Shown: piece after piece, positions 1 through 35,744 of the stretch
How positions within the stretch are numbered: position 1 is the first letter of the stretch
Layout: the number at the start of each line of letters is the position of its first letter
DNA from: a virus
Virus record (IMG/VR): IMGVR_UViG_3300037311_000082
Length of the DNA stretch: 35,744 bases
Strand: one strand, 5' to 3'
The notes under the pieces: generated by a model
The model's input: only the letters and a program-made list of their open reading frames with translations
What the model was told of the DNA's origin: nothing
Database searches by the model: none
Made by a program: the position numbers and the translations under genes

Positions 1-127
1 CGCGCTCGTTGCCGTAGTACGCCTGCAGGAAGGCGAAGACGAGCGCGTGATGGTCCTGCGTGGTGATCGTGTGCATGGGCTGCCGGAGGTCGGCGCCGTC
101 GTTCTCGTGGCCGCCGTAGTGCCGGGC
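1..127. repeat. Terminal overlap copy A (identical to 35618..35744); circular-assembly signature
   Basis: Base-by-base comparison shows 1..127 equals 35618..35744. The repeat lies inside the methyltransferase reading frame, and the frame is continuous across the junction. Confidence 0.95.
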
Positions 128-1123
128 CAGGAAGGCCGCGACGAGGGCGTGCTTCTGGCCGCCAGCGACGACGGTGCCCAGCGGCGCCTCGATGTCCAGC
201 GACCGCGGCGCCTGCCCGGGCCGCTCGCCGTAGCCGGTCTGCACGAGCGTCGGCGCCACCAGCAGGTGCCGGGCCTTCGTCGTGACCGTCGTCAGCGGCT
301 CGGCTGGCGACTGGCCCGACGACGGCGACGACTGGTGGTCCAGGTGCACGATGAACGGCTGCCGGGCGTTGACGACGTACCGCATGACGCCGCGCGCGAT
401 CCGGCGCAGCGTGGCGTCGGCCAGCGGCTTCCGGCGCTCGAAGATCGACGGGCACGGGATCGACCAGTCGATGCACTCCGCCGCCGTCCGGTACGGCGTG
501 CGCCCCGGCCCGTGCGTCGCGTCGGGCCAGCGGATCGGCCGGCCGTCGCAGCGCGCCACGATGAACAGCCGCTTGCGGCTCGTCGGCGCCCCGTAGTCGC
601 AGGCCCGCAGCTCGCGGGCGTCGAGCTCGTAGCCCAGGTTTTCAAGCTGCCGCCACCAGCGGCGGAACGTCATGCCGCGGCGGATCGGGCACGGCCGGCC
701 GTCGTCGAGCAGCGGGCCCCAGTCGGCGAACTCCTCGACGTTCTCGAGGCAGATGACCCGCGGCCGAACGGCCTTCGCCCAGCGGTACACGACCCAGGCG
801 AGGCCGCGGATCTTCTTCGACCGCGGCTTGCCGCCCTTGGCCTTGCTGAAGTGCGTGCAGTCCGGCGAGAACCACGCGAGCCCCACCGGCCGACCGCCCG
901 TCGCTTCGACGGGGTCGACCTGCCACACGTCCTCGCAGTAGTGCTGCGTGTTCGGGTGGTTGAGCCGGTGCATCGCCACGGCTTCCGGGCTGTGGTTGAT
1001 CGCCATGTCAGGCGACCGGCCCGTGGCCCACTCGATGCCCGTACTCGCGCCGCCGCCGCCGGCGAAACTATCCACTATCAACTCCGCGCCTTCGCCCGTG
1101 GGGACAACCTGCGCGCTCGTCAC
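1..1123 (-). CDS. DNA (cytosine-5)-methyltransferase, N-terminal part (continues circularly into 35340..35617; about 466 aa in total)
   Basis: My own minus-strand translation from GTG 1123 gives VTSAQVV..DSFAGGGG (motif I), SPDCTHFS (motif IV, catalytic Cys), CLENVEEF (motif VI) and APTSRKRLFIV (motif VIII). It runs in frame into ..MHTITTQDHHALVFAF.., which is the start of the listed ORF 35340..35693. It is absent from the ORF track because it runs off the window edge. The GTGA overlaps the HNH stop. Confidence 0.9.
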   Translation of the reverse strand, partial: MTSAQVVPTGEGAELIVDSFAGGGGASTGIEWATGRSPDMAINHSPEAVAMHRLNHPNTQHYCEDVWQVDPVEATGGRPVGLAWFSPDCTHFSKAKGGKPRSKKIRGLAWVVYRWAKAVRPRVICLENVEEFADWGPLLDDGRPCPIRRGMTFRRWWRQLENLGYELDARELRACDYGAPTSRKRLFIVARCDGRPIRWPDATHGPGRTPYRTAAECIDWSIPCPSIFERRKPLADATLRRIARGVMRYVVNARQPFIVHLDHQSSPSSGQSPAEPLTTVTTKARHLLVAPTLVQTGYGERPGQAPRSLDIEAPLGTVVAGGQKHALVAAFLARHYGGHENDGADLRQPMHTITTQDHHALVFAFLQAYYGNER

Positions 1124-1578
1124 AGCGCATGCCTCCGACGTCGGGCGGCGCACGCGCGGCGCCGCGCTTCTTCATCTCCAAATCCCGCGGCGCGCGCCTC
1201 ATCGGCGTGCTCGGCTGCGTGCTCCGCTCGCGTCATCGCGGCGAGGTTGGAGATGTCGTCGTTGAGTGGATCTCGGTCCTTGTGATGCACGACCATGCCC
1301 CTCGGCAGAGCCATGCCGTGCGCGGCCTCCCATACAACCTTCGCGCGTTCTCGCCACACATTGGGCTCGGCGATCTTCACGAAAGCCCTCTGCGATCCGA
1401 ATCGCATGCGGATGGTCAAGGATCCGACCGGAAGCCGGTTGTGTGCTGGCTGGCCCGGTTGGAACTCGGTGCGCGGGCTCAGGCGCTGCCCCGGCTTGAT
1501 CTCTGTGGCTACTGACGCTCGTGTGCCGCTGGAATAGCGACCGCGCCCGTCACGGCGACCGACGATCAGCTCGCTCAT
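1120..1578 (-). CDS. HNH endonuclease (152 aa)
   Basis: C-terminal part of listed ORF 1120..1887. It starts at MSELIVGRRDG (ATG 1578, ATGA overlap with the upstream stop). HNH motif: VVHHKDRDPLNDDISNLAAMTRAEH. Confidence 0.85.
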   Translation of the reverse strand: MSELIVGRRDGRGRYSSGTRASVATEIKPGQRLSPRTEFQPGQPAHNRLPVGSLTIRMRFGSQRAFVKIAEPNVWRERAKVVWEAAHGMALPRGMVVHHKDRDPLNDDISNLAAMTRAEHAAEHADEARAAGFGDEEARRRACAARRRRHAL

Positions 1579-1784
1579 GCCCGCTCCCTCGCCTCGCGCG
1601 CCTTGGCCGCCGCCTTCGCGTCGTCGGGACTTGCGAAGAAGTCCACCAGCCGCGGGCCGCGCGCCTCGCTCACGTCCCACAGGGCGTACTTGGCATCGGG
1701 GCCGTGGTACTTCGCGACCGTGTAGCGCCCGCACTCGCTGGCGAGGTGGTACGGCGAGGCCCGGCGCCAGGTCAGGGCGGTCAT
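1575..1784 (-). CDS. Hypothetical protein (69 aa)
   Basis: Listed ORF with balanced composition. Start and stop overlap both neighbouring genes in the operon. Confidence 0.6.
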   Translation of the reverse strand: MTALTWRRASPYHLASECGRYTVAKYHGPDAKYALWDVSEARGPRLVDFFASPDDAKAAAKAREARERA

Positions 1785-2155
1785 GGGCGCGGCCGCGCGT
1801 GCTTCGCGGCGAGCATCTCGCGGTGCTGCTGGCGGAGCTGGCCCAGCCGGATGCCGTTGTCCTGGTAGGCGCGCTCGAGCCGGGCAAAGCCGGGGTGCGA
1901 CTCGTGCGTCAGCGCCACGGCGCGCCCAAGCTCAGCCGCCTGCCGCAGGCAGTCCGCCATGTCGGGGAACTCCCGCCACGCCTTCCGCAGGGTTTCCCAG
2001 CCGTGGCCGTCCTCGGACTTCTGCCCGGCGTTCCGCCGCGGGCACGACGGGCACAGGAACCGCGGCGTGCTGGCGTCGCAGATGCCGCACTTCGCTGCCC
2101 TGGCATGAACCTCTCCCGACGCGACGGCGTCAGGCAGCGCGGATCGACGAACCAC
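1781..2155 (-). CDS. Hypothetical zinc-ribbon-like protein (124 aa)
   Basis: Listed ORF. It has paired CxxC motifs (CGICD ... CPSCP). Its 5' end overlaps the upstream gene end by 26 nt, so the start is uncertain. Confidence 0.55.
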   Translation of the reverse strand: MVRRSALPDAVASGEVHARAAKCGICDASTPRFLCPSCPRRNAGQKSEDGHGWETLRKAWREFPDMADCLRQAAELGRAVALTHESHPGFARLERAYQDNGIRLGQLRQQHREMLAAKHARPRP

Positions 2156-2954
2156 TGCGGGCCCCCTTCGGCGGATCGCGGGAAATCCAGTTGCGCCAGG
2201 CGCGCACCCAGTCCGAGCGCGGCGTCTTGAACTCGTGGTCGCAGAAGCGCTCGGTCTCGCGCTTCACGAACTCGGGCGAGTAGCCCTGCTCGATGGCCCA
2301 GCGGTAGTCCTCGATGGGGACGGTCCAGTCCTCGGGGACGAAGTGGCCGAGCTTCCCGCGGCGCTTCCGGTTCGACGCTTGCGCAGCAACCGGGGCGGGC
2401 GCGGGAGCAGCGGCTTCCGCTGCGACCTCCCCTCTCGGGCTCTCCCCTCTCCCCCCGTCTGGGTTTGAGTTTGAGTTTGCGTTTGAGGGGCGGTCGGCGG
2501 CGGTCACCGGCGGTCCTCGGCGGTCACCGGCGGTCGGCGCTGGTTCCGGTGGTGGATCGGCGGGCGGGGGCGTTCGACGCTCCCCCATCCGCTCCCGGTT
2601 CGCGCCGGTCTCAACCTCCCGCGCGGCCTTCGCGGCCAGGCGGGCTTTCTCGCGGTAGCGGGCGAAGTTGACGACCTGCCAGCCCCAGTCCCGGTGCGGG
2701 TCCAGCAGGACCAGCCGGGCGCCGTTCTCCGCGTTGCTGCGGCTGTACGGGTCGGGCTCGCAGAAGCGCCGCATGCACGCGACCACGTCGTCATGCGGGA
2801 GGCCGGTGACGCCAGCGATGAAGGCCGGCGTGACATCGACGACGCCGTCCTTGTCGGCCAGGGACAGCACGATGGGCCACAGGCCGATGTCCGGCCAGCG
2901 CCCGCAGAGGGTGCCCGTCGTCAGCGACGAGAACAGCGGCGCGTAGCCGGCCAC
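2130..2954 (-). CDS. Putative replication initiator / replisome-organizer protein (274 aa)
   Basis: Listed ORF 2130..3071, trimmed to GTG 2954 (TAGTG overlap with the upstream stop). It has an N-terminal globular domain, a Pro/Ala-rich linker that contains the DNA repeat array, and a C-terminal W/R-rich domain (FVPEDWTVPIEDYRWAIEQGYSPEFVKRETERFCDHEF..DWVRAWRNWISR) of the type seen in phage O/DnaT-like replication proteins (recalled from memory). Its position after the Cro-like gene matches lambda O. Confidence 0.5.
   Translation of the reverse strand: MAGYAPLFSSLTTGTLCGRWPDIGLWPIVLSLADKDGVVDVTPAFIAGVTGLPHDDVVACMRRFCEPDPYSRSNAENGARLVLLDPHRDWGWQVVNFARYREKARLAAKAAREVETGANRERMGERRTPPPADPPPEPAPTAGDRRGPPVTAADRPSNANSNSNPDGGRGESPRGEVAAEAAAPAPAPVAAQASNRKRRGKLGHFVPEDWTVPIEDYRWAIEQGYSPEFVKRETERFCDHEFKTPRSDWVRAWRNWISRDPPKGARSGSSIRAA
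2463..2535. repeat. Iteron-like array: (GTTTGA/C)x4 followed by five GGCGGTC units at an exact 10-bp period; candidate origin inside the replication gene
   Basis: GTTTGAGTTTGAGTTTGCGTTTGAG spans 2463-2487. GGCGGTC starts at 2489, 2499, 2509, 2519 and 2529. Confidence 0.45.
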
Positions 2955-3310
2955 TACTCGCGCTCCCCGCTCCACAGCGGCTTGCACGATGCGTTGCTGG
3001 TCCGCGCCGGCGCGTAGCCCACGCGGCGGATGATCTTCAGGGCGCTCGCGCGCTTGAACACCGAGCCCCACGCGCGCGCGTCAGCGGGCGGCGGCGCACC
3101 GCCGGCCAGATACGCCTCGATGACGTCCTCGGCGAGAAACGGGTAGGCCGAGTCGGCCGCGTAGGCCGCCAGGAAGTTCAGCGCCTCCTCACCCCAGCCG
3201 GGGCACTCGCTCTCCGCGTGCTCGGCGGCGCGCTGGATGCCGACATCGCGGCGGGCCGCGGCTTCGGCGAGGCTGGGGCGGTCCCAGACGAGGCCGAGCT
3301 GGTCCATCAC
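2954..3310 (-). CDS. Hypothetical protein (118 aa)
   Basis: Listed ORF with balanced composition. ATGA overlap with the upstream gene and TAGTG overlap with the downstream gene. Confidence 0.65.
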   Translation of the reverse strand: MMDQLGLVWDRPSLAEAAARRDVGIQRAAEHAESECPGWGEEALNFLAAYAADSAYPFLAEDVIEAYLAGGAPPPADARAWGSVFKRASALKIIRRVGYAPARTSNASCKPLWSGERE

Positions 3311-3528
3311 GCCCGGCCCCCGGTCGGCAGGTGGCGCACGGACGGGAGCCGGGCCCGAAGGAACTCCGAGATGCCGCGGTACTCGCGGACCTCGACGCCG
3401 CGGCGGAAGTCCACGCCCGGCCGGAGGTTGAGCAGGCCATCGCCCTGCGGGCGGACGGCGCGGCGGTCGGTATCGCCAAGGGGGGCACCCCCGAGGGCGA
3501 CGAAATTTTGGCGCTTATGTTGAGACAC
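3307..3528 (-). CDS. Hypothetical protein (73 aa; sits in the cII-like position)
   Basis: Listed ORF with a GTG start preceded by GGGAGGGGAG. Third codon positions are almost all G/C when read by eye. Confidence 0.6.
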   Translation of the reverse strand: MSQHKRQNFVALGGAPLGDTDRRAVRPQGDGLLNLRPGVDFRRGVEVREYRGISEFLRARLPSVRHLPTGGRA

Positions 3529-3580
3529 GCTCGCTCCCCTCCCGATTCGTGGTCAGGTAGGGCTGCCGGCCCCTACCCCC

Positions 3581-3604
3581 GAAAAACGAACGGGCCGGCC
3601 CCCG
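3581..3604 (-). terminator. Weak intrinsic-terminator candidate downstream of the Cro-like gene
   Basis: The minus-strand RNA reads CGGGGGCCGGCCCG (short GC hairpin) followed by UUCGUUUUUC. The stem is only about 4 bp, so support is weak. Confidence 0.25.
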
Positions 3605-3620
3605 GAGGAGCCAGCCCGTG

Positions 3621-3818
3621 CTATGCGGCGTTCGTCTTGCCCTGGTACGGCGCCATGTCGGGCGCCTTGAGGCGCCCCTGCGTGAGCCGCTCGACCTGGT
3701 ACTGACGCGCCAGCGGAACGGTGTCGCCCCACTGGTGAATGGCTGCCCGGGTAATCCCAAGCGCCCGGGCCAGCTCGGCAGCCGTACCGAATGCAGCGAT
3801 GGCGTCCGCCTTCCTCAT
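3621..3818 (-). CDS. Cro/YdaS-like HTH transcriptional regulator (65 aa)
   Basis: MRKADAIAAFGTAAELARALGITRAAIHQWG is a typical short Cro/YdaS-type HTH. It is the first gene of the leftward operon and is divergent from the plus-strand HTH ORF. Confidence 0.8.
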   Translation of the reverse strand: MRKADAIAAFGTAAELARALGITRAAIHQWGDTVPLARQYQVERLTQGRLKAPDMAPYQGKTNAA

Positions 3819-3891
3819 GGGCGCTGATCGTATGGCCGGCTATACATTGCTGTCAAGCGCACTAACCACGGGCGCCCGCACACTGCCACTC
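3819..3891. promoter_or_regulatory. Divergent promoter/operator region (OR-like)
   Basis: Minus strand: TTGACA (3856-3851), 18 nt, then TACGAT (3832-3827), ending 8 nt before the cro-like ATG. Plus strand: TACATT (3843-3848) within the 12-mer CGGCTATACATT (3837-3848), with a poor -35. The 9-mer ACTAACCAC lies at 3861-3869. Confidence 0.5.
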
Positions 3892-4521
3892 ATGGCCTCC
3901 ACGTTGCAGGACCGCATGACCGAAGCCGCTGCCGACATGGGCAAGCGGTTCAACCGGGCCGATCTTCAGCGGGCCGCCAACGTGACGCGCGTCACGGTGA
4001 GCCAGTGGTTCACCGGCCGGATCAGCAGCCTGACCGGCACCCGCCGGGCTTCCGCTTGCCCATGCGGTATAGTGGACTTGACAGCGTGGTTAGTCGGCTA
4101 TACATTCCCCTCAGCCCGCCCCCACCGACCAAACGCGGTGCCGAGCGAGACGGGGCCCAGACCGGGCCGGGGCGGGCACGAGGGGAGACCGATGAACGCC
4201 GCCAACCTCTGCGACCCCCGCGTCGCCAGCTCCGACCGGATGCGCCGCGCCGCCCAGCTCACGCTCGAGGCGCACCGCCCGTGGCGCCCGGACGGCATCA
4301 GCCTTGCCTGTGTGCAGGACTTCCTCGGCCGCCTCGACTGCCTCGCGCAGGCCGACTTCGTGGCCGAGGCCCTCAGCGAAATGGAGCCGCTCGACCTCTG
4401 CGCCATCGCCGAGGCCGCGCGCACCGGCGAGAGCGCCGAGGCCGGCCGGCTCGTCGCCAAGGCCGTCAAGGTCTACGCCGACAACTACCTCGGCAGCCAG
4501 TACGGGGAGATGTTCCGGTGA
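3892..4521 (+). CDS. XRE-family HTH repressor-like ORF (209 codons if read through; may instead be a short HTH gene plus a separate downstream gene)
   Basis: Same frame as listed ORF 3739..4521. From ATG 3892 it reads MASTLQDRMTEAAADMGKRFNRADLQRAANVTRVTVSQWFTGRI..DLTAWLVG, an XRE-type HTH. There is no stop before 4521. No clear SD precedes 3892; the alternative ATG 3916 is preceded by AGGA. Confidence 0.45.
   Translation: MASTLQDRMTEAAADMGKRFNRADLQRAANVTRVTVSQWFTGRISSLTGTRRASACPCGIVDLTAWLVGYTFPSARPHRPNAVPSETGPRPGRGGHEGRPMNAANLCDPRVASSDRMRRAAQLTLEAHRPWRPDGISLACVQDFLGRLDCLAQADFVAEALSEMEPLDLCAIAEAARTGESAEAGRLVAKAVKVYADNYLGSQYGEMFR
4078..4106 (+). promoter_or_regulatory. Near-consensus sigma70-type promoter (OL/PL-like) inside the HTH reading frame
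   Basis: TTGACA (4078-4083), a 17-nt spacer, then TACATT (4101-4106). The spacer contains GTGGTTAGT (4086-4094), the inverse of 3861-3869. CGGCTATACATT (4095-4106) repeats 3837-3848. Confidence 0.6.
4192..4521 (+). CDS. Hypothetical helical protein (109 aa), first gene downstream of the internal promoter; in frame with the HTH ORF
   Basis: ATG 4192 lies 4 nt after GGGGAG (4182-4187). Composition is balanced and helical. The stop forms a GTGA overlap with the next gene. Confidence 0.55.
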   Translation: MNAANLCDPRVASSDRMRRAAQLTLEAHRPWRPDGISLACVQDFLGRLDCLAQADFVAEALSEMEPLDLCAIAEAARTGESAEAGRLVAKAVKVYADNYLGSQYGEMFR

Positions 4522-5003
4522 GCCACACCATCGAACGCGACTGGACCACTGCCGCCGGTCTGCGGGCCGTGTGCCTGCTGATTCACGGAATGCACCGCTG
4601 CGGCTATGTGGCCGTCGGCGCTGACCACCCGCTGCATGGCGTTGACTACAGCGCCCAAACGACCGTCCTGCCACCGCTGCCGGACGACGAGCCGATGGGC
4701 AAGCGGGGGATCATCCCGCTGATCTGCGCGGGCAGCGTGGAAGCCGCGAGCCAGCGGCCCGATTGCTACTTCGACGTTCACGGCGGGCTCACCTTCAGCG
4801 CCGGTGGCGGGAGGTATCCGGCCGAAGGGTCTGGCCTCTGGTGGTTTGGCTTCGACTGCGGCCACGCCGGCGACGGCAGCCTAAACGACTACATCGTCCG
4901 CAACGGCCTGAACGACGGCCCCGTGCGCGACGAGGAATACGTGGTGGCCGAGTGCGAGTCGCTGGCGCGTCAGCTTGCCGCCGTGGCTGGCGGTGCGTCG
5001 TGA
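4518..5003 (+). CDS. Hypothetical protein (161 aa)
   Basis: C-terminal part of listed ORF 4005..5003, from GTG 4518 (VSHTIERDWTTAAGL...WWFGFDCGHAGD...). Globular-looking composition. Coupled to both neighbours. Confidence 0.7.
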   Translation: MSHTIERDWTTAAGLRAVCLLIHGMHRCGYVAVGADHPLHGVDYSAQTTVLPPLPDDEPMGKRGIIPLICAGSVEAASQRPDCYFDVHGGLTFSAGGGRYPAEGSGLWWFGFDCGHAGDGSLNDYIVRNGLNDGPVRDEEYVVAECESLARQLAAVAGGAS

Positions 5004-5206
5004 GAACCCCGCTGTACCTGACGCCCGCCGAGCATGACCTCGTGCGCGGCCTCGCCGTCACCCACAGCCAGCGCCTCGGCGGGGAGCTGCGCACGCGCAC
5101 CGACCTGACGCCCGAGGGCCGCGCGCGCTACGTCGAGCAGCTCGACACCGTGCTCGGGCTGCTGCGCTCCATCCGGCAGGCGGAGGGCGAGACGTGCGCG
5201 ACCTGA
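5000..5206 (+). CDS. Hypothetical protein (68 aa)
   Basis: C-terminal part of listed ORF 4763..5206, from GTG 5000 (VRTPLYLTPAEHDLVRGL...). GTGA overlap with the upstream stop. Confidence 0.55.
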   Translation: MRTPLYLTPAEHDLVRGLAVTHSQRLGGELRTRTDLTPEGRARYVEQLDTVLGLLRSIRQAEGETCAT

Positions 5207-5322
5207 TCCTCGCCCTCTGCATCCTCGCCCTGCTGGCCCTGGTCGCGGCCCTCGCCGTGGCCGAGGCCGGCGAATCCGACTACCCCACCGCTGCAGAGTG
5301 GCAGCAGGAGATTGACCAGTGA
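5194..5322 (+). CDS. Small single-pass membrane protein (42 aa; below the ORF-track size cutoff)
   Basis: My own translation: VRDLILALCILALLALVAALAVAEAGESDYPTAAEWQQEIDQ*. The hydrophobic helix is followed by an acidic tail. Its stop overlaps the exonuclease start (GTGA). Confidence 0.45.
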   Translation: MRDLILALCILALLALVAALAVAEAGESDYPTAAEWQQEIDQ

Positions 5323-6230
5323 ACGCTGTTGCCGAGAAGTTCCCGAACCGCAACGAGTACCTCGGCTGCTCCGAGGTCGCCGCCGCCGTCGGCCTGAACC
5401 CGTGGCAGACGCCGCTCGACCTGTTCCTCGAGAAGACCGGCCAGGTGCCGCGCCCCGACCTGTCGCAGAAGGACAGCGTGCGCTTCGGCGAGCTGCTGGA
5501 GGACGTGGTCGCCGACGAGTTCGCGCGCCGCTCCGGGCTGGAGGTGCGGCGGGACTCCCGCGAGTTCGCGCACCCCGAGCTGCCGTTCCTTCGCGGGCAC
5601 ATCGACCGCCGCATCGTCGGCCGCCGCGCCGGGCTGGAGTGCAAGACGGCCGGCATCCGCATGGCCGCCGACTTCGGCGAGGCCGGGACCGACGAGGTGC
5701 CGCCGCACTACCTTGTGCAGTGCGCCGCCTACATGGCCGTCACCGGCTTCGACGAGTGGCACCTCGCGGTGCTGATCGCCGGCAACGACTTCCGCACCTA
5801 CCGCATCCCCCGCGATGAGGAGCTGATCGCCGGCATCGAGGCCCGGGCCCGGGCGTTCTGGGACGCCGTGCGGACCGGCCAGCCGCCGGCCGCCGTCACG
5901 GCCGCCGACGTGCGGGCGCTCTACAAGCAGGACGACGGCACCGAAGTCATCGCCACGCCCGAGGTCGCCGAGGCGTGCGCCAACCTCGCCGCTGCGAAGG
6001 CCCAGCTCAAGGCCGCCGAGGCGCTGGAGGAGCAGCTCGCCACCCAGGTGCAGTCCTTCATGGGGCCGCACGCCCGCCTGCTCGGCGCCGACGGCAAGCC
6101 GCTGGCGACGTGGACGACTGTCCGCAGCTCGCGCCTCGACGGCAAGCGGCTGGAGGCCGACCACCCTGAACTCGCGGCCCAGTACCGGGCCGATTCCGTG
6201 TCGCGCCGCTTCACCCTGAAGCTCAAGTAG
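5319..6230 (+). CDS. YqaJ-type viral recombinase exonuclease (lambda-Exo-like PD-(D/E)XK)
   Basis: Motifs LGCSEVAAAVGLNPWQTPLDLFLEKTG, GHIDRRI..GLECKTA and PPHYLVQCAAYMAVTG match the YqaJ domain pattern. It sits immediately upstream of RecT. Confidence 0.9.
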   Translation: MNAVAEKFPNRNEYLGCSEVAAAVGLNPWQTPLDLFLEKTGQVPRPDLSQKDSVRFGELLEDVVADEFARRSGLEVRRDSREFAHPELPFLRGHIDRRIVGRRAGLECKTAGIRMAADFGEAGTDEVPPHYLVQCAAYMAVTGFDEWHLAVLIAGNDFRTYRIPRDEELIAGIEARARAFWDAVRTGQPPAAVTAADVRALYKQDDGTEVIATPEVAEACANLAAAKAQLKAAEALEEQLATQVQSFMGPHARLLGADGKPLATWTTVRSSRLDGKRLEADHPELAAQYRADSVSRRFTLKLK

Positions 6231-6239
6231 GAGCCCACC

Positions 6240-6926
6240 ATGGCCGCCAATCCCGAAACCCTCCCCGTCCGGCAGTACGCCCTCGCCACGCTCGCCGAGC
6301 GGTTCGGCGTGAAGGCCGATGCGCTGTTCCTGTCGTCGCTCAAGTCGGTGGCCTTCAAGGCGCCGAACGCGAGCAACGAGCAGCTCCTCGCGCTGTGCGT
6401 CACCGCCAACCAGTACGGGCTCAACCCGTTCACGAAGGAGCTGTACGCCTTCCCCGACAAGGGCGGCGGCATCGTCCCCATCGTCAGCGTGGACGGCTGG
6501 AGCCGCATCCTCAACGACTCGCCGCAGTTCGACGGGCTCGACTTCGTGGAGGCCGAGGACGGCTCGTGGATCGAGTGCGTGATCTACCGGAAAGACCGTG
6601 CCCACCCGATCAAGGCCCGCGAGTACATGGCCGAGTGCCGCCGCGACACCGCGCCGTGGAAGTCGCACCCGCGCCGGATGCTCCGGCACAAGGCGATGAT
6701 CCAGGCGGCCCGCATGGCCTTCGGGTTCTCGGGCATCTATGACCCGGACGAGGGCGAGCGGATCGTGGCCGTGGAGCGTCCGGCGGCGCCGGCCGGCGCG
6801 ACCCAGACGGAGCGCGTGAAGGCGCTGCTCACCGAGCCCAGCCCGGCGCCCGAGCCCGCCGACCCCGGCGTGACGGACGGCGAGTGGCTGGAGGCTGCCG
6901 GCCTCGGGGACGGGGAGGCCGCATGA
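6240..6926 (+). CDS. recT: RecT/Bet-family single-strand annealing protein
   Basis: Motifs NQYGLNPFTKELYAFPDKGGGIVPIVSVDGWSRI and PWKSHPRRMLRHKAMIQAARMAFGFSG. It is paired with the YqaJ exonuclease. Confidence 0.9.
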   Translation: MAANPETLPVRQYALATLAERFGVKADALFLSSLKSVAFKAPNASNEQLLALCVTANQYGLNPFTKELYAFPDKGGGIVPIVSVDGWSRILNDSPQFDGLDFVEAEDGSWIECVIYRKDRAHPIKAREYMAECRRDTAPWKSHPRRMLRHKAMIQAARMAFGFSGIYDPDEGERIVAVERPAAPAGATQTERVKALLTEPSPAPEPADPGVTDGEWLEAAGLGDGEAA

Positions 6927-7105
6927 CCCCCGCCCTCTACCACCGCGAGCGCATCGCGTGCGTGGTGCTGTTCCGGGGCCCGCGCTTCTGCGTGGTCCGA
7001 TTCACCGACCAGCGGGGCCGGTTCCGGCACCTGCTGGGGGATGAGCGCCGGGTGCAGACGCGGTTCGTCCACGTCCTGCCGCCGGCGGGGAGGGTGGCGG
7101 CGTGA
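6923..7105 (+). CDS. Hypothetical protein (60 aa)
   Basis: Listed ORF 6884..7105, trimmed to ATG 6923 (ATGA overlap with the recT stop). Confidence 0.5.
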   Translation: MTPALYHRERIACVVLFRGPRFCVVRFTDQRGRFRHLLGDERRVQTRFVHVLPPAGRVAA

Positions 7106-7200
7106 GCCACGACAGCGACATCGCCGAGACGTGCGAGCTGATCCTCTGCACGCCGGAGGCCGAGGCCAGCATTCGGGGGATTGCCGATGACGACGCCTGA
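7102..7200 (+). CDS. Possible micro-ORF (32 aa)
   Basis: GTG 7102 (GTGA overlap) gives VSHDSDIAETCELILCTPEAEASIRGIADDDA*. The only support is its fit to the coupling pattern of the operon. Confidence 0.3.
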   Translation: MSHDSDIAETCELILCTPEAEASIRGIADDDA

Positions 7201-7312
7201 TATCGGCGACGGCTACGGCTACGGCTACGGCTCCGGCTACGGCTACGGCTACGGCTCCGGCTACGGCGACGGCTACGGCGCCGGCTACGGCGACGGCTAC
7301 GGCGACGGCTGA
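7187..7312 (+). CDS. Gly-Tyr repeat micro-ORF (41 aa): MTTPDIGDGYGYGYGSGYGYGYGSGYGDGYGAGYGDGYGDG
   Basis: My own translation from ATG 7187 to TGA 7310-7312. Gly occupies every second residue across 35 residues and there are 10 Tyr. It is followed by a 13-bp GC hairpin. It is below the ORF-track size cutoff. Confidence 0.45.
   Translation: MTTPDIGDGYGYGYGSGYGYGYGSGYGDGYGAGYGDGYGDG
7205..7309. repeat. Imperfect hexanucleotide tandem repeat (GGCTAC/GGCGAC/GGCTCC/GGCGCC), about 17.5 units
   Basis: Read directly: ggcgacggctacggctacggctacggctccggctac...ggcgacggc. Confidence 0.9.
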
Positions 7313-7320
7313 CCCACCCC

Positions 7321-7359
7321 GCAGCGCCTCGGCTCGCTCACCCCGGGCCGAGGCGCTGC
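7321..7359 (+). terminator. Strong GC hairpin (13-bp perfect stem, 13-nt loop), with no U-tract
   Basis: GCAGCGCCTCGGC (7321-7333) pairs with GCCGAGGCGCTGC (7347-7359). It lies between the Gly-Tyr micro-ORF and the lower-GC island. Confidence 0.4.
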
Positions 7360-7377
7360 CACCACAGGAGACGTGAG

Positions 7378-7575
7378 ATGCCACTGATAGGACTGCTTGC
7401 GCTGTTGATTGCCCTCGCTGCCGCAGCCGGTGTCGCCATCGGCTCGCTTCAATGCGGTCTTCGCTGGAATGAGTCTGGCATGGCGAACAAATACTCGGTG
7501 CTTGCAAACACCTGCTTTGTCGAAGCGCGCCCCGGCGTGTGGATTCCCGAAGAACGTTACAGGGAGACGCCATGA
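7378..7575 (+). CDS. Small membrane-anchored or secreted protein (65 aa)
   Basis: Listed ORF preceded by a good SD (ACAGGAGACGTGAG ATG). N-terminal hydrophobic segment MPLIGLLALLIALAAAAGVAIG and two Cys. Located in the lower-GC region. Confidence 0.7.
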   Translation: MPLIGLLALLIALAAAAGVAIGSLQCGLRWNESGMANKYSVLANTCFVEARPGVWIPEERYRETP

Positions 7576-8162
7576 ACGCAACCGAATGGGCCGAGAGGCT
7601 GGAGGCCCGACCTGTGCAGCGAACGAGGGCATGGTGCGCGAAGGCCGTGCCGCCCATTTTGAATGACGCAGTCATCGCCAGGTTCTGGCGCGACGTGCGT
7701 ATTTCCACCGATGACCAGTGCTGGGAATGGGCAGGAAGTCGGACCGCAAACGGGTACGGCAGGTTCTGGATTCTGCGCAGGGGGCATGCTGCCCACCGCA
7801 TCGCCTACGCCATAGCCAATGGCCCTGCGCCATCCAATCTGATGGTGTGCCACCACTGCGACAATCCTGCGTGCGTCAACCCCAGTCACTTGTTCTTGGG
7901 GACGGCGGCGGACAACGTGCATGACATGTTGAGGAAGGGGCGGAGGCCGCGACTGTTTGGATCAGCCAGTTCAAACGCGAAAGTTCATGAACGCGACGTT
8001 GAATCTATTCATGACCTGCGGTTGGCGGGGTGGACCCAATCAGCCATCGCCAGCCGTTTTGGCCTGAGCCAGCCGACTGTGTCGGAGATTCTGTCGGGTA
8101 AAAAGTGGCCCCATGTCGCCGCGGCAATCGAAGCCCGCCGCCGGGCCGAGGGAGGGGAGTGA
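7572..8162 (+). CDS. HNH homing-type endonuclease with C-terminal HTH domain (196 aa)
   Basis: Listed ORF 7539..8162, trimmed to ATG 7572 (SD GGGAG, ATGA overlap). Motifs CWEWAGSRTANGYGRF, AHRIAYAIANG and VCHHCDNPACVNPSHLFLGTAADNVHDM. C-terminal HTH: LAGWTQSAIASRFGLSQPTVSEILSGKKW. Confidence 0.9.
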   Translation: MNATEWAERLEARPVQRTRAWCAKAVPPILNDAVIARFWRDVRISTDDQCWEWAGSRTANGYGRFWILRRGHAAHRIAYAIANGPAPSNLMVCHHCDNPACVNPSHLFLGTAADNVHDMLRKGRRPRLFGSASSNAKVHERDVESIHDLRLAGWTQSAIASRFGLSQPTVSEILSGKKWPHVAAAIEARRRAEGGE

Positions 8163-8632
8163 TGGACCTGCCGCCGATCCCCACCGACGTGATGGAGCGA
8201 CTAGCTCTAGCCAGAGACATTGCGCTGCGATACCCAGTCGCGTACAGCGACGTAGATAACGGCGAACTTTACTGGGGCCTCTGTGCCGCGATAGTGGCGG
8301 TCGATAAGGCATTGGCCGAGCGCGACGCCCTGCGCGCCGAGGTCGGGCGGCTGAGTCGATTGGTGTACGAGATTGAGACGCGATGCGACCCCGCGGGCGA
8401 AACGCAAGAGCGTGTGCTGGCCGTAGAAACGGCTACCGCCGCACTCGCCGAAGCGCAGGAGTTGCGCGCCGAGAACGCCAAGCTGCGGGCGGCCCTTGAG
8501 GCGGCGCCGCTTCCGCTGGGCCTGCTTGAGCTGGATGGCAACGGCGACGTTGTTGCCGTCGTTGACCCGGAAGACCCCGACTACCACAACTGGTACATGA
8601 CCACCCGCGCGGAGGCCCTGCGCCGTGAGTGA
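8162..8632 (+). CDS. Hypothetical coiled-coil protein (156 aa)
   Basis: Listed ORF 8105..8632, trimmed to ATG 8162 (TGATG overlap with the HNH stop). The central region is heptad-like and Ala/Glu/Leu/Arg-rich. Confidence 0.65.
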   Translation: MDLPPIPTDVMERLALARDIALRYPVAYSDVDNGELYWGLCAAIVAVDKALAERDALRAEVGRLSRLVYEIETRCDPAGETQERVLAVETATAALAEAQELRAENAKLRAALEAAPLPLGLLELDGNGDVVAVVDPEDPDYHNWYMTTRAEALRRE

Positions 8633-8981
8633 CCTGACCGCCGAGGACTACGCCCGGGTCGCGGTGGCGATTGGGATGGAGAAGTACCAGAGCCTGCTGG
8701 ACGACCTGTGGTACTGGAAGGACCCAGCAGGGCCGCCGGCAACCTATCTCGGCGAGAACGGCGTGACTGCCGACCTCCCCGCCTACCTCGCCGAGCCGGC
8801 GCAGATGGTGAGGATCATGGAGGAACTCAAGGTCAGCGTGCGCTTCGACGTGGAACTGTGCCACTGGATCGCTGAGGCCCTGAATGCGACCGGCGAGGGC
8901 TGCCACTGGGTCCACGGCGTAGCGCAGGACAAGCCCGGGCTCGCGGTGCTGGACTGCGCGGCGCGGGCGCTGCGGCCGTGA
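8625..8981 (+). CDS. Hypothetical protein (118 aa)
   Basis: Listed ORF with balanced composition. Overlaps both neighbours by a few nt. Confidence 0.65.
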   Translation: MSDLTAEDYARVAVAIGMEKYQSLLDDLWYWKDPAGPPATYLGENGVTADLPAYLAEPAQMVRIMEELKVSVRFDVELCHWIAEALNATGEGCHWVHGVAQDKPGLAVLDCAARALRP

Positions 8982-9163
8982 ACTTGTCAGCAATGCTTAC
9001 ACGTTGGCTGCGGCGGTGGCTCCACAGCCTCGCGCACCGGCTGGGCTGGAACCACGGGCGCGTCTGGTCGATCACCGACAGCGACGGCAACGTGTGGATT
9101 GGCTTCGAGTGTGGCGGCTGCGGCAGCATCGACGACGTGCATAAGCGGGCGCTGCGGCCATGA
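8978..9163 (+). CDS. Hypothetical protein (61 aa)
   Basis: Listed ORF with a GTGA overlap at its start. Contains FECGGCGS. Confidence 0.5.
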   Translation: MNLSAMLTRWLRRWLHSLAHRLGWNHGRVWSITDSDGNVWIGFECGGCGSIDDVHKRALRP

Positions 9164-9336
9164 TCGAAATCCGCTGGACCAGAGACCCCGCCGAGCGTGC
9201 CGCAACCACCCGGACGGAAATCGTCGTGCGGCTCGTCAGCGAAGCCACCCTTGACGACGTGTTAGAGGCCGTCGGGGATTTTCTGATCGCCGCCGGCTAT
9301 TCGGCCGAGGGCGTCCGCGAGAGGCTGGGCGAGTGA
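9160..9336 (+). CDS. Hypothetical protein (58 aa; below the ORF-track cutoff)
   Basis: My own translation from ATG 9160 (ATGA overlap): MIEIRWTRDPAERAATTRTEIVVRLVSEATLDDVLEAVGDFLIAAGYSAEGVRERLGE*. Confidence 0.5.
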   Translation: MIEIRWTRDPAERAATTRTEIVVRLVSEATLDDVLEAVGDFLIAAGYSAEGVRERLGE

Positions 9337-9355
9337 TCGTCACCCAGGAACAGCC

Positions 9356-9739
9356 GTGACCGACACGCTCACCATCGCCGAAGCCGCCGAGCTGCTCCAC
9401 CTGCACCCGGACACCGTGCAGGCCCGCGCCGCCGCTGGCATCATCCCCGGCTACCGGCCGGGACGCCGGTGGGTGTTCCTCAGGGACGAGCTGCTGGCCT
9501 ACCTGAGGTCGACCGCCCCATGCTCTACAAGCGCCCCGATTCGCCCTTCTGGTGGGTCCGGTTCACCGTCGGTGGACGCCGAGTTAGATGCTCTGCTGAG
9601 ACGGCCAGCCGGCGCGAGGCGGAGGCGTTTGCGCATCGTCTCCGGGAGCGGGAATGGCGGCGCAGCAAGACCGGCGAGCGCACGTGGGCCGAAGCCTGCG
9701 TCCGCTGGCTCCGCGAGCACCAGCACAAGCGAAGCCTAG
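9356..9739 (+). CDS. xis: Excisionase-family / MerR-like HTH DNA-binding protein (the functional domain is roughly the first 55 aa)
   Basis: LTIAEAAELLHLHPDTVQARAAAGIIPGYRPGRRWVFLRDELLAYL matches the excisionase-type HTH pattern. It sits directly upstream of int. The frame stays open for 220 nt into int and encodes a low-complexity tail. Confidence 0.6.
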   Translation: MTDTLTIAEAAELLHLHPDTVQARAAAGIIPGYRPGRRWVFLRDELLAYLRSTAPCSTSAPIRPSGGSGSPSVDAELDALLRRPAGARRRRLRIVSGSGNGGAARPASARGPKPASAGSASTSTSEA

Positions 9740-10536
9740 ACCGGGACCAGGCCGTCATCGCGTGGAGCCGGGACCACCTCGGCGACGCCTTCCTCGCCGA
9801 CCTGGACCGCGACCGCCTGACCGCCCTGCGGGCCCTGCGGACCGGGGGCCCGGCCACCGTGAACCGGGACATGGCCGTCGTCCGCGCCATCCTGAATGCC
9901 GCCGTGGACTGGGGCTGGCTGCCAGCCGCACCCAAGGTGCCCATGGCGACCACCACCAGAGAGGACCCGCGCTGGCTGACCCGGGAGGAGTTCTCGGCCC
10001 TGCTCGGGCACCTGCCCGGCCACACCCGGCAGCTCGCGCGCTTCGCCGTCGCCACCGGGCTGCGCCGGGCCAACATCACGGGCCTGCGGTGGTCCCACGT
10101 GGACCTCGGGAGGCGGCATCTCGCAATCCCCGGGCGACTTTCGAAGTCCGGCCGCCCCATCCCCGTGCCCCTGAACGCCGACGCGCTCAGGGTGCTTCTG
10201 GTGCAGCGGCGCGTGACCCGGGAGCGGGTCCGCCGGGGCATCCCGTGGGTGTTCCCGTACCGCGACGAGCCGCAGTCCCAGGTCGCGACGGCGGCGTGGC
10301 GGCGCGCGGTCAAGGCCATCGGCCGCGAGGGCTTCCGCTTTCACGACCTCCGCCACACGTGGGCGAGCTGGCACGTGCAGGCCGGGACGCCGCTGCACGC
10401 CCTCCAGGCTCTGGGCGGCTGGTCGACGCTGGCGATGGTGCAGCGCTACGGGCACCTGGACAGCGCCTCGCTGCGGAGCTACGCCGACGCGGTGGGGCAC
10501 GTATCTGGCACGCGGGCCCGGAGGCGGTCGGCGTAA
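9520..10536 (+). CDS. int: Tyrosine integrase (338 aa)
   Basis: Listed ORF 9469..10536, trimmed to MLYKRPDSPFWWVRFTVGGRRVRCS (typical N-terminus). Catalytic signatures: ATGLRRANITGLRW, HDLRHTWASWHVQAG and GGWSTLAMVQRYGHL. Confidence 0.93.
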   Translation: MLYKRPDSPFWWVRFTVGGRRVRCSAETASRREAEAFAHRLREREWRRSKTGERTWAEACVRWLREHQHKRSLDRDQAVIAWSRDHLGDAFLADLDRDRLTALRALRTGGPATVNRDMAVVRAILNAAVDWGWLPAAPKVPMATTTREDPRWLTREEFSALLGHLPGHTRQLARFAVATGLRRANITGLRWSHVDLGRRHLAIPGRLSKSGRPIPVPLNADALRVLLVQRRVTRERVRRGIPWVFPYRDEPQSQVATAAWRRAVKAIGREGFRFHDLRHTWASWHVQAGTPLHALQALGGWSTLAMVQRYGHLDSASLRSYADAVGHVSGTRARRRSA

Positions 10537-10549
10537 GCTGCTGATTTCG

Positions 10550-10594
10550 TGGTGCCGGGGAGAGGATTCGAACCTCCGACCCACGCATTACGAA
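10550..10594 (-). tRNA. Partial tRNA: 3' half (positions 32-76) of a tRNA-Thr(CGU)-like gene = predicted attP core
   Basis: The minus strand reads TTCGTAA|TGCGT|GGGTC|GGAGG|TTCGAAT|CCTCT|CCCCGGC|A|CCA. These are the anticodon loop with CGT, the 3' anticodon stem, a 5-nt variable loop, the T arm, the 3' acceptor strand, the discriminator and CCA, all with canonical lengths. The 5 nt further 5' (CTGCC) cannot pair with TGCGT, so the tRNA match stops at the anticodon loop. Confidence 0.8.
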
Positions 10595-10648
10595 GGCAGC
10601 GCGCGAAGGTACCAGCCTTCGGAATCAGGTGGTTACACGTGGAACGTC

Positions 10649-10718
10649 CGTGCCAGACCGGCCTAGACCGGCCGATTTCGGCGGGCGCCGGTGGGGCGCT
10701 GGCACGTGATTGGCACGT
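10649..10718. repeat. Short repeat cluster next to the att core (candidate Int/Xis/IHF arm sites)
   Basis: CGTGCCA at 10649-10655. AGACCGGCC twice, at 10655-10663 and 10665-10673. TGGCACGT twice, at 10700-10707 and 10711-10718, inverted relative to the first GTGCCA. Confidence 0.4.
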
Positions 10719-11179
10719 CAGCCCGGGTATTGCGCCCTCGGCAACTCGAAGTGCGCGCCATCCAGGAAGGGCCGCTGGTTCGCCGCCCGCTTCCGGGTCA
10801 CGTACTCCTCGACGAGCCGGGCGGGGTCGCGGCCCGGCGTGAGCACGGCCCAGGCCCCACCCCAGCGGACGGGGACCCGGAGGTCCTTGCTGGCGTCCCG
10901 GAACGCCACGGCGATCTGCAGGTAGAGCCCCCAGTCCCAGCGCAGCTCGCGGCCGACGTAGGCGCCCACGTCGATGGCGTGGCCGGTCAGGTGGCGGGAG
11001 TCCAGCGTCTTTGAGGCGCCGGCGGCGAGGAGCTGCTGCTGGCGCGCCAGCGTCCGGACGCCCTCCGTGACCGCGAAGTCGACCGGGGAGCGCTCGAGGG
11101 CCGCCGCGGCGAGCCGCACGAGGTCGGGGTGCACGCCCTGCAGCCGGGCGAGGGAGCGCGCCGAGAAGTGCCACGGCAT
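10718..11179 (-). CDS. Endolysin, peptidase M15 (VanY / L-Ala-D-Glu peptidase-like), 153 aa
   Basis: Zn-ligand pattern SRHLTGHAIDV ... DGAHFE. ATG 11179 is preceded by GGGGAGAA. It is the last gene of the late operon, next to the spanins and holin. Confidence 0.88.
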   Translation of the reverse strand: MPWHFSARSLARLQGVHPDLVRLAAAALERSPVDFAVTEGVRTLARQQQLLAAGASKTLDSRHLTGHAIDVGAYVGRELRWDWGLYLQIAVAFRDASKDLRVPVRWGGAWAVLTPGRDPARLVEEYVTRKRAANQRPFLDGAHFELPRAQYPG

Positions 11180-11225
11180 CAATCAATTCTCCCCGGACTG
11201 ATAGGTAAGGCGGACCGCTGATAGA

Positions 11226-11768
11226 TCACCGGCACGCCTCCTGCGCGGCCCGGAGGCGGGCGCTCACGGCCTGCCCTGCTTCGACGAGGGCCCAGACGCC
11301 GGAGACGTCCAGCTCGACGTCAGGCGCTCGATGGCCGCCCTCCCCATCGCCTCCCACTCCTCCGCCGTCGGCGGCGGCACCCGCGCCTGGTCCGGCAGCC
11401 GCACCGGCGCCACCACCACCGGCGACGGGTCCGGGGCACGCGGCGGGGACTGGCACCCGCACAATGCGAGGGCGGTCAGCAGCAGCGGCGCGGATGCGGT
11501 CGAGCTCGGCCTGTAGGTCACGGTTCACCACCTTGGCAGCCGCCTCGGCCGCCTGAATCTGGGTCAGGGTCGCCTCGGCCTGCCGGGCCCGGGCGGCTTC
11601 GTTGGCCGCCACCAGCGCCGCCGCTACCTGCTGGCCGTGGGCCTCGGCCGCCTGGACGTGGGCCCCGCGCCAGTTCCACGCGAGGGCGAAACCCGCACCG
11701 GAGGCAATCGCGGCACAGGCCGCGAGCGCAGCAAGCAGGGGCGGCGATGGGAGGAGCGGCCACTTCAC
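11226..11768 (-). CDS. i-spanin (Rz-like), 180 aa
   Basis: C-terminal part of listed ORF 11226..12260, from GTG 11768 (GTGA overlap). N-terminal TM segment (VKWPLLPSPPLLAALAACAAIASGAGFALAW), then an Ala/Glu/Gln-rich coiled coil. It contains the lipoprotein ORF in another frame. Confidence 0.65.
   Translation of the reverse strand: MKWPLLPSPPLLAALAACAAIASGAGFALAWNWRGAHVQAAEAHGQQVAAALVAANEAARARQAEATLTQIQAAEAAAKVVNRDLQAELDRIRAAAADRPRIVRVPVPAACPGPVAGGGGAGAAAGPGAGAAADGGGVGGDGEGGHRAPDVELDVSGVWALVEAGQAVSARLRAAQEACR
11264..11521 (-). CDS. o-spanin (Rz1-like lipoprotein) fully embedded in the i-spanin gene
   Basis: Listed ORF: MTYRPSSTASAPLLLTALALCGCQSPPRAPDPSP.. This is a signal peptide plus a lipobox-like LCG|C, followed by a Pro-rich mature part. 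The embedded arrangement matches lambda Rz/Rz1. Confidence 0.6.
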   Translation of the reverse strand: MTYRPSSTASAPLLLTALALCGCQSPPRAPDPSPVVVAPVRLPDQARVPPPTAEEWEAMGRAAIERLTSSWTSPASGPSSKQGRP

Positions 11769-12010
11769 GGCGGCGGGTGGCCGGGGACCTGGGTCACGTA
11801 CTTGCCGACGACGTGGCCGGCCTGCCGCTTCGTCCACCGGTCGCAGTACTGCGCCAGCGCGGTCATGATCGTCGTCAGCGCGGCGGCCTCGCCGGGGCCG
11901 AGCCGGGGCAGGCCCTCCCCCGCCCAGCCGTTCCACGCCCACAGGATCATCTGCGCCACGGCGCCGGCCAGCAGGCCGACGGTGACGATGTTCGGGCGGT
12001 TCTCGTTCAT
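11765..12010 (-). CDS. Putative holin (81 aa, two hydrophobic segments)
   Basis: Listed ORF with NIVTVGLLAGAVAQMILWAW and AAALTTIMTALAQY. It sits in the lysis cassette with ATGA/GTGA coupling. Confidence 0.55.
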   Translation of the reverse strand: MNENRPNIVTVGLLAGAVAQMILWAWNGWAGEGLPRLGPGEAAALTTIMTALAQYCDRWTKRQAGHVVGKYVTQVPGHPPP

Positions 12011-12294
12011 GGCGTCCTCCGCTCGGCCATGCGGTCGAGCTTCTCGTGCAGCGTGTTGACCTGCCGCTCGACGGACTCGCGCATCCGCTCAAGCTGCCCC
12101 CGGCTCTCGGCGGCGTGCTCGTCGAGCAGCTTCCGCAGCTCCTTGTGGTCCTCGCGGTCGTGCTTGTCGGCCCGCTCCTCCAGCTTCGTGACTCGCGCCG
12201 ACTGGCCAGCCCACAGGAAGCCGGCCAGCGTCGTAACGCCGAGGGCCAGCGTCGAGGCAACGGTTTCCCAGGTGACGTGAATCGGGTCGTTCAT
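12007..12294 (-). CDS. Membrane protein with coiled-coil tail (95 aa); holin/antiholin candidate
   Basis: Listed ORF 12007..12306 (TTG start), trimmed to ATG 12294. TM segment TVASTLALGVTTLAGFLWAG, then a charged helical tail. Confidence 0.55.
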   Translation of the reverse strand: MNDPIHVTWETVASTLALGVTTLAGFLWAGQSARVTKLEERADKHDREDHKELRKLLDEHAAESRGQLERMRESVERQVNTLHEKLDRMAERRTP

Positions 12295-12309
12295 GGGGTC
12301 TTCCAAGGC

Positions 12310-13575
12310 TCAGGGGATGCGGAACGCCACGGCCGGCGTGTCGTGACGGGGGGCGGCCACCAGCAGCTCGCCGTCGCTGAACTCAGCGATGCGCGCCTTC
12401 GAGTAGATGCCCGACGTGGTGACGTGCTGCCCCGGGGTCACGGTGTTGCCGGCGTCGAGCAGCGGCGCCCACGTCCAGGTCCCGGTGAGCTTGTTGGCGG
12501 GCGCCACGAGCTCGTGGACCTCGGCCCGGTTCGCCTGCCGGTTGTCGTAGTAGACGATGGAGCTGCGCCGCCGCGACCACATGAGGGCGCCGGTCTTGTG
12601 GAGCACGCCAGGCGGGGTGCCACCCATGGTCAGCGTGATGCGGGGCTGCGGGACGCCGCCGACGATGCGCGAGGCATAGAGGCGCTTCGTCGTCGGGTTG
12701 AAGTCCGACCACACCAGCAGGTCATCGTCGGCAACGGCGCCCGGGATGAGCACCATGTCGGACTCGTTGGTGTTGTCGTTGAAGGCGTAGTTGGTGACCG
12801 TGCCGTAGGTGCCGTCGGCGTTCAGCACGTCGAGGCTCGCGGTCTTCACCATCTGCCGGTCCGCGTAGGACGTGTGGCAGAGCAGGGTCCAGAAGCACTG
12901 CCGGCGGTCATCCCACACGGTCCGGCCGCCGTTGTTGTACCGGCCCACGAAGGTGTCGTTGTACTTGGTCGGCCGCCAGAGGCCGGTGAGGACGTCCATG
13001 GCCGAGCCGCGCGCGAGCTTGGCGTCCTGGGTCGAGGCGGTGAAGCTCGACACGCCGCGCGGCAGGAAGATGAGCTTGCGGCCGGGGTCGAAGCCCGGGT
13101 AACAGTAGGTGTGCGTCGGGACGGGGTAGCCGTCTGCGAAGAAGCCCGTCGGGTAGGTGCCGGCGCCGCCGCCGTTGAAGGGCCCCGCCGAGGGGTTGCT
13201 GATGCGCTGCCAGGCGCGCGTGCCGAGGTTGACGACGTACACGGCCGAGTCGCGGCCGACGCTCTCGTGGCCGCCACCGAAGCACGCGAGGCCGCCGTGG
13301 GTGCCCCACGCGCCCGGCGAGAGCATGACGCCGCCGTTGTAGCTCTCGATGATCGTGCGGACGTTGCTGCCCGCGAGGCCGGACTGCACGTCCGTGAGCA
13401 GGTTCGTGCTGGCATTGGCCCAGCGGCCGGCGATGATCGCAGAGGCCCACGCGGGCAGTGCGGGCAGGCCCGGGGGCGGCGTGGTGCCGCCACCGCCCGG
13501 AGCGGGGCCCGGGGCTGCCGCTGGCGGGAGCTTCCGCAGCGGGAACGGCGGGCTTATGAGGCCGGGCTTGCTCAC
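12310..13575 (-). CDS. Tail-fibre-module protein, beta-propeller-like (421 aa)
   Basis: Listed ORF with a Pro/Gly-rich N-terminus followed by a repetitive Gly/Trp/Asp-rich beta-type sequence. It is the last gene of the tail module and is coupled (ATGA-type overlap) to the upstream fibre gene. The fold assignment is a guess. Confidence 0.6.
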   Translation of the reverse strand: MSKPGLISPPFPLRKLPPAAAPGPAPGGGGTTPPPGLPALPAWASAIIAGRWANASTNLLTDVQSGLAGSNVRTIIESYNGGVMLSPGAWGTHGGLACFGGGHESVGRDSAVYVVNLGTRAWQRISNPSAGPFNGGGAGTYPTGFFADGYPVPTHTYCYPGFDPGRKLIFLPRGVSSFTASTQDAKLARGSAMDVLTGLWRPTKYNDTFVGRYNNGGRTVWDDRRQCFWTLLCHTSYADRQMVKTASLDVLNADGTYGTVTNYAFNDNTNESDMVLIPGAVADDDLLVWSDFNPTTKRLYASRIVGGVPQPRITLTMGGTPPGVLHKTGALMWSRRRSSIVYYDNRQANRAEVHELVAPANKLTGTWTWAPLLDAGNTVTPGQHVTTSGIYSKARIAEFSDGELLVAAPRHDTPAVAFRIP

Positions 13576-15101
13576 GGCAGCGGGACTCCCTGCTGGAAGG
13601 GGAAGGGGATGGCCGAGTAGTCGATGACCACCTCGTCATAGAACTGCCGCATGACGGGCCGGTAGCCGACCTCGGACGGCTGGTTCGTCGGGTAGTTCAT
13701 GAAGCTGATGAGGTTGACGCCCGGCAGGCTGCCGCCGAGGCTGGTCTTCGTGAAGGAGCCCGGGCCGCTGACGGCCACGCCGAGGTTCCAGATGCGCTTC
13801 GGCGGCTGCCCGCGGGGAGCGGCCCAGCAGATGGCGACGTCGCCGCCCGCGCTCGGCACCATGTTGATGTAGAACTCGAAGACCATCCACACCAGCGGCG
13901 TGAAGGGCACGGCGCCGGAGAGCAGCGCGTCGGGGTTCGGCACGGGGAAGCCGCGCGCGTCGGCGTAGTTGGCGGCGGCGTTGGTGCCGATGTACGGCAG
14001 CGGCTCGCGGGCCACGCGGATGTGCCGGCTCGGGCCGAAGACGCGGTTGGCCTCGACGTTCGTCGTGAAGGGCTGCGCCGTGTAGATGGCGTTCTGGTAG
14101 AACCAGTCGTTGTCGCGGCCACCGCTGCCGGCGAGGTAGCGCTCGACGCCGCCAGAGCCGTCGGTGAAGAAGCCCGGGAAGCCGAGCAGCTTGGGCACGT
14201 AGAGCGCGATCTGCCCGCCACCCGTGGTGTCGGTGACGTTGATCGTCATGAGCTTCTGGCCGTCGTCGGTGTTCGTCCGCCGCCAGAAGAGCGCCGCCCG
14301 GTCCAGGGCGATCTCGACCTGGAAGTAGAAGTTGTTCATCCGCGTCGGCGGACGGAAGCTCCAGTTGCCGCCGTTCTGCCCGGCGCGGTCGAAGGTGCGA
14401 ATCTCCAGGCACTTCCCGCCGGAGAGCACCGGGGGCCCGCCGGGGTCGCCACGGTAGAGCTTGTACTCGGCATCGAGCGAGCCGCCCGGCGGCTGGGCCG
14501 CGATGGCGCCCGCCGCGGCCAGTTCGGCGTCGGTGCCGTACTCGGAGAAGTTGAAGGCCATGACGCGGCCCGCCGAGCGCAGCAGCCAGTCGGCCTCGTC
14601 GTCCACCGTGCCGCCACCCCCACCACCAGCGGGCACGACACCGCGGATGATCGGCCGGAAGCGCAGCTCCCGGGCATCGGTCGCTACCGCCACGGGCGTG
14701 CCGTCGTCGACCAGGCGCAGCGCGTTCGCCACCATGCTGCCGGTGGTGCCGGGCGGCAGGATGCGGGTGATGGGGTCGCCGGCCGGCGTCGTCGTCGCCA
14801 GCTCCACGGACTCCACCTCCCAGCCCGGCGGCGGCACGTAGTTCTGCAGGATGGCGACGTCGGTGGTGCCGGGGGCGTTGGATTCCAGCGTGTACGGCGT
14901 GAACTCCAGCCACGAGCCCAGCGCCTCGGGCTGCACGGGCGGCAGCTCGGGGAGCGGCAGCGGCTCGGCCTCCACGAGGCCCGACGCCGTGCCCATGATC
15001 GTGTGCCCGTTGCCGGTGCCGCCGGGGATCGGGTTGAGCTGCGGCTCGAACTCCGTGTTACCGACGGTCTGGCCGCGGCCGGGGGCAGGAGGGTATGGCA
15101 T
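13572..15101 (-). CDS. Tail fibre/spike protein 2 (509 aa) with a conserved N-terminal anchor and a jelly-roll-like C-terminal domain (possible depolymerase)
   Basis: The N-terminus MPYPPAPGRGQTVGNTEFEPQLNPIPGGTGNGHTIMGTA is homologous to the N-terminus of ORF 16515..17363. The C-terminal region (..VWMVFEFYINM..ICWAAP..FMNYPTN..RQFYDEVVIDY) resembles lectin/lyase jelly-rolls (recalled from memory). Confidence 0.65.
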   Translation of the reverse strand: MPYPPAPGRGQTVGNTEFEPQLNPIPGGTGNGHTIMGTASGLVEAEPLPLPELPPVQPEALGSWLEFTPYTLESNAPGTTDVAILQNYVPPPGWEVESVELATTTPAGDPITRILPPGTTGSMVANALRLVDDGTPVAVATDARELRFRPIIRGVVPAGGGGGGTVDDEADWLLRSAGRVMAFNFSEYGTDAELAAAGAIAAQPPGGSLDAEYKLYRGDPGGPPVLSGGKCLEIRTFDRAGQNGGNWSFRPPTRMNNFYFQVEIALDRAALFWRRTNTDDGQKLMTINVTDTTGGGQIALYVPKLLGFPGFFTDGSGGVERYLAGSGGRDNDWFYQNAIYTAQPFTTNVEANRVFGPSRHIRVAREPLPYIGTNAAANYADARGFPVPNPDALLSGAVPFTPLVWMVFEFYINMVPSAGGDVAICWAAPRGQPPKRIWNLGVAVSGPGSFTKTSLGGSLPGVNLISFMNYPTNQPSEVGYRPVMRQFYDEVVIDYSAIPFPFQQGVPLP

Positions 15102-15104
15102 GGC

Positions 15105-16511
15105 CTACCTCGGGGCCCGCCAGGCGCGGGTTCGGGGCGTGCGCCGGACCACGCCGCGGACCTCGTCGAGGGTCTGGTACTTGCTCGGCTGCACGTACCA
15201 GAAGGGCGCGAAGAGCGGGTCCCCCATGGGGGCCTGCAGCGAGAGGGACGCATCGTAGTAAGCGGCCTCGAGCGGCGTCATGCCGGCGAGCAGGAGGTAG
15301 AGCAGCGACCAGCTCGTGGCCGGCGAGGCGGCCGTGCGGTGGGTCACGTCGGTGACGCCCCACGCGGCGCCACGCTGAAGGGAGCGCAGGCTGTACTGGA
15401 AGCCGCCGGAGAGCCCGCCGAGGTACGCGCCGCCGCCCCGCGTGGGCTGGATGGCGTTGGTGTACGGCGCCGTCGTCAGGGGGTTCTCGTTGTCGGAGCA
15501 GTCGTAATGCACCATCGCGGGGTAGCCGACGACGGCCCCGCTGTCGAAGTCGGGGTCCGTGAAGGCCTCATCGGGGCCACCCGCCGGGCACAGCGTCGCG
15601 GCGAGCCCGCTCGGCGCCTGCCGCCAGAAGTACTTGGCCCAGAAGCCCCACTCCTTGAGGCGCGTGTACATGGACGCGCTCGTCGCGAGGTAGCCGCTGA
15701 ACTCGCGGACGCCGACGAGGATGGGCCCGCTCTGCACGTCCTGGCCGTAGGCGGCATCCGCGGCGTCGGTCGCGCCGAGGGCGTTGGCGGCCGTCTCGAG
15801 GCCATCGGCCGAGGTCCAGCCCGTGTACCCGATGCGGCCGGCAGGGATGACCGGGGAGCCCGCCGACAGGGTCTGCGTGGCGAGCACGGTCGCCAGCCGG
15901 GTGTTCGTGGCCGTGGGCCCGAAGAGGTCGGAGAGCTGCGTGACCGGCGACATGGTGGCGTCATTGCCAACGCCGAGGAAGTCCCACACGAAGCCGTTCC
16001 AGAGCGGGGTCGGCGGGACAAGGTTGGCAACCGGCGTGCCCGACCACCGCACGTTGGTGACGGTGGGGTCGGCGGTGACGGCCAGGAAGCCGCCGCGCGC
16101 CGCCACGCGGGCCGCGAAGCTCCGCGCCCCCGCGGCGAGCAGGGCCAGCGGCGCATTCGCGGTGGCCGTCGGGGCGAGATAGCCCGTGCCCTGCACAAAG
16201 ACGCCGCGCACGACGATGCCGTTGGGGCAGCCCGGCGCGATGAGCACGCCGACTGCCCCGACCTGCGCGTACTTCGCCGCCAGCGGGTCGACGATGGCGG
16301 TACTGATCGCCGCGTTGTCGCCCGGGTCGAAGGCCACGTCCGACGTGCCCAGCGACAGCGGGATGATGTTGGCGAGCGGAATCCCGCGCCGGCGGCAGTA
16401 GGCCTCCGCCGCCGGCACGGAATAGGCCTCGCTGCTGTTGGCGAGGACGACGAGCCGCTTCCGGTCGATGGGCCGGAAGTCGAACGTCCGCGGGTGGCCG
16501 ACGACGGGCAC
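15105..16511 (-). CDS. Tail-module protein of unknown function (468 aa); possibly a TIGR03790-family-like enzyme
   Basis: Listed ORF. LVVLANSSEAYSVPAAEAYCRRRGIPLANIIPL near the N-terminus and GDPLFAPFW near the C-terminus resemble, from memory, the uncharacterized exosortase-associated TIGR03790 family. It lies between the two fibre genes. Confidence 0.55.
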   Translation of the reverse strand: MPVVGHPRTFDFRPIDRKRLVVLANSSEAYSVPAAEAYCRRRGIPLANIIPLSLGTSDVAFDPGDNAAISTAIVDPLAAKYAQVGAVGVLIAPGCPNGIVVRGVFVQGTGYLAPTATANAPLALLAAGARSFAARVAARGGFLAVTADPTVTNVRWSGTPVANLVPPTPLWNGFVWDFLGVGNDATMSPVTQLSDLFGPTATNTRLATVLATQTLSAGSPVIPAGRIGYTGWTSADGLETAANALGATDAADAAYGQDVQSGPILVGVREFSGYLATSASMYTRLKEWGFWAKYFWRQAPSGLAATLCPAGGPDEAFTDPDFDSGAVVGYPAMVHYDCSDNENPLTTAPYTNAIQPTRGGGAYLGGLSGGFQYSLRSLQRGAAWGVTDVTHRTAASPATSWSLLYLLLAGMTPLEAAYYDASLSLQAPMGDPLFAPFWYVQPSKYQTLDEVRGVVRRTPRTRAWRAPR

Positions 16512-16514
16512 GGG

Positions 16515-17363
16515 TTATGTCGCGTCCGTCACGCTGCCCGTGAGGGTCCACGTCCCGGTGCCGTCGCCCTGGTTGAAGCCGTCGTTCCAACCCTGCGCCG
16601 TGTTGCCGGCCATGGCGTCGGCCTGCTGGGTGTCGCCGAAGCCGATGGCGGGGCGGCCCGTGGGGTTCGACAGGTTGGTGCCGAGGTTCTTCGCCGGGAA
16701 GAAGGCCGCGGGGTCGGTGATGAGCTGGCCGAAGTCGAACCATGCCAGCCCGAGGCGGCCCGTCATCCGCTGGATGCCGCCCGGCGTGCCGCCGATGCTC
16801 CACGCCGTCGGCGCCGGCATATCGGCGGTGCCGAGCAGCGCGCCCACGACAGTCTGCGGCTGGCCGTTGAGCCACGCCTGCAGCAGGTTGGGGTTCGACC
16901 GGATGGCGACGTGCAGCACGTAGTCGTTGCCGGGCACGATGCCACCCGCGGGCACGATGGTCGCGCCGGCCACGCCGGCATTCGAGAAGTTGGTCGGCGA
17001 GTTGAGGGTTACGCTGCCGTCGACGTTGACGTTGAACAGCCCCAGCGGGGCGCTGCTGGTCTGGCCGATGAGCGTCTGCAACGTCGCCAGCGAGGTCAGG
17101 CGAAACGCCACGGCGGCCGTCATCGAGCCGTTCGCGGCCAGCCCGAGGTTCGTGGCGTTGCTGAGCTGCGTGGAGCCGTTGAACGCCACCTGCCGGTAGG
17201 CGTAGGCGTAGGGGTCCATGGGCGCGCCGATCATGCCGAGATCGTTCGCCGTGCCGCGGATCGTGTGGGCATTGCCCACGCCGCCGGGGATTCCAAGCCG
17301 CTGCGTCTCCAACGCCGTCCCCGGCGTCGTCTGGCCGCGCGCGTTCGCACTCGGGTAAGGCAT
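16515..17363 (-). CDS. Tail fibre protein 1 (282 aa): conserved N-terminal anchor plus LamG/concanavalin-like lectin domain
   Basis: N-terminus MPYPSANARGQTTPGTALETQRLGIPGGVGNAHTIRGTA. The remainder has a LamG-like pattern (..MTAAVAFRLTS..LFNVNVDGSVTL..YVLHVAIRSN..AWLNGQP..GRLGLAWFDFG). Confidence 0.65.
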   Translation of the reverse strand: MPYPSANARGQTTPGTALETQRLGIPGGVGNAHTIRGTANDLGMIGAPMDPYAYAYRQVAFNGSTQLSNATNLGLAANGSMTAAVAFRLTSLATLQTLIGQTSSAPLGLFNVNVDGSVTLNSPTNFSNAGVAGATIVPAGGIVPGNDYVLHVAIRSNPNLLQAWLNGQPQTVVGALLGTADMPAPTAWSIGGTPGGIQRMTGRLGLAWFDFGQLITDPAAFFPAKNLGTNLSNPTGRPAIGFGDTQQADAMAGNTAQGWNDGFNQGDGTGTWTLTGSVTDAT

Positions 17364-17378
17364 TGTCGTCTCTCCTGG

Positions 17379-20165
17379 TTAGAACCGTGGTACGCCGCCG
17401 GCGCGCTGCTGACGCTCGCGCTCCCGGCCCTGCTCGATGAATGCCGGCGGGGGCGACACCGGCCGCACGTTGGCCTGCCCCTCCAGCACCGCCTGCTCGA
17501 TCTGCACGCGGTAGCGCTCGATGAACGTCGCGCGCCCCGCGGCCATGCCCTGCGTGAGCGCCGCCGACAGGATGTCGCCCCGCGTGAAGGCGCCCTCCGC
17601 GGCCTGCGCGCCCCCGATGGGCGCCTTCCGGTACTCGCCGGCACCGATCACCGACTTGACGGCCTTGCGCCGCTCGGCGCCCACCGCCTGCCGGTACTCG
17701 TGGCACGCCCAGCCCGGGCCCTTGCCGGTGTCCAGCGCGTGCAGGTCCACCGCGACGCCATCAACCGAGAACTCGCAGCCCACCGCCGACGGCGCCACGC
17801 CGTTCTGCGCGAGCGCATAGGTCGCGTCGTCGTCCTTGTACCGGGCCATGAAGAACGGGCTCACCATGTCGGGGCCGATGTAGTCCTGCCCCTGCAGGGG
17901 CTCGCCCCAGAAGTCGAGCTTCGGCGGCAGGTCCTCGTAGAAGTCCGGGATGGGGATCGTGCTGCGCACGTAGGCGGCGGCGTTCTCCAGCGGCCCGCCG
18001 ACCTGCGTCTCGCGCGGCACGCCGTCCACCTCCTGCGTCACCGTCCGCAGCAGCGAGGAGTACGGCACGAAAGACTGCGCGAGCCGGCCGAGGAAGTTCG
18101 TGCTCCCGCCGCTCTGCGCCGCCGACATGGCGTCCATGAGGTCGGACAGCCCGGTGAGCATGGTCTTGTCCTGCATCACCTCGGCGAGCGCCGCCGTCAT
18201 CACGACCAGGATGTGCTCGCGCTGCTTGTCGCTGGTCGCATAGCGGTAGGCGTCCGCCATCTCGGCAATCGAGGCCAGCGGCGTGGCAATCGGGTCCATG
18301 CGCTGGTAGCTCAGGGCGCCCTCGGGGCCGCCGAGGATGTAGGGCTTCCAGCCGAGCTTCTCGTAGACCTTGCGGAGCTGCGGGTTCGGCGGGCCGGAGC
18401 CGGACAGGCTGCCGTCCATGGTCGCGCTGATCGCCCACACCGCCACCGCCGAGCCCAGCACGGCCCGCGCCATGGCCTCGTCGCGCTTCGCCCCACCGGC
18501 CTGCACCGACCGCCAGAAGTTCGGCGCCGTGAAGAAGATGGGCGAGCGCTCGACCGCGTAGCTCAGGATGTTGGCCGGCGTCCGGTAGAACGGCACGATG
18601 AGCCGGAACGTCGGGCTTGCCCGGTGCATCGACGCCAGGCCCTTGCCGAAGTCGCTGGCGATGTCGTCGGTGAAGGTCTGGTAGCGCGCGAAGTCCAGCG
18701 ACTGCCGGTAGATGTCCTGGAAGGTGCGCTCCTCCGCCGACAGCCGGCCGGCGAACTCAAGGGCGAGGTCATCGCCCGTCAGGCCGTCGGCGCCGAGCTT
18801 CTCCAGCAGCTTCTCCTGGTTGGGGCCGGCGAGAATCTCCTCGATGCGGGCGCCGATGGCCTTGCCGTCGGTGAGCCCCTCCTGCCGGGCGACGCGGTAG
18901 GCGAGCGCCCGCGCCTGCTGGTTGAAGGCGAGGGTCTTGTAGAACTCGTCGGCCGCCGTCAGGGCCCGGCCCGGGGCGCTCACGAAGGACGCCGCGTAGT
19001 CGTAGGCCGTCGCCATGGGGCTGTCGTGCGGCAGGCCGTACTTGCTGGCGCTCTCCACGGCGCCGCCCGCGCTCTCGACCTTCGTGCCGCCGAAGACGCT
19101 GTCCCCGGTCTTCGCGGCCTTGCCGGCGAGGCGCAGCGCGTCGGTGAGGTTCATCACGTCGCCGTAGAACATCTCGGCGACTTCCTGCGGGAACACCTGC
19201 CCGGAGCCCACCGTCTGGCTGATGACGCCGGCCAGCGCTCGCTCGGGCATCGACAGCACGTTGACCACCGCGTTGCTCGCCGCGTTGACGACGTGGGTCC
19301 GCGGCCCCGAGAGCAGCGACATGGTCCGGTAGTAGACGAGCTTCTCCGCGGCCCGGCCCAGCCAGCCGACGGAGCCCGCCTTCTTGCTGGCCTCCTCCAC
19401 GGTCTTGGCGCGGCCGATGGTCACCGCCTTCTGAAAGATGGCATCGGGCCCGCCGCCGAGTCGCGCGGCCTCGAAGATGGCCTGAGGGTCGAGCCGGTCG
19501 GGCACCGCCTTCAGGGCGTTCAGCGCCCGCGCCGTGTCCCGGGTCGCGCCCTGCACCGACGACTGCAGCGCGATGTGCCGGTACAGCGCCCGCTGGTACT
19601 CCACGAGGTCGAGGTCGGACACCCCGCCCCGGCCTCGGGTCTCAAGCTGCCGGCCCCACTCCTGCAGGTTCTCGGCGCTCGCCACCATGAGCTGCCGGGC
19701 CTTCGTAAGCTGGGCGTCGTTCAGCGTCTGCCCGGGCTTCCGCTTCATGAGCATGCCGAGCATGGTCCGGTCGTCGATGGCCGCCGCCTCCTCGCGGACC
19801 GTGGCGAGGTTGCGCGGCTTGTAGCCGGCGTTCTGGGTCGCGATGCTGACGGCGTCGAGGACCTGGTCGACGCCATCCGGGGTGTCGAGCCGGTCGAGGT
19901 TGATGTTCCGGTACGGGGTCCGCGGGTCGCCGAGCGGCTGCGGGGCCGTCTGCCGGCCGAGGACGGCGGCGGCGTCGGAGGCCGAGGCCAGCGGGGCGCC
20001 CGCCGGGGTCTGGCCGGCCTCCACCATGCGCTCGGTGGCCGTGGGCGCGGGGGCCTGCGGCGGCGGGGTGGCCTCGGGCGGCGGGGCGTCCGGCGGAGCC
20101 GCGCCCTCCGGCTTCACCGGCGGCGGCTCGGGCTTGCGGAGGGTCGGGCGGGGGATGCGGGCCAT
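17379..20165 (-). CDS. Large internal virion / DNA-ejection-type protein (928 aa; positional analogue of T7 gp16)
   Basis: Listed ORF 17379..20807, trimmed to MARIPRPTLRK (ATG 20165, TAATG overlap). The upstream 214 codons are Arg-rich and overlap the real gene 20165..20920. Size and position, between the tail tube and the fibres, support the call. Confidence 0.6.
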   Translation of the reverse strand: MARIPRPTLRKPEPPPVKPEGAAPPDAPPPEATPPPQAPAPTATERMVEAGQTPAGAPLASASDAAAVLGRQTAPQPLGDPRTPYRNINLDRLDTPDGVDQVLDAVSIATQNAGYKPRNLATVREEAAAIDDRTMLGMLMKRKPGQTLNDAQLTKARQLMVASAENLQEWGRQLETRGRGGVSDLDLVEYQRALYRHIALQSSVQGATRDTARALNALKAVPDRLDPQAIFEAARLGGGPDAIFQKAVTIGRAKTVEEASKKAGSVGWLGRAAEKLVYYRTMSLLSGPRTHVVNAASNAVVNVLSMPERALAGVISQTVGSGQVFPQEVAEMFYGDVMNLTDALRLAGKAAKTGDSVFGGTKVESAGGAVESASKYGLPHDSPMATAYDYAASFVSAPGRALTAADEFYKTLAFNQQARALAYRVARQEGLTDGKAIGARIEEILAGPNQEKLLEKLGADGLTGDDLALEFAGRLSAEERTFQDIYRQSLDFARYQTFTDDIASDFGKGLASMHRASPTFRLIVPFYRTPANILSYAVERSPIFFTAPNFWRSVQAGGAKRDEAMARAVLGSAVAVWAISATMDGSLSGSGPPNPQLRKVYEKLGWKPYILGGPEGALSYQRMDPIATPLASIAEMADAYRYATSDKQREHILVVMTAALAEVMQDKTMLTGLSDLMDAMSAAQSGGSTNFLGRLAQSFVPYSSLLRTVTQEVDGVPRETQVGGPLENAAAYVRSTIPIPDFYEDLPPKLDFWGEPLQGQDYIGPDMVSPFFMARYKDDDATYALAQNGVAPSAVGCEFSVDGVAVDLHALDTGKGPGWACHEYRQAVGAERRKAVKSVIGAGEYRKAPIGGAQAAEGAFTRGDILSAALTQGMAAGRATFIERYRVQIEQAVLEGQANVRPVSPPPAFIEQGRERERQQRAGGVPRF

Positions 20166-20920
20166 TACGGGCTCCCGGCCGGGGCAGGCGCGGCGGCCTC
20201 CGCCGGCGGCTTCTTGAGCGCGGTCACGAAGTCCCCCGCCATGTCGGGCCAGCGCCGAAGCCCCGCCCGCACGCCGCGGAACACCGGGGCGAGCAGGCCG
20301 AGGCCGGCACCCTCCACGGCCGCCCGCAGGCTGGCGTCGAACTCGTCGTCGGCCAGCTCGCCGGACAGCGACTGCGTCAGCAGGTTGTCGATGCCGAGCC
20401 CGCGCGCCACGTCGGCGAGCGTCCCGGTCTTGTTCTCGAACGCCATCATGTCGGCGAAGGCGCCCGCCCCCATCTCGCCGAGGATCGTCGAGCCGCCCAG
20501 GGACGCCACGGCGGGGCCGTACAGCGTGAGGAAGGTCGTGAGGCCCCGCGCCATGCCGCCGGGCAGGCCCTCCTGCCGGGGGCCCTCGGGCAGCATCCGG
20601 CCCGACGGCAGGTCGCGGAACACCTGCATGGGCTGGCCGTAGAAGCCAGCGCCGCCGCCCGTAACCCGGGAGACGACTTCGTTGGCCGCCCCGCCTGCCT
20701 TGCGGGTCAGGGTGTCGATGGCGTCCACGGGGCCCATAAGCGCTCCCGTGACAACGTCGCGGACCGTGGTGCTGGCGGCGTCCACGGCCTCTGGCGAGAA
20801 GCCCCACGCCGGGGCCGGGCCGGCCGGAGCCTTCTGCCGCGCCGCCGCCGCCATGTCGGCCTGCGCCGCCTCGGTGTACGGGCGGGACCGGATGCGCTCG
20901 AAGTAGGTCTGCTCGGCCAT
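20165..20920 (-). CDS. Internal virion-type protein (251 aa)
   Basis: Listed ORF with balanced composition, coupled to both neighbours. Function is inferred from position only. Confidence 0.55.
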   Translation of the reverse strand: MAEQTYFERIRSRPYTEAAQADMAAAARQKAPAGPAPAWGFSPEAVDAASTTVRDVVTGALMGPVDAIDTLTRKAGGAANEVVSRVTGGGAGFYGQPMQVFRDLPSGRMLPEGPRQEGLPGGMARGLTTFLTLYGPAVASLGGSTILGEMGAGAFADMMAFENKTGTLADVARGLGIDNLLTQSLSGELADDEFDASLRAAVEGAGLGLLAPVFRGVRAGLRRWPDMAGDFVTALKKPPAEAAAPAPAGSP

Positions 20921-22410
20921 CAGTCGGAGAGCCCCAGCTCGCGGTAGATTTCCTCGACCTTGGCCGGCGTCCAGCCGTTGGCCTGCGCCTGCTTCATGAC
21001 CGCCGCCCGGGTGGCCGAGACGTCGGTGTTGCCGGGGCCCGCCGGCTGGCCCTTGTTCTTCGGCACCCGCAGGTAGTCGAAGCCGCCCGCCGAGGTGTCG
21101 GCGATGGTCTCGGCGCGCTTCATGTACTTGGGCAGGTTGGCGTCATACCAACCCTGCGCGTCGAAGGCCGGGCCCGCCTTGAGGGCGGCGCTCGTGAAGG
21201 CGCGCTCCCACTCAAGGGCCAGGGCCGCGCGCTCGCCGGCCTCCTTGCCCTTGAACATCGACAGGATCTGCTCGCTGGGCACGCCCTTGTTGATCGACCG
21301 CGCGCCGAGGCTGACCAGCGAGTCCCGGACGGGGTCGCGGAACGCCGACGCGGCGGCCGTCGTCACGTCCTGCACCAGTCCGCGCGCGGTCTGCTCGCTG
21401 ATCCGGCCGGCCTCGCGCTCCCGGAGGATGGTGTCGATGGCGTTGCCCCGGTTCTCGGTGCCCGCCGCCACGGCCGCCAGTGCCCGGGAGGCCGTCGACA
21501 CACCGGCCGGCGTGTCCTCGCCCTCCAGCATGGCGGTGCGCTTCGCCTTGTTGAGCTGCGCGCGGTCCTCCGGGGTGACGTTCAGCCGGGCAATGTCGGC
21601 CAGCGACAGGGTGTCGAGCTGCGCCCACGCCGTCGCGGCGGTCTCCTCCTTGCCCTGCTTCAGCACGGCCGCGGTGTCGCGCTCGCGGCGCTCGGCCTCG
21701 GCGCTGATGGTCCGCGCGAGGGTGTTCCGGCGGGCCGGCGGCAGGCGGTCGTCGCCGAGCACGAGCTCGATGGTCGTCGTGAGGTCAACCTTCGAGTCCG
21801 GCCGAATCTGGTTCAGGTAGTTGCTCTCGACGGCGGTCTGCTCAAGGGTCTGCGACCGGGTCACGTAGTCGGCCACCGTGTAGAGGCCGGAGTCCAGCCC
21901 GCGATTCAGCGCCGCCTGCGCGGCCTCGTAGTTGCCGGCGTTCACGTACTGCTGCGCCTCGAAGTCCGTCAGCGCCTTGCCGCGGTCGACCATGAGCTTC
22001 CGCTGCTGGCCGACCACCTCCACGCCGGCCTGCGACACCAGCAGGCGCCGCCGCTGCTCGTACTCGTTGCGCGAGTCCCGCCAGCCGATGGCCGGCTTCG
22101 TCGCGAGGATGTCGCGCTGCTTGCGCTCCCACTCCTCCTTCAGCACGTCCGCCGTCGGTCGACCGTCGATCTCCGGCTGCTGCCAGCGCGGGTCGCCGAC
22201 GAACTCGTTGAGCTGCGCCTGCAGGTCGGCGAGCGCCGCCCCGGCGGCGGCCTGCCCCTCCGCCTGCTGGATGCGCGCCGTGACCTGGGCCGTGGCATCC
22301 AGCCCGCGCGCGAAGGCATCCGCCATGGCCCCAGCGCCCGCGGCGGCGCTCGCCGGGCTCTCGGCGGCGACCGTCGGCAGGGTGCGGTTCTGGTAGCGGG
22401 GCAGTTCCAT
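20920..22410 (-). CDS. Internal virion-type protein (496 aa; gp15-like position)
   Basis: Listed ORF, helical and Ala/Glu/Arg-rich but balanced. Function is inferred from position only. Confidence 0.55.
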   Translation of the reverse strand: MELPRYQNRTLPTVAAESPASAAAGAGAMADAFARGLDATAQVTARIQQAEGQAAAGAALADLQAQLNEFVGDPRWQQPEIDGRPTADVLKEEWERKQRDILATKPAIGWRDSRNEYEQRRRLLVSQAGVEVVGQQRKLMVDRGKALTDFEAQQYVNAGNYEAAQAALNRGLDSGLYTVADYVTRSQTLEQTAVESNYLNQIRPDSKVDLTTTIELVLGDDRLPPARRNTLARTISAEAERRERDTAAVLKQGKEETAATAWAQLDTLSLADIARLNVTPEDRAQLNKAKRTAMLEGEDTPAGVSTASRALAAVAAGTENRGNAIDTILREREAGRISEQTARGLVQDVTTAAASAFRDPVRDSLVSLGARSINKGVPSEQILSMFKGKEAGERAALALEWERAFTSAALKAGPAFDAQGWYDANLPKYMKRAETIADTSAGGFDYLRVPKNKGQPAGPGNTDVSATRAAVMKQAQANGWTPAKVEEIYRELGLSD

Positions 22411-22411
22411 C

Positions 22412-22846
22412 TCAGGTCTTCTTGAAGAGGCCCGACTGGTAGGCCAGCGACGCTGCCGAGCTCAGGCCCGAGAACAGGTTGGCGAGGCCCTGCGCGCTCG
22501 CCTGCGCGGCCACGGAGTCGCCCTGCGCCAGCGTCGCCCGCACCTTCGAGGCGCCCACGCTGCGCGTGATGACGCGCTCGCGCTCGAACTCCCGGGCCTG
22601 CTCGGCGAGGATCGCCAGCACCGACCCCGAGCCGACCACGGACCCCGAGCCCGCGGCCCGCGCCAGCGTGGTCCCGCGCAGGCTTTTCTCCTCCTGGTCG
22701 ATCTGCAGGAGCCGCTCGCGGGTGACGACCTTCTCCTGCCGGCTGGCCTCCGCCGCGGCGCGCTTGGCGGCCTTCGAGGCCCGCCGCCCGCCGACGAAGG
22801 ACGTCACCGCGCTGAAGACTGCAAGCCCTGCGCCTACTGCGGCCAT
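22412..22846 (-). CDS. Small virion protein with N-terminal hydrophobic segment (144 aa)
   Basis: Listed ORF: MAAVGAGLAVFSAVTSFVGG.. It sits directly after tail tubular B. Confidence 0.55.
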   Translation of the reverse strand: MAAVGAGLAVFSAVTSFVGGRRASKAAKRAAAEASRQEKVVTRERLLQIDQEEKSLRGTTLARAAGSGSVVGSGSVLAILAEQAREFERERVITRSVGASKVRATLAQGDSVAAQASAQGLANLFSGLSSAASLAYQSGLFKKT

Positions 22847-22847
22847 C

Positions 22848-25652
22848 TCAGTTCACCTTCAGGTCGCCATACAGGGCGACCACTTCCGTGCGGTGGGGCA
22901 GGTCCATCTCGATGTCGATGGCGCCGTCGCCCCAGCCGGCGCTGTTCACCTCGAACTCGCCCGTGCGCAGCCGCCCCGGGTTGGCCCGGAAGCCGCCGGG
23001 CTCGTTGTAGTCGCTCGGCCGGTCGCCGTTCACCTTCGGCAGCGCGCTCTGGTAGAGCCGCACGGCGAGGTCGCCGAAGCGCTTCTTGTTGCCCGTCGCG
23101 GGCCCCGCCGGGTTGCCGACGACGGGCTCCATGGTCCGGATGCGGCCGACGAAGGCCTCGCCGATGACGAGCCCAGAGCCAGCCGCCGGCACCGTCGCCA
23201 CGAGGGCGAGGCGCTCCTCGAGGGTGAAGTCGTCGACGTAGGCCGTGCGCGTGCTGAAGGACGCCAGCGGCACGTCGACGCCGAGCTTCGCGTAGCTCGC
23301 GCCCATCGGGGCCACGCCGACTACCTCGGCCTGCGTCCACACCGACCCGCTGCCGTTCGCGCAGACGACGGGCAGCTCCTGGAGCAGCACGTTCGAGGCG
23401 TCGAAGAAGCGCAGCACCAGCCGGAGCCAGTTCCGCAGCGACGTGGCCTCCTGCCACCAGGCCCGGCCGCGGTACGTCGCCCCCGGGACCACGGGGAAGT
23501 TCGTGCTGGAGAAGACGGCGCCCGTCGCCACCGCGCCCATGGCAACCCGCAGCGACTGGGTGCCCGTCCGGGCGGCGAGCGCGCTGTTCGTCACCGTGCC
23601 CGTGCCCGTGACGGTCCAGCTTGCGAGGGTGCCGGACTCGAGGCTGTCGTCGGGGACGGCCACGGAGGTGTAGGCCGGGGTCACCACCGTGACCGGCAGG
23701 CCCGTCGACTGGACGCTGCCGTCGGCGTTCAGGACCGTCACGAACCGCCCGCCGAGGTGCAGGAGGTCGCCGGCCACGCCGAGGGCGGCCGTCCGCACCG
23801 CCCAGCCGTCGAGGTGCCGCGTCGCCGTCGTGTCGGCCACGTCCACCGGGGCGGCCGTCGCCGGGTACGGCAGCCGCTCCACGGCCGTCGTCGACACCCG
23901 CGACAGGGCCAGCCACAGCACGTCGCCCTCGGTGGGGTCGAACAGCGGCGCTATGGCGCGCACCGTCGCGTTGAAGGTCTGCCGGGCGAAGGCCACCATG
24001 TCCTTCTGCCGGCTGTAGGTGATCGCCAGCACCAGGCCGGGGCGGTCGGTCTGCGCGTACAGCACCGGCTGCGGCTGGTGGCAGTAGACGAGCCGGTCGA
24101 GCCCGTACCGCGCCAGGTGCTCCGCGAGCGCCGACACCTCGTCGGTCTCGTAGGGCCCGCGCTCCGCGTTGCGCCGCACCGTGAGGAGCTGCTTCCGGTC
24201 CTGCGAGATGAAGAGCACCTCGTTGCCCACCGTCACCGCCATGCGGTCGGCGCAGCGGTCCGCGCTCAGGGGCGTCAGCGTCACGTCGGCCGGCGTCAGC
24301 GCGACCTGCGCGGTCGCCGCCCACACGCCCGCCGAGGTGCCGATGACGAGGCCCTGCTGGCTCACCAGCCACCGGATGGCGGGGGCGTCCTGGGCGTCGA
24401 TCTCCCGGGACAGCGCCGTGCTGTCATCCACGCCCAGCACGAAGTTCGTCGGGTCGCCGATGGCCGAGCCCCAGAAGGCCTGCGGGGCGAACGGGGTGCC
24501 GCCCACCATGAGCCGCTGCTGGTGGAAGCAGCACGCCGCCGGGAAGCCGCGCCCGCCGGGGCCGTAGCTCGTGTTCGGCCCCACCCAGGTCGTGCTCGGC
24601 TGGATGCTCCCCCACGCCGGCGCACCGCCCAGCGGCTCCCACAGGGTCGGGGCGGCCGGCGGTGCCGTCGCCGTGCTGACGTGCGCCTGCAGGCAGCGGT
24701 AGTAGGTGCCCGAGTGCAGGACCACCGTGGGGTAGCTCCACGCGCGCTCCTCGCCCTCGCGGCCGACGGTGTTCTTGGCGACGTCCACGCGGATGCTCGC
24801 GGACTCCGCGACGGCCACCGCCGACACGTCCACGCCGCCGCTCTGGCCGGTCAGGGTGACCCGGTACTTCGTGCCCGACACGAAGGCCACCGTGATCTCG
24901 GCCTCGTTGTTCAGCCAGCGGGATTTCAGTAGCCCGGCCTTGATGGTCTCCCGGACCTCGGCGGTGATCGTCGTGTAGACGAAGGGGACCGGCGCGAGCT
25001 GGCGCCGCCGGATGGTGCCCTGTTCCGGGCGGCGGAACTCCTGGATGGGCTCGCCGTTCACGTACAGGTTGAAGGTGTTGCCGGCCGAGAAGCCGATGAA
25101 GTCGAAGTCCGTGATGCTGTCCTGCTTCGGCGGGCTCAGGGCGTCGCCGAAGACCTGCAGGGGGTACAGCGCCACCGGTACCGGGGTGATCGCCCAGCTC
25201 GCCACGCCGTCGATGCGCATGATGAGCGGCGGCATCCCGGGGGCCGTCAGCGCCAGCAGCCGCCCGCGCTGCGCGTACTGCATCCGCGCGCTCACCGTGA
25301 TGCCGGCCGGCAGCGTCACCGTGTACGGCGACCCGCCGACCATCACGAGGCCCGCGTTCGTCCACCCGCGCACCGTCGTGCCGGAGAACTCCAGCAGCAG
25401 GTCGGGCTCGCCGGGAGCGCCGGCCCGCCAGGGCACGAAGACCACGTCCGGGGCCGGCGTCGCACCGCTCGAGGCGGCGAGGCCCATGTGCTGGGTGCCC
25501 CGGCGGAGGATGCCACCGCCCTGCTGCAGGGCGACCACGTTCTCGGCCAGCCGGCAGGCCCGGCCGTAGCGCTCAAGGTCCGCCCGCGCATCGACCCGCG
25601 GCGACACCTCGCCGCCGGTCAGGTCGCTGATGAGGACCCGGGCCTCGGCCAC
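22848..25652 (-). CDS. Tail tubular protein B-like (934 aa) with an internal CBM4/9-like carbohydrate-binding module
   Basis: The N-terminus (LISDLTGGEVSPRVDARADLERYGRACRLAENVVALQQGGGILRRG) resembles the T7 gp12-type start (L.GGiS.. R.. N.. G.. RP). Residues about 668-813 (DDSLESGTLASWTVTG..TYRGRAWW..SVWTQAEV..AYVDDFTLEE) fit a galactose-binding-like jelly-roll. Confidence 0.7.
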   Translation of the reverse strand: MAEARVLISDLTGGEVSPRVDARADLERYGRACRLAENVVALQQGGGILRRGTQHMGLAASSGATPAPDVVFVPWRAGAPGEPDLLLEFSGTTVRGWTNAGLVMVGGSPYTVTLPAGITVSARMQYAQRGRLLALTAPGMPPLIMRIDGVASWAITPVPVALYPLQVFGDALSPPKQDSITDFDFIGFSAGNTFNLYVNGEPIQEFRRPEQGTIRRRQLAPVPFVYTTITAEVRETIKAGLLKSRWLNNEAEITVAFVSGTKYRVTLTGQSGGVDVSAVAVAESASIRVDVAKNTVGREGEERAWSYPTVVLHSGTYYRCLQAHVSTATAPPAAPTLWEPLGGAPAWGSIQPSTTWVGPNTSYGPGGRGFPAACCFHQQRLMVGGTPFAPQAFWGSAIGDPTNFVLGVDDSTALSREIDAQDAPAIRWLVSQQGLVIGTSAGVWAATAQVALTPADVTLTPLSADRCADRMAVTVGNEVLFISQDRKQLLTVRRNAERGPYETDEVSALAEHLARYGLDRLVYCHQPQPVLYAQTDRPGLVLAITYSRQKDMVAFARQTFNATVRAIAPLFDPTEGDVLWLALSRVSTTAVERLPYPATAAPVDVADTTATRHLDGWAVRTAALGVAGDLLHLGGRFVTVLNADGSVQSTGLPVTVVTPAYTSVAVPDDSLESGTLASWTVTGTGTVTNSALAARTGTQSLRVAMGAVATGAVFSSTNFPVVPGATYRGRAWWQEATSLRNWLRLVLRFFDASNVLLQELPVVCANGSGSVWTQAEVVGVAPMGASYAKLGVDVPLASFSTRTAYVDDFTLEERLALVATVPAAGSGLVIGEAFVGRIRTMEPVVGNPAGPATGNKKRFGDLAVRLYQSALPKVNGDRPSDYNEPGGFRANPGRLRTGEFEVNSAGWGDGAIDIEMDLPHRTEVVALYGDLKVN

Positions 25653-25655
25653 GGG

Positions 25656-26273
25656 TCAGCCCCGGCGGACCGCGATGAGCCGCGACCCGCTGACGCCGTC
25701 GAAGCGCTCGAGCGTGGCCTCCTGCTCGTCCGCGCCCATGACGAGGAACTTGGCCTCCTGGTACAGGGCGCGCATATCGGCCGCCACGGTGCGGCTCTCG
25801 GTGAGCGGGATGGCGAGCTGCGCGGCAAGGTAGGCCGCCAGCGCCTCGTCGAGCAGCACGTCGAAGCTGGTGGTGGGAATGTCGAGGACGTACTCGCAGG
25901 CCAGCGGCGAGTAGTCGGCGAGGATGTTGACGCCCGCCACCTCCCAGCGCAGCACCACGGACGCGCCCACGCCGGCCAGGAACGAGCCCGAGCTGGGGTC
26001 CAGGAGCTTGATGACGCGCAGGCAATTGGCCGGCCGGTCATAGGCGAAGGCGTAGTCGGGGTTCGTCGGCGGGCTCGCCGCCGCCACGAGGGTGGCGTAG
26101 CGCCGCGCGCACTGCGGGGCGCAGTCGCGCAGCACCGCCCGCCGGGCCAGCGGCAGCATGGCCGCCACCGCCCGGCTGGTATCGTCGTCCGGCGTCACGA
26201 GCTGGCCGGAAGTCAAAAGGCCCTCCCCCAGCAGGGAGAGGGCCTTGTTGACGATGTCGAGCTCGGCAGCCAC
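25656..26273 (-). CDS. Tail tubular protein A-like (205 aa)
   Basis: Listed ORF. The N-terminus LDIVNKALSLLGEGLLTS.. is typical of gp11-type adaptors. It lies between the capsid and tubular B genes. Confidence 0.6.
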   Translation of the reverse strand: MAAELDIVNKALSLLGEGLLTSGQLVTPDDDTSRAVAAMLPLARRAVLRDCAPQCARRYATLVAAASPPTNPDYAFAYDRPANCLRVIKLLDPSSGSFLAGVGASVVLRWEVAGVNILADYSPLACEYVLDIPTTSFDVLLDEALAAYLAAQLAIPLTESRTVAADMRALYQEAKFLVMGADEQEATLERFDGVSGSRLIAVRRG

Positions 26274-26276
26274 GGC

Positions 26277-27149
26277 CTACGCCGCGTTGTCGATCTCGAA
26301 GCTGACGACGGCCTCGTCCTCGATGCGGACGGCACCCATGGTCATCTCGTAGTAGATGCGGGTCGAGAACGAGATGCTCGGATCCTCCGCCACGCGGGCG
26401 AAGCGCGAATCCGGCAGGCCGACGCCGATGGCACCCTCCGCCCAGCCGAGGCAGATGGTGCGACCCGCGCCGCCACCGGCGGGCAGCCGCTCCGTGCGGA
26501 TGAAGGTGAAGCCCATGAAGGTGTTGATCTCGCCGGCCACCAGCGCCTTCACGGTGTTGTAGTCGGCCGACGCCACCTCGGTGATCTTCAGGAGGTCGGA
26601 CAGCGCCTTCGCGTTGATCGCGATGTAGCGCTTGTCCGAGACCTCCGCCCGGTCGAGGATGGTCTTCGCCGACCGCAGGGCGTTCAGCGTCATCGCCTGG
26701 CCGGCGCCCGTGAGGACGCGGTTACCGGCGATGAAGGTCGCGGCCGAGCCCGCGCCGTGCTGGCCCGTGGCCGCGGAGCCGTTGGCCGCCGCCGTGATGA
26801 CGTCGTCGATCTGCCGGCCCATCGCGTAGGCGCCTGCCTTCACGGCCTCGCTCTGCGGGTCGATGAGCATGCGCACGACGCTGTCGCGGCCGTAGACCTC
26901 GCCCCAGGCGTAGGGCGTGGCGACAGCGACACGGGTTGAATGCACCACGCCGGAGGTCGGCGTGGCCGCCGTCGGCGAGGCCTTCGCCGTCATCGCGGCG
27001 CCCGTCAGGCGGTTGAAGGTGAACTTCTCGGCCGTCTCGTACTTGACGCGGATGCCGGCGTTGAGGAGCCGGGACTCCTTCTGCTGGCCGAGGTGGTAGA
27101 CGTTGCGCTCGAACTCCTGGACGAGCGCGTCCTGGATACCAGTTGCCAT
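26277..27149 (-). CDS. Major capsid protein (290 aa)
   Basis: Listed ORF with the strongest SD in the window (AAGGAGGGTCCACAC ATG). It follows the scaffold gene. Composition fits an HK97-fold-type capsid protein. Confidence 0.85.
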   Translation of the reverse strand: MATGIQDALVQEFERNVYHLGQQKESRLLNAGIRVKYETAEKFTFNRLTGAAMTAKASPTAATPTSGVVHSTRVAVATPYAWGEVYGRDSVVRMLIDPQSEAVKAGAYAMGRQIDDVITAAANGSAATGQHGAGSAATFIAGNRVLTGAGQAMTLNALRSAKTILDRAEVSDKRYIAINAKALSDLLKITEVASADYNTVKALVAGEINTFMGFTFIRTERLPAGGGAGRTICLGWAEGAIGVGLPDSRFARVAEDPSISFSTRIYYEMTMGAVRIEDEAVVSFEIDNAA

Positions 27150-27327
27150 GTGTGGACCCTCCTTGGGTCATCGCGGTTGCCGTTGAGCGCCGGGGGTCCA
27201 CGGGGGGCCGGCTAGGCGTGTCGCCGCCGTCTGCGCCCGGGTTACCGGGAGTCAGACAGCGGGTCCGCAAGGGGAGGGTCCGCAGTCGGGGGCGATAGTA
27301 CCCCCGGCCGCGGTTTGTACAGTCGCT
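27150..27327 (-). promoter_or_regulatory. Structured 178-nt scaffold-capsid intergenic leader: 16-bp late motif, GC hairpins and an anti-SD element
   Basis: On the minus strand: AGCGACTGTACAAACC (27327-27312), hairpin CGGGGG-N8-CCCCCG, direct repeat GCGGACCC twice, CCCGGTAACCCGGG, and GGACCCTCC (27281-27273), which is complementary to the capsid SD GGAGGGTCC (27162-27154). Confidence 0.5.
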
Positions 27328-28070
27328 CAGGCCCGCAGGAGCGCGGACACGTTCTTCACGGCGGCGTCGAAGCTCTGCCCGGCGACCCGGTTGTCGCCGC
27401 TCAGCACGGCGGCCTTCTTCATCAGCACGCCCTTCTTCTCGTTCATCAGCTCGCCGCGCCGCGGGTCGTACTCGGGCAGCGCCCGCATCTTCTCGTCGAG
27501 CTCCACGAGCTTGGCGTCGATCTGCTGCACGGACATCCCGCCGGCCGGGGCGCCGTCCGGGCGCGTGGTGTCTTCGGTCATGTTGGCTCCGATCTCCTTG
27601 AGCAGTTTGAACACCGCCGACGGACTGCCGTCGAGCTGGTAGCGCGCCGCAGCCCGGCGGATCGCGGCCTGGTCCTGCTCGGACAGCCCCTGCATGGCGC
27701 TCTTCACGCCCGCCAGCTCGCGCTCGGCGGCCTTCTTGGCCTGCGCCTTCGTGAGCCCTAGGGCGTGGTACTCGGCGGCCTTCTGCTGCACCCAGTCCGG
27801 GCCAAGCCCGAGGGCCTCGTCGACCGGCAGCTCGTAGCCCGCGGGGTCGGCCGGCACCTCGCCGCGCACGAAGCCGCGCTTCGTCACGGCCTCCTCGAAG
27901 GCCTTGGTGCTGGCCTCGTCGCCGTCCTTGGGCAGCGCGATGCTGCGGCCCTTGTAGCTGTCGAGGTCGGCGAGCCGCCGCACCAGCGTCGGCAGGTCGG
28001 GGGTCTTCTGGACGAGGTCCAGCGTCTTCAGGTCGTCAGGCAGTGCCTGCGCCCACTCGGGTGCGCTCAT
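27327..28070 (-). CDS. Scaffolding protein (247 aa)
   Basis: Listed ORF. The protein is helical and charged, and sits between the portal and capsid genes. Confidence 0.7.
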   Translation of the reverse strand: MSAPEWAQALPDDLKTLDLVQKTPDLPTLVRRLADLDSYKGRSIALPKDGDEASTKAFEEAVTKRGFVRGEVPADPAGYELPVDEALGLGPDWVQQKAAEYHALGLTKAQAKKAAERELAGVKSAMQGLSEQDQAAIRRAAARYQLDGSPSAVFKLLKEIGANMTEDTTRPDGAPAGGMSVQQIDAKLVELDEKMRALPEYDPRRGELMNEKKGVLMKKAAVLSGDNRVAGQSFDAAVKNVSALLRA

Positions 28071-28245
28071 CTTCCACCTCGCGATAAAGGTCCAACCACT
28101 CCGCGGCGAGGCTGCGGCGCCCGTCGCGCCACGCCAGCTCCACGGCGTTCTCCGGCCGCCGGGGGATACCCACGGCCTCGCGTTCCACGGCCCGCAGCAG
28201 CTCGGGCTCCTGCGTCAGCAGCCGGTGCAGGCGGTACTTATCCAC
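28036..28245 (-). CDS. Hypothetical small protein (69 aa) between portal and scaffold
   Basis: Listed ORF with balanced composition. It overlaps the portal end by 8 nt and the scaffold start by 35 nt. Confidence 0.45.
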   Translation of the reverse strand: MDKYRLHRLLTQEPELLRAVEREAVGIPRRPENAVELAWRDGRRSLAAEWLDLYREVEDERTRVGAGTA

Positions 28246-29917
28246 CGCCCGTCAGCACCGCCATGGCGGCCTCCGGGCCCGCGCCGGCGCCCACGTCGCG
28301 GGCGACCTGGCCGGCCACCAAGGCCTGCTGCTGCTGCGCCTGCTGCGCCTGCGCCTCGGCCCGCGCCGCGCGCATCTCCTCGACCTCCTTGTCGCTGCGC
28401 ACCGCCGACGCCCAGGCGTTCCGGCGCTTCGCGAGTTCTTGGGCGGCGCCGTCGAAGTCCACCCAGTCGAGGACGTCCGGCTGCATTCCGCCGGCCTGCT
28501 GGAGCTGGGCCATCTGCGCCATGTCGCCCACGAACAGCGTGAGCTGCTCGACGCCCTGGGCCTCCTGGGCCTGCTGCAGCGGCGAGGTGTAGCGCACGTC
28601 GATCTGCGCGCCGGACTCCAGCAGCTCCTGCGGGACCGGGGGCAGCGCGCCCTCGCGGTACATGATCCGGAAGCTCCGCTCGACCGCCCACCGCAGCATG
28701 CCGCGGAGGTGGCCGACGGCCTCGCCGAGGATGCGCTGGGCACGCTCCAGCCGCTTCGCGACCTCGTAGGCCGTGGTCCCGCTCTTCACGTCCGAAGGCT
28801 CGCGGATCAGGTCGGCGAAGAACGTCCGCAGGATGCTCGCCCGCAGCTCGTCGACCTTCACGGCCGTGAGGCTGAAGTCGGTGATGTCGTACAGCGGCCG
28901 GAGGTTCGCCAGGTCGCGCACGTAGGTCAGCCCGTTGGGGCCGGTGTCGAGCTTGCCGCCGATGATGTTGTTCTGCGTCGTCATCATGGGGCGGTCGATG
29001 TTCCGCTCCCACGCGGCGAGCTCGAGCCGCTTGGCCTCGTTCAGCGTGCGGATGTCGGGCAGCGCGAGGTGCCCGGGGCCGAAGCCCCACAGGTTCCCCG
29101 ACTGCTGCGACCAGCGGACGATGTAGCGCGGCAGCTCCATGGCGCCGCTCTCGCGGACCAGCTTCTTGTCCCGGCAGTTGACCCACACCGAGGCGTAGGG
29201 CATCGCCGTGTCCTTCGCCGCGCCCTTCGCCACGCCCTCGACGTCGATGTCCGCGAGGTCGCGCGGGTAGACGGCGTGGACGAACTCGATGGGCTCCTCG
29301 GGCTTCGTCTGGGCGATGTCCCGGACCTGGTCGCCGACGTCGTCGCCGAACTGCATGAACCACTGCAGCGCGGTGCGGCGGTACTTGCGGAAGGTGATGG
29401 TGAGCGCCCCGTACTCGTCGGGCAGCGCCGTGATCTCGCGCAGCCACACGGCCTCGAAGTGCAGGCCGTCGAACCGTCCCATGGGGTCGCGCCGCGCCTC
29501 GCACTGCGGCACCGCGTTCCCGAAGGTCGGCAGGTCGGCGTACACCTCCCCCATGACCGGGTAGAAGTTCCCGCGCAGCAGCTCGGCGGCGATGGCCTCC
29601 CCGCACTCCTGCAGCCACTCGACGGCGAGGTCGCTCTCGTTGAGCTTGGCGTCCCGGAAGGCCAGCGACAGCCACGGCGAGGCCGCCGGGGTCAGGCCCG
29701 CCGCGAGGTAGTGCGAGAGGTCCGCGCAGGCCTGCGGGGCCGTGCCGTCGAACAGGTAGGAGGTCCGCGACTCGCCGGGGTACTTCGGGCTCTCGATGCC
29801 CGCCATGCTCGGCCGGATGTAGTTGGCGAGGTCGTCCCACTCGTTCCAGTGGAGCTGCTGCAGCGACTCCGCCCGGCCCTGCAGGGCCATGATCTCCGCC
29901 GCGTTCATGCGCTTCAT
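28238..29917 (-). CDS. Portal (head-to-tail connector) protein, T7 gp8-like (559 aa)
   Basis: Listed ORF with an ATGA overlap with the TerL stop. Size and the Gln/Ala-rich C-terminus fit a portal. It lies between TerL and the scaffold gene. Confidence 0.85.
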   Translation of the reverse strand: MKRMNAAEIMALQGRAESLQQLHWNEWDDLANYIRPSMAGIESPKYPGESRTSYLFDGTAPQACADLSHYLAAGLTPAASPWLSLAFRDAKLNESDLAVEWLQECGEAIAAELLRGNFYPVMGEVYADLPTFGNAVPQCEARRDPMGRFDGLHFEAVWLREITALPDEYGALTITFRKYRRTALQWFMQFGDDVGDQVRDIAQTKPEEPIEFVHAVYPRDLADIDVEGVAKGAAKDTAMPYASVWVNCRDKKLVRESGAMELPRYIVRWSQQSGNLWGFGPGHLALPDIRTLNEAKRLELAAWERNIDRPMMTTQNNIIGGKLDTGPNGLTYVRDLANLRPLYDITDFSLTAVKVDELRASILRTFFADLIREPSDVKSGTTAYEVAKRLERAQRILGEAVGHLRGMLRWAVERSFRIMYREGALPPVPQELLESGAQIDVRYTSPLQQAQEAQGVEQLTLFVGDMAQMAQLQQAGGMQPDVLDWVDFDGAAQELAKRRNAWASAVRSDKEVEEMRAARAEAQAQQAQQQQALVAGQVARDVGAGAGPEAAMAVLTGGG

Positions 29918-31380
29918 CGCCGGGCCCTCGTGACGCCGCCCACGACGCGCACGGTGGCGGCGCCGCGGGCCTGAATCTGTACGCCGAACGAGATGGCCAG
30001 GGCGTCGGCGCGGTCAGGTGACACGCCGAGGTCGGCCTTCATCCGGTCCTTGGGTTGCAGCAGCATCCGGTCGCTGCCGTCGTGCCGGTACTCGATGGCG
30101 AGCAGCTCGCGCTCGAGCATCGGGTCGGCGGGGATGGCGAGGCCGTTGTGCAGGGCCTCGCGGAGCCGCCAGTACATGGTCATGCGCAGGTTGGCGTGCT
30201 TCGGGTCCGGGCTCTTCCCGCCGAAGTTCACGCCGTACACGGGCACGCTGACGATCTGGCTGAGGCGGTCGACGATGGGGCCGCCGACGCCGGTCTCGTC
30301 GACGATGATGGCCTCCGCCCCGTAGCGGCCCGCGGCCTCGACCACGGCGTCGACGAGCCGCATGGACTGCCGCACGTCGGCCCCGGGGATGGTGATCCAC
30401 GGGATGCTGCGGGCGTCCATGCCGCGCCGGAAGCAGAGCACGCTGTCGTCGTCGCCGCCGCGGCTCACGTCCACCGCCAGGATGAGCGGGTCGTCGGTCC
30501 ACGCGTGCGCCTGCCGGGTCATGGCCTGTGACAGCAGGTCGCCCGAGAAGAAGCCGGCCGCCGAGGCGCGTGGCGGCAGGCCGCGGACGCGGACGCGGAC
30601 GAAGTCGCTGTCCTCGCCGTAGTCGGCGATCCACTCGGCGATCTGCCGGGCGTTGGTGCCCGGGACCTGCCGGGAGTCGATGCTCACGAACTCCCAGCGG
30701 TGGCGGAACCGCCCCCAGCAGTCGGCGAAGCGGCCCGTCATCCGCGTCGGGTTGCCGCACACCACCCAGAGGATTTCCGTGTCGGCGTCGGTGAGCGCGC
30801 CCTCGGTCACCTCCCAGATGGCGTCGTCGATGGCGCTGGCCTCGTCATAGACCACCAGCAGGCGCTTCCCGGCGTTGTGCAGGCCGGCGAACGCCTCGGT
30901 GTTCTGGATCGACCACGGAATGGCGTCGATGCGCCAGGTCTGCGGGCTCTCCCGGGACAGCAGCGCCGTGGCCGTCAGCTCGGTGAGGTCGCGCAGCGGC
31001 TCCAGCAGCAGGGCGTGCCACTTGGCGAGCTCGGCCCACGTCTTGGTGCGGAGCTGGTTCTCGGTGTTGGCCGTCACGACGCCCCGCGTGTCGGGCATCG
31101 TGCACATGGCCCACAGGATCAGCCACGCCACATAGGCGGACTTCCCGATGCCGTGGCCGGACGCGATGGCCCGGCGGATCACGTCCTGCCGAGCAGCCCC
31201 CGAGCGGATCGCATCGGCCACCGCCGTGAGTTCCGCGACCTGCCACGGGTGAGGCCCGCTGCGGCCAGCCAGCGCCCCTGTGTTCCACGGGAAACACGCC
31301 AGCACGAATGCCAGCGGGTCCACCGACCATAGCGCCAGCTCGTCGAGGAGCGCGTCATCGACGCGTTCAGCGGCCTGCAT
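29914..31380 (-). CDS. terL: Terminase large subunit (488 aa)
   Basis: Listed ORF 29914..31545, trimmed to MQAAERVDD (ATG 31380). Walker A ASGHGIGKS and Walker B LLVVYDEAS. The C-terminal nuclease-type region includes ILAVDVSRGGDD. Confidence 0.88.
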   Translation of the reverse strand: MQAAERVDDALLDELALWSVDPLAFVLACFPWNTGALAGRSGPHPWQVAELTAVADAIRSGAARQDVIRRAIASGHGIGKSAYVAWLILWAMCTMPDTRGVVTANTENQLRTKTWAELAKWHALLLEPLRDLTELTATALLSRESPQTWRIDAIPWSIQNTEAFAGLHNAGKRLLVVYDEASAIDDAIWEVTEGALTDADTEILWVVCGNPTRMTGRFADCWGRFRHRWEFVSIDSRQVPGTNARQIAEWIADYGEDSDFVRVRVRGLPPRASAAGFFSGDLLSQAMTRQAHAWTDDPLILAVDVSRGGDDDSVLCFRRGMDARSIPWITIPGADVRQSMRLVDAVVEAAGRYGAEAIIVDETGVGGPIVDRLSQIVSVPVYGVNFGGKSPDPKHANLRMTMYWRLREALHNGLAIPADPMLERELLAIEYRHDGSDRMLLQPKDRMKADLGVSPDRADALAISFGVQIQARGAATVRVVGGVTRARR

Positions 31381-31636
31381 TCGCCAACCCCAGGCGGCGA
31401 TCCATCGCGGCCCGCAGCAGCGCGGCGAAGTTCGGCCCGACCTCGGCCTGAATCTCCCGGGGCAGCGTCTTCGCCACCAGCGCGAGGAAGGCGCCCGGGT
31501 GTTCCTTGGCCTGCGTGACGAGGTAGCGCCGGCCGCCGACGTCATCGAGGGCGCCGAGGATCATGGCCCGCGTGTCGGCGGTGAGCTTGTTGGGCGTCCC
31601 CTTCTGGCGCCCGCCCGTCTTGCGGCCCTTGGCCAT
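31367..31636 (-). CDS. Putative small terminase subunit / DNA-binding protein (89 aa)
   Basis: Listed ORF with a basic N-terminus (MAKGRKTGGRQKGTPNKLT). It sits immediately upstream of TerL and overlaps it by 14 nt. Confidence 0.5.
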   Translation of the reverse strand: MAKGRKTGGRQKGTPNKLTADTRAMILGALDDVGGRRYLVTQAKEHPGAFLALVAKTLPREIQAEVGPNFAALLRAAMDRRLGLANAGR

Positions 31637-31656
31637 CTACTCGGGTCCGTTATGGA

Positions 31657-32028
31657 TCAGGCCGCCTTGGCGCGTCGAGCGGCCTTCTGGGCGCCCTCGG
31701 CCGGGTCGGCGGGCGGGATCGGGGGCGGCGGCACGTCGGCGGCGGGGCGCTCGACGGTGGCGGTGCCGAGCTCCTCCACGGACAGGACGAGGCCGGTGAG
31801 GTTGCGGACGTAGACGGTGTCGCCGTACTGGGCCCCGCCGTTGGCGAGGTCGAGGCCGTCGGCGAGGAGGGCCGGGGCGAGGCGGATGTCGCGGGCGGCG
31901 ACGCCGGGCGGGAGCTGGACGGCGGCGAGGCCGTGGGTCAGGCGGGTCCCGCGAGGCAGGCGCAGCGTGGCGCCGTCGACCTCAGCGTGGAAGGTGGGGA
32001 TGCGGGTGACTTCGCCGGCGATGCGCAT
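31657..32028 (-). CDS. Hypothetical protein (123 aa), first gene after the late motif
   Basis: Listed ORF with a beta-rich N-terminal part and a Pro/Ala-rich basic tail. There is no clear SD. Confidence 0.55.
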   Translation of the reverse strand: MRIAGEVTRIPTFHAEVDGATLRLPRGTRLTHGLAAVQLPPGVAARDIRLAPALLADGLDLANGGAQYGDTVYVRNLTGLVLSVEELGTATVERPAADVPPPPIPPADPAEGAQKAARRAKAA

Positions 32029-32053
32029 AGTGGCGGATCATGCGGCCGGGTCG

Positions 32054-32069
32054 GGTTTGTACGGTCGCT
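32054..32069 (-). promoter_or_regulatory. 16-bp conserved motif AGCGACCGTACAAACC at the early/late boundary (second copy at 27312..27327)
   Basis: The two copies match at 15 of 16 positions. Both are on the minus strand, in two of the few intergenic gaps of the late operon. Confidence 0.5.
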
Positions 32070-32079
32070 GGCCGCTAGG

Positions 32080-32421
32080 TCAGCCTCGGTGACGCGGCCC
32101 CTTCGCCCGCCAGCGGCCCGGGATGCGCCAGTCGACATACCGCAGGGCCCTGAGCACAGCCCGCTCGGCCCAGCGGATGCGCCGCTCGTTCGGTGGGCTG
32201 ACCATCCAGCCCAGAGTCCACGCCCGCCCCTGCCGGAGGAACTCGCCGCGGACGACGGCGAACGCATCGAACGCGAAGTAATCGGCGTGCGAAGGCTGGA
32301 CCACGCGCAGCTTGACCCGGAATCGGGCGACGGGGCGCCGCCGCATGGCCGTTGCGCCGCGCTTGGGCCTCGGCCGGCGGGGCGGGCGGTGGATCTTCGG
32401 CAGGCGGCCGGCGGGGATCAT
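32080..32421 (-). CDS. Hypothetical very basic protein (113 aa)
   Basis: Listed ORF. It is the last early-region gene before the late motif. The start is uncertain (an internal Met occurs at MRRRPVARF). Confidence 0.45.
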   Translation of the reverse strand: MIPAGRLPKIHRPPRRPRPKRGATAMRRRPVARFRVKLRVVQPSHADYFAFDAFAVVRGEFLRQGRAWTLGWMVSPPNERRIRWAERAVLRALRYVDWRIPGRWRAKGPRHRG

Positions 32422-32430
32422 GGGGTGATG

Positions 32431-32637
32431 CTACCAGTAGCCCGGCAGCCGGGTGTCCTGCGTGGTCTCGCGGTGGAGCCAGGTGTCGTCGGGCCCGAGG
32501 TCGTAGAGCATGACCAGCCGCCGCAGGGTGCGGGACTGGGCCGGGGTCAGCATGACGACGTGTTTGCCCCCCGGGGCGAGCTTTTGGAGCAGCGCCCGGG
32601 CGTTCCGGAGGTGCGCGACGGTGATGCCGGGCTTCAC
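32431..32637 (-). CDS. Hypothetical protein (68 aa)
   Basis: Listed ORF with balanced composition and an ATGA-type overlap with the upstream gene. Confidence 0.55.
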   Translation of the reverse strand: MKPGITVAHLRNARALLQKLAPGGKHVVMLTPAQSRTLRRLVMLYDLGPDDTWLHRETTQDTRLPGYW

Positions 32638-33386
32638 GCCGCCTCCCGGTACTCACGCGGCAGCAGGTGGGCGACGCCGGCCCGCTGGGCCCACGTGAGC
32701 AGGGTCGCGGGCGGCACGTCGCCGATGGATTCCACGCCCAGCATGGACTCGAGGTTCCGGCGGGCCCAGGTCGTGAGGTAGTCGGCGCGGCGGCGGTCCC
32801 ACCAGTCGCGGTCGCCGAGGACGGACTCGCCGTGCTGGTGCTGCTCGTGGTGGTGACGCCAGCACAGGGGGACGGCCGAGAACGGCGGCTTGAGGTTGAC
32901 CCCGGCCCCGTTCGCGATGCGGCGGACGTGGGCGGCCTGCACCGCTCCCTCGCAGGGGCCGACGCCTTCCATGCCGGCCACCATGCAGGGCTCCGACCGA
33001 ATCCAGCTCAGAAAGCCCTCATCGGTCCCCACGGCCCGGCACACCTCGGGGGCGAGGAAGAAGCCGTTGCGGAACAGCAGGCGGGCGAGCTGCCCGTAGG
33101 GGTGGGACTGGCGCGAAGGCGGGGACGCCCCGGGGGAAGGAGGTGCGTCAGCCGGAGGGGGGCCAGCGTTGGACACCGCCTCCGCGCCAGAATCGTCGGC
33201 CGGCCGGGCGAGCAGCAGGTCGAAGCGCTCCCCCGGCTTGGCCTTGGTTGCGCGGTCGAGGCCGCGGAAGGTTTCGAGCAGCCCGGGGTCGTCGAGCCGG
33301 AGCTTCACCCACGGGCCCATGTCGGGGCTCTCGCCCCAGGTGATGAGCTGCACCTCGCAGGCGAGGACGGGCTGGACGTCAGCCAT
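32634..33386 (-). CDS. Ref/DUF968-like HNH-type nuclease domain protein (250 aa)
   Basis: Listed ORF 32634..33407, trimmed to MADVQPV (ATG 33386). The C-terminal half has CMVAG..GPCEGAVQAAHVRRIANGAGVNLKPPFSAVPLCWRHHHEQHQHG, the pattern I recall for P1 Ref / DUF968 nucleases. Confidence 0.55.
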   Translation of the reverse strand: MADVQPVLACEVQLITWGESPDMGPWVKLRLDDPGLLETFRGLDRATKAKPGERFDLLLARPADDSGAEAVSNAGPPPADAPPSPGASPPSRQSHPYGQLARLLFRNGFFLAPEVCRAVGTDEGFLSWIRSEPCMVAGMEGVGPCEGAVQAAHVRRIANGAGVNLKPPFSAVPLCWRHHHEQHQHGESVLGDRDWWDRRRADYLTTWARRNLESMLGVESIGDVPPATLLTWAQRAGVAHLLPREYREAA

Positions 33387-33780
33387 GCGCCTGCCCGCCT
33401 CTCGCAACCCCAGCGCGCAGCAGCCGCTCGATCCAGCCCAAGGTAGTGCCGTCCTTCACCTGCGCCGGCACGACGCGGAGAACGCGCCAGCCGAGCAGCA
33501 GGGCCTCGGCCGCCTTGAGGCAGTCCTCCCGGTAGCCCTTGCCCCGGACGTGGCGCCCGCCCGTCCACGTCCCGCCGTCGACCTCCACGGCCAGCCGGAC
33601 CTCGGGCCACGCGAAGTCGAACTTCCACGCCCGGTGCGGGTGGAAACGGTACTGGCGCTCGGGCTCGGGGACCCGGGCGGCCCGGAGCTGGTGCAGGAGC
33701 AGCAGCTCCCACTGCTCGCGCTCGGCCCGGGCCTTCTCGCGGCCGAGTCGCTGGCGGGCGCTCAGGGGGATCACGTCCAT
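33379..33780 (-). CDS. DUF559 / Vsr-like (PD-(D/E)XK) endonuclease (133 aa)
   Basis: Listed ORF 33379..33948, trimmed to MDVIPLS (ATG 33780). Motif: YRFHPHRAWKFDFAWPEVRLAVEVDGGTW..GYREDCLKAAEALLLGWRVLRV. Confidence 0.7.
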   Translation of the reverse strand: MDVIPLSARQRLGREKARAEREQWELLLLHQLRAARVPEPERQYRFHPHRAWKFDFAWPEVRLAVEVDGGTWTGGRHVRGKGYREDCLKAAEALLLGWRVLRVVPAQVKDGTTLGWIERLLRAGVARGGQAHG

Positions 33781-34010
33781 GGCGGCCTCGCGAGGAAGTG
33801 CCGCAGCGCGGGCTCGATGCTCCGCGAGCGCAGCGCCGCCGCCCGGACGTTCACGGCCTGCCACGCCGTCATGACCGGCACCCCGTAGCTGGCCGCGAGA
33901 CCCCGGTAGGTCGCGCCGTGCTCGTGCTCGGCCCACATGGCGAGGCACTGCCCGTCCGTCAGCCGGGTGCGGCCGTTGCGGGCACCGAAGAGCCGGACGC
34001 TCACCGCCAT
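33771..34010 (-). CDS. Small HTH protein, paralog B (79 aa)
   Basis: Listed ORF 33771..34217, trimmed to MAVSVRLFGARNGRTRLTDGQCLAMWAEHEHGATYRGLAASYGVPVMTAWQAVNVR. Confidence 0.6.
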   Translation of the reverse strand: MAVSVRLFGARNGRTRLTDGQCLAMWAEHEHGATYRGLAASYGVPVMTAWQAVNVRAAALRSRSIEPALRHFLARPPWT

Positions 34011-34276
34011 GCCCTCAGCGCGGCCGTGACGGCGGGGTCGGCCGTCGGGATCGGGGCAGCGCCCCCGCGCGGCCGATGCGGCGGCGGCGGCGTGCCGCGG
34101 ACCCGGGGACCGCGGACGTTGATGACCCGCCAGACGCCGAACTTGCTGAGCCCGTACCGCGCCATGAGGGTCCGGTAGTTGGCGCCGCGCTCGCGATCCG
34201 CGACCAGCTCCGCGCACTGCGCGTCGGTCAGCTTCACGCGCCCGTTCCGCTCGCCGCTGGGTGCGCCCACGGTCAC
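34001..34276 (-). CDS. Small HTH protein, paralog A (91 aa)
   Basis: Listed ORF 34001..34678, trimmed to GTG 34276 (GTGA overlap): VTVGAPSGERNGRVKLTDAQCAELVADRERGANYRTLMARYGLSKFGVWRVINVR. Confidence 0.55.
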   Translation of the reverse strand: MTVGAPSGERNGRVKLTDAQCAELVADRERGANYRTLMARYGLSKFGVWRVINVRGPRVRGTPPPPHRPRGGAAPIPTADPAVTAALRAWR

Positions 34277-35343
34277 CCCCGGCACCGCGTCAGCCCGCCG
34301 CCCGGCGCCATGCGCCAGGTCACCAGCGGGTCGGCGCTCTCCGTGGGCTCGGCGATGCGGGCCGCGGAACAGGGCTGGCCTGCCGGGGGCGTGCCCATGA
34401 CGAACCGCGCCATGGCCGCCCAGTCGAGCGGGGCCGTGCGGTCGGGGCGCGTGTGCACGATGGCCCGGTAGGCGGGCTCGCCGAGGGTCACTGGTACCCG
34501 CGCCACGGGCTGCGGCCAGCACAGCGCGACATCCACCGCCAGCGGGGCCGGCCGCGGGCTCGCGTTCGTCTCCCACAGCGCGGTCAGGATGCCGAGGTCG
34601 CCCTGGGCCCCGGCGATCCAGCGCGCGAGGTCGCCGGTCGCCGTCCACCGGGCCCCGGTCCCGCGGTCGCGCAGGCACAGCACCTTGCGCTTCGAGTCCG
34701 TCGAATCGACGAACCGCCAGTCATCCTCCAGCCCCGCCCAGGGCGGCAGCAGGCCGAGGCCCTTGAACGTCTCGATGTACGCCACGGCCTGCCACCACGG
34801 CGGCACGCCGGGCAGCGGCTGCTGCTGGGCCCGCGCCACGCTGGCGCCGAGCAGCCCGAACACCAGCGCCCAGCCCACCGCCACCGCCCAGCGCACCGGC
34901 GTCCGGCAGGGCGTCGTGCCCCACAGCACCGCGCCGCTCTCCTTGCCGTGGTCGTCGCCGAGCACGGCCTGCAGCACGCGGTCGATGACCTTGCCCCAGC
35001 GGCCACCGGCCTGCCGGAGGTCCCACGCGGCGCGGCTCCAGGTCTGCACCGCCCCGCCGCCGAGGACGACGTGCGTGCCCACGTTGGGCAGGTAGACGAA
35101 CAGCAGGAAGGTCCACGGGCCCCAGCCGGGCTTGTAGGTGATCGAGTCGATGCCGTACTTGTTGGGCTTCCCCGGCCGGTTTCGGTCGAGCCAGTTGGTC
35201 GGGTTGGCCCAGTGGTACACCTTCGTGCGCCACGACTGACCGGCGCCCATGTCGATGGCGGCCACGGTCACGGTTGTCTCCCGCGTCCACAGCCACGGGA
35301 TGCCGCGCAGCCACGTCCAGACGTTCCGCAGGTAGTGCTTCAT
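34273..35343 (-). CDS. Trp-rich predicted membrane protein of unknown function (356 aa), translationally coupled to the methyltransferase
   Basis: Listed ORF with almost all G/C at third codon positions (read by eye). Hydrophobic segments PWTFLLFVYLPNVGTHVVLGGGAV and RWAVAVGWALVFGLLGASVA. ATGA overlap with the MTase stop. I recognise no motif. Confidence 0.75.
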   Translation of the reverse strand: MKHYLRNVWTWLRGIPWLWTRETTVTVAAIDMGAGQSWRTKVYHWANPTNWLDRNRPGKPNKYGIDSITYKPGWGPWTFLLFVYLPNVGTHVVLGGGAVQTWSRAAWDLRQAGGRWGKVIDRVLQAVLGDDHGKESGAVLWGTTPCRTPVRWAVAVGWALVFGLLGASVARAQQQPLPGVPPWWQAVAYIETFKGLGLLPPWAGLEDDWRFVDSTDSKRKVLCLRDRGTGARWTATGDLARWIAGAQGDLGILTALWETNASPRPAPLAVDVALCWPQPVARVPVTLGEPAYRAIVHTRPDRTAPLDWAAMARFVMGTPPAGQPCSAARIAEPTESADPLVTWRMAPGGGLTRCRG

Positions 35344-35744
35344 GCCGCTGCCCTCGCTTCGTTCTCGACGTAGTTGGCGCGCACGATGGCGGCGGCCACC
35401 GGCGGGCTGACGGAGTTCCCGCAGAGGCGGACCTGGCTCGTCTTCGTGCCCGTGAGGATCGTCGACGCCGGGAAGCCCTGGGCGGCGAACAGCTCGCGGG
35501 GCTCGAGCATCCGCATGCCGATGTCGGCGATGTAGTGCTGCTCGCCCTTGACCATGACGAGGCCGAAGCGGTCCTTGGTGACCACCGTCCCCATGGGGTC
35601 GAGCAGCGACCGGCCCTCGCGCTCGTTGCCGTAGTACGCCTGCAGGAAGGCGAAGACGAGCGCGTGATGGTCCTGCGTGGTGATCGTGTGCATGGGCTGC
35701 CGGAGGTCGGCGCCGTCGTTCTCGTGGCCGCCGTAGTGCCGGGC
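35340..35744 (-). CDS. DNA (cytosine-5)-methyltransferase, C-terminal part (same gene as 1..1123; 35618..35744 duplicates 1..127)
   Basis: LFAAQGFP (motif IX) and CGNSVSPPVAAAIV (motif X). The frame is continuous with the minus-strand frame of 1..1123. Confidence 0.9.
   Translation of the reverse strand, partial: ARHYGGHENDGADLRQPMHTITTQDHHALVFAFLQAYYGNEREGRSLLDPMGTVVTKDRFGLVMVKGEQHYIADIGMRMLEPRELFAAQGFPASTILTGTKTSQVRLCGNSVSPPVAAAIVRANYVENEARAAA
35618..35744. repeat. Terminal overlap copy B (identical to 1..127)
   Basis: Same as copy A. Confidence 0.95.

Follow-up and report, generated by a model that had tools for sequence, protein, structure and literature searches.

Does the 209-codon open frame that faces cro in this phage genome encode a single regulatory protein, or does it run through pieces that belong to different genes? 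A sequence-only reading had seen in it an unusual immunity-region design, either one 209-aa repressor accompanied by an HTH-less isoform from an internal promoter (option a), or a minimal HTH gene that had lost its stop and merely abutted the first PL-type gene (option b). Our analysis of the window, by which we mean the whole 35,744-nt stretch of DNA, indicates that the 209-codon "repressor" is most likely a deletion scar, and neither one gene nor a new regulatory design.

Layout of the immunity region

The window represents the complete circular genome (~35.6 kb) of a temperate-type podophage, with a 127-bp terminal overlap that identifies it as circular or free phage DNA and a podovirus-like virion module whose portal is at most 32% identical to that of any known phage. 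BLAST searches of 50,697 phage records with the DNA at 3300-5300 and with the 209-aa protein gave no match, and pattern scans for relatives (viral_contigs with orf109 and with the intact repressor P0002; genome_contigs with Cro) found none, while a metagenome scan with Cro returned the related contig L001 again and otherwise distant Cro loci only. One relative is carried by a Gammaproteobacteria metagenome-assembled contig. The features on which the argument rests are the following.

2130-3071, leftward operon: replication-initiator-like gene (PHROG 1408 match)
3590-3619, minus strand: terminator-like hairpin and T-run just past cro, in a tR1-like position (13-bp stem, 10 G-C pairs)
3621-3818, minus strand: cro-like gene, 65 aa (Pfam P22_Cro, E 5.2e-22; PHROG 409, transcriptional regulator)
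3827-3856, minus strand: predicted leftward early promoter, PR-like, TTGACA-18-TACGAT
3830-3845, minus strand: operator-like 16-mer GTATAGCCGGCCATAC, which with the next lies over the -10/spacer and -35 of the PR-like promoter
3852-3867, minus strand: operator-like 16-mer GGTTAGTGCGCTTGAC, second of the PR-like pair
3892-4521, plus strand: 209-codon open frame, most likely an accidental in-frame join of repressor remnant, non-coding gap and orf109
3892-4044, plus strand: remnant of a cI-type repressor gene, codons 1-51, HTH helices 1-3 (43/51 residues identical to P0002)
4045-4058, no strand: proposed deletion junction, with the left breakpoint at 4044/4045 and the right one placed within 4045-4058, just upstream of the distal PL operator
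4067-4082, plus strand: operator-like 16-mer GTATAGTGGACTTGAC, which with GGTTAGTCGGCTATAC lies over the -35 and spacer/-10 of the PL-like promoter
4078-4106, plus strand: predicted rightward early promoter, PL-like, TTGACA-17-TACATT, with a predicted start near 4112-4114
4088-4103, plus strand: operator-like 16-mer GGTTAGTCGGCTATAC, second of the PL-like pair
4113-4191, plus strand: predicted 5' leader of the rightward operon, with a predicted three-way-junction core at 4114-4177
4192-4521, plus strand: orf109, first gene of the rightward operon, all-helical, with stand-alone homologues
4518-5003, plus strand: orf161, second operon gene, whose start overlaps the orf109 stop (PHROG 2164, E 1.8e-20)
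9469-10536, rightward operon: integrase gene (PHROG 1, E 2e-69)

The cro-like gene is the first of a leftward early operon that extends to the replication-initiator-like gene, and it faces the 209-codon frame across a shared promoter/operator region. This side of the locus closely follows L001, whose Cro is 83% identical to that of the window and whose 73-nt cro/ORF intergenic region shows only 10 differences; in L026 the same hairpin sequence stands 3' of cro. To the right, the operon holds genes for a RecE/YqaJ-type exonuclease, a RecT-type annealase, an HNH endonuclease and the integrase. The temperate gene set still present comprises integrase, cro and four operator-like sites. The second gene, orf161, has 770 homologues, and its relatives on the large contigs L016-L019 sit in different layouts. 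By this arrangement the PR-like promoter would drive cro and the replication genes leftward, the PL-like promoter would drive orf109, orf161, the recombination genes and the integrase rightward, and a cI-type repressor gene would be expected between the two.

The promoter that had been taken for an internal one is indeed present at 4078-4106 and matches 10 of 12 consensus positions. Scanning the 35.7-kb window for sigma-70-like sites revealed only this one and its PR-like counterpart (~0.9 expected by chance). The -10 hexamer of the latter ends 8 nt from the cro ATG, so that the cro mRNA is probably leaderless or nearly so. The pattern GKWTAG-N4-CYWKAC, itself derived from these sites, occurs exactly four times in the window, every time at one of the two promoters (0.00 expected), and recurs at equivalent places in L001 and L020 as well as upstream of cro in seven more distant loci. 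L020 also has the same two-operator PL layout upstream of its orf109 homologue. Promoter and operator activity would be expected at both places, judging from motif matches and their conservation. Because PL and PR carry the same operator-like type, the right side belongs to the same immunity group as the left, as a deletion internal to one immunity region predicts. An invertible segment between inverted promoter repeats was considered and rejected, as the repeats are two divergent promoters with operator-like sites of the same type. What had been taken as "internal" is most likely the early promoter that the rightward operon normally uses, and the region as a whole is a standard lambdoid layout carrying a deletion, which gives the idea of an unusual design no support.

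Remnant, linker and orf109 within one open frame

The frame itself stood up to inspection, running open from ATG 3892 to TGA 4521 over 209 codons, and a public gene call (P0001) predicts the same 209-aa product. Openness means little here, however, since in this 72% GC genome 59% of 49-codon windows and 20% of 209-codon windows, counted over six frames, contain no stop; an open frame of this length is for that reason not evidence of a gene. Of the statement that the other two frames are stopped inside the promoter, one half holds (TAG 4070, TGA 4079 and TAG 4091 all fall in one frame) and the other does not, as the third frame is open across the promoter within an ORF at 4005-5003.

Comparison with intact relatives revealed where the repressor part ends. 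Against P0002, residues 1-51 of the ORF are 84% identical and nothing matches beyond, and at the DNA level window 3618-4044 aligns with L001 gaplessly at 82% identity, whereas past 4044 the two are unrelated (19/60 identical). The similarity thus ends at 4044, in the middle of the HTH domain, and the HTH lacks profile positions 36-55. Pfam HTH_3 matches the ORF over residues 22-46 only (profile positions 12-35 of 55) at 14.8 bits, below the gathering cut-off of 23, compared with positions 12-55 of 55 and 29.9 bits for P0002, such that the window ORF has no complete HTH domain. The sequence-only reading had assigned the first 70 or so residues to an XRE-type HTH, which overstates both the extent of homology and the completeness of the domain; its remark that an S24/LexA-type signature is missing was borne out, as the domain search found no such domain. 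Within the remnant, GC at the three codon positions is 0.57/0.57/0.92.

Opposite cro, L001, L026 and L027 each carry an intact repressor (142, 153 and 167 aa). These three define a family of 142-167 aa that has no S24 peptidase domain and consists, beyond the HTH, of a short helical region and a proline-rich tail. The motifs WLSxGEGPKR, LFRKMDD, ISNPxDP and PPAPPLP are common to the three, and alignment with them found none of the four in the window ORF past residue 51; nor do they occur anywhere else in the window. P0002 had no match among PDB sequences.

Between the remnant and orf109, at 4045-4191, codon-position GC is flat (0.65/0.71/0.71), against third-position values of 0.92 and 0.97 in the flanking coding parts. 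This stretch is non-coding and consists of promoter, operators and leader, and it is conserved as non-coding DNA in L020 and L021; residues 52-100 of the 209-aa product are promoter and leader DNA in translation. The leader contains the Shine-Dalgarno sequence GGGGAG (4182-4187), which is present as had been described, together with ATG 4192. Its core is identical in L021 and L022 save for one hairpin loop, in spite of different promoters and operators and of no more than 48% identity in the adjacent protein. A search of Rfam with 3400-4400 assigned no family to the leader and gave one sub-threshold chance match only, and an exact search of genome_contigs and viral_contigs for the leader core returned none.

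The third part, orf109, behaves as a gene in its own right. Its GC by codon position is 0.72/0.49/0.97, and the earlier description of the 109-aa product as helical agrees with its AF2 model, in which it folds on its own (mean pLDDT 89.9, pTM 0.79); the model found nothing at E <= 0.001 in a fold search of PDB and BFVD. By comparison, the AF2 model of the whole 209-aa protein, made from the single sequence, is uninformative (pLDDT 41). Homologues of 108, 112 and 109 aa are separate genes whose N-termini align with ATG 4192, and a further one in L026 has 111 aa. An N-terminal extension of orf109 from GTG 4138 was tried and rejected, as that codon has no Shine-Dalgarno sequence and the homologues begin at the position of ATG 4192.

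Gene order in the relatives bears directly on whether repressor and orf109 could be one gene. In L026, cro and a complete repressor gene that has its own stop are followed by a gene for 98 aa, by intergenic DNA containing CTTGACA, and only then by the orf109 homologue. In L021, in-frame stops lie upstream of the orf109 homologue. In L020 no stop interrupts the orf108 frame upstream, through the promoter and as far as the contig end, so this locus counts neither for nor against. Repressor and orf109 are, in the relatives, separate genes or not adjacent at all, which contradicts the single-gene reading by the standard that the sequence-only reading had itself proposed. The promoter at 4078-4106, the Shine-Dalgarno sequence and ATG 4192 are most likely what orf109 normally uses for its expression and not an internal start within a repressor.

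Option a can be weighed against these results. In it, the 209-aa protein would work as a repressor or as a chimeric regulator, and the internally started 109-aa product would act as its dominant-negative partner or built-in anti-repressor. The intact frame and the retained repressor start codon agree with it, as do the recurrence of the junction in several samples, so that the variant persists, and the modelled orf109 fold, a compact helical domain that could in principle oligomerise. Against it, part of the HTH and the conserved motifs of the intact relatives are missing, and the 49-residue linker has no codon periodicity, being promoter, operator and leader DNA that is non-coding in the relatives. 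No fusion homologue of the 209-aa frame exists among 5.8 billion proteins, identical copies of this phage aside; orf109 relatives are always separate, one of them standing third in an operon that has no repressor gene ahead of it; and an in-frame join needs little explaining when its prior is about 1/3. We therefore regard option a as very unlikely. Even more improbable, to our minds, is a variant of it in which the in-frame join has an effect of its own. Read-through from the repressor's promoter would give a 209-aa chimera with a partial HTH linked to the orf109 helical domain, and this chimera and free orf109 from PL would act as a regulatory pair of a new sort, perhaps a weak repressor and its antagonist. 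Such a pair, if real, could account for the persistence of the variant in several samples.

Option b is almost correct, as the HTH gene has indeed lost its stop and abuts the first PL-type gene. What abuts it is not a minimal HTH gene, however, and corresponds to the 5' third of a repressor gene for 142-167 aa.

Origin of the join

Taken together, these observations very probably reflect a temperate-type podophage with lambdoid immunity in which a deletion in the repressor gene joined codon 51 to the PL region, in frame to orf109. The deletion would have taken out codon 52 and all later codons of the repressor gene, plus whatever separated repressor from PL, so that codon 51 came to lie next to a point ~20 nt upstream of the PL operators. 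From ~4059 on, right of the junction, the sequence resembles the PL region of L020. The right endpoint and the deleted content are placed by comparison with relatives that are only 68-83% identical in Cro, and both should be read as approximate. Across promoter and leader only one of the three frames has stops, and the remnant thus reads in frame into orf109 by chance. Having kept its start codon and an intact frame, it may well yield the 209-aa product, and any such fusion would presumably be a non-functional by-product. The left end of L020 was considered as the 3' end of a repressor gene and set aside, its similarity to the P0002 tail being at noise level.

As the data are metagenomic, a chimeric join of two contigs at 4044/4045 has to be kept in mind. 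We give this almost no weight, since three or more JGI contigs have the identical junction, as does a Logan contig from run SRR13020431 that is 100% identical over 6117 nt, and there is no long repeat at the junction, the longest element common to both promoter regions being 12 nt.

It is also conceivable, if unlikely, that illegitimate recombination with another phage, crossing over within cI, supplied a right arm of foreign origin (PL, leader, orf109 and so on). These phages are highly mosaic, and a direct parent, meaning the same phage with an intact repressor, was not found. L021 has the leader in common with the window, as well as the YqaJ-RecT genes at 87% DNA identity, yet shares neither orf161 nor the operators, and L023 shares scattered blocks at 84-97% identity. 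An exchange between phages fits less well with PL and PR carrying the same operator-like 16-mer type, or with L020, which pairs this operator type with an orf109-type gene and comes from the same sample as the intact-repressor contig L001; the shared operator type makes the right arm homoimmune, which fits a deletion within one immunity region. The outcome would be the same either way, namely a truncated repressor gene.

Without a complete repressor, lysogeny should not be maintainable, and growth would be lytic, of the clear-plaque type. With the four operator-like sites intact, the repressor of a homoimmune prophage should still shut the phage off. A lytic phenotype would not follow if the remnant were irrelevant and lysogeny were kept by a different repressor or immunity system that is encoded at another place in the genome and has escaped recognition. 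The intact integrase, the occurrence of only one HTH gene at the switch in L023-L025 and the many small ORFs without annotation leave some room for this. Pfam searches (E <= 0.01) of ten further window ORFs, mostly small, found no HTH, and beyond cro and the remnant the ORFs tested contain a single regulator-like segment, in the C-terminus of the HNH endonuclease at 7539-8162 (PHROG transcriptional-regulator match, residues 156-189, E 1.2e-08). The operator-like sites, moreover, match those of relatives carrying the very cI family that is truncated here, and the contig is free circular DNA that carries no flanking host sequence. We thus judge a second repressor distinctly improbable.

Known systems and meaning

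In immunity regions of the lambda/P22 type, cI or c2 lies opposite cro, PR and PL share operators, and the PL operon carries recombination genes and int. The window resembles them in its divergent repressor remnant and cro, in two predicted strong early promoters with operator-like sites of the same type over -35 and -10, in the terminator-like hairpin past cro, and in the exonuclease, annealase and integrase of the PL-side operon; the order of cI, a small extra gene and then PL in L026 further recalls cI-rex-PL. It differs in that this repressor family lacks the S24 peptidase domain, each promoter has two operator-like sites and not three, no N/nut homologues were recognised, the virion module is podovirus-like and the repressor gene is truncated.

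Two precedents for altered regulators fit less well. In Tn5, an in-frame internal start gives an N-terminally shortened antagonist of the transposase; the long form there is conserved and functional, and one evolved gene encodes both products. Judged from its motifs, the window shares with Tn5 a promoter, Shine-Dalgarno sequence and ATG inside a longer frame, in the same reading frame, and the shorter product would likewise lack the DNA-binding N-terminus. Unlike in Tn5, the long form occurs in this one phage only and is not a conserved functional protein, the DNA-binding domain of that form is incomplete, non-coding sequence separates the two starts, and the "internal" signals are the ancestral promoter and the start of an independent gene. 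In the integration-dependent immunity of mycobacteriophages BPs and Brujita, attP lies in the repressor gene such that free and integrated genomes encode different repressor C-termini. Here too the C-terminal end is unlike that of the relatives. There, however, the break falls in the 3' part beside int and leaves the DNA-binding domain whole, whereas here it falls at codon 51 within the HTH, with int (9469-10536) ~5 kb away and the PL promoter past the break; an attP inside the repressor gene was rejected on these grounds.

The closest parallel is with obligately lytic natural derivatives of temperate phages that carry partial repressor deletions, such as D29 and MissWhite (PMC6550527). Like these, the window phage has a temperate-type genome that kept its integrase, a repressor gene that is partly deleted compared with the intact genes of close relatives, and retained repressor binding sites, here putative, operator-like ones. 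The differences are that the 3' two-thirds of the gene are lost here and not the 5' end, that the remnant continues in frame into the next expressed gene, and that the lytic phenotype is, in our case, an expectation from gene content.

All this makes the window phage, most likely, an ordinary derivative of a temperate phage whose repressor is defective, a kind already known (cf. mycobacteriophage D29), and it raises no new question of gene regulation. More original leads come from three side observations, namely the conservation of the PL leader, the occurrence of operator-like 16-mers across a Cro family, and an orf109 fold that is uncharacterised. For high-GC phages more generally, the locus illustrates that a long open frame with a recognisable domain, even one called by a pipeline (as P0001 was), can turn out to be the scar of a deletion, with a promoter inside it, and that codon-position GC and one intact relative settle whether such a frame is a gene or a scar. 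It also adds a further natural case of a temperate phage without its repressor, recovered as free circular DNA and with its junction in several public assemblies, which is relevant to how frequently "lytic" phages in the environment have arisen recently from temperate ones.

Genome and immunity-region layout

An exact 127-bp direct repeat at the two ends of the window (1-127 and 35618-35744) shows a circular assembly and thus a complete genome of ~35.6 kb, in which no tRNA genes were found. Virion and lysis genes comprise terminase, portal (no deposited phage has one more than 32% identical), major head protein, tail, internal virion proteins and endolysin, and other genes include a DNA methylase and HNH endonucleases. 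The features bearing on the 209-codon ORF are as follows.

Features of the immunity region and the rightward operon
3619-3590, -, strong terminator-like hairpin directly 3' of cro
3621-3818, -, P22_Cro-family gene, 65 aa (Pfam E 5e-22), adjoining the 209-codon ORF
3856-3827, -, cro promoter, PR-like, TTGACA-18-TACGAT
3892-4521, +, 209-codon ORF
4078-4106, +, PL-like promoter, TTGACA-17-TACATT
4107-4191, +, 5' leader, conserved from about 4114 to 4179 with its core at 4114-4177 (counterpart on contig L021, 496-585)
5319-6230, RecE/YqaJ-type exonuclease
6240-6926, RecT-type annealase
9469-10536, integrase

Genes downstream of cro end in a replication-initiator-like protein, and the only two sigma-70-like promoters in the whole genome (~0.9 expected by chance) are those at cro and at 4078-4106. 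Because of cro, the two promoters and their flanking operons, the layout reads as lambdoid, with the PR-like promoter serving cro and replication and the PL-like promoter serving recombination genes and int the opposite way, an architecture that matches the lambda and P22 immunity regions. Given such a layout, a repressor gene would be expected between the promoters, where the 209-codon ORF begins.

The cro ATG lies 8 nt past the -10 hexamer TACGAT without an SD (3818-3832, -), as it does on ENA contig L001, and the cro mRNA is probably leaderless; ATG 3892 likewise lacks an SD. The cro terminator-like hairpin with its T-run (40 nt in total; 3590-3619, -) is identical to that of contig L026 (2210-2239) despite 77% Cro identity. 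Between the RecT-type and HNH endonuclease genes lies a short-period repeat region (~7180-7312), which reads (GYGYGS/GYGDGY)n in one plus-strand frame and (AVAVAVAG)n in an antisense frame.

A gene remnant and a separate gene in one open frame

The sequence-only reading had taken ATG 3892 to TGA 4521 as one open frame of 209 codons containing an internal promoter, GGGGAG (4182-4187) and ATG 4192, and all of these positions hold; a public pipeline had also called the identical 209-aa product as a gene (P0001). In this genome (G+C 72%), with windows taken over all six frames, no stop occurs in 59% of those 49 codons long or in 20% of those 209 codons long, and many long ORFs overlap, or lie antisense to, ORFs showing coding-type codon bias, so an open frame carries little weight here.

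Searching the 209-aa query against 5.8 billion proteins matched only itself and P0002, an intact 142-aa repressor whose gene on L001 lies opposite a cro 83% identical to that of the window. BLASTP against P0002 aligned residues 1-51 (43 identities) and nothing beyond. At the DNA level, L001 1-427 matches window 3618-4044 without gaps at 82% identity, ending exactly at 4044, after which 19/60 nt are identical; over the 51 shared codons, 16/27 differences fall at third positions. P0002 contains the remainder of the HTH domain (Pfam HTH_3, profile 12-55/55, 29.9 bits), and the 209-codon ORF matches profile positions 12-35/55 only, its 14.8 bits falling below the 23-bit cut-off. The HTH, previously thought to span ~70 residues, is thus represented by residues 1-51 only. 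Two further relatives found through Cro also carry intact repressors opposite cro, of 153 aa (L026, Cro 77% identical to the window's) and 167 aa (L027, a Gammaproteobacteria MAG, Cro 68% identical). WLSxGEGPKR, LFRKMDD, ISNPxDP and PPAPPLP are common to 3/3 intact repressors, and 0/4 occur in the 209-codon ORF. Judged by these alignments, the N-terminal part comes from a repressor gene, of which it is the 5' third.

The C-terminal part, here orf109 (from ATG 4192), is by the same kind of comparison a separate gene. Exhaustive HMMER searching of 1.84 billion representatives revealed three homologues of 108, 112 and 109 aa whose N-termini align with ATG 4192, a small family forming three clusters at 50% identity. 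The decisive locus for separateness is L026: its cro faces the intact 153-aa repressor gene, which ends in a stop of its own, and beyond this come, in order, a 98-aa gene, an intergenic region containing CTTGACA as well as a long leader, and the orf109 homologue (111 aa, 48% identical, E 3e-19). On L021, in-frame TAG, TAA and TAG precede the homologue and the upstream gene differs, and on L023-L025 the homologue comes third in an operon facing a single HTH gene. Upstream of the L020 homologue the frame stays open as far as the contig reaches; this locus thus yields no stop and was counted neither way. The predicted orf109 structure, although built from only four sequences, is confident (pLDDT 89.9, pTM 0.79) and all-helical, and nothing in PDB or BFVD matches it. 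Relatives carry an orf109-type gene at or near the start of a recombination-gene operon.

The promoter-bearing gap and its leader

Base composition by codon position distinguishes the parts of the frame.

GC by codon position (1/2/3) in the 209-codon frame
Remnant, 3892-4044: 0.57/0.57/0.92
Gap, 4045-4191: 0.65/0.71/0.71
orf109, 4192-4518: 0.72/0.49/0.97

The gap is without codon periodicity and is non-coding. It holds the PL-like promoter and two operator-like 16-mers, GTATAGTGGACTTGAC and GGTTAGTCGGCTATAC (4067-4082 and 4088-4103, +), which overlap its -35 and its spacer/-10, and the cro promoter has an equal arrangement with GGTTAGTGCGCTTGAC and GTATAGCCGGCCATAC (3830-3845 and 3852-3867, -), giving two sites per early promoter, 21-22 bp apart. 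The pattern GKWTAG-N4-CYWKAC, derived after inspecting those very sites, occurs four times genome-wide, always at these two promoters (0.00 expected). It also fits equivalent sites in L001 and L020, and in seven distant loci (L007, L008, L010-L014; Cro identity 47-60%) a single site, ~70-85 nt upstream of cro, which suggests a conserved operator type of this Cro/repressor family.

Conservation of the leader far exceeds that of the sequence around it: its core is the same in the window and in L021/L022 save for one hairpin loop (GGCCC-AGACC-GGGCC vs GGCC-GGAA-GGCC), although promoter and operators differ and the orf109 homologue is just 48% identical. A second, different conserved leader of ~120 nt is common to L020 (104-232) and L026 (972-1092, -), each leader type being compared in two sequences. 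Fold prediction gives a three-way junction for the core, and a CCCCUC stretch immediately 5' of the expected start of transcription can pair with the SD (dG -55.5, z -4.5). The PL leader is possibly structured and could be a nut/put-like or translational control element; Rfam holds no family for it.

Origin of the join and its consequences

Most likely, a deletion took out codon 52 and the rest of the repressor gene, along with everything to ~20 nt before the PL operators. Small extra genes lie 3' of the repressor gene in the relatives, at L001 742-1245 (a secreted-looking product with a signal-peptide-like N-terminus; the contig ends before any PL region) and L026 1183-1479, - (the 98-aa hydrophobic protein, before the PL region), the same position as rex in lambda, and DNA matching them is absent from the window. 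Recombination with a crossover inside cI, in place of a deletion, is the less likely origin. The junction is no assembly accident: three JGI contigs carry it, and so does a Logan contig of SRR13020431, with 100% identity over 6117 nt. The remnant also contains one arm of a perfect 13-nt inverted repeat, CATGGGCAAGCGG / CCGCTTGCCCATG (3936-3948 and 4052-4064), whose second arm begins 8 nt to the right of the deletion junction; the repeat is missing from L001, and either arose by chance or may be left over from the rearrangement.

The promoter at 4078-4106, the SD and ATG 4192 would then be the normal signals of orf109, and the 209-codon ORF a by-product. Stops had been placed within the promoter in both other forward frames, but only one frame has them (TAG 4070, TGA 4079, TAG 4091), the third being likewise open across it (ORF 4005-5003). 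Because all three potential stops of this promoter type lie in one frame, the other two are left open, and the chance of the remnant landing in the orf109 frame is ~1/3. The sequence-only observation was mostly correct and its second option, a stop-less HTH gene abutting the first PL-type gene, came close to the truth, whereas a repressor with an HTH-less anti-repressor isoform is not supported. A Tn5-type internal start fails on two defining features, conservation of the long form and coding sequence between the starts, neither of which is seen here; against integration-dependent immunity stand the position of the break, within the HTH domain, and the 5-kb distance to int.

More original leads than the 209-codon ORF are the conserved PL leader, the operator-like 16-mers across the Cro family and the orf109 fold. 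Temperate phages are known to have given rise in nature to obligately lytic derivatives with partial repressor deletions (PMC6550527), and the deletion event proposed here matches these. Taken together, the retained integrase, the retained operator-like sites, the coding-type composition of the remnant and the free circular DNA suggest a repressor-defective phage that would grow lytically but could still be repressible in trans.

Follow-up and report, generated by a model that had tools for sequence, protein, structure and literature searches.

A short Gly-Tyr repeat gene and the putative remnant of its Sm-like partner in the recombination region of a temperate phage

Background

The closest described counterparts of the locus analysed here are gene pairs of cultured phages. 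In Ralstonia phage NK-7 the DUF6948 gene XCO36016.1 is followed by XCO36015.1, annotated as 'fibroin heavy chain-like protein'. In Iodobacter phage PhiPLPE an 81-aa Gly-X ORF is found between gp84 and an HNH endonuclease gene, with RecE and Bet genes nearby. In Pectobacterium phage Ymer the pair WCD42788.1/WCD42787.1 is located near Erf and SSB genes. Apart from the fibroin label of NK-7, the members of these pairs are annotated only as hypothetical, and the PhiPLPE repeat ORF (L301:1164-1409 in EU876853.1), which overlaps the end of gp84, is unannotated in the GenBank record. No paper on DUF6948 or on Gly-X repeat proteins was found in the literature that could be searched.

More distant parallels are provided by proteins of cellular organisms and by synthetic peptides. 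Flexible tails extend from the Sm-fold core of several proteins: the C-terminal domain of Escherichia coli Hfq is acidic, Acinetobacter Hfq has a Gly-rich repeat tail, and SmD1 and SmD3 have Gly-Arg tails. Chains in which small residues alternate with Tyr, as the [G/S]Y[G/S] domains of the FUS family and (X-Tyr)n peptides, are known to self-associate. Prion-inspired synthetic (X-Tyr)n peptides include GYGYGYG, NYNYNYN and SYSYSYS (PMC8163036, PMC11093263), and the self-assembly of GYGYGYG heptapeptides into fibrillar architectures is described (PMC8163036). The high glycine-tyrosine keratin-associated proteins (PF11759) have a similar Gly/Tyr-rich composition, but belong to an unrelated lineage and setting.

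The window analysed here is a whole contig of 35,744 bases (IMGVR_UViG_3300037311_000082), corresponding to a temperate podovirus-like phage that encodes terminase, head-tail adaptor, internal virion protein, tail protein, methyltransferase and integrase. It hosts a short Gly-X ORF which shares with the NK-7, PhiPLPE and Ymer pairs the strict alternation of Gly with Tyr, Asp and Ser, a short leader and a single-codon GGC-NNC array. The start codon lies 14 nt inside an upstream ORF whose C-terminus matches the C-terminus of DUF6948, and the locus is similarly placed in an early/recombination region, with an HNH endonuclease gene nearby as in PhiPLPE. In contrast to these pairs, the Sm-like gene is represented in the window by its last strand and helix only, and no intact partner is found in the phage.

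As in Hfq, Sm and LSm proteins with disordered tails, an Sm-fold core is combined in the phage family with a flexible, Gly-rich and often acidic chain, and one natural fusion, described below, reproduces the one-chain layout. The phage tail, however, is normally encoded by a separate, overlapping gene, and is made of Tyr, Asp, Ser and Asn rather than of Gly-Arg or GGFGGQ units; in the window, moreover, the Sm core is missing. The resemblance to FUS-family domains and (X-Tyr)n peptides, which also alternate small residues and Tyr, is one of composition only: the phage chains are strongly acidic, Asp occupying about one quarter of the X positions, are far more regular, and span 40-150 aa.

The Gly-Tyr ORF and the hexanucleotide array

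The ORF is located at residues 7187-7312 of the plus strand (ATG at 7187, TGA at 7310-7312) and encodes 41 aa; the TTG at 7181 is an alternative start, which would give a product of 43 aa. A Shine-Dalgarno-like GGGGGA, noticed by reading the sequence, is found at 7175-7180 (plus strand), 6 nt 5' of the ATG, and the ATG in turn lies 14 nt within an upstream 32-aa ORF (orf32, 7102-7200). A leader of 6 residues is followed by 35 residues in which Gly alternates, forming 17 Gly-X pairs with Tyr (10), Asp (4), Ser (2) and Ala (1) at the X positions. The peptide has five Asp and no basic residues. Codon usage is uniform: Gly is always encoded by GGC, Tyr by TAC, Asp by GAC, Ser by TCC and Ala by GCC. 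The underlying hexanucleotide GGC-NNC array (7204-7310, plus strand) includes 17.8 copies with 85% matches, and its TRF score (158) is the highest of the window. The original prediction had described the ORF in these same terms, as a product of a hexanucleotide tandem repeat, with 41 aa, Gly at every second position over 35 residues, 10 Tyr, D, S or A at the remaining positions, and a start 14 nt inside the preceding micro-ORF, and the sequence bears it out in full.

The ORF had been left uncalled by the gene callers behind the protein collection. An identical 41-aa sequence is present in the Atlas, where the nearest clusters are unnamed viral proteins of 30-56 aa. A phmmer-type search with the peptide gave no match at E 0.01; at E 10 only compositional family members were retrieved, and the leader of the window peptide was found in none of them. 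The match to keratin-associated proteins (KRTAP, Pfam PF11759), at 19.0 bits, is below the gathering cut-off of 21.1, and reflects composition only.

Coding frame of the array

The GGCTAC array is stop-free in five of the six frames, and an open Gly-X frame is therefore weak evidence if taken alone. GC3, by contrast with the remaining frames, is 1.0 across the array in the Gly-X frame only. Values of 0.95-1.0 track the frame of the 60-aa ORF described below (orf60) up to ~7100, the frame of orf32 up to ~7190, and then the Gly-X frame (1.0); the remaining frames and the antisense AVAV frame stay at ~0.5-0.6. The AVAVAV stretch is part of a 354-aa minus-strand ORF (6737-7801), and with a GC3 of ~50%, against 0.88-0.96 in the real genes of this phage, is an artefact, as the original prediction had stated. 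This ORF and a 2206-aa plus-strand ORF (14022-20642) are both high-GC artefacts; a filter based on GC by codon position picks neither of them, and over 14022-20642 selects genes on the opposite strand.

Further information is provided by the family to which the ORF belongs. Ser codons come from two unrelated families (TCC 90%, AGC 10%, among the matches listed). His (CAC) fills 0.8% of the X positions, despite being one base away from TAC, GAC and AAC. Globular domains run on in the Gly-X frame past the array in several members (e.g. L125, L109, L171 and L139). GC3, the presence of two Ser codon families, the depletion of His and the in-frame domain fusions rule out the frames that would read Ala-Thr, Leu-Arg or, on the antisense strand, Val-Ala; the Gly-X frame is the coding frame of the array. 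In the window phage the ORF may be translated, possibly by coupling.

A large family of Gly-X proteins

The family was sampled by searching viral contigs for one exact 21-mer of the array (3.5 copies of GGCTAC), which matches at least 120 contigs. Among the matches listed, nearly all sit in small ORFs in the Gly-X frame, with a median of 90 aa, short leaders, and leader and tail motifs that recur. In the same set, the X positions are occupied by Tyr (42%), Asp (23%), Ser (17%) and Asn (12%), and the codons used are GGC for 97% of Gly, TAC for 99% of Tyr and TCC for 90% of Ser, figures which the GC-rich seed biases towards GGC/TAC arrays. In the arrays of loci L100-L219, C-ending codons make up 80-100% even where the flanks have 32-39% GC, resulting in GC-rich islands, partly as a sampling effect of the exact GGCTAC seed. 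The codons of the X residues are nearly all one-base neighbours (TAC, GAC, AAC, TCC), CAC being nearly absent.

The window ORF shares with these proteins the strict Gly-X alternation, the choice of Tyr, Asp and Ser as X residues, the short leader and the near codon-invariant GGC-NNC array, and truly belongs to this large family of small phage proteins. Its leader has 6 aa, the family median being 10 aa. It differs in having 17 dipeptides only, against a median ORF of 90 aa among the matches listed. Since members of 39-49 aa are found elsewhere, shortness alone is no proof of decay. The original prediction had advocated a search for (GY)n micro-ORFs in other phage recombination modules, and they do recur in phage recombination and early regions; exo, RecT or SSB genes are found in the flanks of about 20 of 120 loci among the matches listed. 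Variation in copy number, also anticipated, is documented for arrays of the same kind: between loci L157 and L186 the two flanks show 100% and 99% identity, but the array measures 126 nt in the former and 288 nt in the latter, an in-frame change in copy number.

PHROGs contains no family corresponding to Gly-X repeat proteins or to the domains fused to them, and matches to the Pfam families TrAA12 and SGP were discarded as compositional. Larger proteins that include the array have three layouts. The array may be placed between the leader and a C-terminal domain of ~150 aa (IKSFN..YRIDGV..GN.AHG), may precede a domain with the motif W.S...G.PSNGG, or may follow an N-terminal domain with the motif D.GAC.DGV. 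The corresponding loci are listed in three groups (L109, L125, L138, L139, L170, L171 and L200; L127, L174 and L196; L111, L157, L186, L122, L159, L163 and L206), and the representatives L125, L174 and L186 gave no real match to either Pfam or PHROGs. Tandem runs of two to four paralogous Gly-X genes, with subtype-specific conserved ends, are found at L102, L131, L194, L183, L120, L179 and L166. At L131 and L194 the conserved ends are MKYPKG...AYPY.LVTR, and the upstream neighbour is a 351-aa ORF, not an Sm-like gene.

The Sm-like partner gene

Upstream sequences were sufficient for 110 repeat ORFs among the matches listed. A partner gene, belonging to one of four families (A-D), is found within 120 nt upstream of 86 of them, and behind a tandem paralog in 5 more; none is detectable in the remaining 19, and for this reason some repeat proteins may work alone. 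Families B and C match Pfam DUF6948 at E values of 5e-20 to 5e-32, and the four families are linked by hhalign (A-D 98%, C-B 99%, A-B 87%). In 66 of 70 pairs the start of the repeat gene overlaps the end of the partner gene by 1-19 nt, the median leader being 10 aa long. Partners encoded in one piece measure 95-100 aa. The AF2 model of the L200 partner has a pLDDT of 97.6, and the top matches listed in a Foldseek search of the PDB with this model are almost all Sm/LSm chains (6ppn_H, 1i5l and 1i8f among others), with probability 1.00 and TM scores of 0.5-0.7; the DUF6948 partner is accordingly modelled as an Sm/LSm barrel.

At locus L118 a single ORF (4963-5622) encodes both a DUF6948 domain (Pfam E 1e-22, residues 38-119) and a C-terminal Gly-X tail of ~90 residues. 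This natural fusion is a Rosetta-stone hint that DUF6948 and Gly-X products function as a unit. The same locus has a further Gly-X ORF, which stands alone, at 5737-6033. Gly-X genes beside Sm-like genes are thus widespread, being found in well over 100 viral contigs from one exact-word scan, and in cultured phages as well.

Genes upstream of the repeat ORF

The Gly-Tyr ORF is preceded in the window by a chain of overlapping genes, in the order exo, recT, orf60 and orf32, and is followed by a hairpin and a segment of lower GC3. The chain begins with a YqaJ/RecE-like recombination exonuclease (5319-6230, plus strand; Pfam YqaJ E 2.5e-29, phrog_434 E 3.8e-88), with GC of 0.74/0.47/0.96 at the three codon positions. 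Next is a RecT/Bet-type single-strand annealing protein (6240-6926, plus strand; Pfam RecT E 3.9e-27, phrog_252 E 2.3e-71), whose stop overlaps the start of orf60 (ATGA). The original prediction had placed the repeat in a chain of overlapping genes as a coding-type ORF, and its location after exo and recT fits that description. When RecT was used to look for close relatives, identity reached 71-72% at best in the viral, genome and metagenome collections; none of ~180 RecT loci carries a Gly-Tyr array after RecT, which indicates that the array does not belong to that module. A RecT of more than 90% identity is represented by P0008.

orf60 (6923-7105, plus strand; GC3 0.95-0.97 in its own frame) encodes a conserved, Arg-rich protein of 60 aa. 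Four other variants, 87-93% identical and 57-60 aa long (P0001, P0004, P0005 and P0006), were found on ~17 further contigs, the longest of 38.8 kb; P0004-P0006 reveal that close relatives of the window phage exist. A search of viral contigs retrieved no relative, and no fused, longer form was found among 1.84 billion representatives. orf60 is a real conserved gene, which stands alone in the relatives; in the window it fills the position of the first two-thirds of the partner. By sequence comparison it is not detectably DUF6948: hhalign gave a probability of 8.7%, with residues 20-39 placed on the beta1-beta2 region. The AF2 model has a pLDDT of 58 and shows three strands followed by a helix; a fold search with this low-confidence model gave no PDB match. 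With 12 Arg among its 60 residues the protein is strongly basic, whereas the Gly-Tyr peptide that it adjoins is acidic; it occurs only within a narrow clade of related contigs. A recent frameshift in a single Sm-like gene was considered and rejected, as every orf60 relative ends at 57-60 aa, no fused form is known, and the switch in GC3 coincides with the ORF boundary.

orf32 (7102-7200, plus strand) encodes 32 aa, and partner HMMs recognise in it only beta5 and the last helix of the DUF6948 partner. Its GTG start overlaps the orf60 stop (GTGA), GGAGG is found 8 nt upstream, and GC3 is 0.93. Residues 6-27 align to positions 75/76-96 of the 101-position HMM with a score of 12.8 bits, where 500 shuffles reached 4.7 at most, and orf32 is the best match to the partner HMM among 625 six-frame segments of the window (E 0.0086). 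In the comparison to the L200 partner, 11 of 21 residues are identical, and the local score is 55, against a 95th percentile of 38 in the shuffled-query null. The overlap of 14 nt with the repeat ORF is within the 1-19 nt of the family, but the upstream ORF has 32 aa only, matching positions 76-96 of the HMM. Judging from these alignments, orf32 is the putative surviving 3' end, amounting to the last 21 or so codons, of an Sm-like partner gene. Such a remnant is unique to the window among 13 partner-less loci.

The rest of the partner was not found. Neither an intact partner nor a second match to the partner families is present in any of the six frames of the 35.7-kb phage, and the conserved core RRxWxW/GA is absent in every frame of the window. 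The full five-strand Sm-like barrel, with its VIVR..aGVf.G and aRR.W.W.GA core, is recognisable in neither orf60 nor orf32, and a Pfam search with the two proteins gave nothing, even at E 10.

Origin and role of the cassette

In the standard cassette the start of the repeat gene overlaps the 3' end of a ~95-aa Sm/LSm-fold (DUF6948) gene, and the two products presumably cooperate. The Gly-X gene of the window is best viewed, with a confidence somewhat above even, as a 5'-truncated version of this cassette located after exo-recT, probably a leftover whose function is reduced or lost. Most economically, exo-recT-orf60 would have been joined to the 3' part of a standard cassette at a mosaic junction lying within the Sm-like gene, so that the last ~21 codons of the partner (now orf32) remain, together with the terminal hairpin and a shortened repeat gene of 17 dipeptides. 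The arrays of the family, almost codon-invariant GGC-NNC hexamer repeats, grow and shrink in 6-nt steps. The repeat ORF is intact, and its translation by coupling could still take place; we infer that loss of function of the window copy is most likely. This explanation is preferred because no intact partner is found anywhere in the genome. The clean coding-type GC3 and the good start signals of orf32 and orf60 count against it, since they also fit a functional split arrangement.

The latter is the main competing view, and we consider it rather unlikely. It holds that orf60 (beta-meander) and orf32 (beta5 and helix) replace together the one-piece Sm-like protein, or that the 41-aa peptide needs no ring to work, and that selection maintains the three coupled micro-genes as a functional unit. 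The change of GC3 from frame to frame falls cleanly on the ORF boundaries, and each of the three ORFs has a value above 0.9, as real genes do. The overlaps (ATGA, GTGA, 14 nt) suit coupled translation, and each is accompanied by a ribosome-binding site. At a combined 92 aa, orf60 and orf32 nearly equal a one-piece partner (95-100 aa) in length, the three strands and helix of the orf60 model follow the order of the first half of DUF6948, hhalign places orf60 on beta1-beta2, and repeat proteins of 39-49 aa occur in the family. The hhalign probability of that placement is however only 8.7%, and the HMM score of orf32 is not raised by the addition of orf60; the low-confidence orf60 model (pLDDT 58) retrieves no Sm fold, the RRxWxW/GA core is missing in every frame, and the GC3 of a recently dead gene would still look coding. 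Two other explanations were considered. That the array is a DNA-level element (a slippage-prone simple repeat, a set of protein-binding iterons or a recombination hotspot), open by chance, may be suggested by the five stop-free frames, by the failure of gene callers to report the ORF, and by a codon usage so near to invariance (GGC 97%, TAC 99%), even in phages of 32-39% GC, as to resemble homogenisation at the DNA level. It is very improbable, given the in-frame fusions to globular domains and to DUF6948, the conservation of leaders and start-stop overlaps, the two Ser codon families and the depletion of His, the GC3 of 1.0 confined to the Gly-X frame, and the annotated, translated-looking homologues of cultured phages. 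Still less credit is given to a secreted or modified bioactive peptide, be it a Gly/Tyr-rich antimicrobial, as the original prediction had contemplated, a microcin-like product or a RiPP precursor. The product is small and Gly-rich, and the sub-threshold KRTAP match (19 bits against 21.1) is a matter of composition; but it is acidic rather than cationic, and lacks Cys, signal peptide and leader-cleavage motif. The neighbours are exo, RecT, orf60, a 65-aa membrane ORF, HNH-HTH and integrase, and no modifying enzyme, transporter or immunity gene is found among the annotated flanks (5319-6230, 6240-6926 and 7378-10536). The constant neighbour of the family is a gene for an Sm-like, nucleic-acid-binding fold in early regions, the setting is that of intracellular early genes, and the antimicrobial idea has found no support.

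As to the role of the family, the leading, and most likely, hypothesis is that of a separately encoded tail for an Sm-like ring. The acidic, Tyr-rich, disordered chain would be supplied early in infection, and would modulate the binding of the ring to ssDNA or RNA, or to partner proteins. This mechanism is suggested by the constant pairing, by the natural fusion, by the Sm fold and by the recurring position by recombination genes. Such a position, common to the window, PhiPLPE and Ymer, is a pointer to where function may be sought. On chemical grounds, self-assembly, condensate formation and Tyr cross-linking of the Gly-Tyr peptide, all envisaged in the original prediction, are plausible. A more ambitious proposal, for which we see only a slim chance, is that the Gly-X chain is a hypervariable, detachable ring tail acting on ssDNA or RNA in early recombination/replication, where it might mimic nucleic acids through its acidic and aromatic character or form a scaffold, and that it survives here as a working three-piece split made of orf60, orf32 and the 41-aa peptide. 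If true, the split would show the minimal parts needed.

What is new here is that the partner gene is not intact in the window; the family and the pair are otherwise unstudied. The window provides a natural dissection of the cassette: the Sm core is gone, and immediately behind exo-recT there remain the terminal strand and helix of the partner and the repeat gene. Should relatives have preserved this arrangement, it would reveal what a partner must supply to the repeat protein; should they have lost it, it would document the decay of a cassette.

Sequences flanking the cassette

A GC-rich hairpin of 16 bp (7321-7359, plus strand), marking a module boundary, follows the repeat ORF. Residues 7321-7336 pair with 7344-7359 across a 7-nt loop; the stem includes one G-U pair and a perfect Watson-Crick run of 13 bp, corresponding to the 13-bp GC hairpin that had been predicted after the ORF. 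The 81-nt segment 7305-7385 has an MFE of -39.9 kcal/mol (z = -3.9), equalled by none of 200 shuffles. No U-tract is found after the stem, and a terminator scan gave no call, so the hairpin is not a canonical terminator; it is possibly a U-less terminator or an RNA-stabilising stem.

Directly 3' of the hairpin, GC3 falls from ~0.95 to 0.62-0.76 in a segment (7360-8630) that includes a 65-aa membrane-type ORF (7378-7575), an HNH + HTH endonuclease gene (7572-8162) and a 156-aa ORF. This segment appears to have been acquired separately, as a mosaic piece. An HNH endonuclease gene is also found right after the Gly-X ORF in Iodobacter phage PhiPLPE, and ~500 nt downstream at L111. Farther along, the integrase gene (9469-10536) begins within a small ORF (9356-9739), the N-terminus of which has an excisionase-like HTH.

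Follow-up and report, generated by a model that had tools for sequence, protein, structure and literature searches.

A TIGR03790-like protein encoded in the fibre slot of an uncultured podovirus

Profile comparisons show that an uncultured temperate podovirus encodes, in its fibre slot, a 468-aa protein that is truly, if distantly, homologous to the bacterial TIGR03790 family over the full core length. The protein falls into a large, phage-specific branch of TIGR03790-like proteins that is devoid of a signal peptide and of a TPR tail. Genes of this branch almost always come after a gene for a lectin-like fibre, and their products probably take part in recognition of the host surface by the particle. 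To our knowledge, TIGR03790 is without known function, Pfam model or solved structure, and no mention of it (CHP03790, IPR022265) was found in the searchable literature. The window, that is, the whole stretch of DNA that was analysed, comprises 35,744 nucleotides, and the features discussed below are listed in Table 1.

Table 1. Position of the gene for the 468-aa protein, of its motifs and of neighbouring genes in the window
Feature	Position	Strand	Remarks
468-aa TIGR03790-like protein, phage-type branch	15105..16511	-	stop codon 15105-15107; ORF, GC3 0.95
N-terminal beta-alpha-beta motif, LVVLANS...Y..RRGIP..NII.L, aa 19-71	16299..16457	-	sole stretch matched directly by the TIGR03790 HMM
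GLSGG, aa 366-370, GxSxG motif with Ser368	15402..15416	-	aligns with invariant Ser310 of cellular TIGR03790
DVTH, aa 388-391, ending in His391	15339..15350	-	aligns with invariant Glu of the cellular EPY motif
GDPLFAPF, aa 430-437, C-terminal signature common to TIGR03790 (GDPLYRPF)	15201..15224	-	
Low-confidence linker and basic tail, aa 445-468	15108..15179	-	7 R/K versus 2 D/E
282-aa partner, variable N-terminal anchor followed by a conserved lectin-like-looking domain	16515..17363	-	lectin likeness from sequence pattern only
N-terminal 42 aa of the partner, 60% identical to that of the 509-aa protein	17238..17363	-	
509-aa protein, same N-terminal 42-aa anchor (14976-15101)	13572..15101	-	candidate second appendage protein
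421-aa protein	12310..13575	-	in locus L020, a 47%-identical homologue adjoins the pair of partner and TIGR03790-like genes
T7 gp16-like internal virion protein, about 928 aa	17379..20165	-	phrog_6651; upstream context

Results

Homology to TIGR03790

The ORF begins with GTG, and GC at its three codon positions is 0.67, 0.57 and 0.95, which is typical of real genes in this window of 72% GC. The ORF and the two motifs quoted in a sequence-only reading of this DNA were confirmed in the minus-strand translation, with RKRLVVLANSSEAYSVPAAEAYCRRRGIPLANIIPL in aa 17-52 and GMTPLEAAYYDASLSLQAPMGDPLFAPFW in aa 410-438. These motifs had led to the proposal that the protein is a TIGR03790 member. TIGR03790.1 was indeed its only NCBIfam match (E 5.9e-5), but the score was 22.7 bits against a curated cutoff of 67 bits, and the match was confined to the N-terminus, where 53 residues (aa 19-71) aligned with positions 2-54 of the 316 in the profile. 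The same HMM matched 31 of 70 members of the phage family, the best with an E-value of 2.6e-17, and the curated 67-bit value was apparently reached by none of them. In the reverse direction, the phage-family profile, run over 1.84 billion sequences, retrieved bona fide TIGR03790 proteins, which score 237-342 bits. Comparison of the phage-family alignment with bona fide TIGR03790 by hhalign gave 99.7% with an E-value of 7e-26 over 335 columns, spanning aa 10-444 of the 468-aa protein and aa 32-395 of P0129 and including the C-terminal GDPL..PF; an unrelated alignment used as negative control gave 0.1% and an E-value of 0.63.

The direct HMM match, weak and only 53 residues long, could by itself be explained by chance or by compositional similarity in a high-GC ORF. 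This explanation is effectively refuted because of the hhalign E-value compared to that of the control, and it is also at variance with the reciprocal profile searches, with the proportion of members matching the TIGR03790 model, and with intermediate sequences that bear the cellular EPY and TS.S motifs. The proposed TIGR03790 identity therefore stands as homology over the whole protein, but not as membership by the curated cutoff.

The order of motifs is collinear in TIGR03790 and the phage protein: N..S...Y...RGIP..N, RI(D)G, the conserved Ser, RGAA, G.(T/S)..EA, and GDPL..PF. Invariant in bona fide TIGR03790 (P0129 numbering) are Asn47, Ser53, Tyr60, Arg64, Ser310, Glu341 of EPY, and Asp383. 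The 468-aa protein retains Asn25, Ser31, Tyr38, Arg42, Ser368, and Asp431, and His391 stands at the position of Glu341. Among the candidate catalytic residues, for whose conservation the sequence-only reading had proposed to look, Ser and Asp are thus retained, His391 replaces the invariant Glu, and a GxSxG motif is found where the cellular proteins have HSFS. This latter difference counts against the explanation of function that we favour below. Cellular members also possess a signal-like N-terminus and, in those examined, a C-terminal TPR region; the 468-aa protein has neither and shows no hydrophobic N-terminus. Finally, TIGR03790 is encoded in cellular loci, the phage branch in phage structural modules. 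According to the sequence-only reading, TIGR03790 is reported only in genomes with exosortase/PEP-CTERM systems; the literature searches yielded no paper on such an association. Within 8 kb at two cellular TIGR03790 loci, there was no trace of exosortase/PEP-CTERM genes and no polysaccharide gene; the neighbours were housekeeping genes only. This result speaks neither for nor against co-occurrence on the scale of whole genomes, but the missing polysaccharide genes count against the explanation favoured below.

Predicted fold and conserved residues

An AlphaFold (AF2) model of the 468-aa protein, with a pLDDT of 90.9, predicts a globular alpha/beta protein; on an alignment of three sequences, the pLDDT was 33. 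The predicted fold is confident and, by the comparisons made, novel. Foldseek searches of the model against PDB and BFVD yielded nothing at an E-value of 1e-3 or better, and profile searches against PDB sequences retrieved noise (nitrogenase, E 0.02) or TPR. No match was obtained in Pfam and PHROGs scans of the 468-aa protein and three neighbours, and when 70 family members and 11 cellular ones were compared with Pfam at lax thresholds, no family recurred except TPR in cellular tails. Neither a fibre or tailspike family nor a fibrous or beta-helical fold was matched by the 468-aa protein (PHROG, Pfam, BFVD, AF2 model). An unrelated known family, to which a clear match would have been at odds with the TIGR03790 proposal, was not detected by Foldseek. 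The depolymerase or deacylase activity suggested in the sequence-only reading was not substantiated: no known enzyme fold or family was matched, and only the conserved set of Ser, His (Glu) and Asp hints at catalysis. That fold and sequence match no known enzyme also counts against our own favoured explanation.

Within the family, Ser368 is present in 69 of 70 members and Asp431 in 65. Site 391 is occupied by His in 63 and by Glu in five; Glu is the residue of the intermediate sequences and of cellular members. In the model, Ser368, His391, Asp431, Asn341, and Asn25, all of them conserved, are located at the C-terminal ends of predicted beta-strands, and GLSGG lies between a predicted strand (354-364) and a predicted helix (371-379). 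At the C-terminus, the linker within aa 445-468 is probably disordered according to the model. The basic tail, which recurs as R.PRRW..RRLR in the proteins most closely related, may be a docking peptide.

Gene neighbourhood and the 282-aa partner

The sequence-only reading placed the gene between fibre genes. No library searched annotates a flanking gene as fibre; the 509-aa protein had no match in these libraries, and the 421-aa protein had none in PDB. The location in an appendage slot of the structural module is supported by synteny: genes for T7-type internal virion proteins are found upstream, and the products of the two adjacent genes, one on either side, share the 42-aa N-terminus. In an independent Logan contig, the gp16-like gene is called at 928 aa, and the mechanically derived ORF of 1142 aa is over-extended at its 5' end. 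The best lead to a host comes from the portal encoded in the window, a 29% match to a Rhodospirillaceae MAG.

A gene for a 282-like protein is found directly upstream of the TIGR03790-like gene in seven loci, namely the window, L001, L002/L017-19, L004, L005, L011, and L020, the last of which was reached by a search from the partner side. Such a partner was undetected in the more distant L013, L014, and L015. The N-terminal module of 42 aa probably attaches the partner of the window to the virion. Across loci, the N-terminus of the partner changes with the phage backbone, which may be T7-like, SU10-like, or spike-base-bearing, and this sequence variation suggests that the partner acts like a modular fibre. 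In L020, the partner has an (LG)n N-terminus, and a separate stand-alone spike-base gene is located elsewhere in the locus; the gene that immediately precedes the partner in L020 (117 aa) was considered as a spike base but is not spike-base-like. A fusion of the 282-like with the TIGR03790-like domain (Rosetta-stone test) was not found.

Size and distribution of the phage-type branch

In an exhaustive search, about 114 of 132 cluster representatives scored better to the phage profile than to the cellular one; the phage branch comprises at least about 110 clusters defined at 50% identity. A signal-like N-terminus is present in 4% of the phage-type members versus 72% of the cellular-type ones, and the TPR tail is restricted to cellular members. 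The phage-type representatives are named hypothetical protein at most. Four family members, the partner and one extension were compared with cultured phages by tblastn, and no carrier of the domain was detected. Word-index homologue searches with the 468-aa protein or its alignment returned almost nothing, and a genome collection searched with the single protein gave no match.

All 12 contexts examined (the window, L001, L002, L004, L005-7, L008, L011, L013, L014, L015, L017-19, and L020) are phage structural modules. The position of the gene varies among them: it is found in the fibre slot, between capsid and adaptor, in the head-tail joining region, or beside terminase or portal. The place of the protein on the particle is therefore uncertain. 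In two relatives, P0039 and P0042, an N-terminal tail-tube protein is fused to the TIGR03790-like domain, and in two others, P0034 and P0045, it is joined at the C-terminus to a spike-base domain of the RcGTA type scoring above its cutoff. By these fusions, the domain is assigned to the particles of those phages. The conjecture that the C-terminal extension of P0091 is a polysaccharide-lyase-type jelly-roll was dropped, as it was unconfirmed by PDB or the phage collection.

Discussion

The explanation that fits best in our opinion, and to which we assign about an even chance, is that the 468-aa protein is a hydrolase-like component of the virion host-recognition apparatus with a glycan-binding partner. 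It would be co-produced with the 282-aa product of the preceding gene, and its alpha/beta domain would be displayed on the particle, perhaps docked by the basic C-terminal tail. The partner would bind a glycan while the 468-aa protein acts on it, hydrolysing a surface polysaccharide or its substituents with Ser368 as nucleophile and with the further residues Asp431 and His391, the latter a Glu in cellular members. For this particular phage we infer presence in the virion, contact with the partner, catalysis, and substrate. Virion association, as proposed in the sequence-only reading, gains indirect support from the syntenic slot, from the tail-tube and spike-base fusions of relatives and from the tight pairing with a fibre-like partner.

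The slot immediately downstream of a fibre gene is the classic place of fibre-assembly chaperones, and fibre-specific assembly proteins of the Tfa, gp38, and gp57 type are adjacent to, and co-inherited with, their fibre. The 468-aa protein might instead be such a non-structural factor, which serves the upstream fibre-like protein within the infected cell, as a chaperone or as an enzyme of its modification or maturation, and stays off the particle. Strict adjacency to the partner and co-inheritance with its C-terminal domain across different phage backbones are in line with this role, as are the globular alpha/beta fold, which is not fibrous, and the missing signal peptide. We nevertheless consider it unlikely, in view of the relatives covalently fused to a tail-tube protein and a spike-base domain, the length of about 450 aa combined with a polar site of deep conservation, which is atypical for a fibre chaperone, the cellular homologues, which are secreted and have no fibre partner, and the distant loci L013, L014, and L015, in which no 282-like partner is detectable. 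The protein could also be displayed on the virion and yet be non-catalytic, either as an adhesin or carbohydrate-binding domain or as a structural hub bearing the fibre, its conserved residues serving binding or folding. The C-terminus of a tube protein and a spike base, where the domain is fused in relatives, are the usual places of binding or decoration domains, similarity to any enzyme was not found, and GxSxG is not common to cellular TIGR03790. At the C-terminal ends of beta-strands, however, Ser, His/Glu and Asp hardly vary, and the exchange of His for Glu at one fixed site keeps a residue capable of acid-base or metal chemistry; such a pattern is seen more often in active sites than on binding surfaces. 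In our estimation, the chance that the displayed protein is non-catalytic is small.

A caspase-fold (clan CD-like) peptidase, with Ser in place of the catalytic Cys and cleaving a host surface or phage protein, is improbable. Clan CD was the sole recurring theme among the Foldseek hits of best probability, represented by separase (5fby, 5fc3, 5mz6, 5u1s) and CHAT/Craspase (7y84, 8d9f), and a long beta-strand precedes the conserved Ser, just as one precedes the catalytic Cys in clan CD. These hits were non-significant, with E-values of at least 0.01, TM of about 0.2, and rmsd of 6-8 A, and no signal for any peptidase family was obtained from Pfam or PDB sequences. In addition, the order in clan CD is His then Cys, but the conserved His of the phage protein comes after the Ser.

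More broadly, the TIGR03790 superfamily could be a class of enzymes that is new in structure, acts on envelope or matrix and has a site made up of Ser, His/Glu and Asp. Phages would have mounted it on their particles repeatedly, either free-standing next to a lectin-like fibre or fused to tail-tube proteins or spike bases, and this would amount to an unrecognised two-component bind-and-modify receptor apparatus. We consider this wider view less likely than not; if it is true, study of the phage protein would assign a first function to the cellular family. The sequence comparisons reveal a large phage-borne sister branch of TIGR03790 in podovirus and siphovirus virion modules, coupled to a modular lectin-like fibre. 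This branch offers the family a testable setting at the phage-host surface, a small soluble version, and candidate catalytic residues. For phage biology, it would represent a new and widespread accessory to receptor-binding proteins, not found in cultured phages, and, if an enzyme, a new fold among virion-associated surface-modifying activities.

Comparison with known systems

The resemblance to clan CD peptidases such as separase and CHAT, weak but recurring over about 220 residues in Foldseek, is not significant; the phage protein has no Cys, the order of residues differs, and a sequence signal is lacking. In podoviral two-component receptor-binding systems, an adaptor carries an enzymatic tailspike; examples are K1-5/SP6, with an adaptor and tailspikes, and G7C, with gp66 and the esterase gp63.1. 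The window resembles these systems in that a small protein with an anchor precedes a larger one, globular and possibly enzymatic, in the T7-like fibre slot, and in that two anchor-bearing proteins are present. Neither in sequence nor in fold, however, does the 468-aa protein resemble beta-helix tailspikes or SGNH esterases, and its attachment to the 282-aa protein is presumed.

A further parallel is provided by the head spike of RcGTA, in which a CPS-binding fibre is anchored via a (hydrophobic-Gly)n plug on the spike base (PMC7296036); this fibre is lectin-like (PMC10218006). A TIGR03790-like component has not been described for RcGTA, and its TspA, considered as a relative, is an unrelated trimeric tailspike. 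A spike-base gene was not found in the window, whose partner uses the different 42-aa anchor. The 282-aa partner, on the other hand, looks lectin-like as well, as far as its sequence pattern tells. With the base Rcc01079 and the fibre Rcc01080 as reference, the C-terminal domain of P0034 and of P0045 is a spike base, and L020 combines a spike-base gene with a partner whose (hydrophobic-Gly)n N-terminus is like the plug of Rcc01080.

Gene organization in the window

At a GC content of about 72%, mechanical ORF lists of the window are full of spurious frames. Filtering by third-position GC yielded one co-directional minus-strand gene train, to which the ORF under study belongs. It starts with GTG, specifies 468 aa, has GC values of 0.67/0.57/0.95 by codon position, and is spaced 3 nt from both the stop of the preceding gene and the start of the next. 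Both peptide strings quoted in the sequence-only reading are found in it, and the order 928-282-468-509-421 aa was called as well on an independent 13.6-kb contig from another public assembly (Logan).

According to PHROGs and Pfam, the minus strand encodes a structural module of T7 type, consisting of large terminase, portal, probable scaffold, major capsid protein, tail tubes A and B, and four internal virion proteins, the last being gp16-like. Four unannotated ORFs of 282, 468, 509, and 421 aa follow, occupying the slot of T7 gp17, and then two small genes and the endolysin. The mechanical 1142-aa ORF is over-extended and overlaps a 251-aa high-GC3 gene in another frame; the true gp16-like protein probably starts near 20165 (MARIPRPTL...) and comprises about 928 aa, as on the Logan contig. 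Tail tube B (934 aa) shows a sub-threshold CBM_5_12 match at aa 309-339 (E 2e-4, 21.8 bits versus a cutoff of 26.2).

The integrase, the RecE-like exonuclease, and the Bet/RecT annealing protein identify the phage as a temperate podovirus. A stretch of 114-126 nt in the 3' portion of this integrase gene is 80-81% identical to five Ralstonia solanacearum phage records that lack annotation, the sole nucleotide match of the window to any cultured phage. The best host lead is the portal, a 29% match to a Rhodospirillaceae MAG. ARAGORN detected no tRNA or tmRNA genes in window positions 1-35744. Neither an attachment site nor flanking host DNA was recognized there, and the window may hence be almost wholly phage DNA.

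Coordinates of features in the window and in the phage context L020
Feature	Sequence	Position	Strand	Remark
RecE-like exonuclease and Bet/RecT annealing protein	window	5319-6926	+	
Integrase	window	9469-10536	+	phrog_1, E 2e-69
Stretch similar to Ralstonia phage records	window	~10332-10458		
99-aa protein	window	12007-12306	-	weak PHROG 'lipoprotein' match
421-aa protein	window	12310-13575	-	no family or PDB match
509-aa protein	window	13572-15101	-	
Shared N-terminus, 509-aa protein	window	14976-15101	-	42 residues
468-aa TIGR03790-like protein	window	15105-16511	-	
282-aa partner	window	16515-17363	-	
Shared N-terminus, 282-aa protein	window	17238-17363	-	42 residues
Mechanical 1142-aa ORF	window	17379-20807	-	
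251-aa high-GC3 gene	window	20165-20920		
Tail tube B	window	22848-25652	-	
356-aa protein	window	34273-35343	-	Trp-rich, partly hydrophobic; no PHROG match
Spike-base protein, 82 aa	L020	2664-2912		stand-alone
Homologue of 421-aa protein	L020	8407-9669		47% identical
117-aa protein	L020	9669-10022		immediately upstream of partner gene
Fibre-like partner, 242 aa	L020	10001-10729		
94-aa protein	L020	12053-12337		

A divergent phage branch of the TIGR03790 family

The sequence-only reading had proposed the 468-aa protein as a possible member of TIGR03790. The sole NCBIfam match is indeed TIGR03790.1, covering only aa 19-71 (E 5.9e-5) and scoring 22.7 bits against a curated cutoff of 67; Pfam and PHROGs gave no match. 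A word-index search retrieved only two relatives; searching 1.84 billion cluster representatives exhaustively with a profile gave 131, the weak tail being made up of bona fide TIGR03790 proteins (237-342 bits). Among 70 aligned full-length relatives (alignment A2), 31 match TIGR03790 with E values of at most 1e-3, the lowest being 2.6e-17. When the phage-type alignment was compared, profile to profile, with an alignment of 11 bona fide members, the probability was 99.7% (E 7e-26, 335 columns). The match spans residues 10-444 of the window protein including the C-terminal GDPL..PF motif; an unrelated control alignment scored 0.1% (E 0.63). From these searches, the assignment holds at the superfamily level while falling short of the curated threshold: the 468-aa protein represents a divergent, phage-encoded form of a family that is itself uncharacterised.

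All 132 representatives were scored against one profile per group, which separated about 114 phage-type from 18 cellular-type proteins. The former are shorter (median 466 versus 521 aa), rarely have a hydrophobic, signal-like N-terminus (4% versus 72%), and lack the C-terminal TPR-like extension of the latter. Two relatives of about 700 aa, P0037 and P0038, have the domain interrupted at profile positions ~190/191 by an insertion of ~160-190 residues. In public sources phage-type proteins are named nothing beyond 'hypothetical protein', no paper mentioning the family was found in the literature, and none of 50,697 cultured-phage genome records carries the domain.

All eleven contexts examined beyond the window are phage structural modules. 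The gene lies after the internal virion proteins and before lysis genes and integrase in T7-like temperate phages (L001, L011), between capsid protein and head-tail adaptor in SU10-like podoviruses (L002, L004, L005-7, L013, L017-19), and between head-completion genes and major tail protein in a lambda-tailed siphovirus (L014). It adjoins terminase or portal genes in L008 and L015, the L015 neighbour being called terminase from its sequence only; two genes downstream in L015 is a gene with weak beta-helix Pfam matches. The branch is large and unnamed, and each of its contexts inspected was that of a phage. Only housekeeping genes flank the two cellular TIGR03790 loci inspected.

A conserved two-gene cassette

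Directly preceding the TIGR03790-like gene, homologues of the 282-aa partner are encoded in L001 (37% identity), in L002 and L017-19 (47%), in L004, and in L011, and by profile detection also in L005, with the TIGR03790-like genes there only 23% identical. On the 17-18 kb contigs L017-19, the pair is the sole obvious appendage candidate. In the reverse test, starting from partner homologues, one context could be looked up: in L020, a P22-Cro/ERF-type metagenomic phage, a partner 53% identical is directly followed by a 439-aa protein matching the family profile (E 6e-92).

The conserved part of the partner starts with V.FDG.ND.L, which resembles ConA/LamG-type jelly-rolls, and ends with WNAGTNLG.GTGTWTM.G.VT; library and PDB profile searches did not confirm the ConA/LamG likeness. 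Its N-terminus varies with the phage backbone: MPYP...GN.HT in two T7-like phages (window, L001), ...AYAEGRA.AFGIGP.NPHA in SU10-like phages, MDFLSLSLGLG in L011, and MHVGLGLNLGVGLGVG in L020. Given this variation and the RcGTA-like plug and spike base in L020, the partner's behaviour is that of a modular receptor-binding fibre, whose distal domain moves together with the TIGR03790-like gene.

The 282- and 509-aa proteins have a common N-terminus of 42 residues (60% identity; MPYP..RGQT...IPGG.GN.HTI.GTA..L), beyond which they are entirely different; a 326-aa protein of L001 has the same N-terminus. Such sharing marks a common attachment module, and the two are probably alternative appendage proteins on one docking site. 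The 468-aa gene is embedded in a conserved two-gene appendage cassette.

A homologue of the 421-aa protein lies two genes upstream of the L020 pair, so several fibre-slot genes of the window may travel as one block. Just downstream of these genes, the 99-aa protein has an N-terminal half nearly identical to that of the 94-aa protein (MNDPIHVTWETVASTLALGVTTLAGFLWAGQ...) located just after the L020 cassette. As the two backbones are otherwise different, this similarity suggests that a block combining host-interaction and lysis functions was recently exchanged. The 356-aa window protein resembles the 117-aa L020 protein (31% identity, E 1e-10).

Predicted fold and conserved residues

With the 70-sequence alignment, AlphaFold2 produced a confident alpha/beta model (pLDDT 90.9, pTM 0.90) with disorder limited to residues 445-468. 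No Foldseek match in PDB or BFVD reached an E value of 1e-3. Among the top-probability matches a single theme recurred, clan CD proteases (separase, CHAT), with E values of at least 0.01 and a TM of about 0.2; sequence profiles lent it no support.

Six polar residues are nearly invariant: Asn25 (67/70), Tyr38 (63/70), Asn341 (67/70), Ser368 inside G-x-S-x-G (69/70), His391 (63/70, with Glu in 5/70), and Asp431 (65/70). All are positioned at or just past the C-terminal ends of predicted beta-strands, the classic active-site location in alpha/beta folds. In the hhalign register with cellular members, Ser368 corresponds to the invariant Ser310, Asp431 to Asp383, and His391 to the invariant Glu of 'EPY'. 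The five Glu-type members have the cellular-style motifs EP[YLF] and TS.S, and both of those checked for context are phage-borne. They are evolutionary intermediates, indicating a His/Glu exchange at one fixed site. The pattern suggests an acid-base or metal-binding role.

Location and possible function

In two independent cases, fusion to a virion protein locates the domain on the particles of the phages concerned. P0039 and P0042 (883 and 1084 aa) have at the N-terminus a Phage_tube_2 domain (E 6e-27 and 1e-25) matching the 'major tail structural protein' found in siphoviruses of Xanthomonas, Stenotrophomonas, and Pseudomonas, and P0034 and P0045 end with a spike-base domain (45-46 bits versus a cutoff of 28). 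The window protein itself is likely to be on the virion, where it presumably contacts its partner. Its closest relatives have in common a linker modelled at low confidence and a basic tail, R.PRRW..RRLR; the window protein reads PRTRAWRAPR here, with seven basic versus two acidic residues among the last 24. This tail is a candidate docking peptide. The C-terminus of P0037 is likewise a basic tail (RRYRAPRYRSRLDGRR) resembling that of this subgroup.

The depolymerase or deacylase role put forward from sequence is plausible and is supported by the association of the gene with a probable glycan-binding fibre, and hydrolysis of a surface glycan is a tentative assignment, with somewhat less than even chances. 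It has two main rivals. The protein could be a displayed, non-catalytic module; tube proteins usually bear decoration domains at the position held by the TIGR03790-like domain in P0039 and P0042, and the nearly invariant polar residues speak against this reading. Alternatively, it could be a non-structural protein engaged in assembly or modification of the fibre, a role favoured by the conserved pairing with the fibre-like gene and disfavoured by the fusions of relatives to structural domains. With the virion-associated hydrolase at candidate level as to its biochemistry, a new accessory to phage receptor-binding proteins is defined, and the orphan TIGR03790 family gains a biological setting.

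Comparison with RcGTA head spikes

In RcGTA, the (hydrophobic-Gly)n N-terminus of the head fibre Rcc01080 serves as the plug that inserts into the spike base Rcc01079, a pentamer (PMC7296036), and the fibre is lectin-like and binds capsular polysaccharide (PMC10218006). L020 encodes a spike-base protein related to the spike-base domains of P0034/P0045 (E 7e-16), and the N-terminus MHVGLGLNLGVGLGVG of its fibre-like protein mimics the RcGTA plug IALGLGLGL. True phages may therefore bear RcGTA-style spikes, together with a TIGR03790-like protein.
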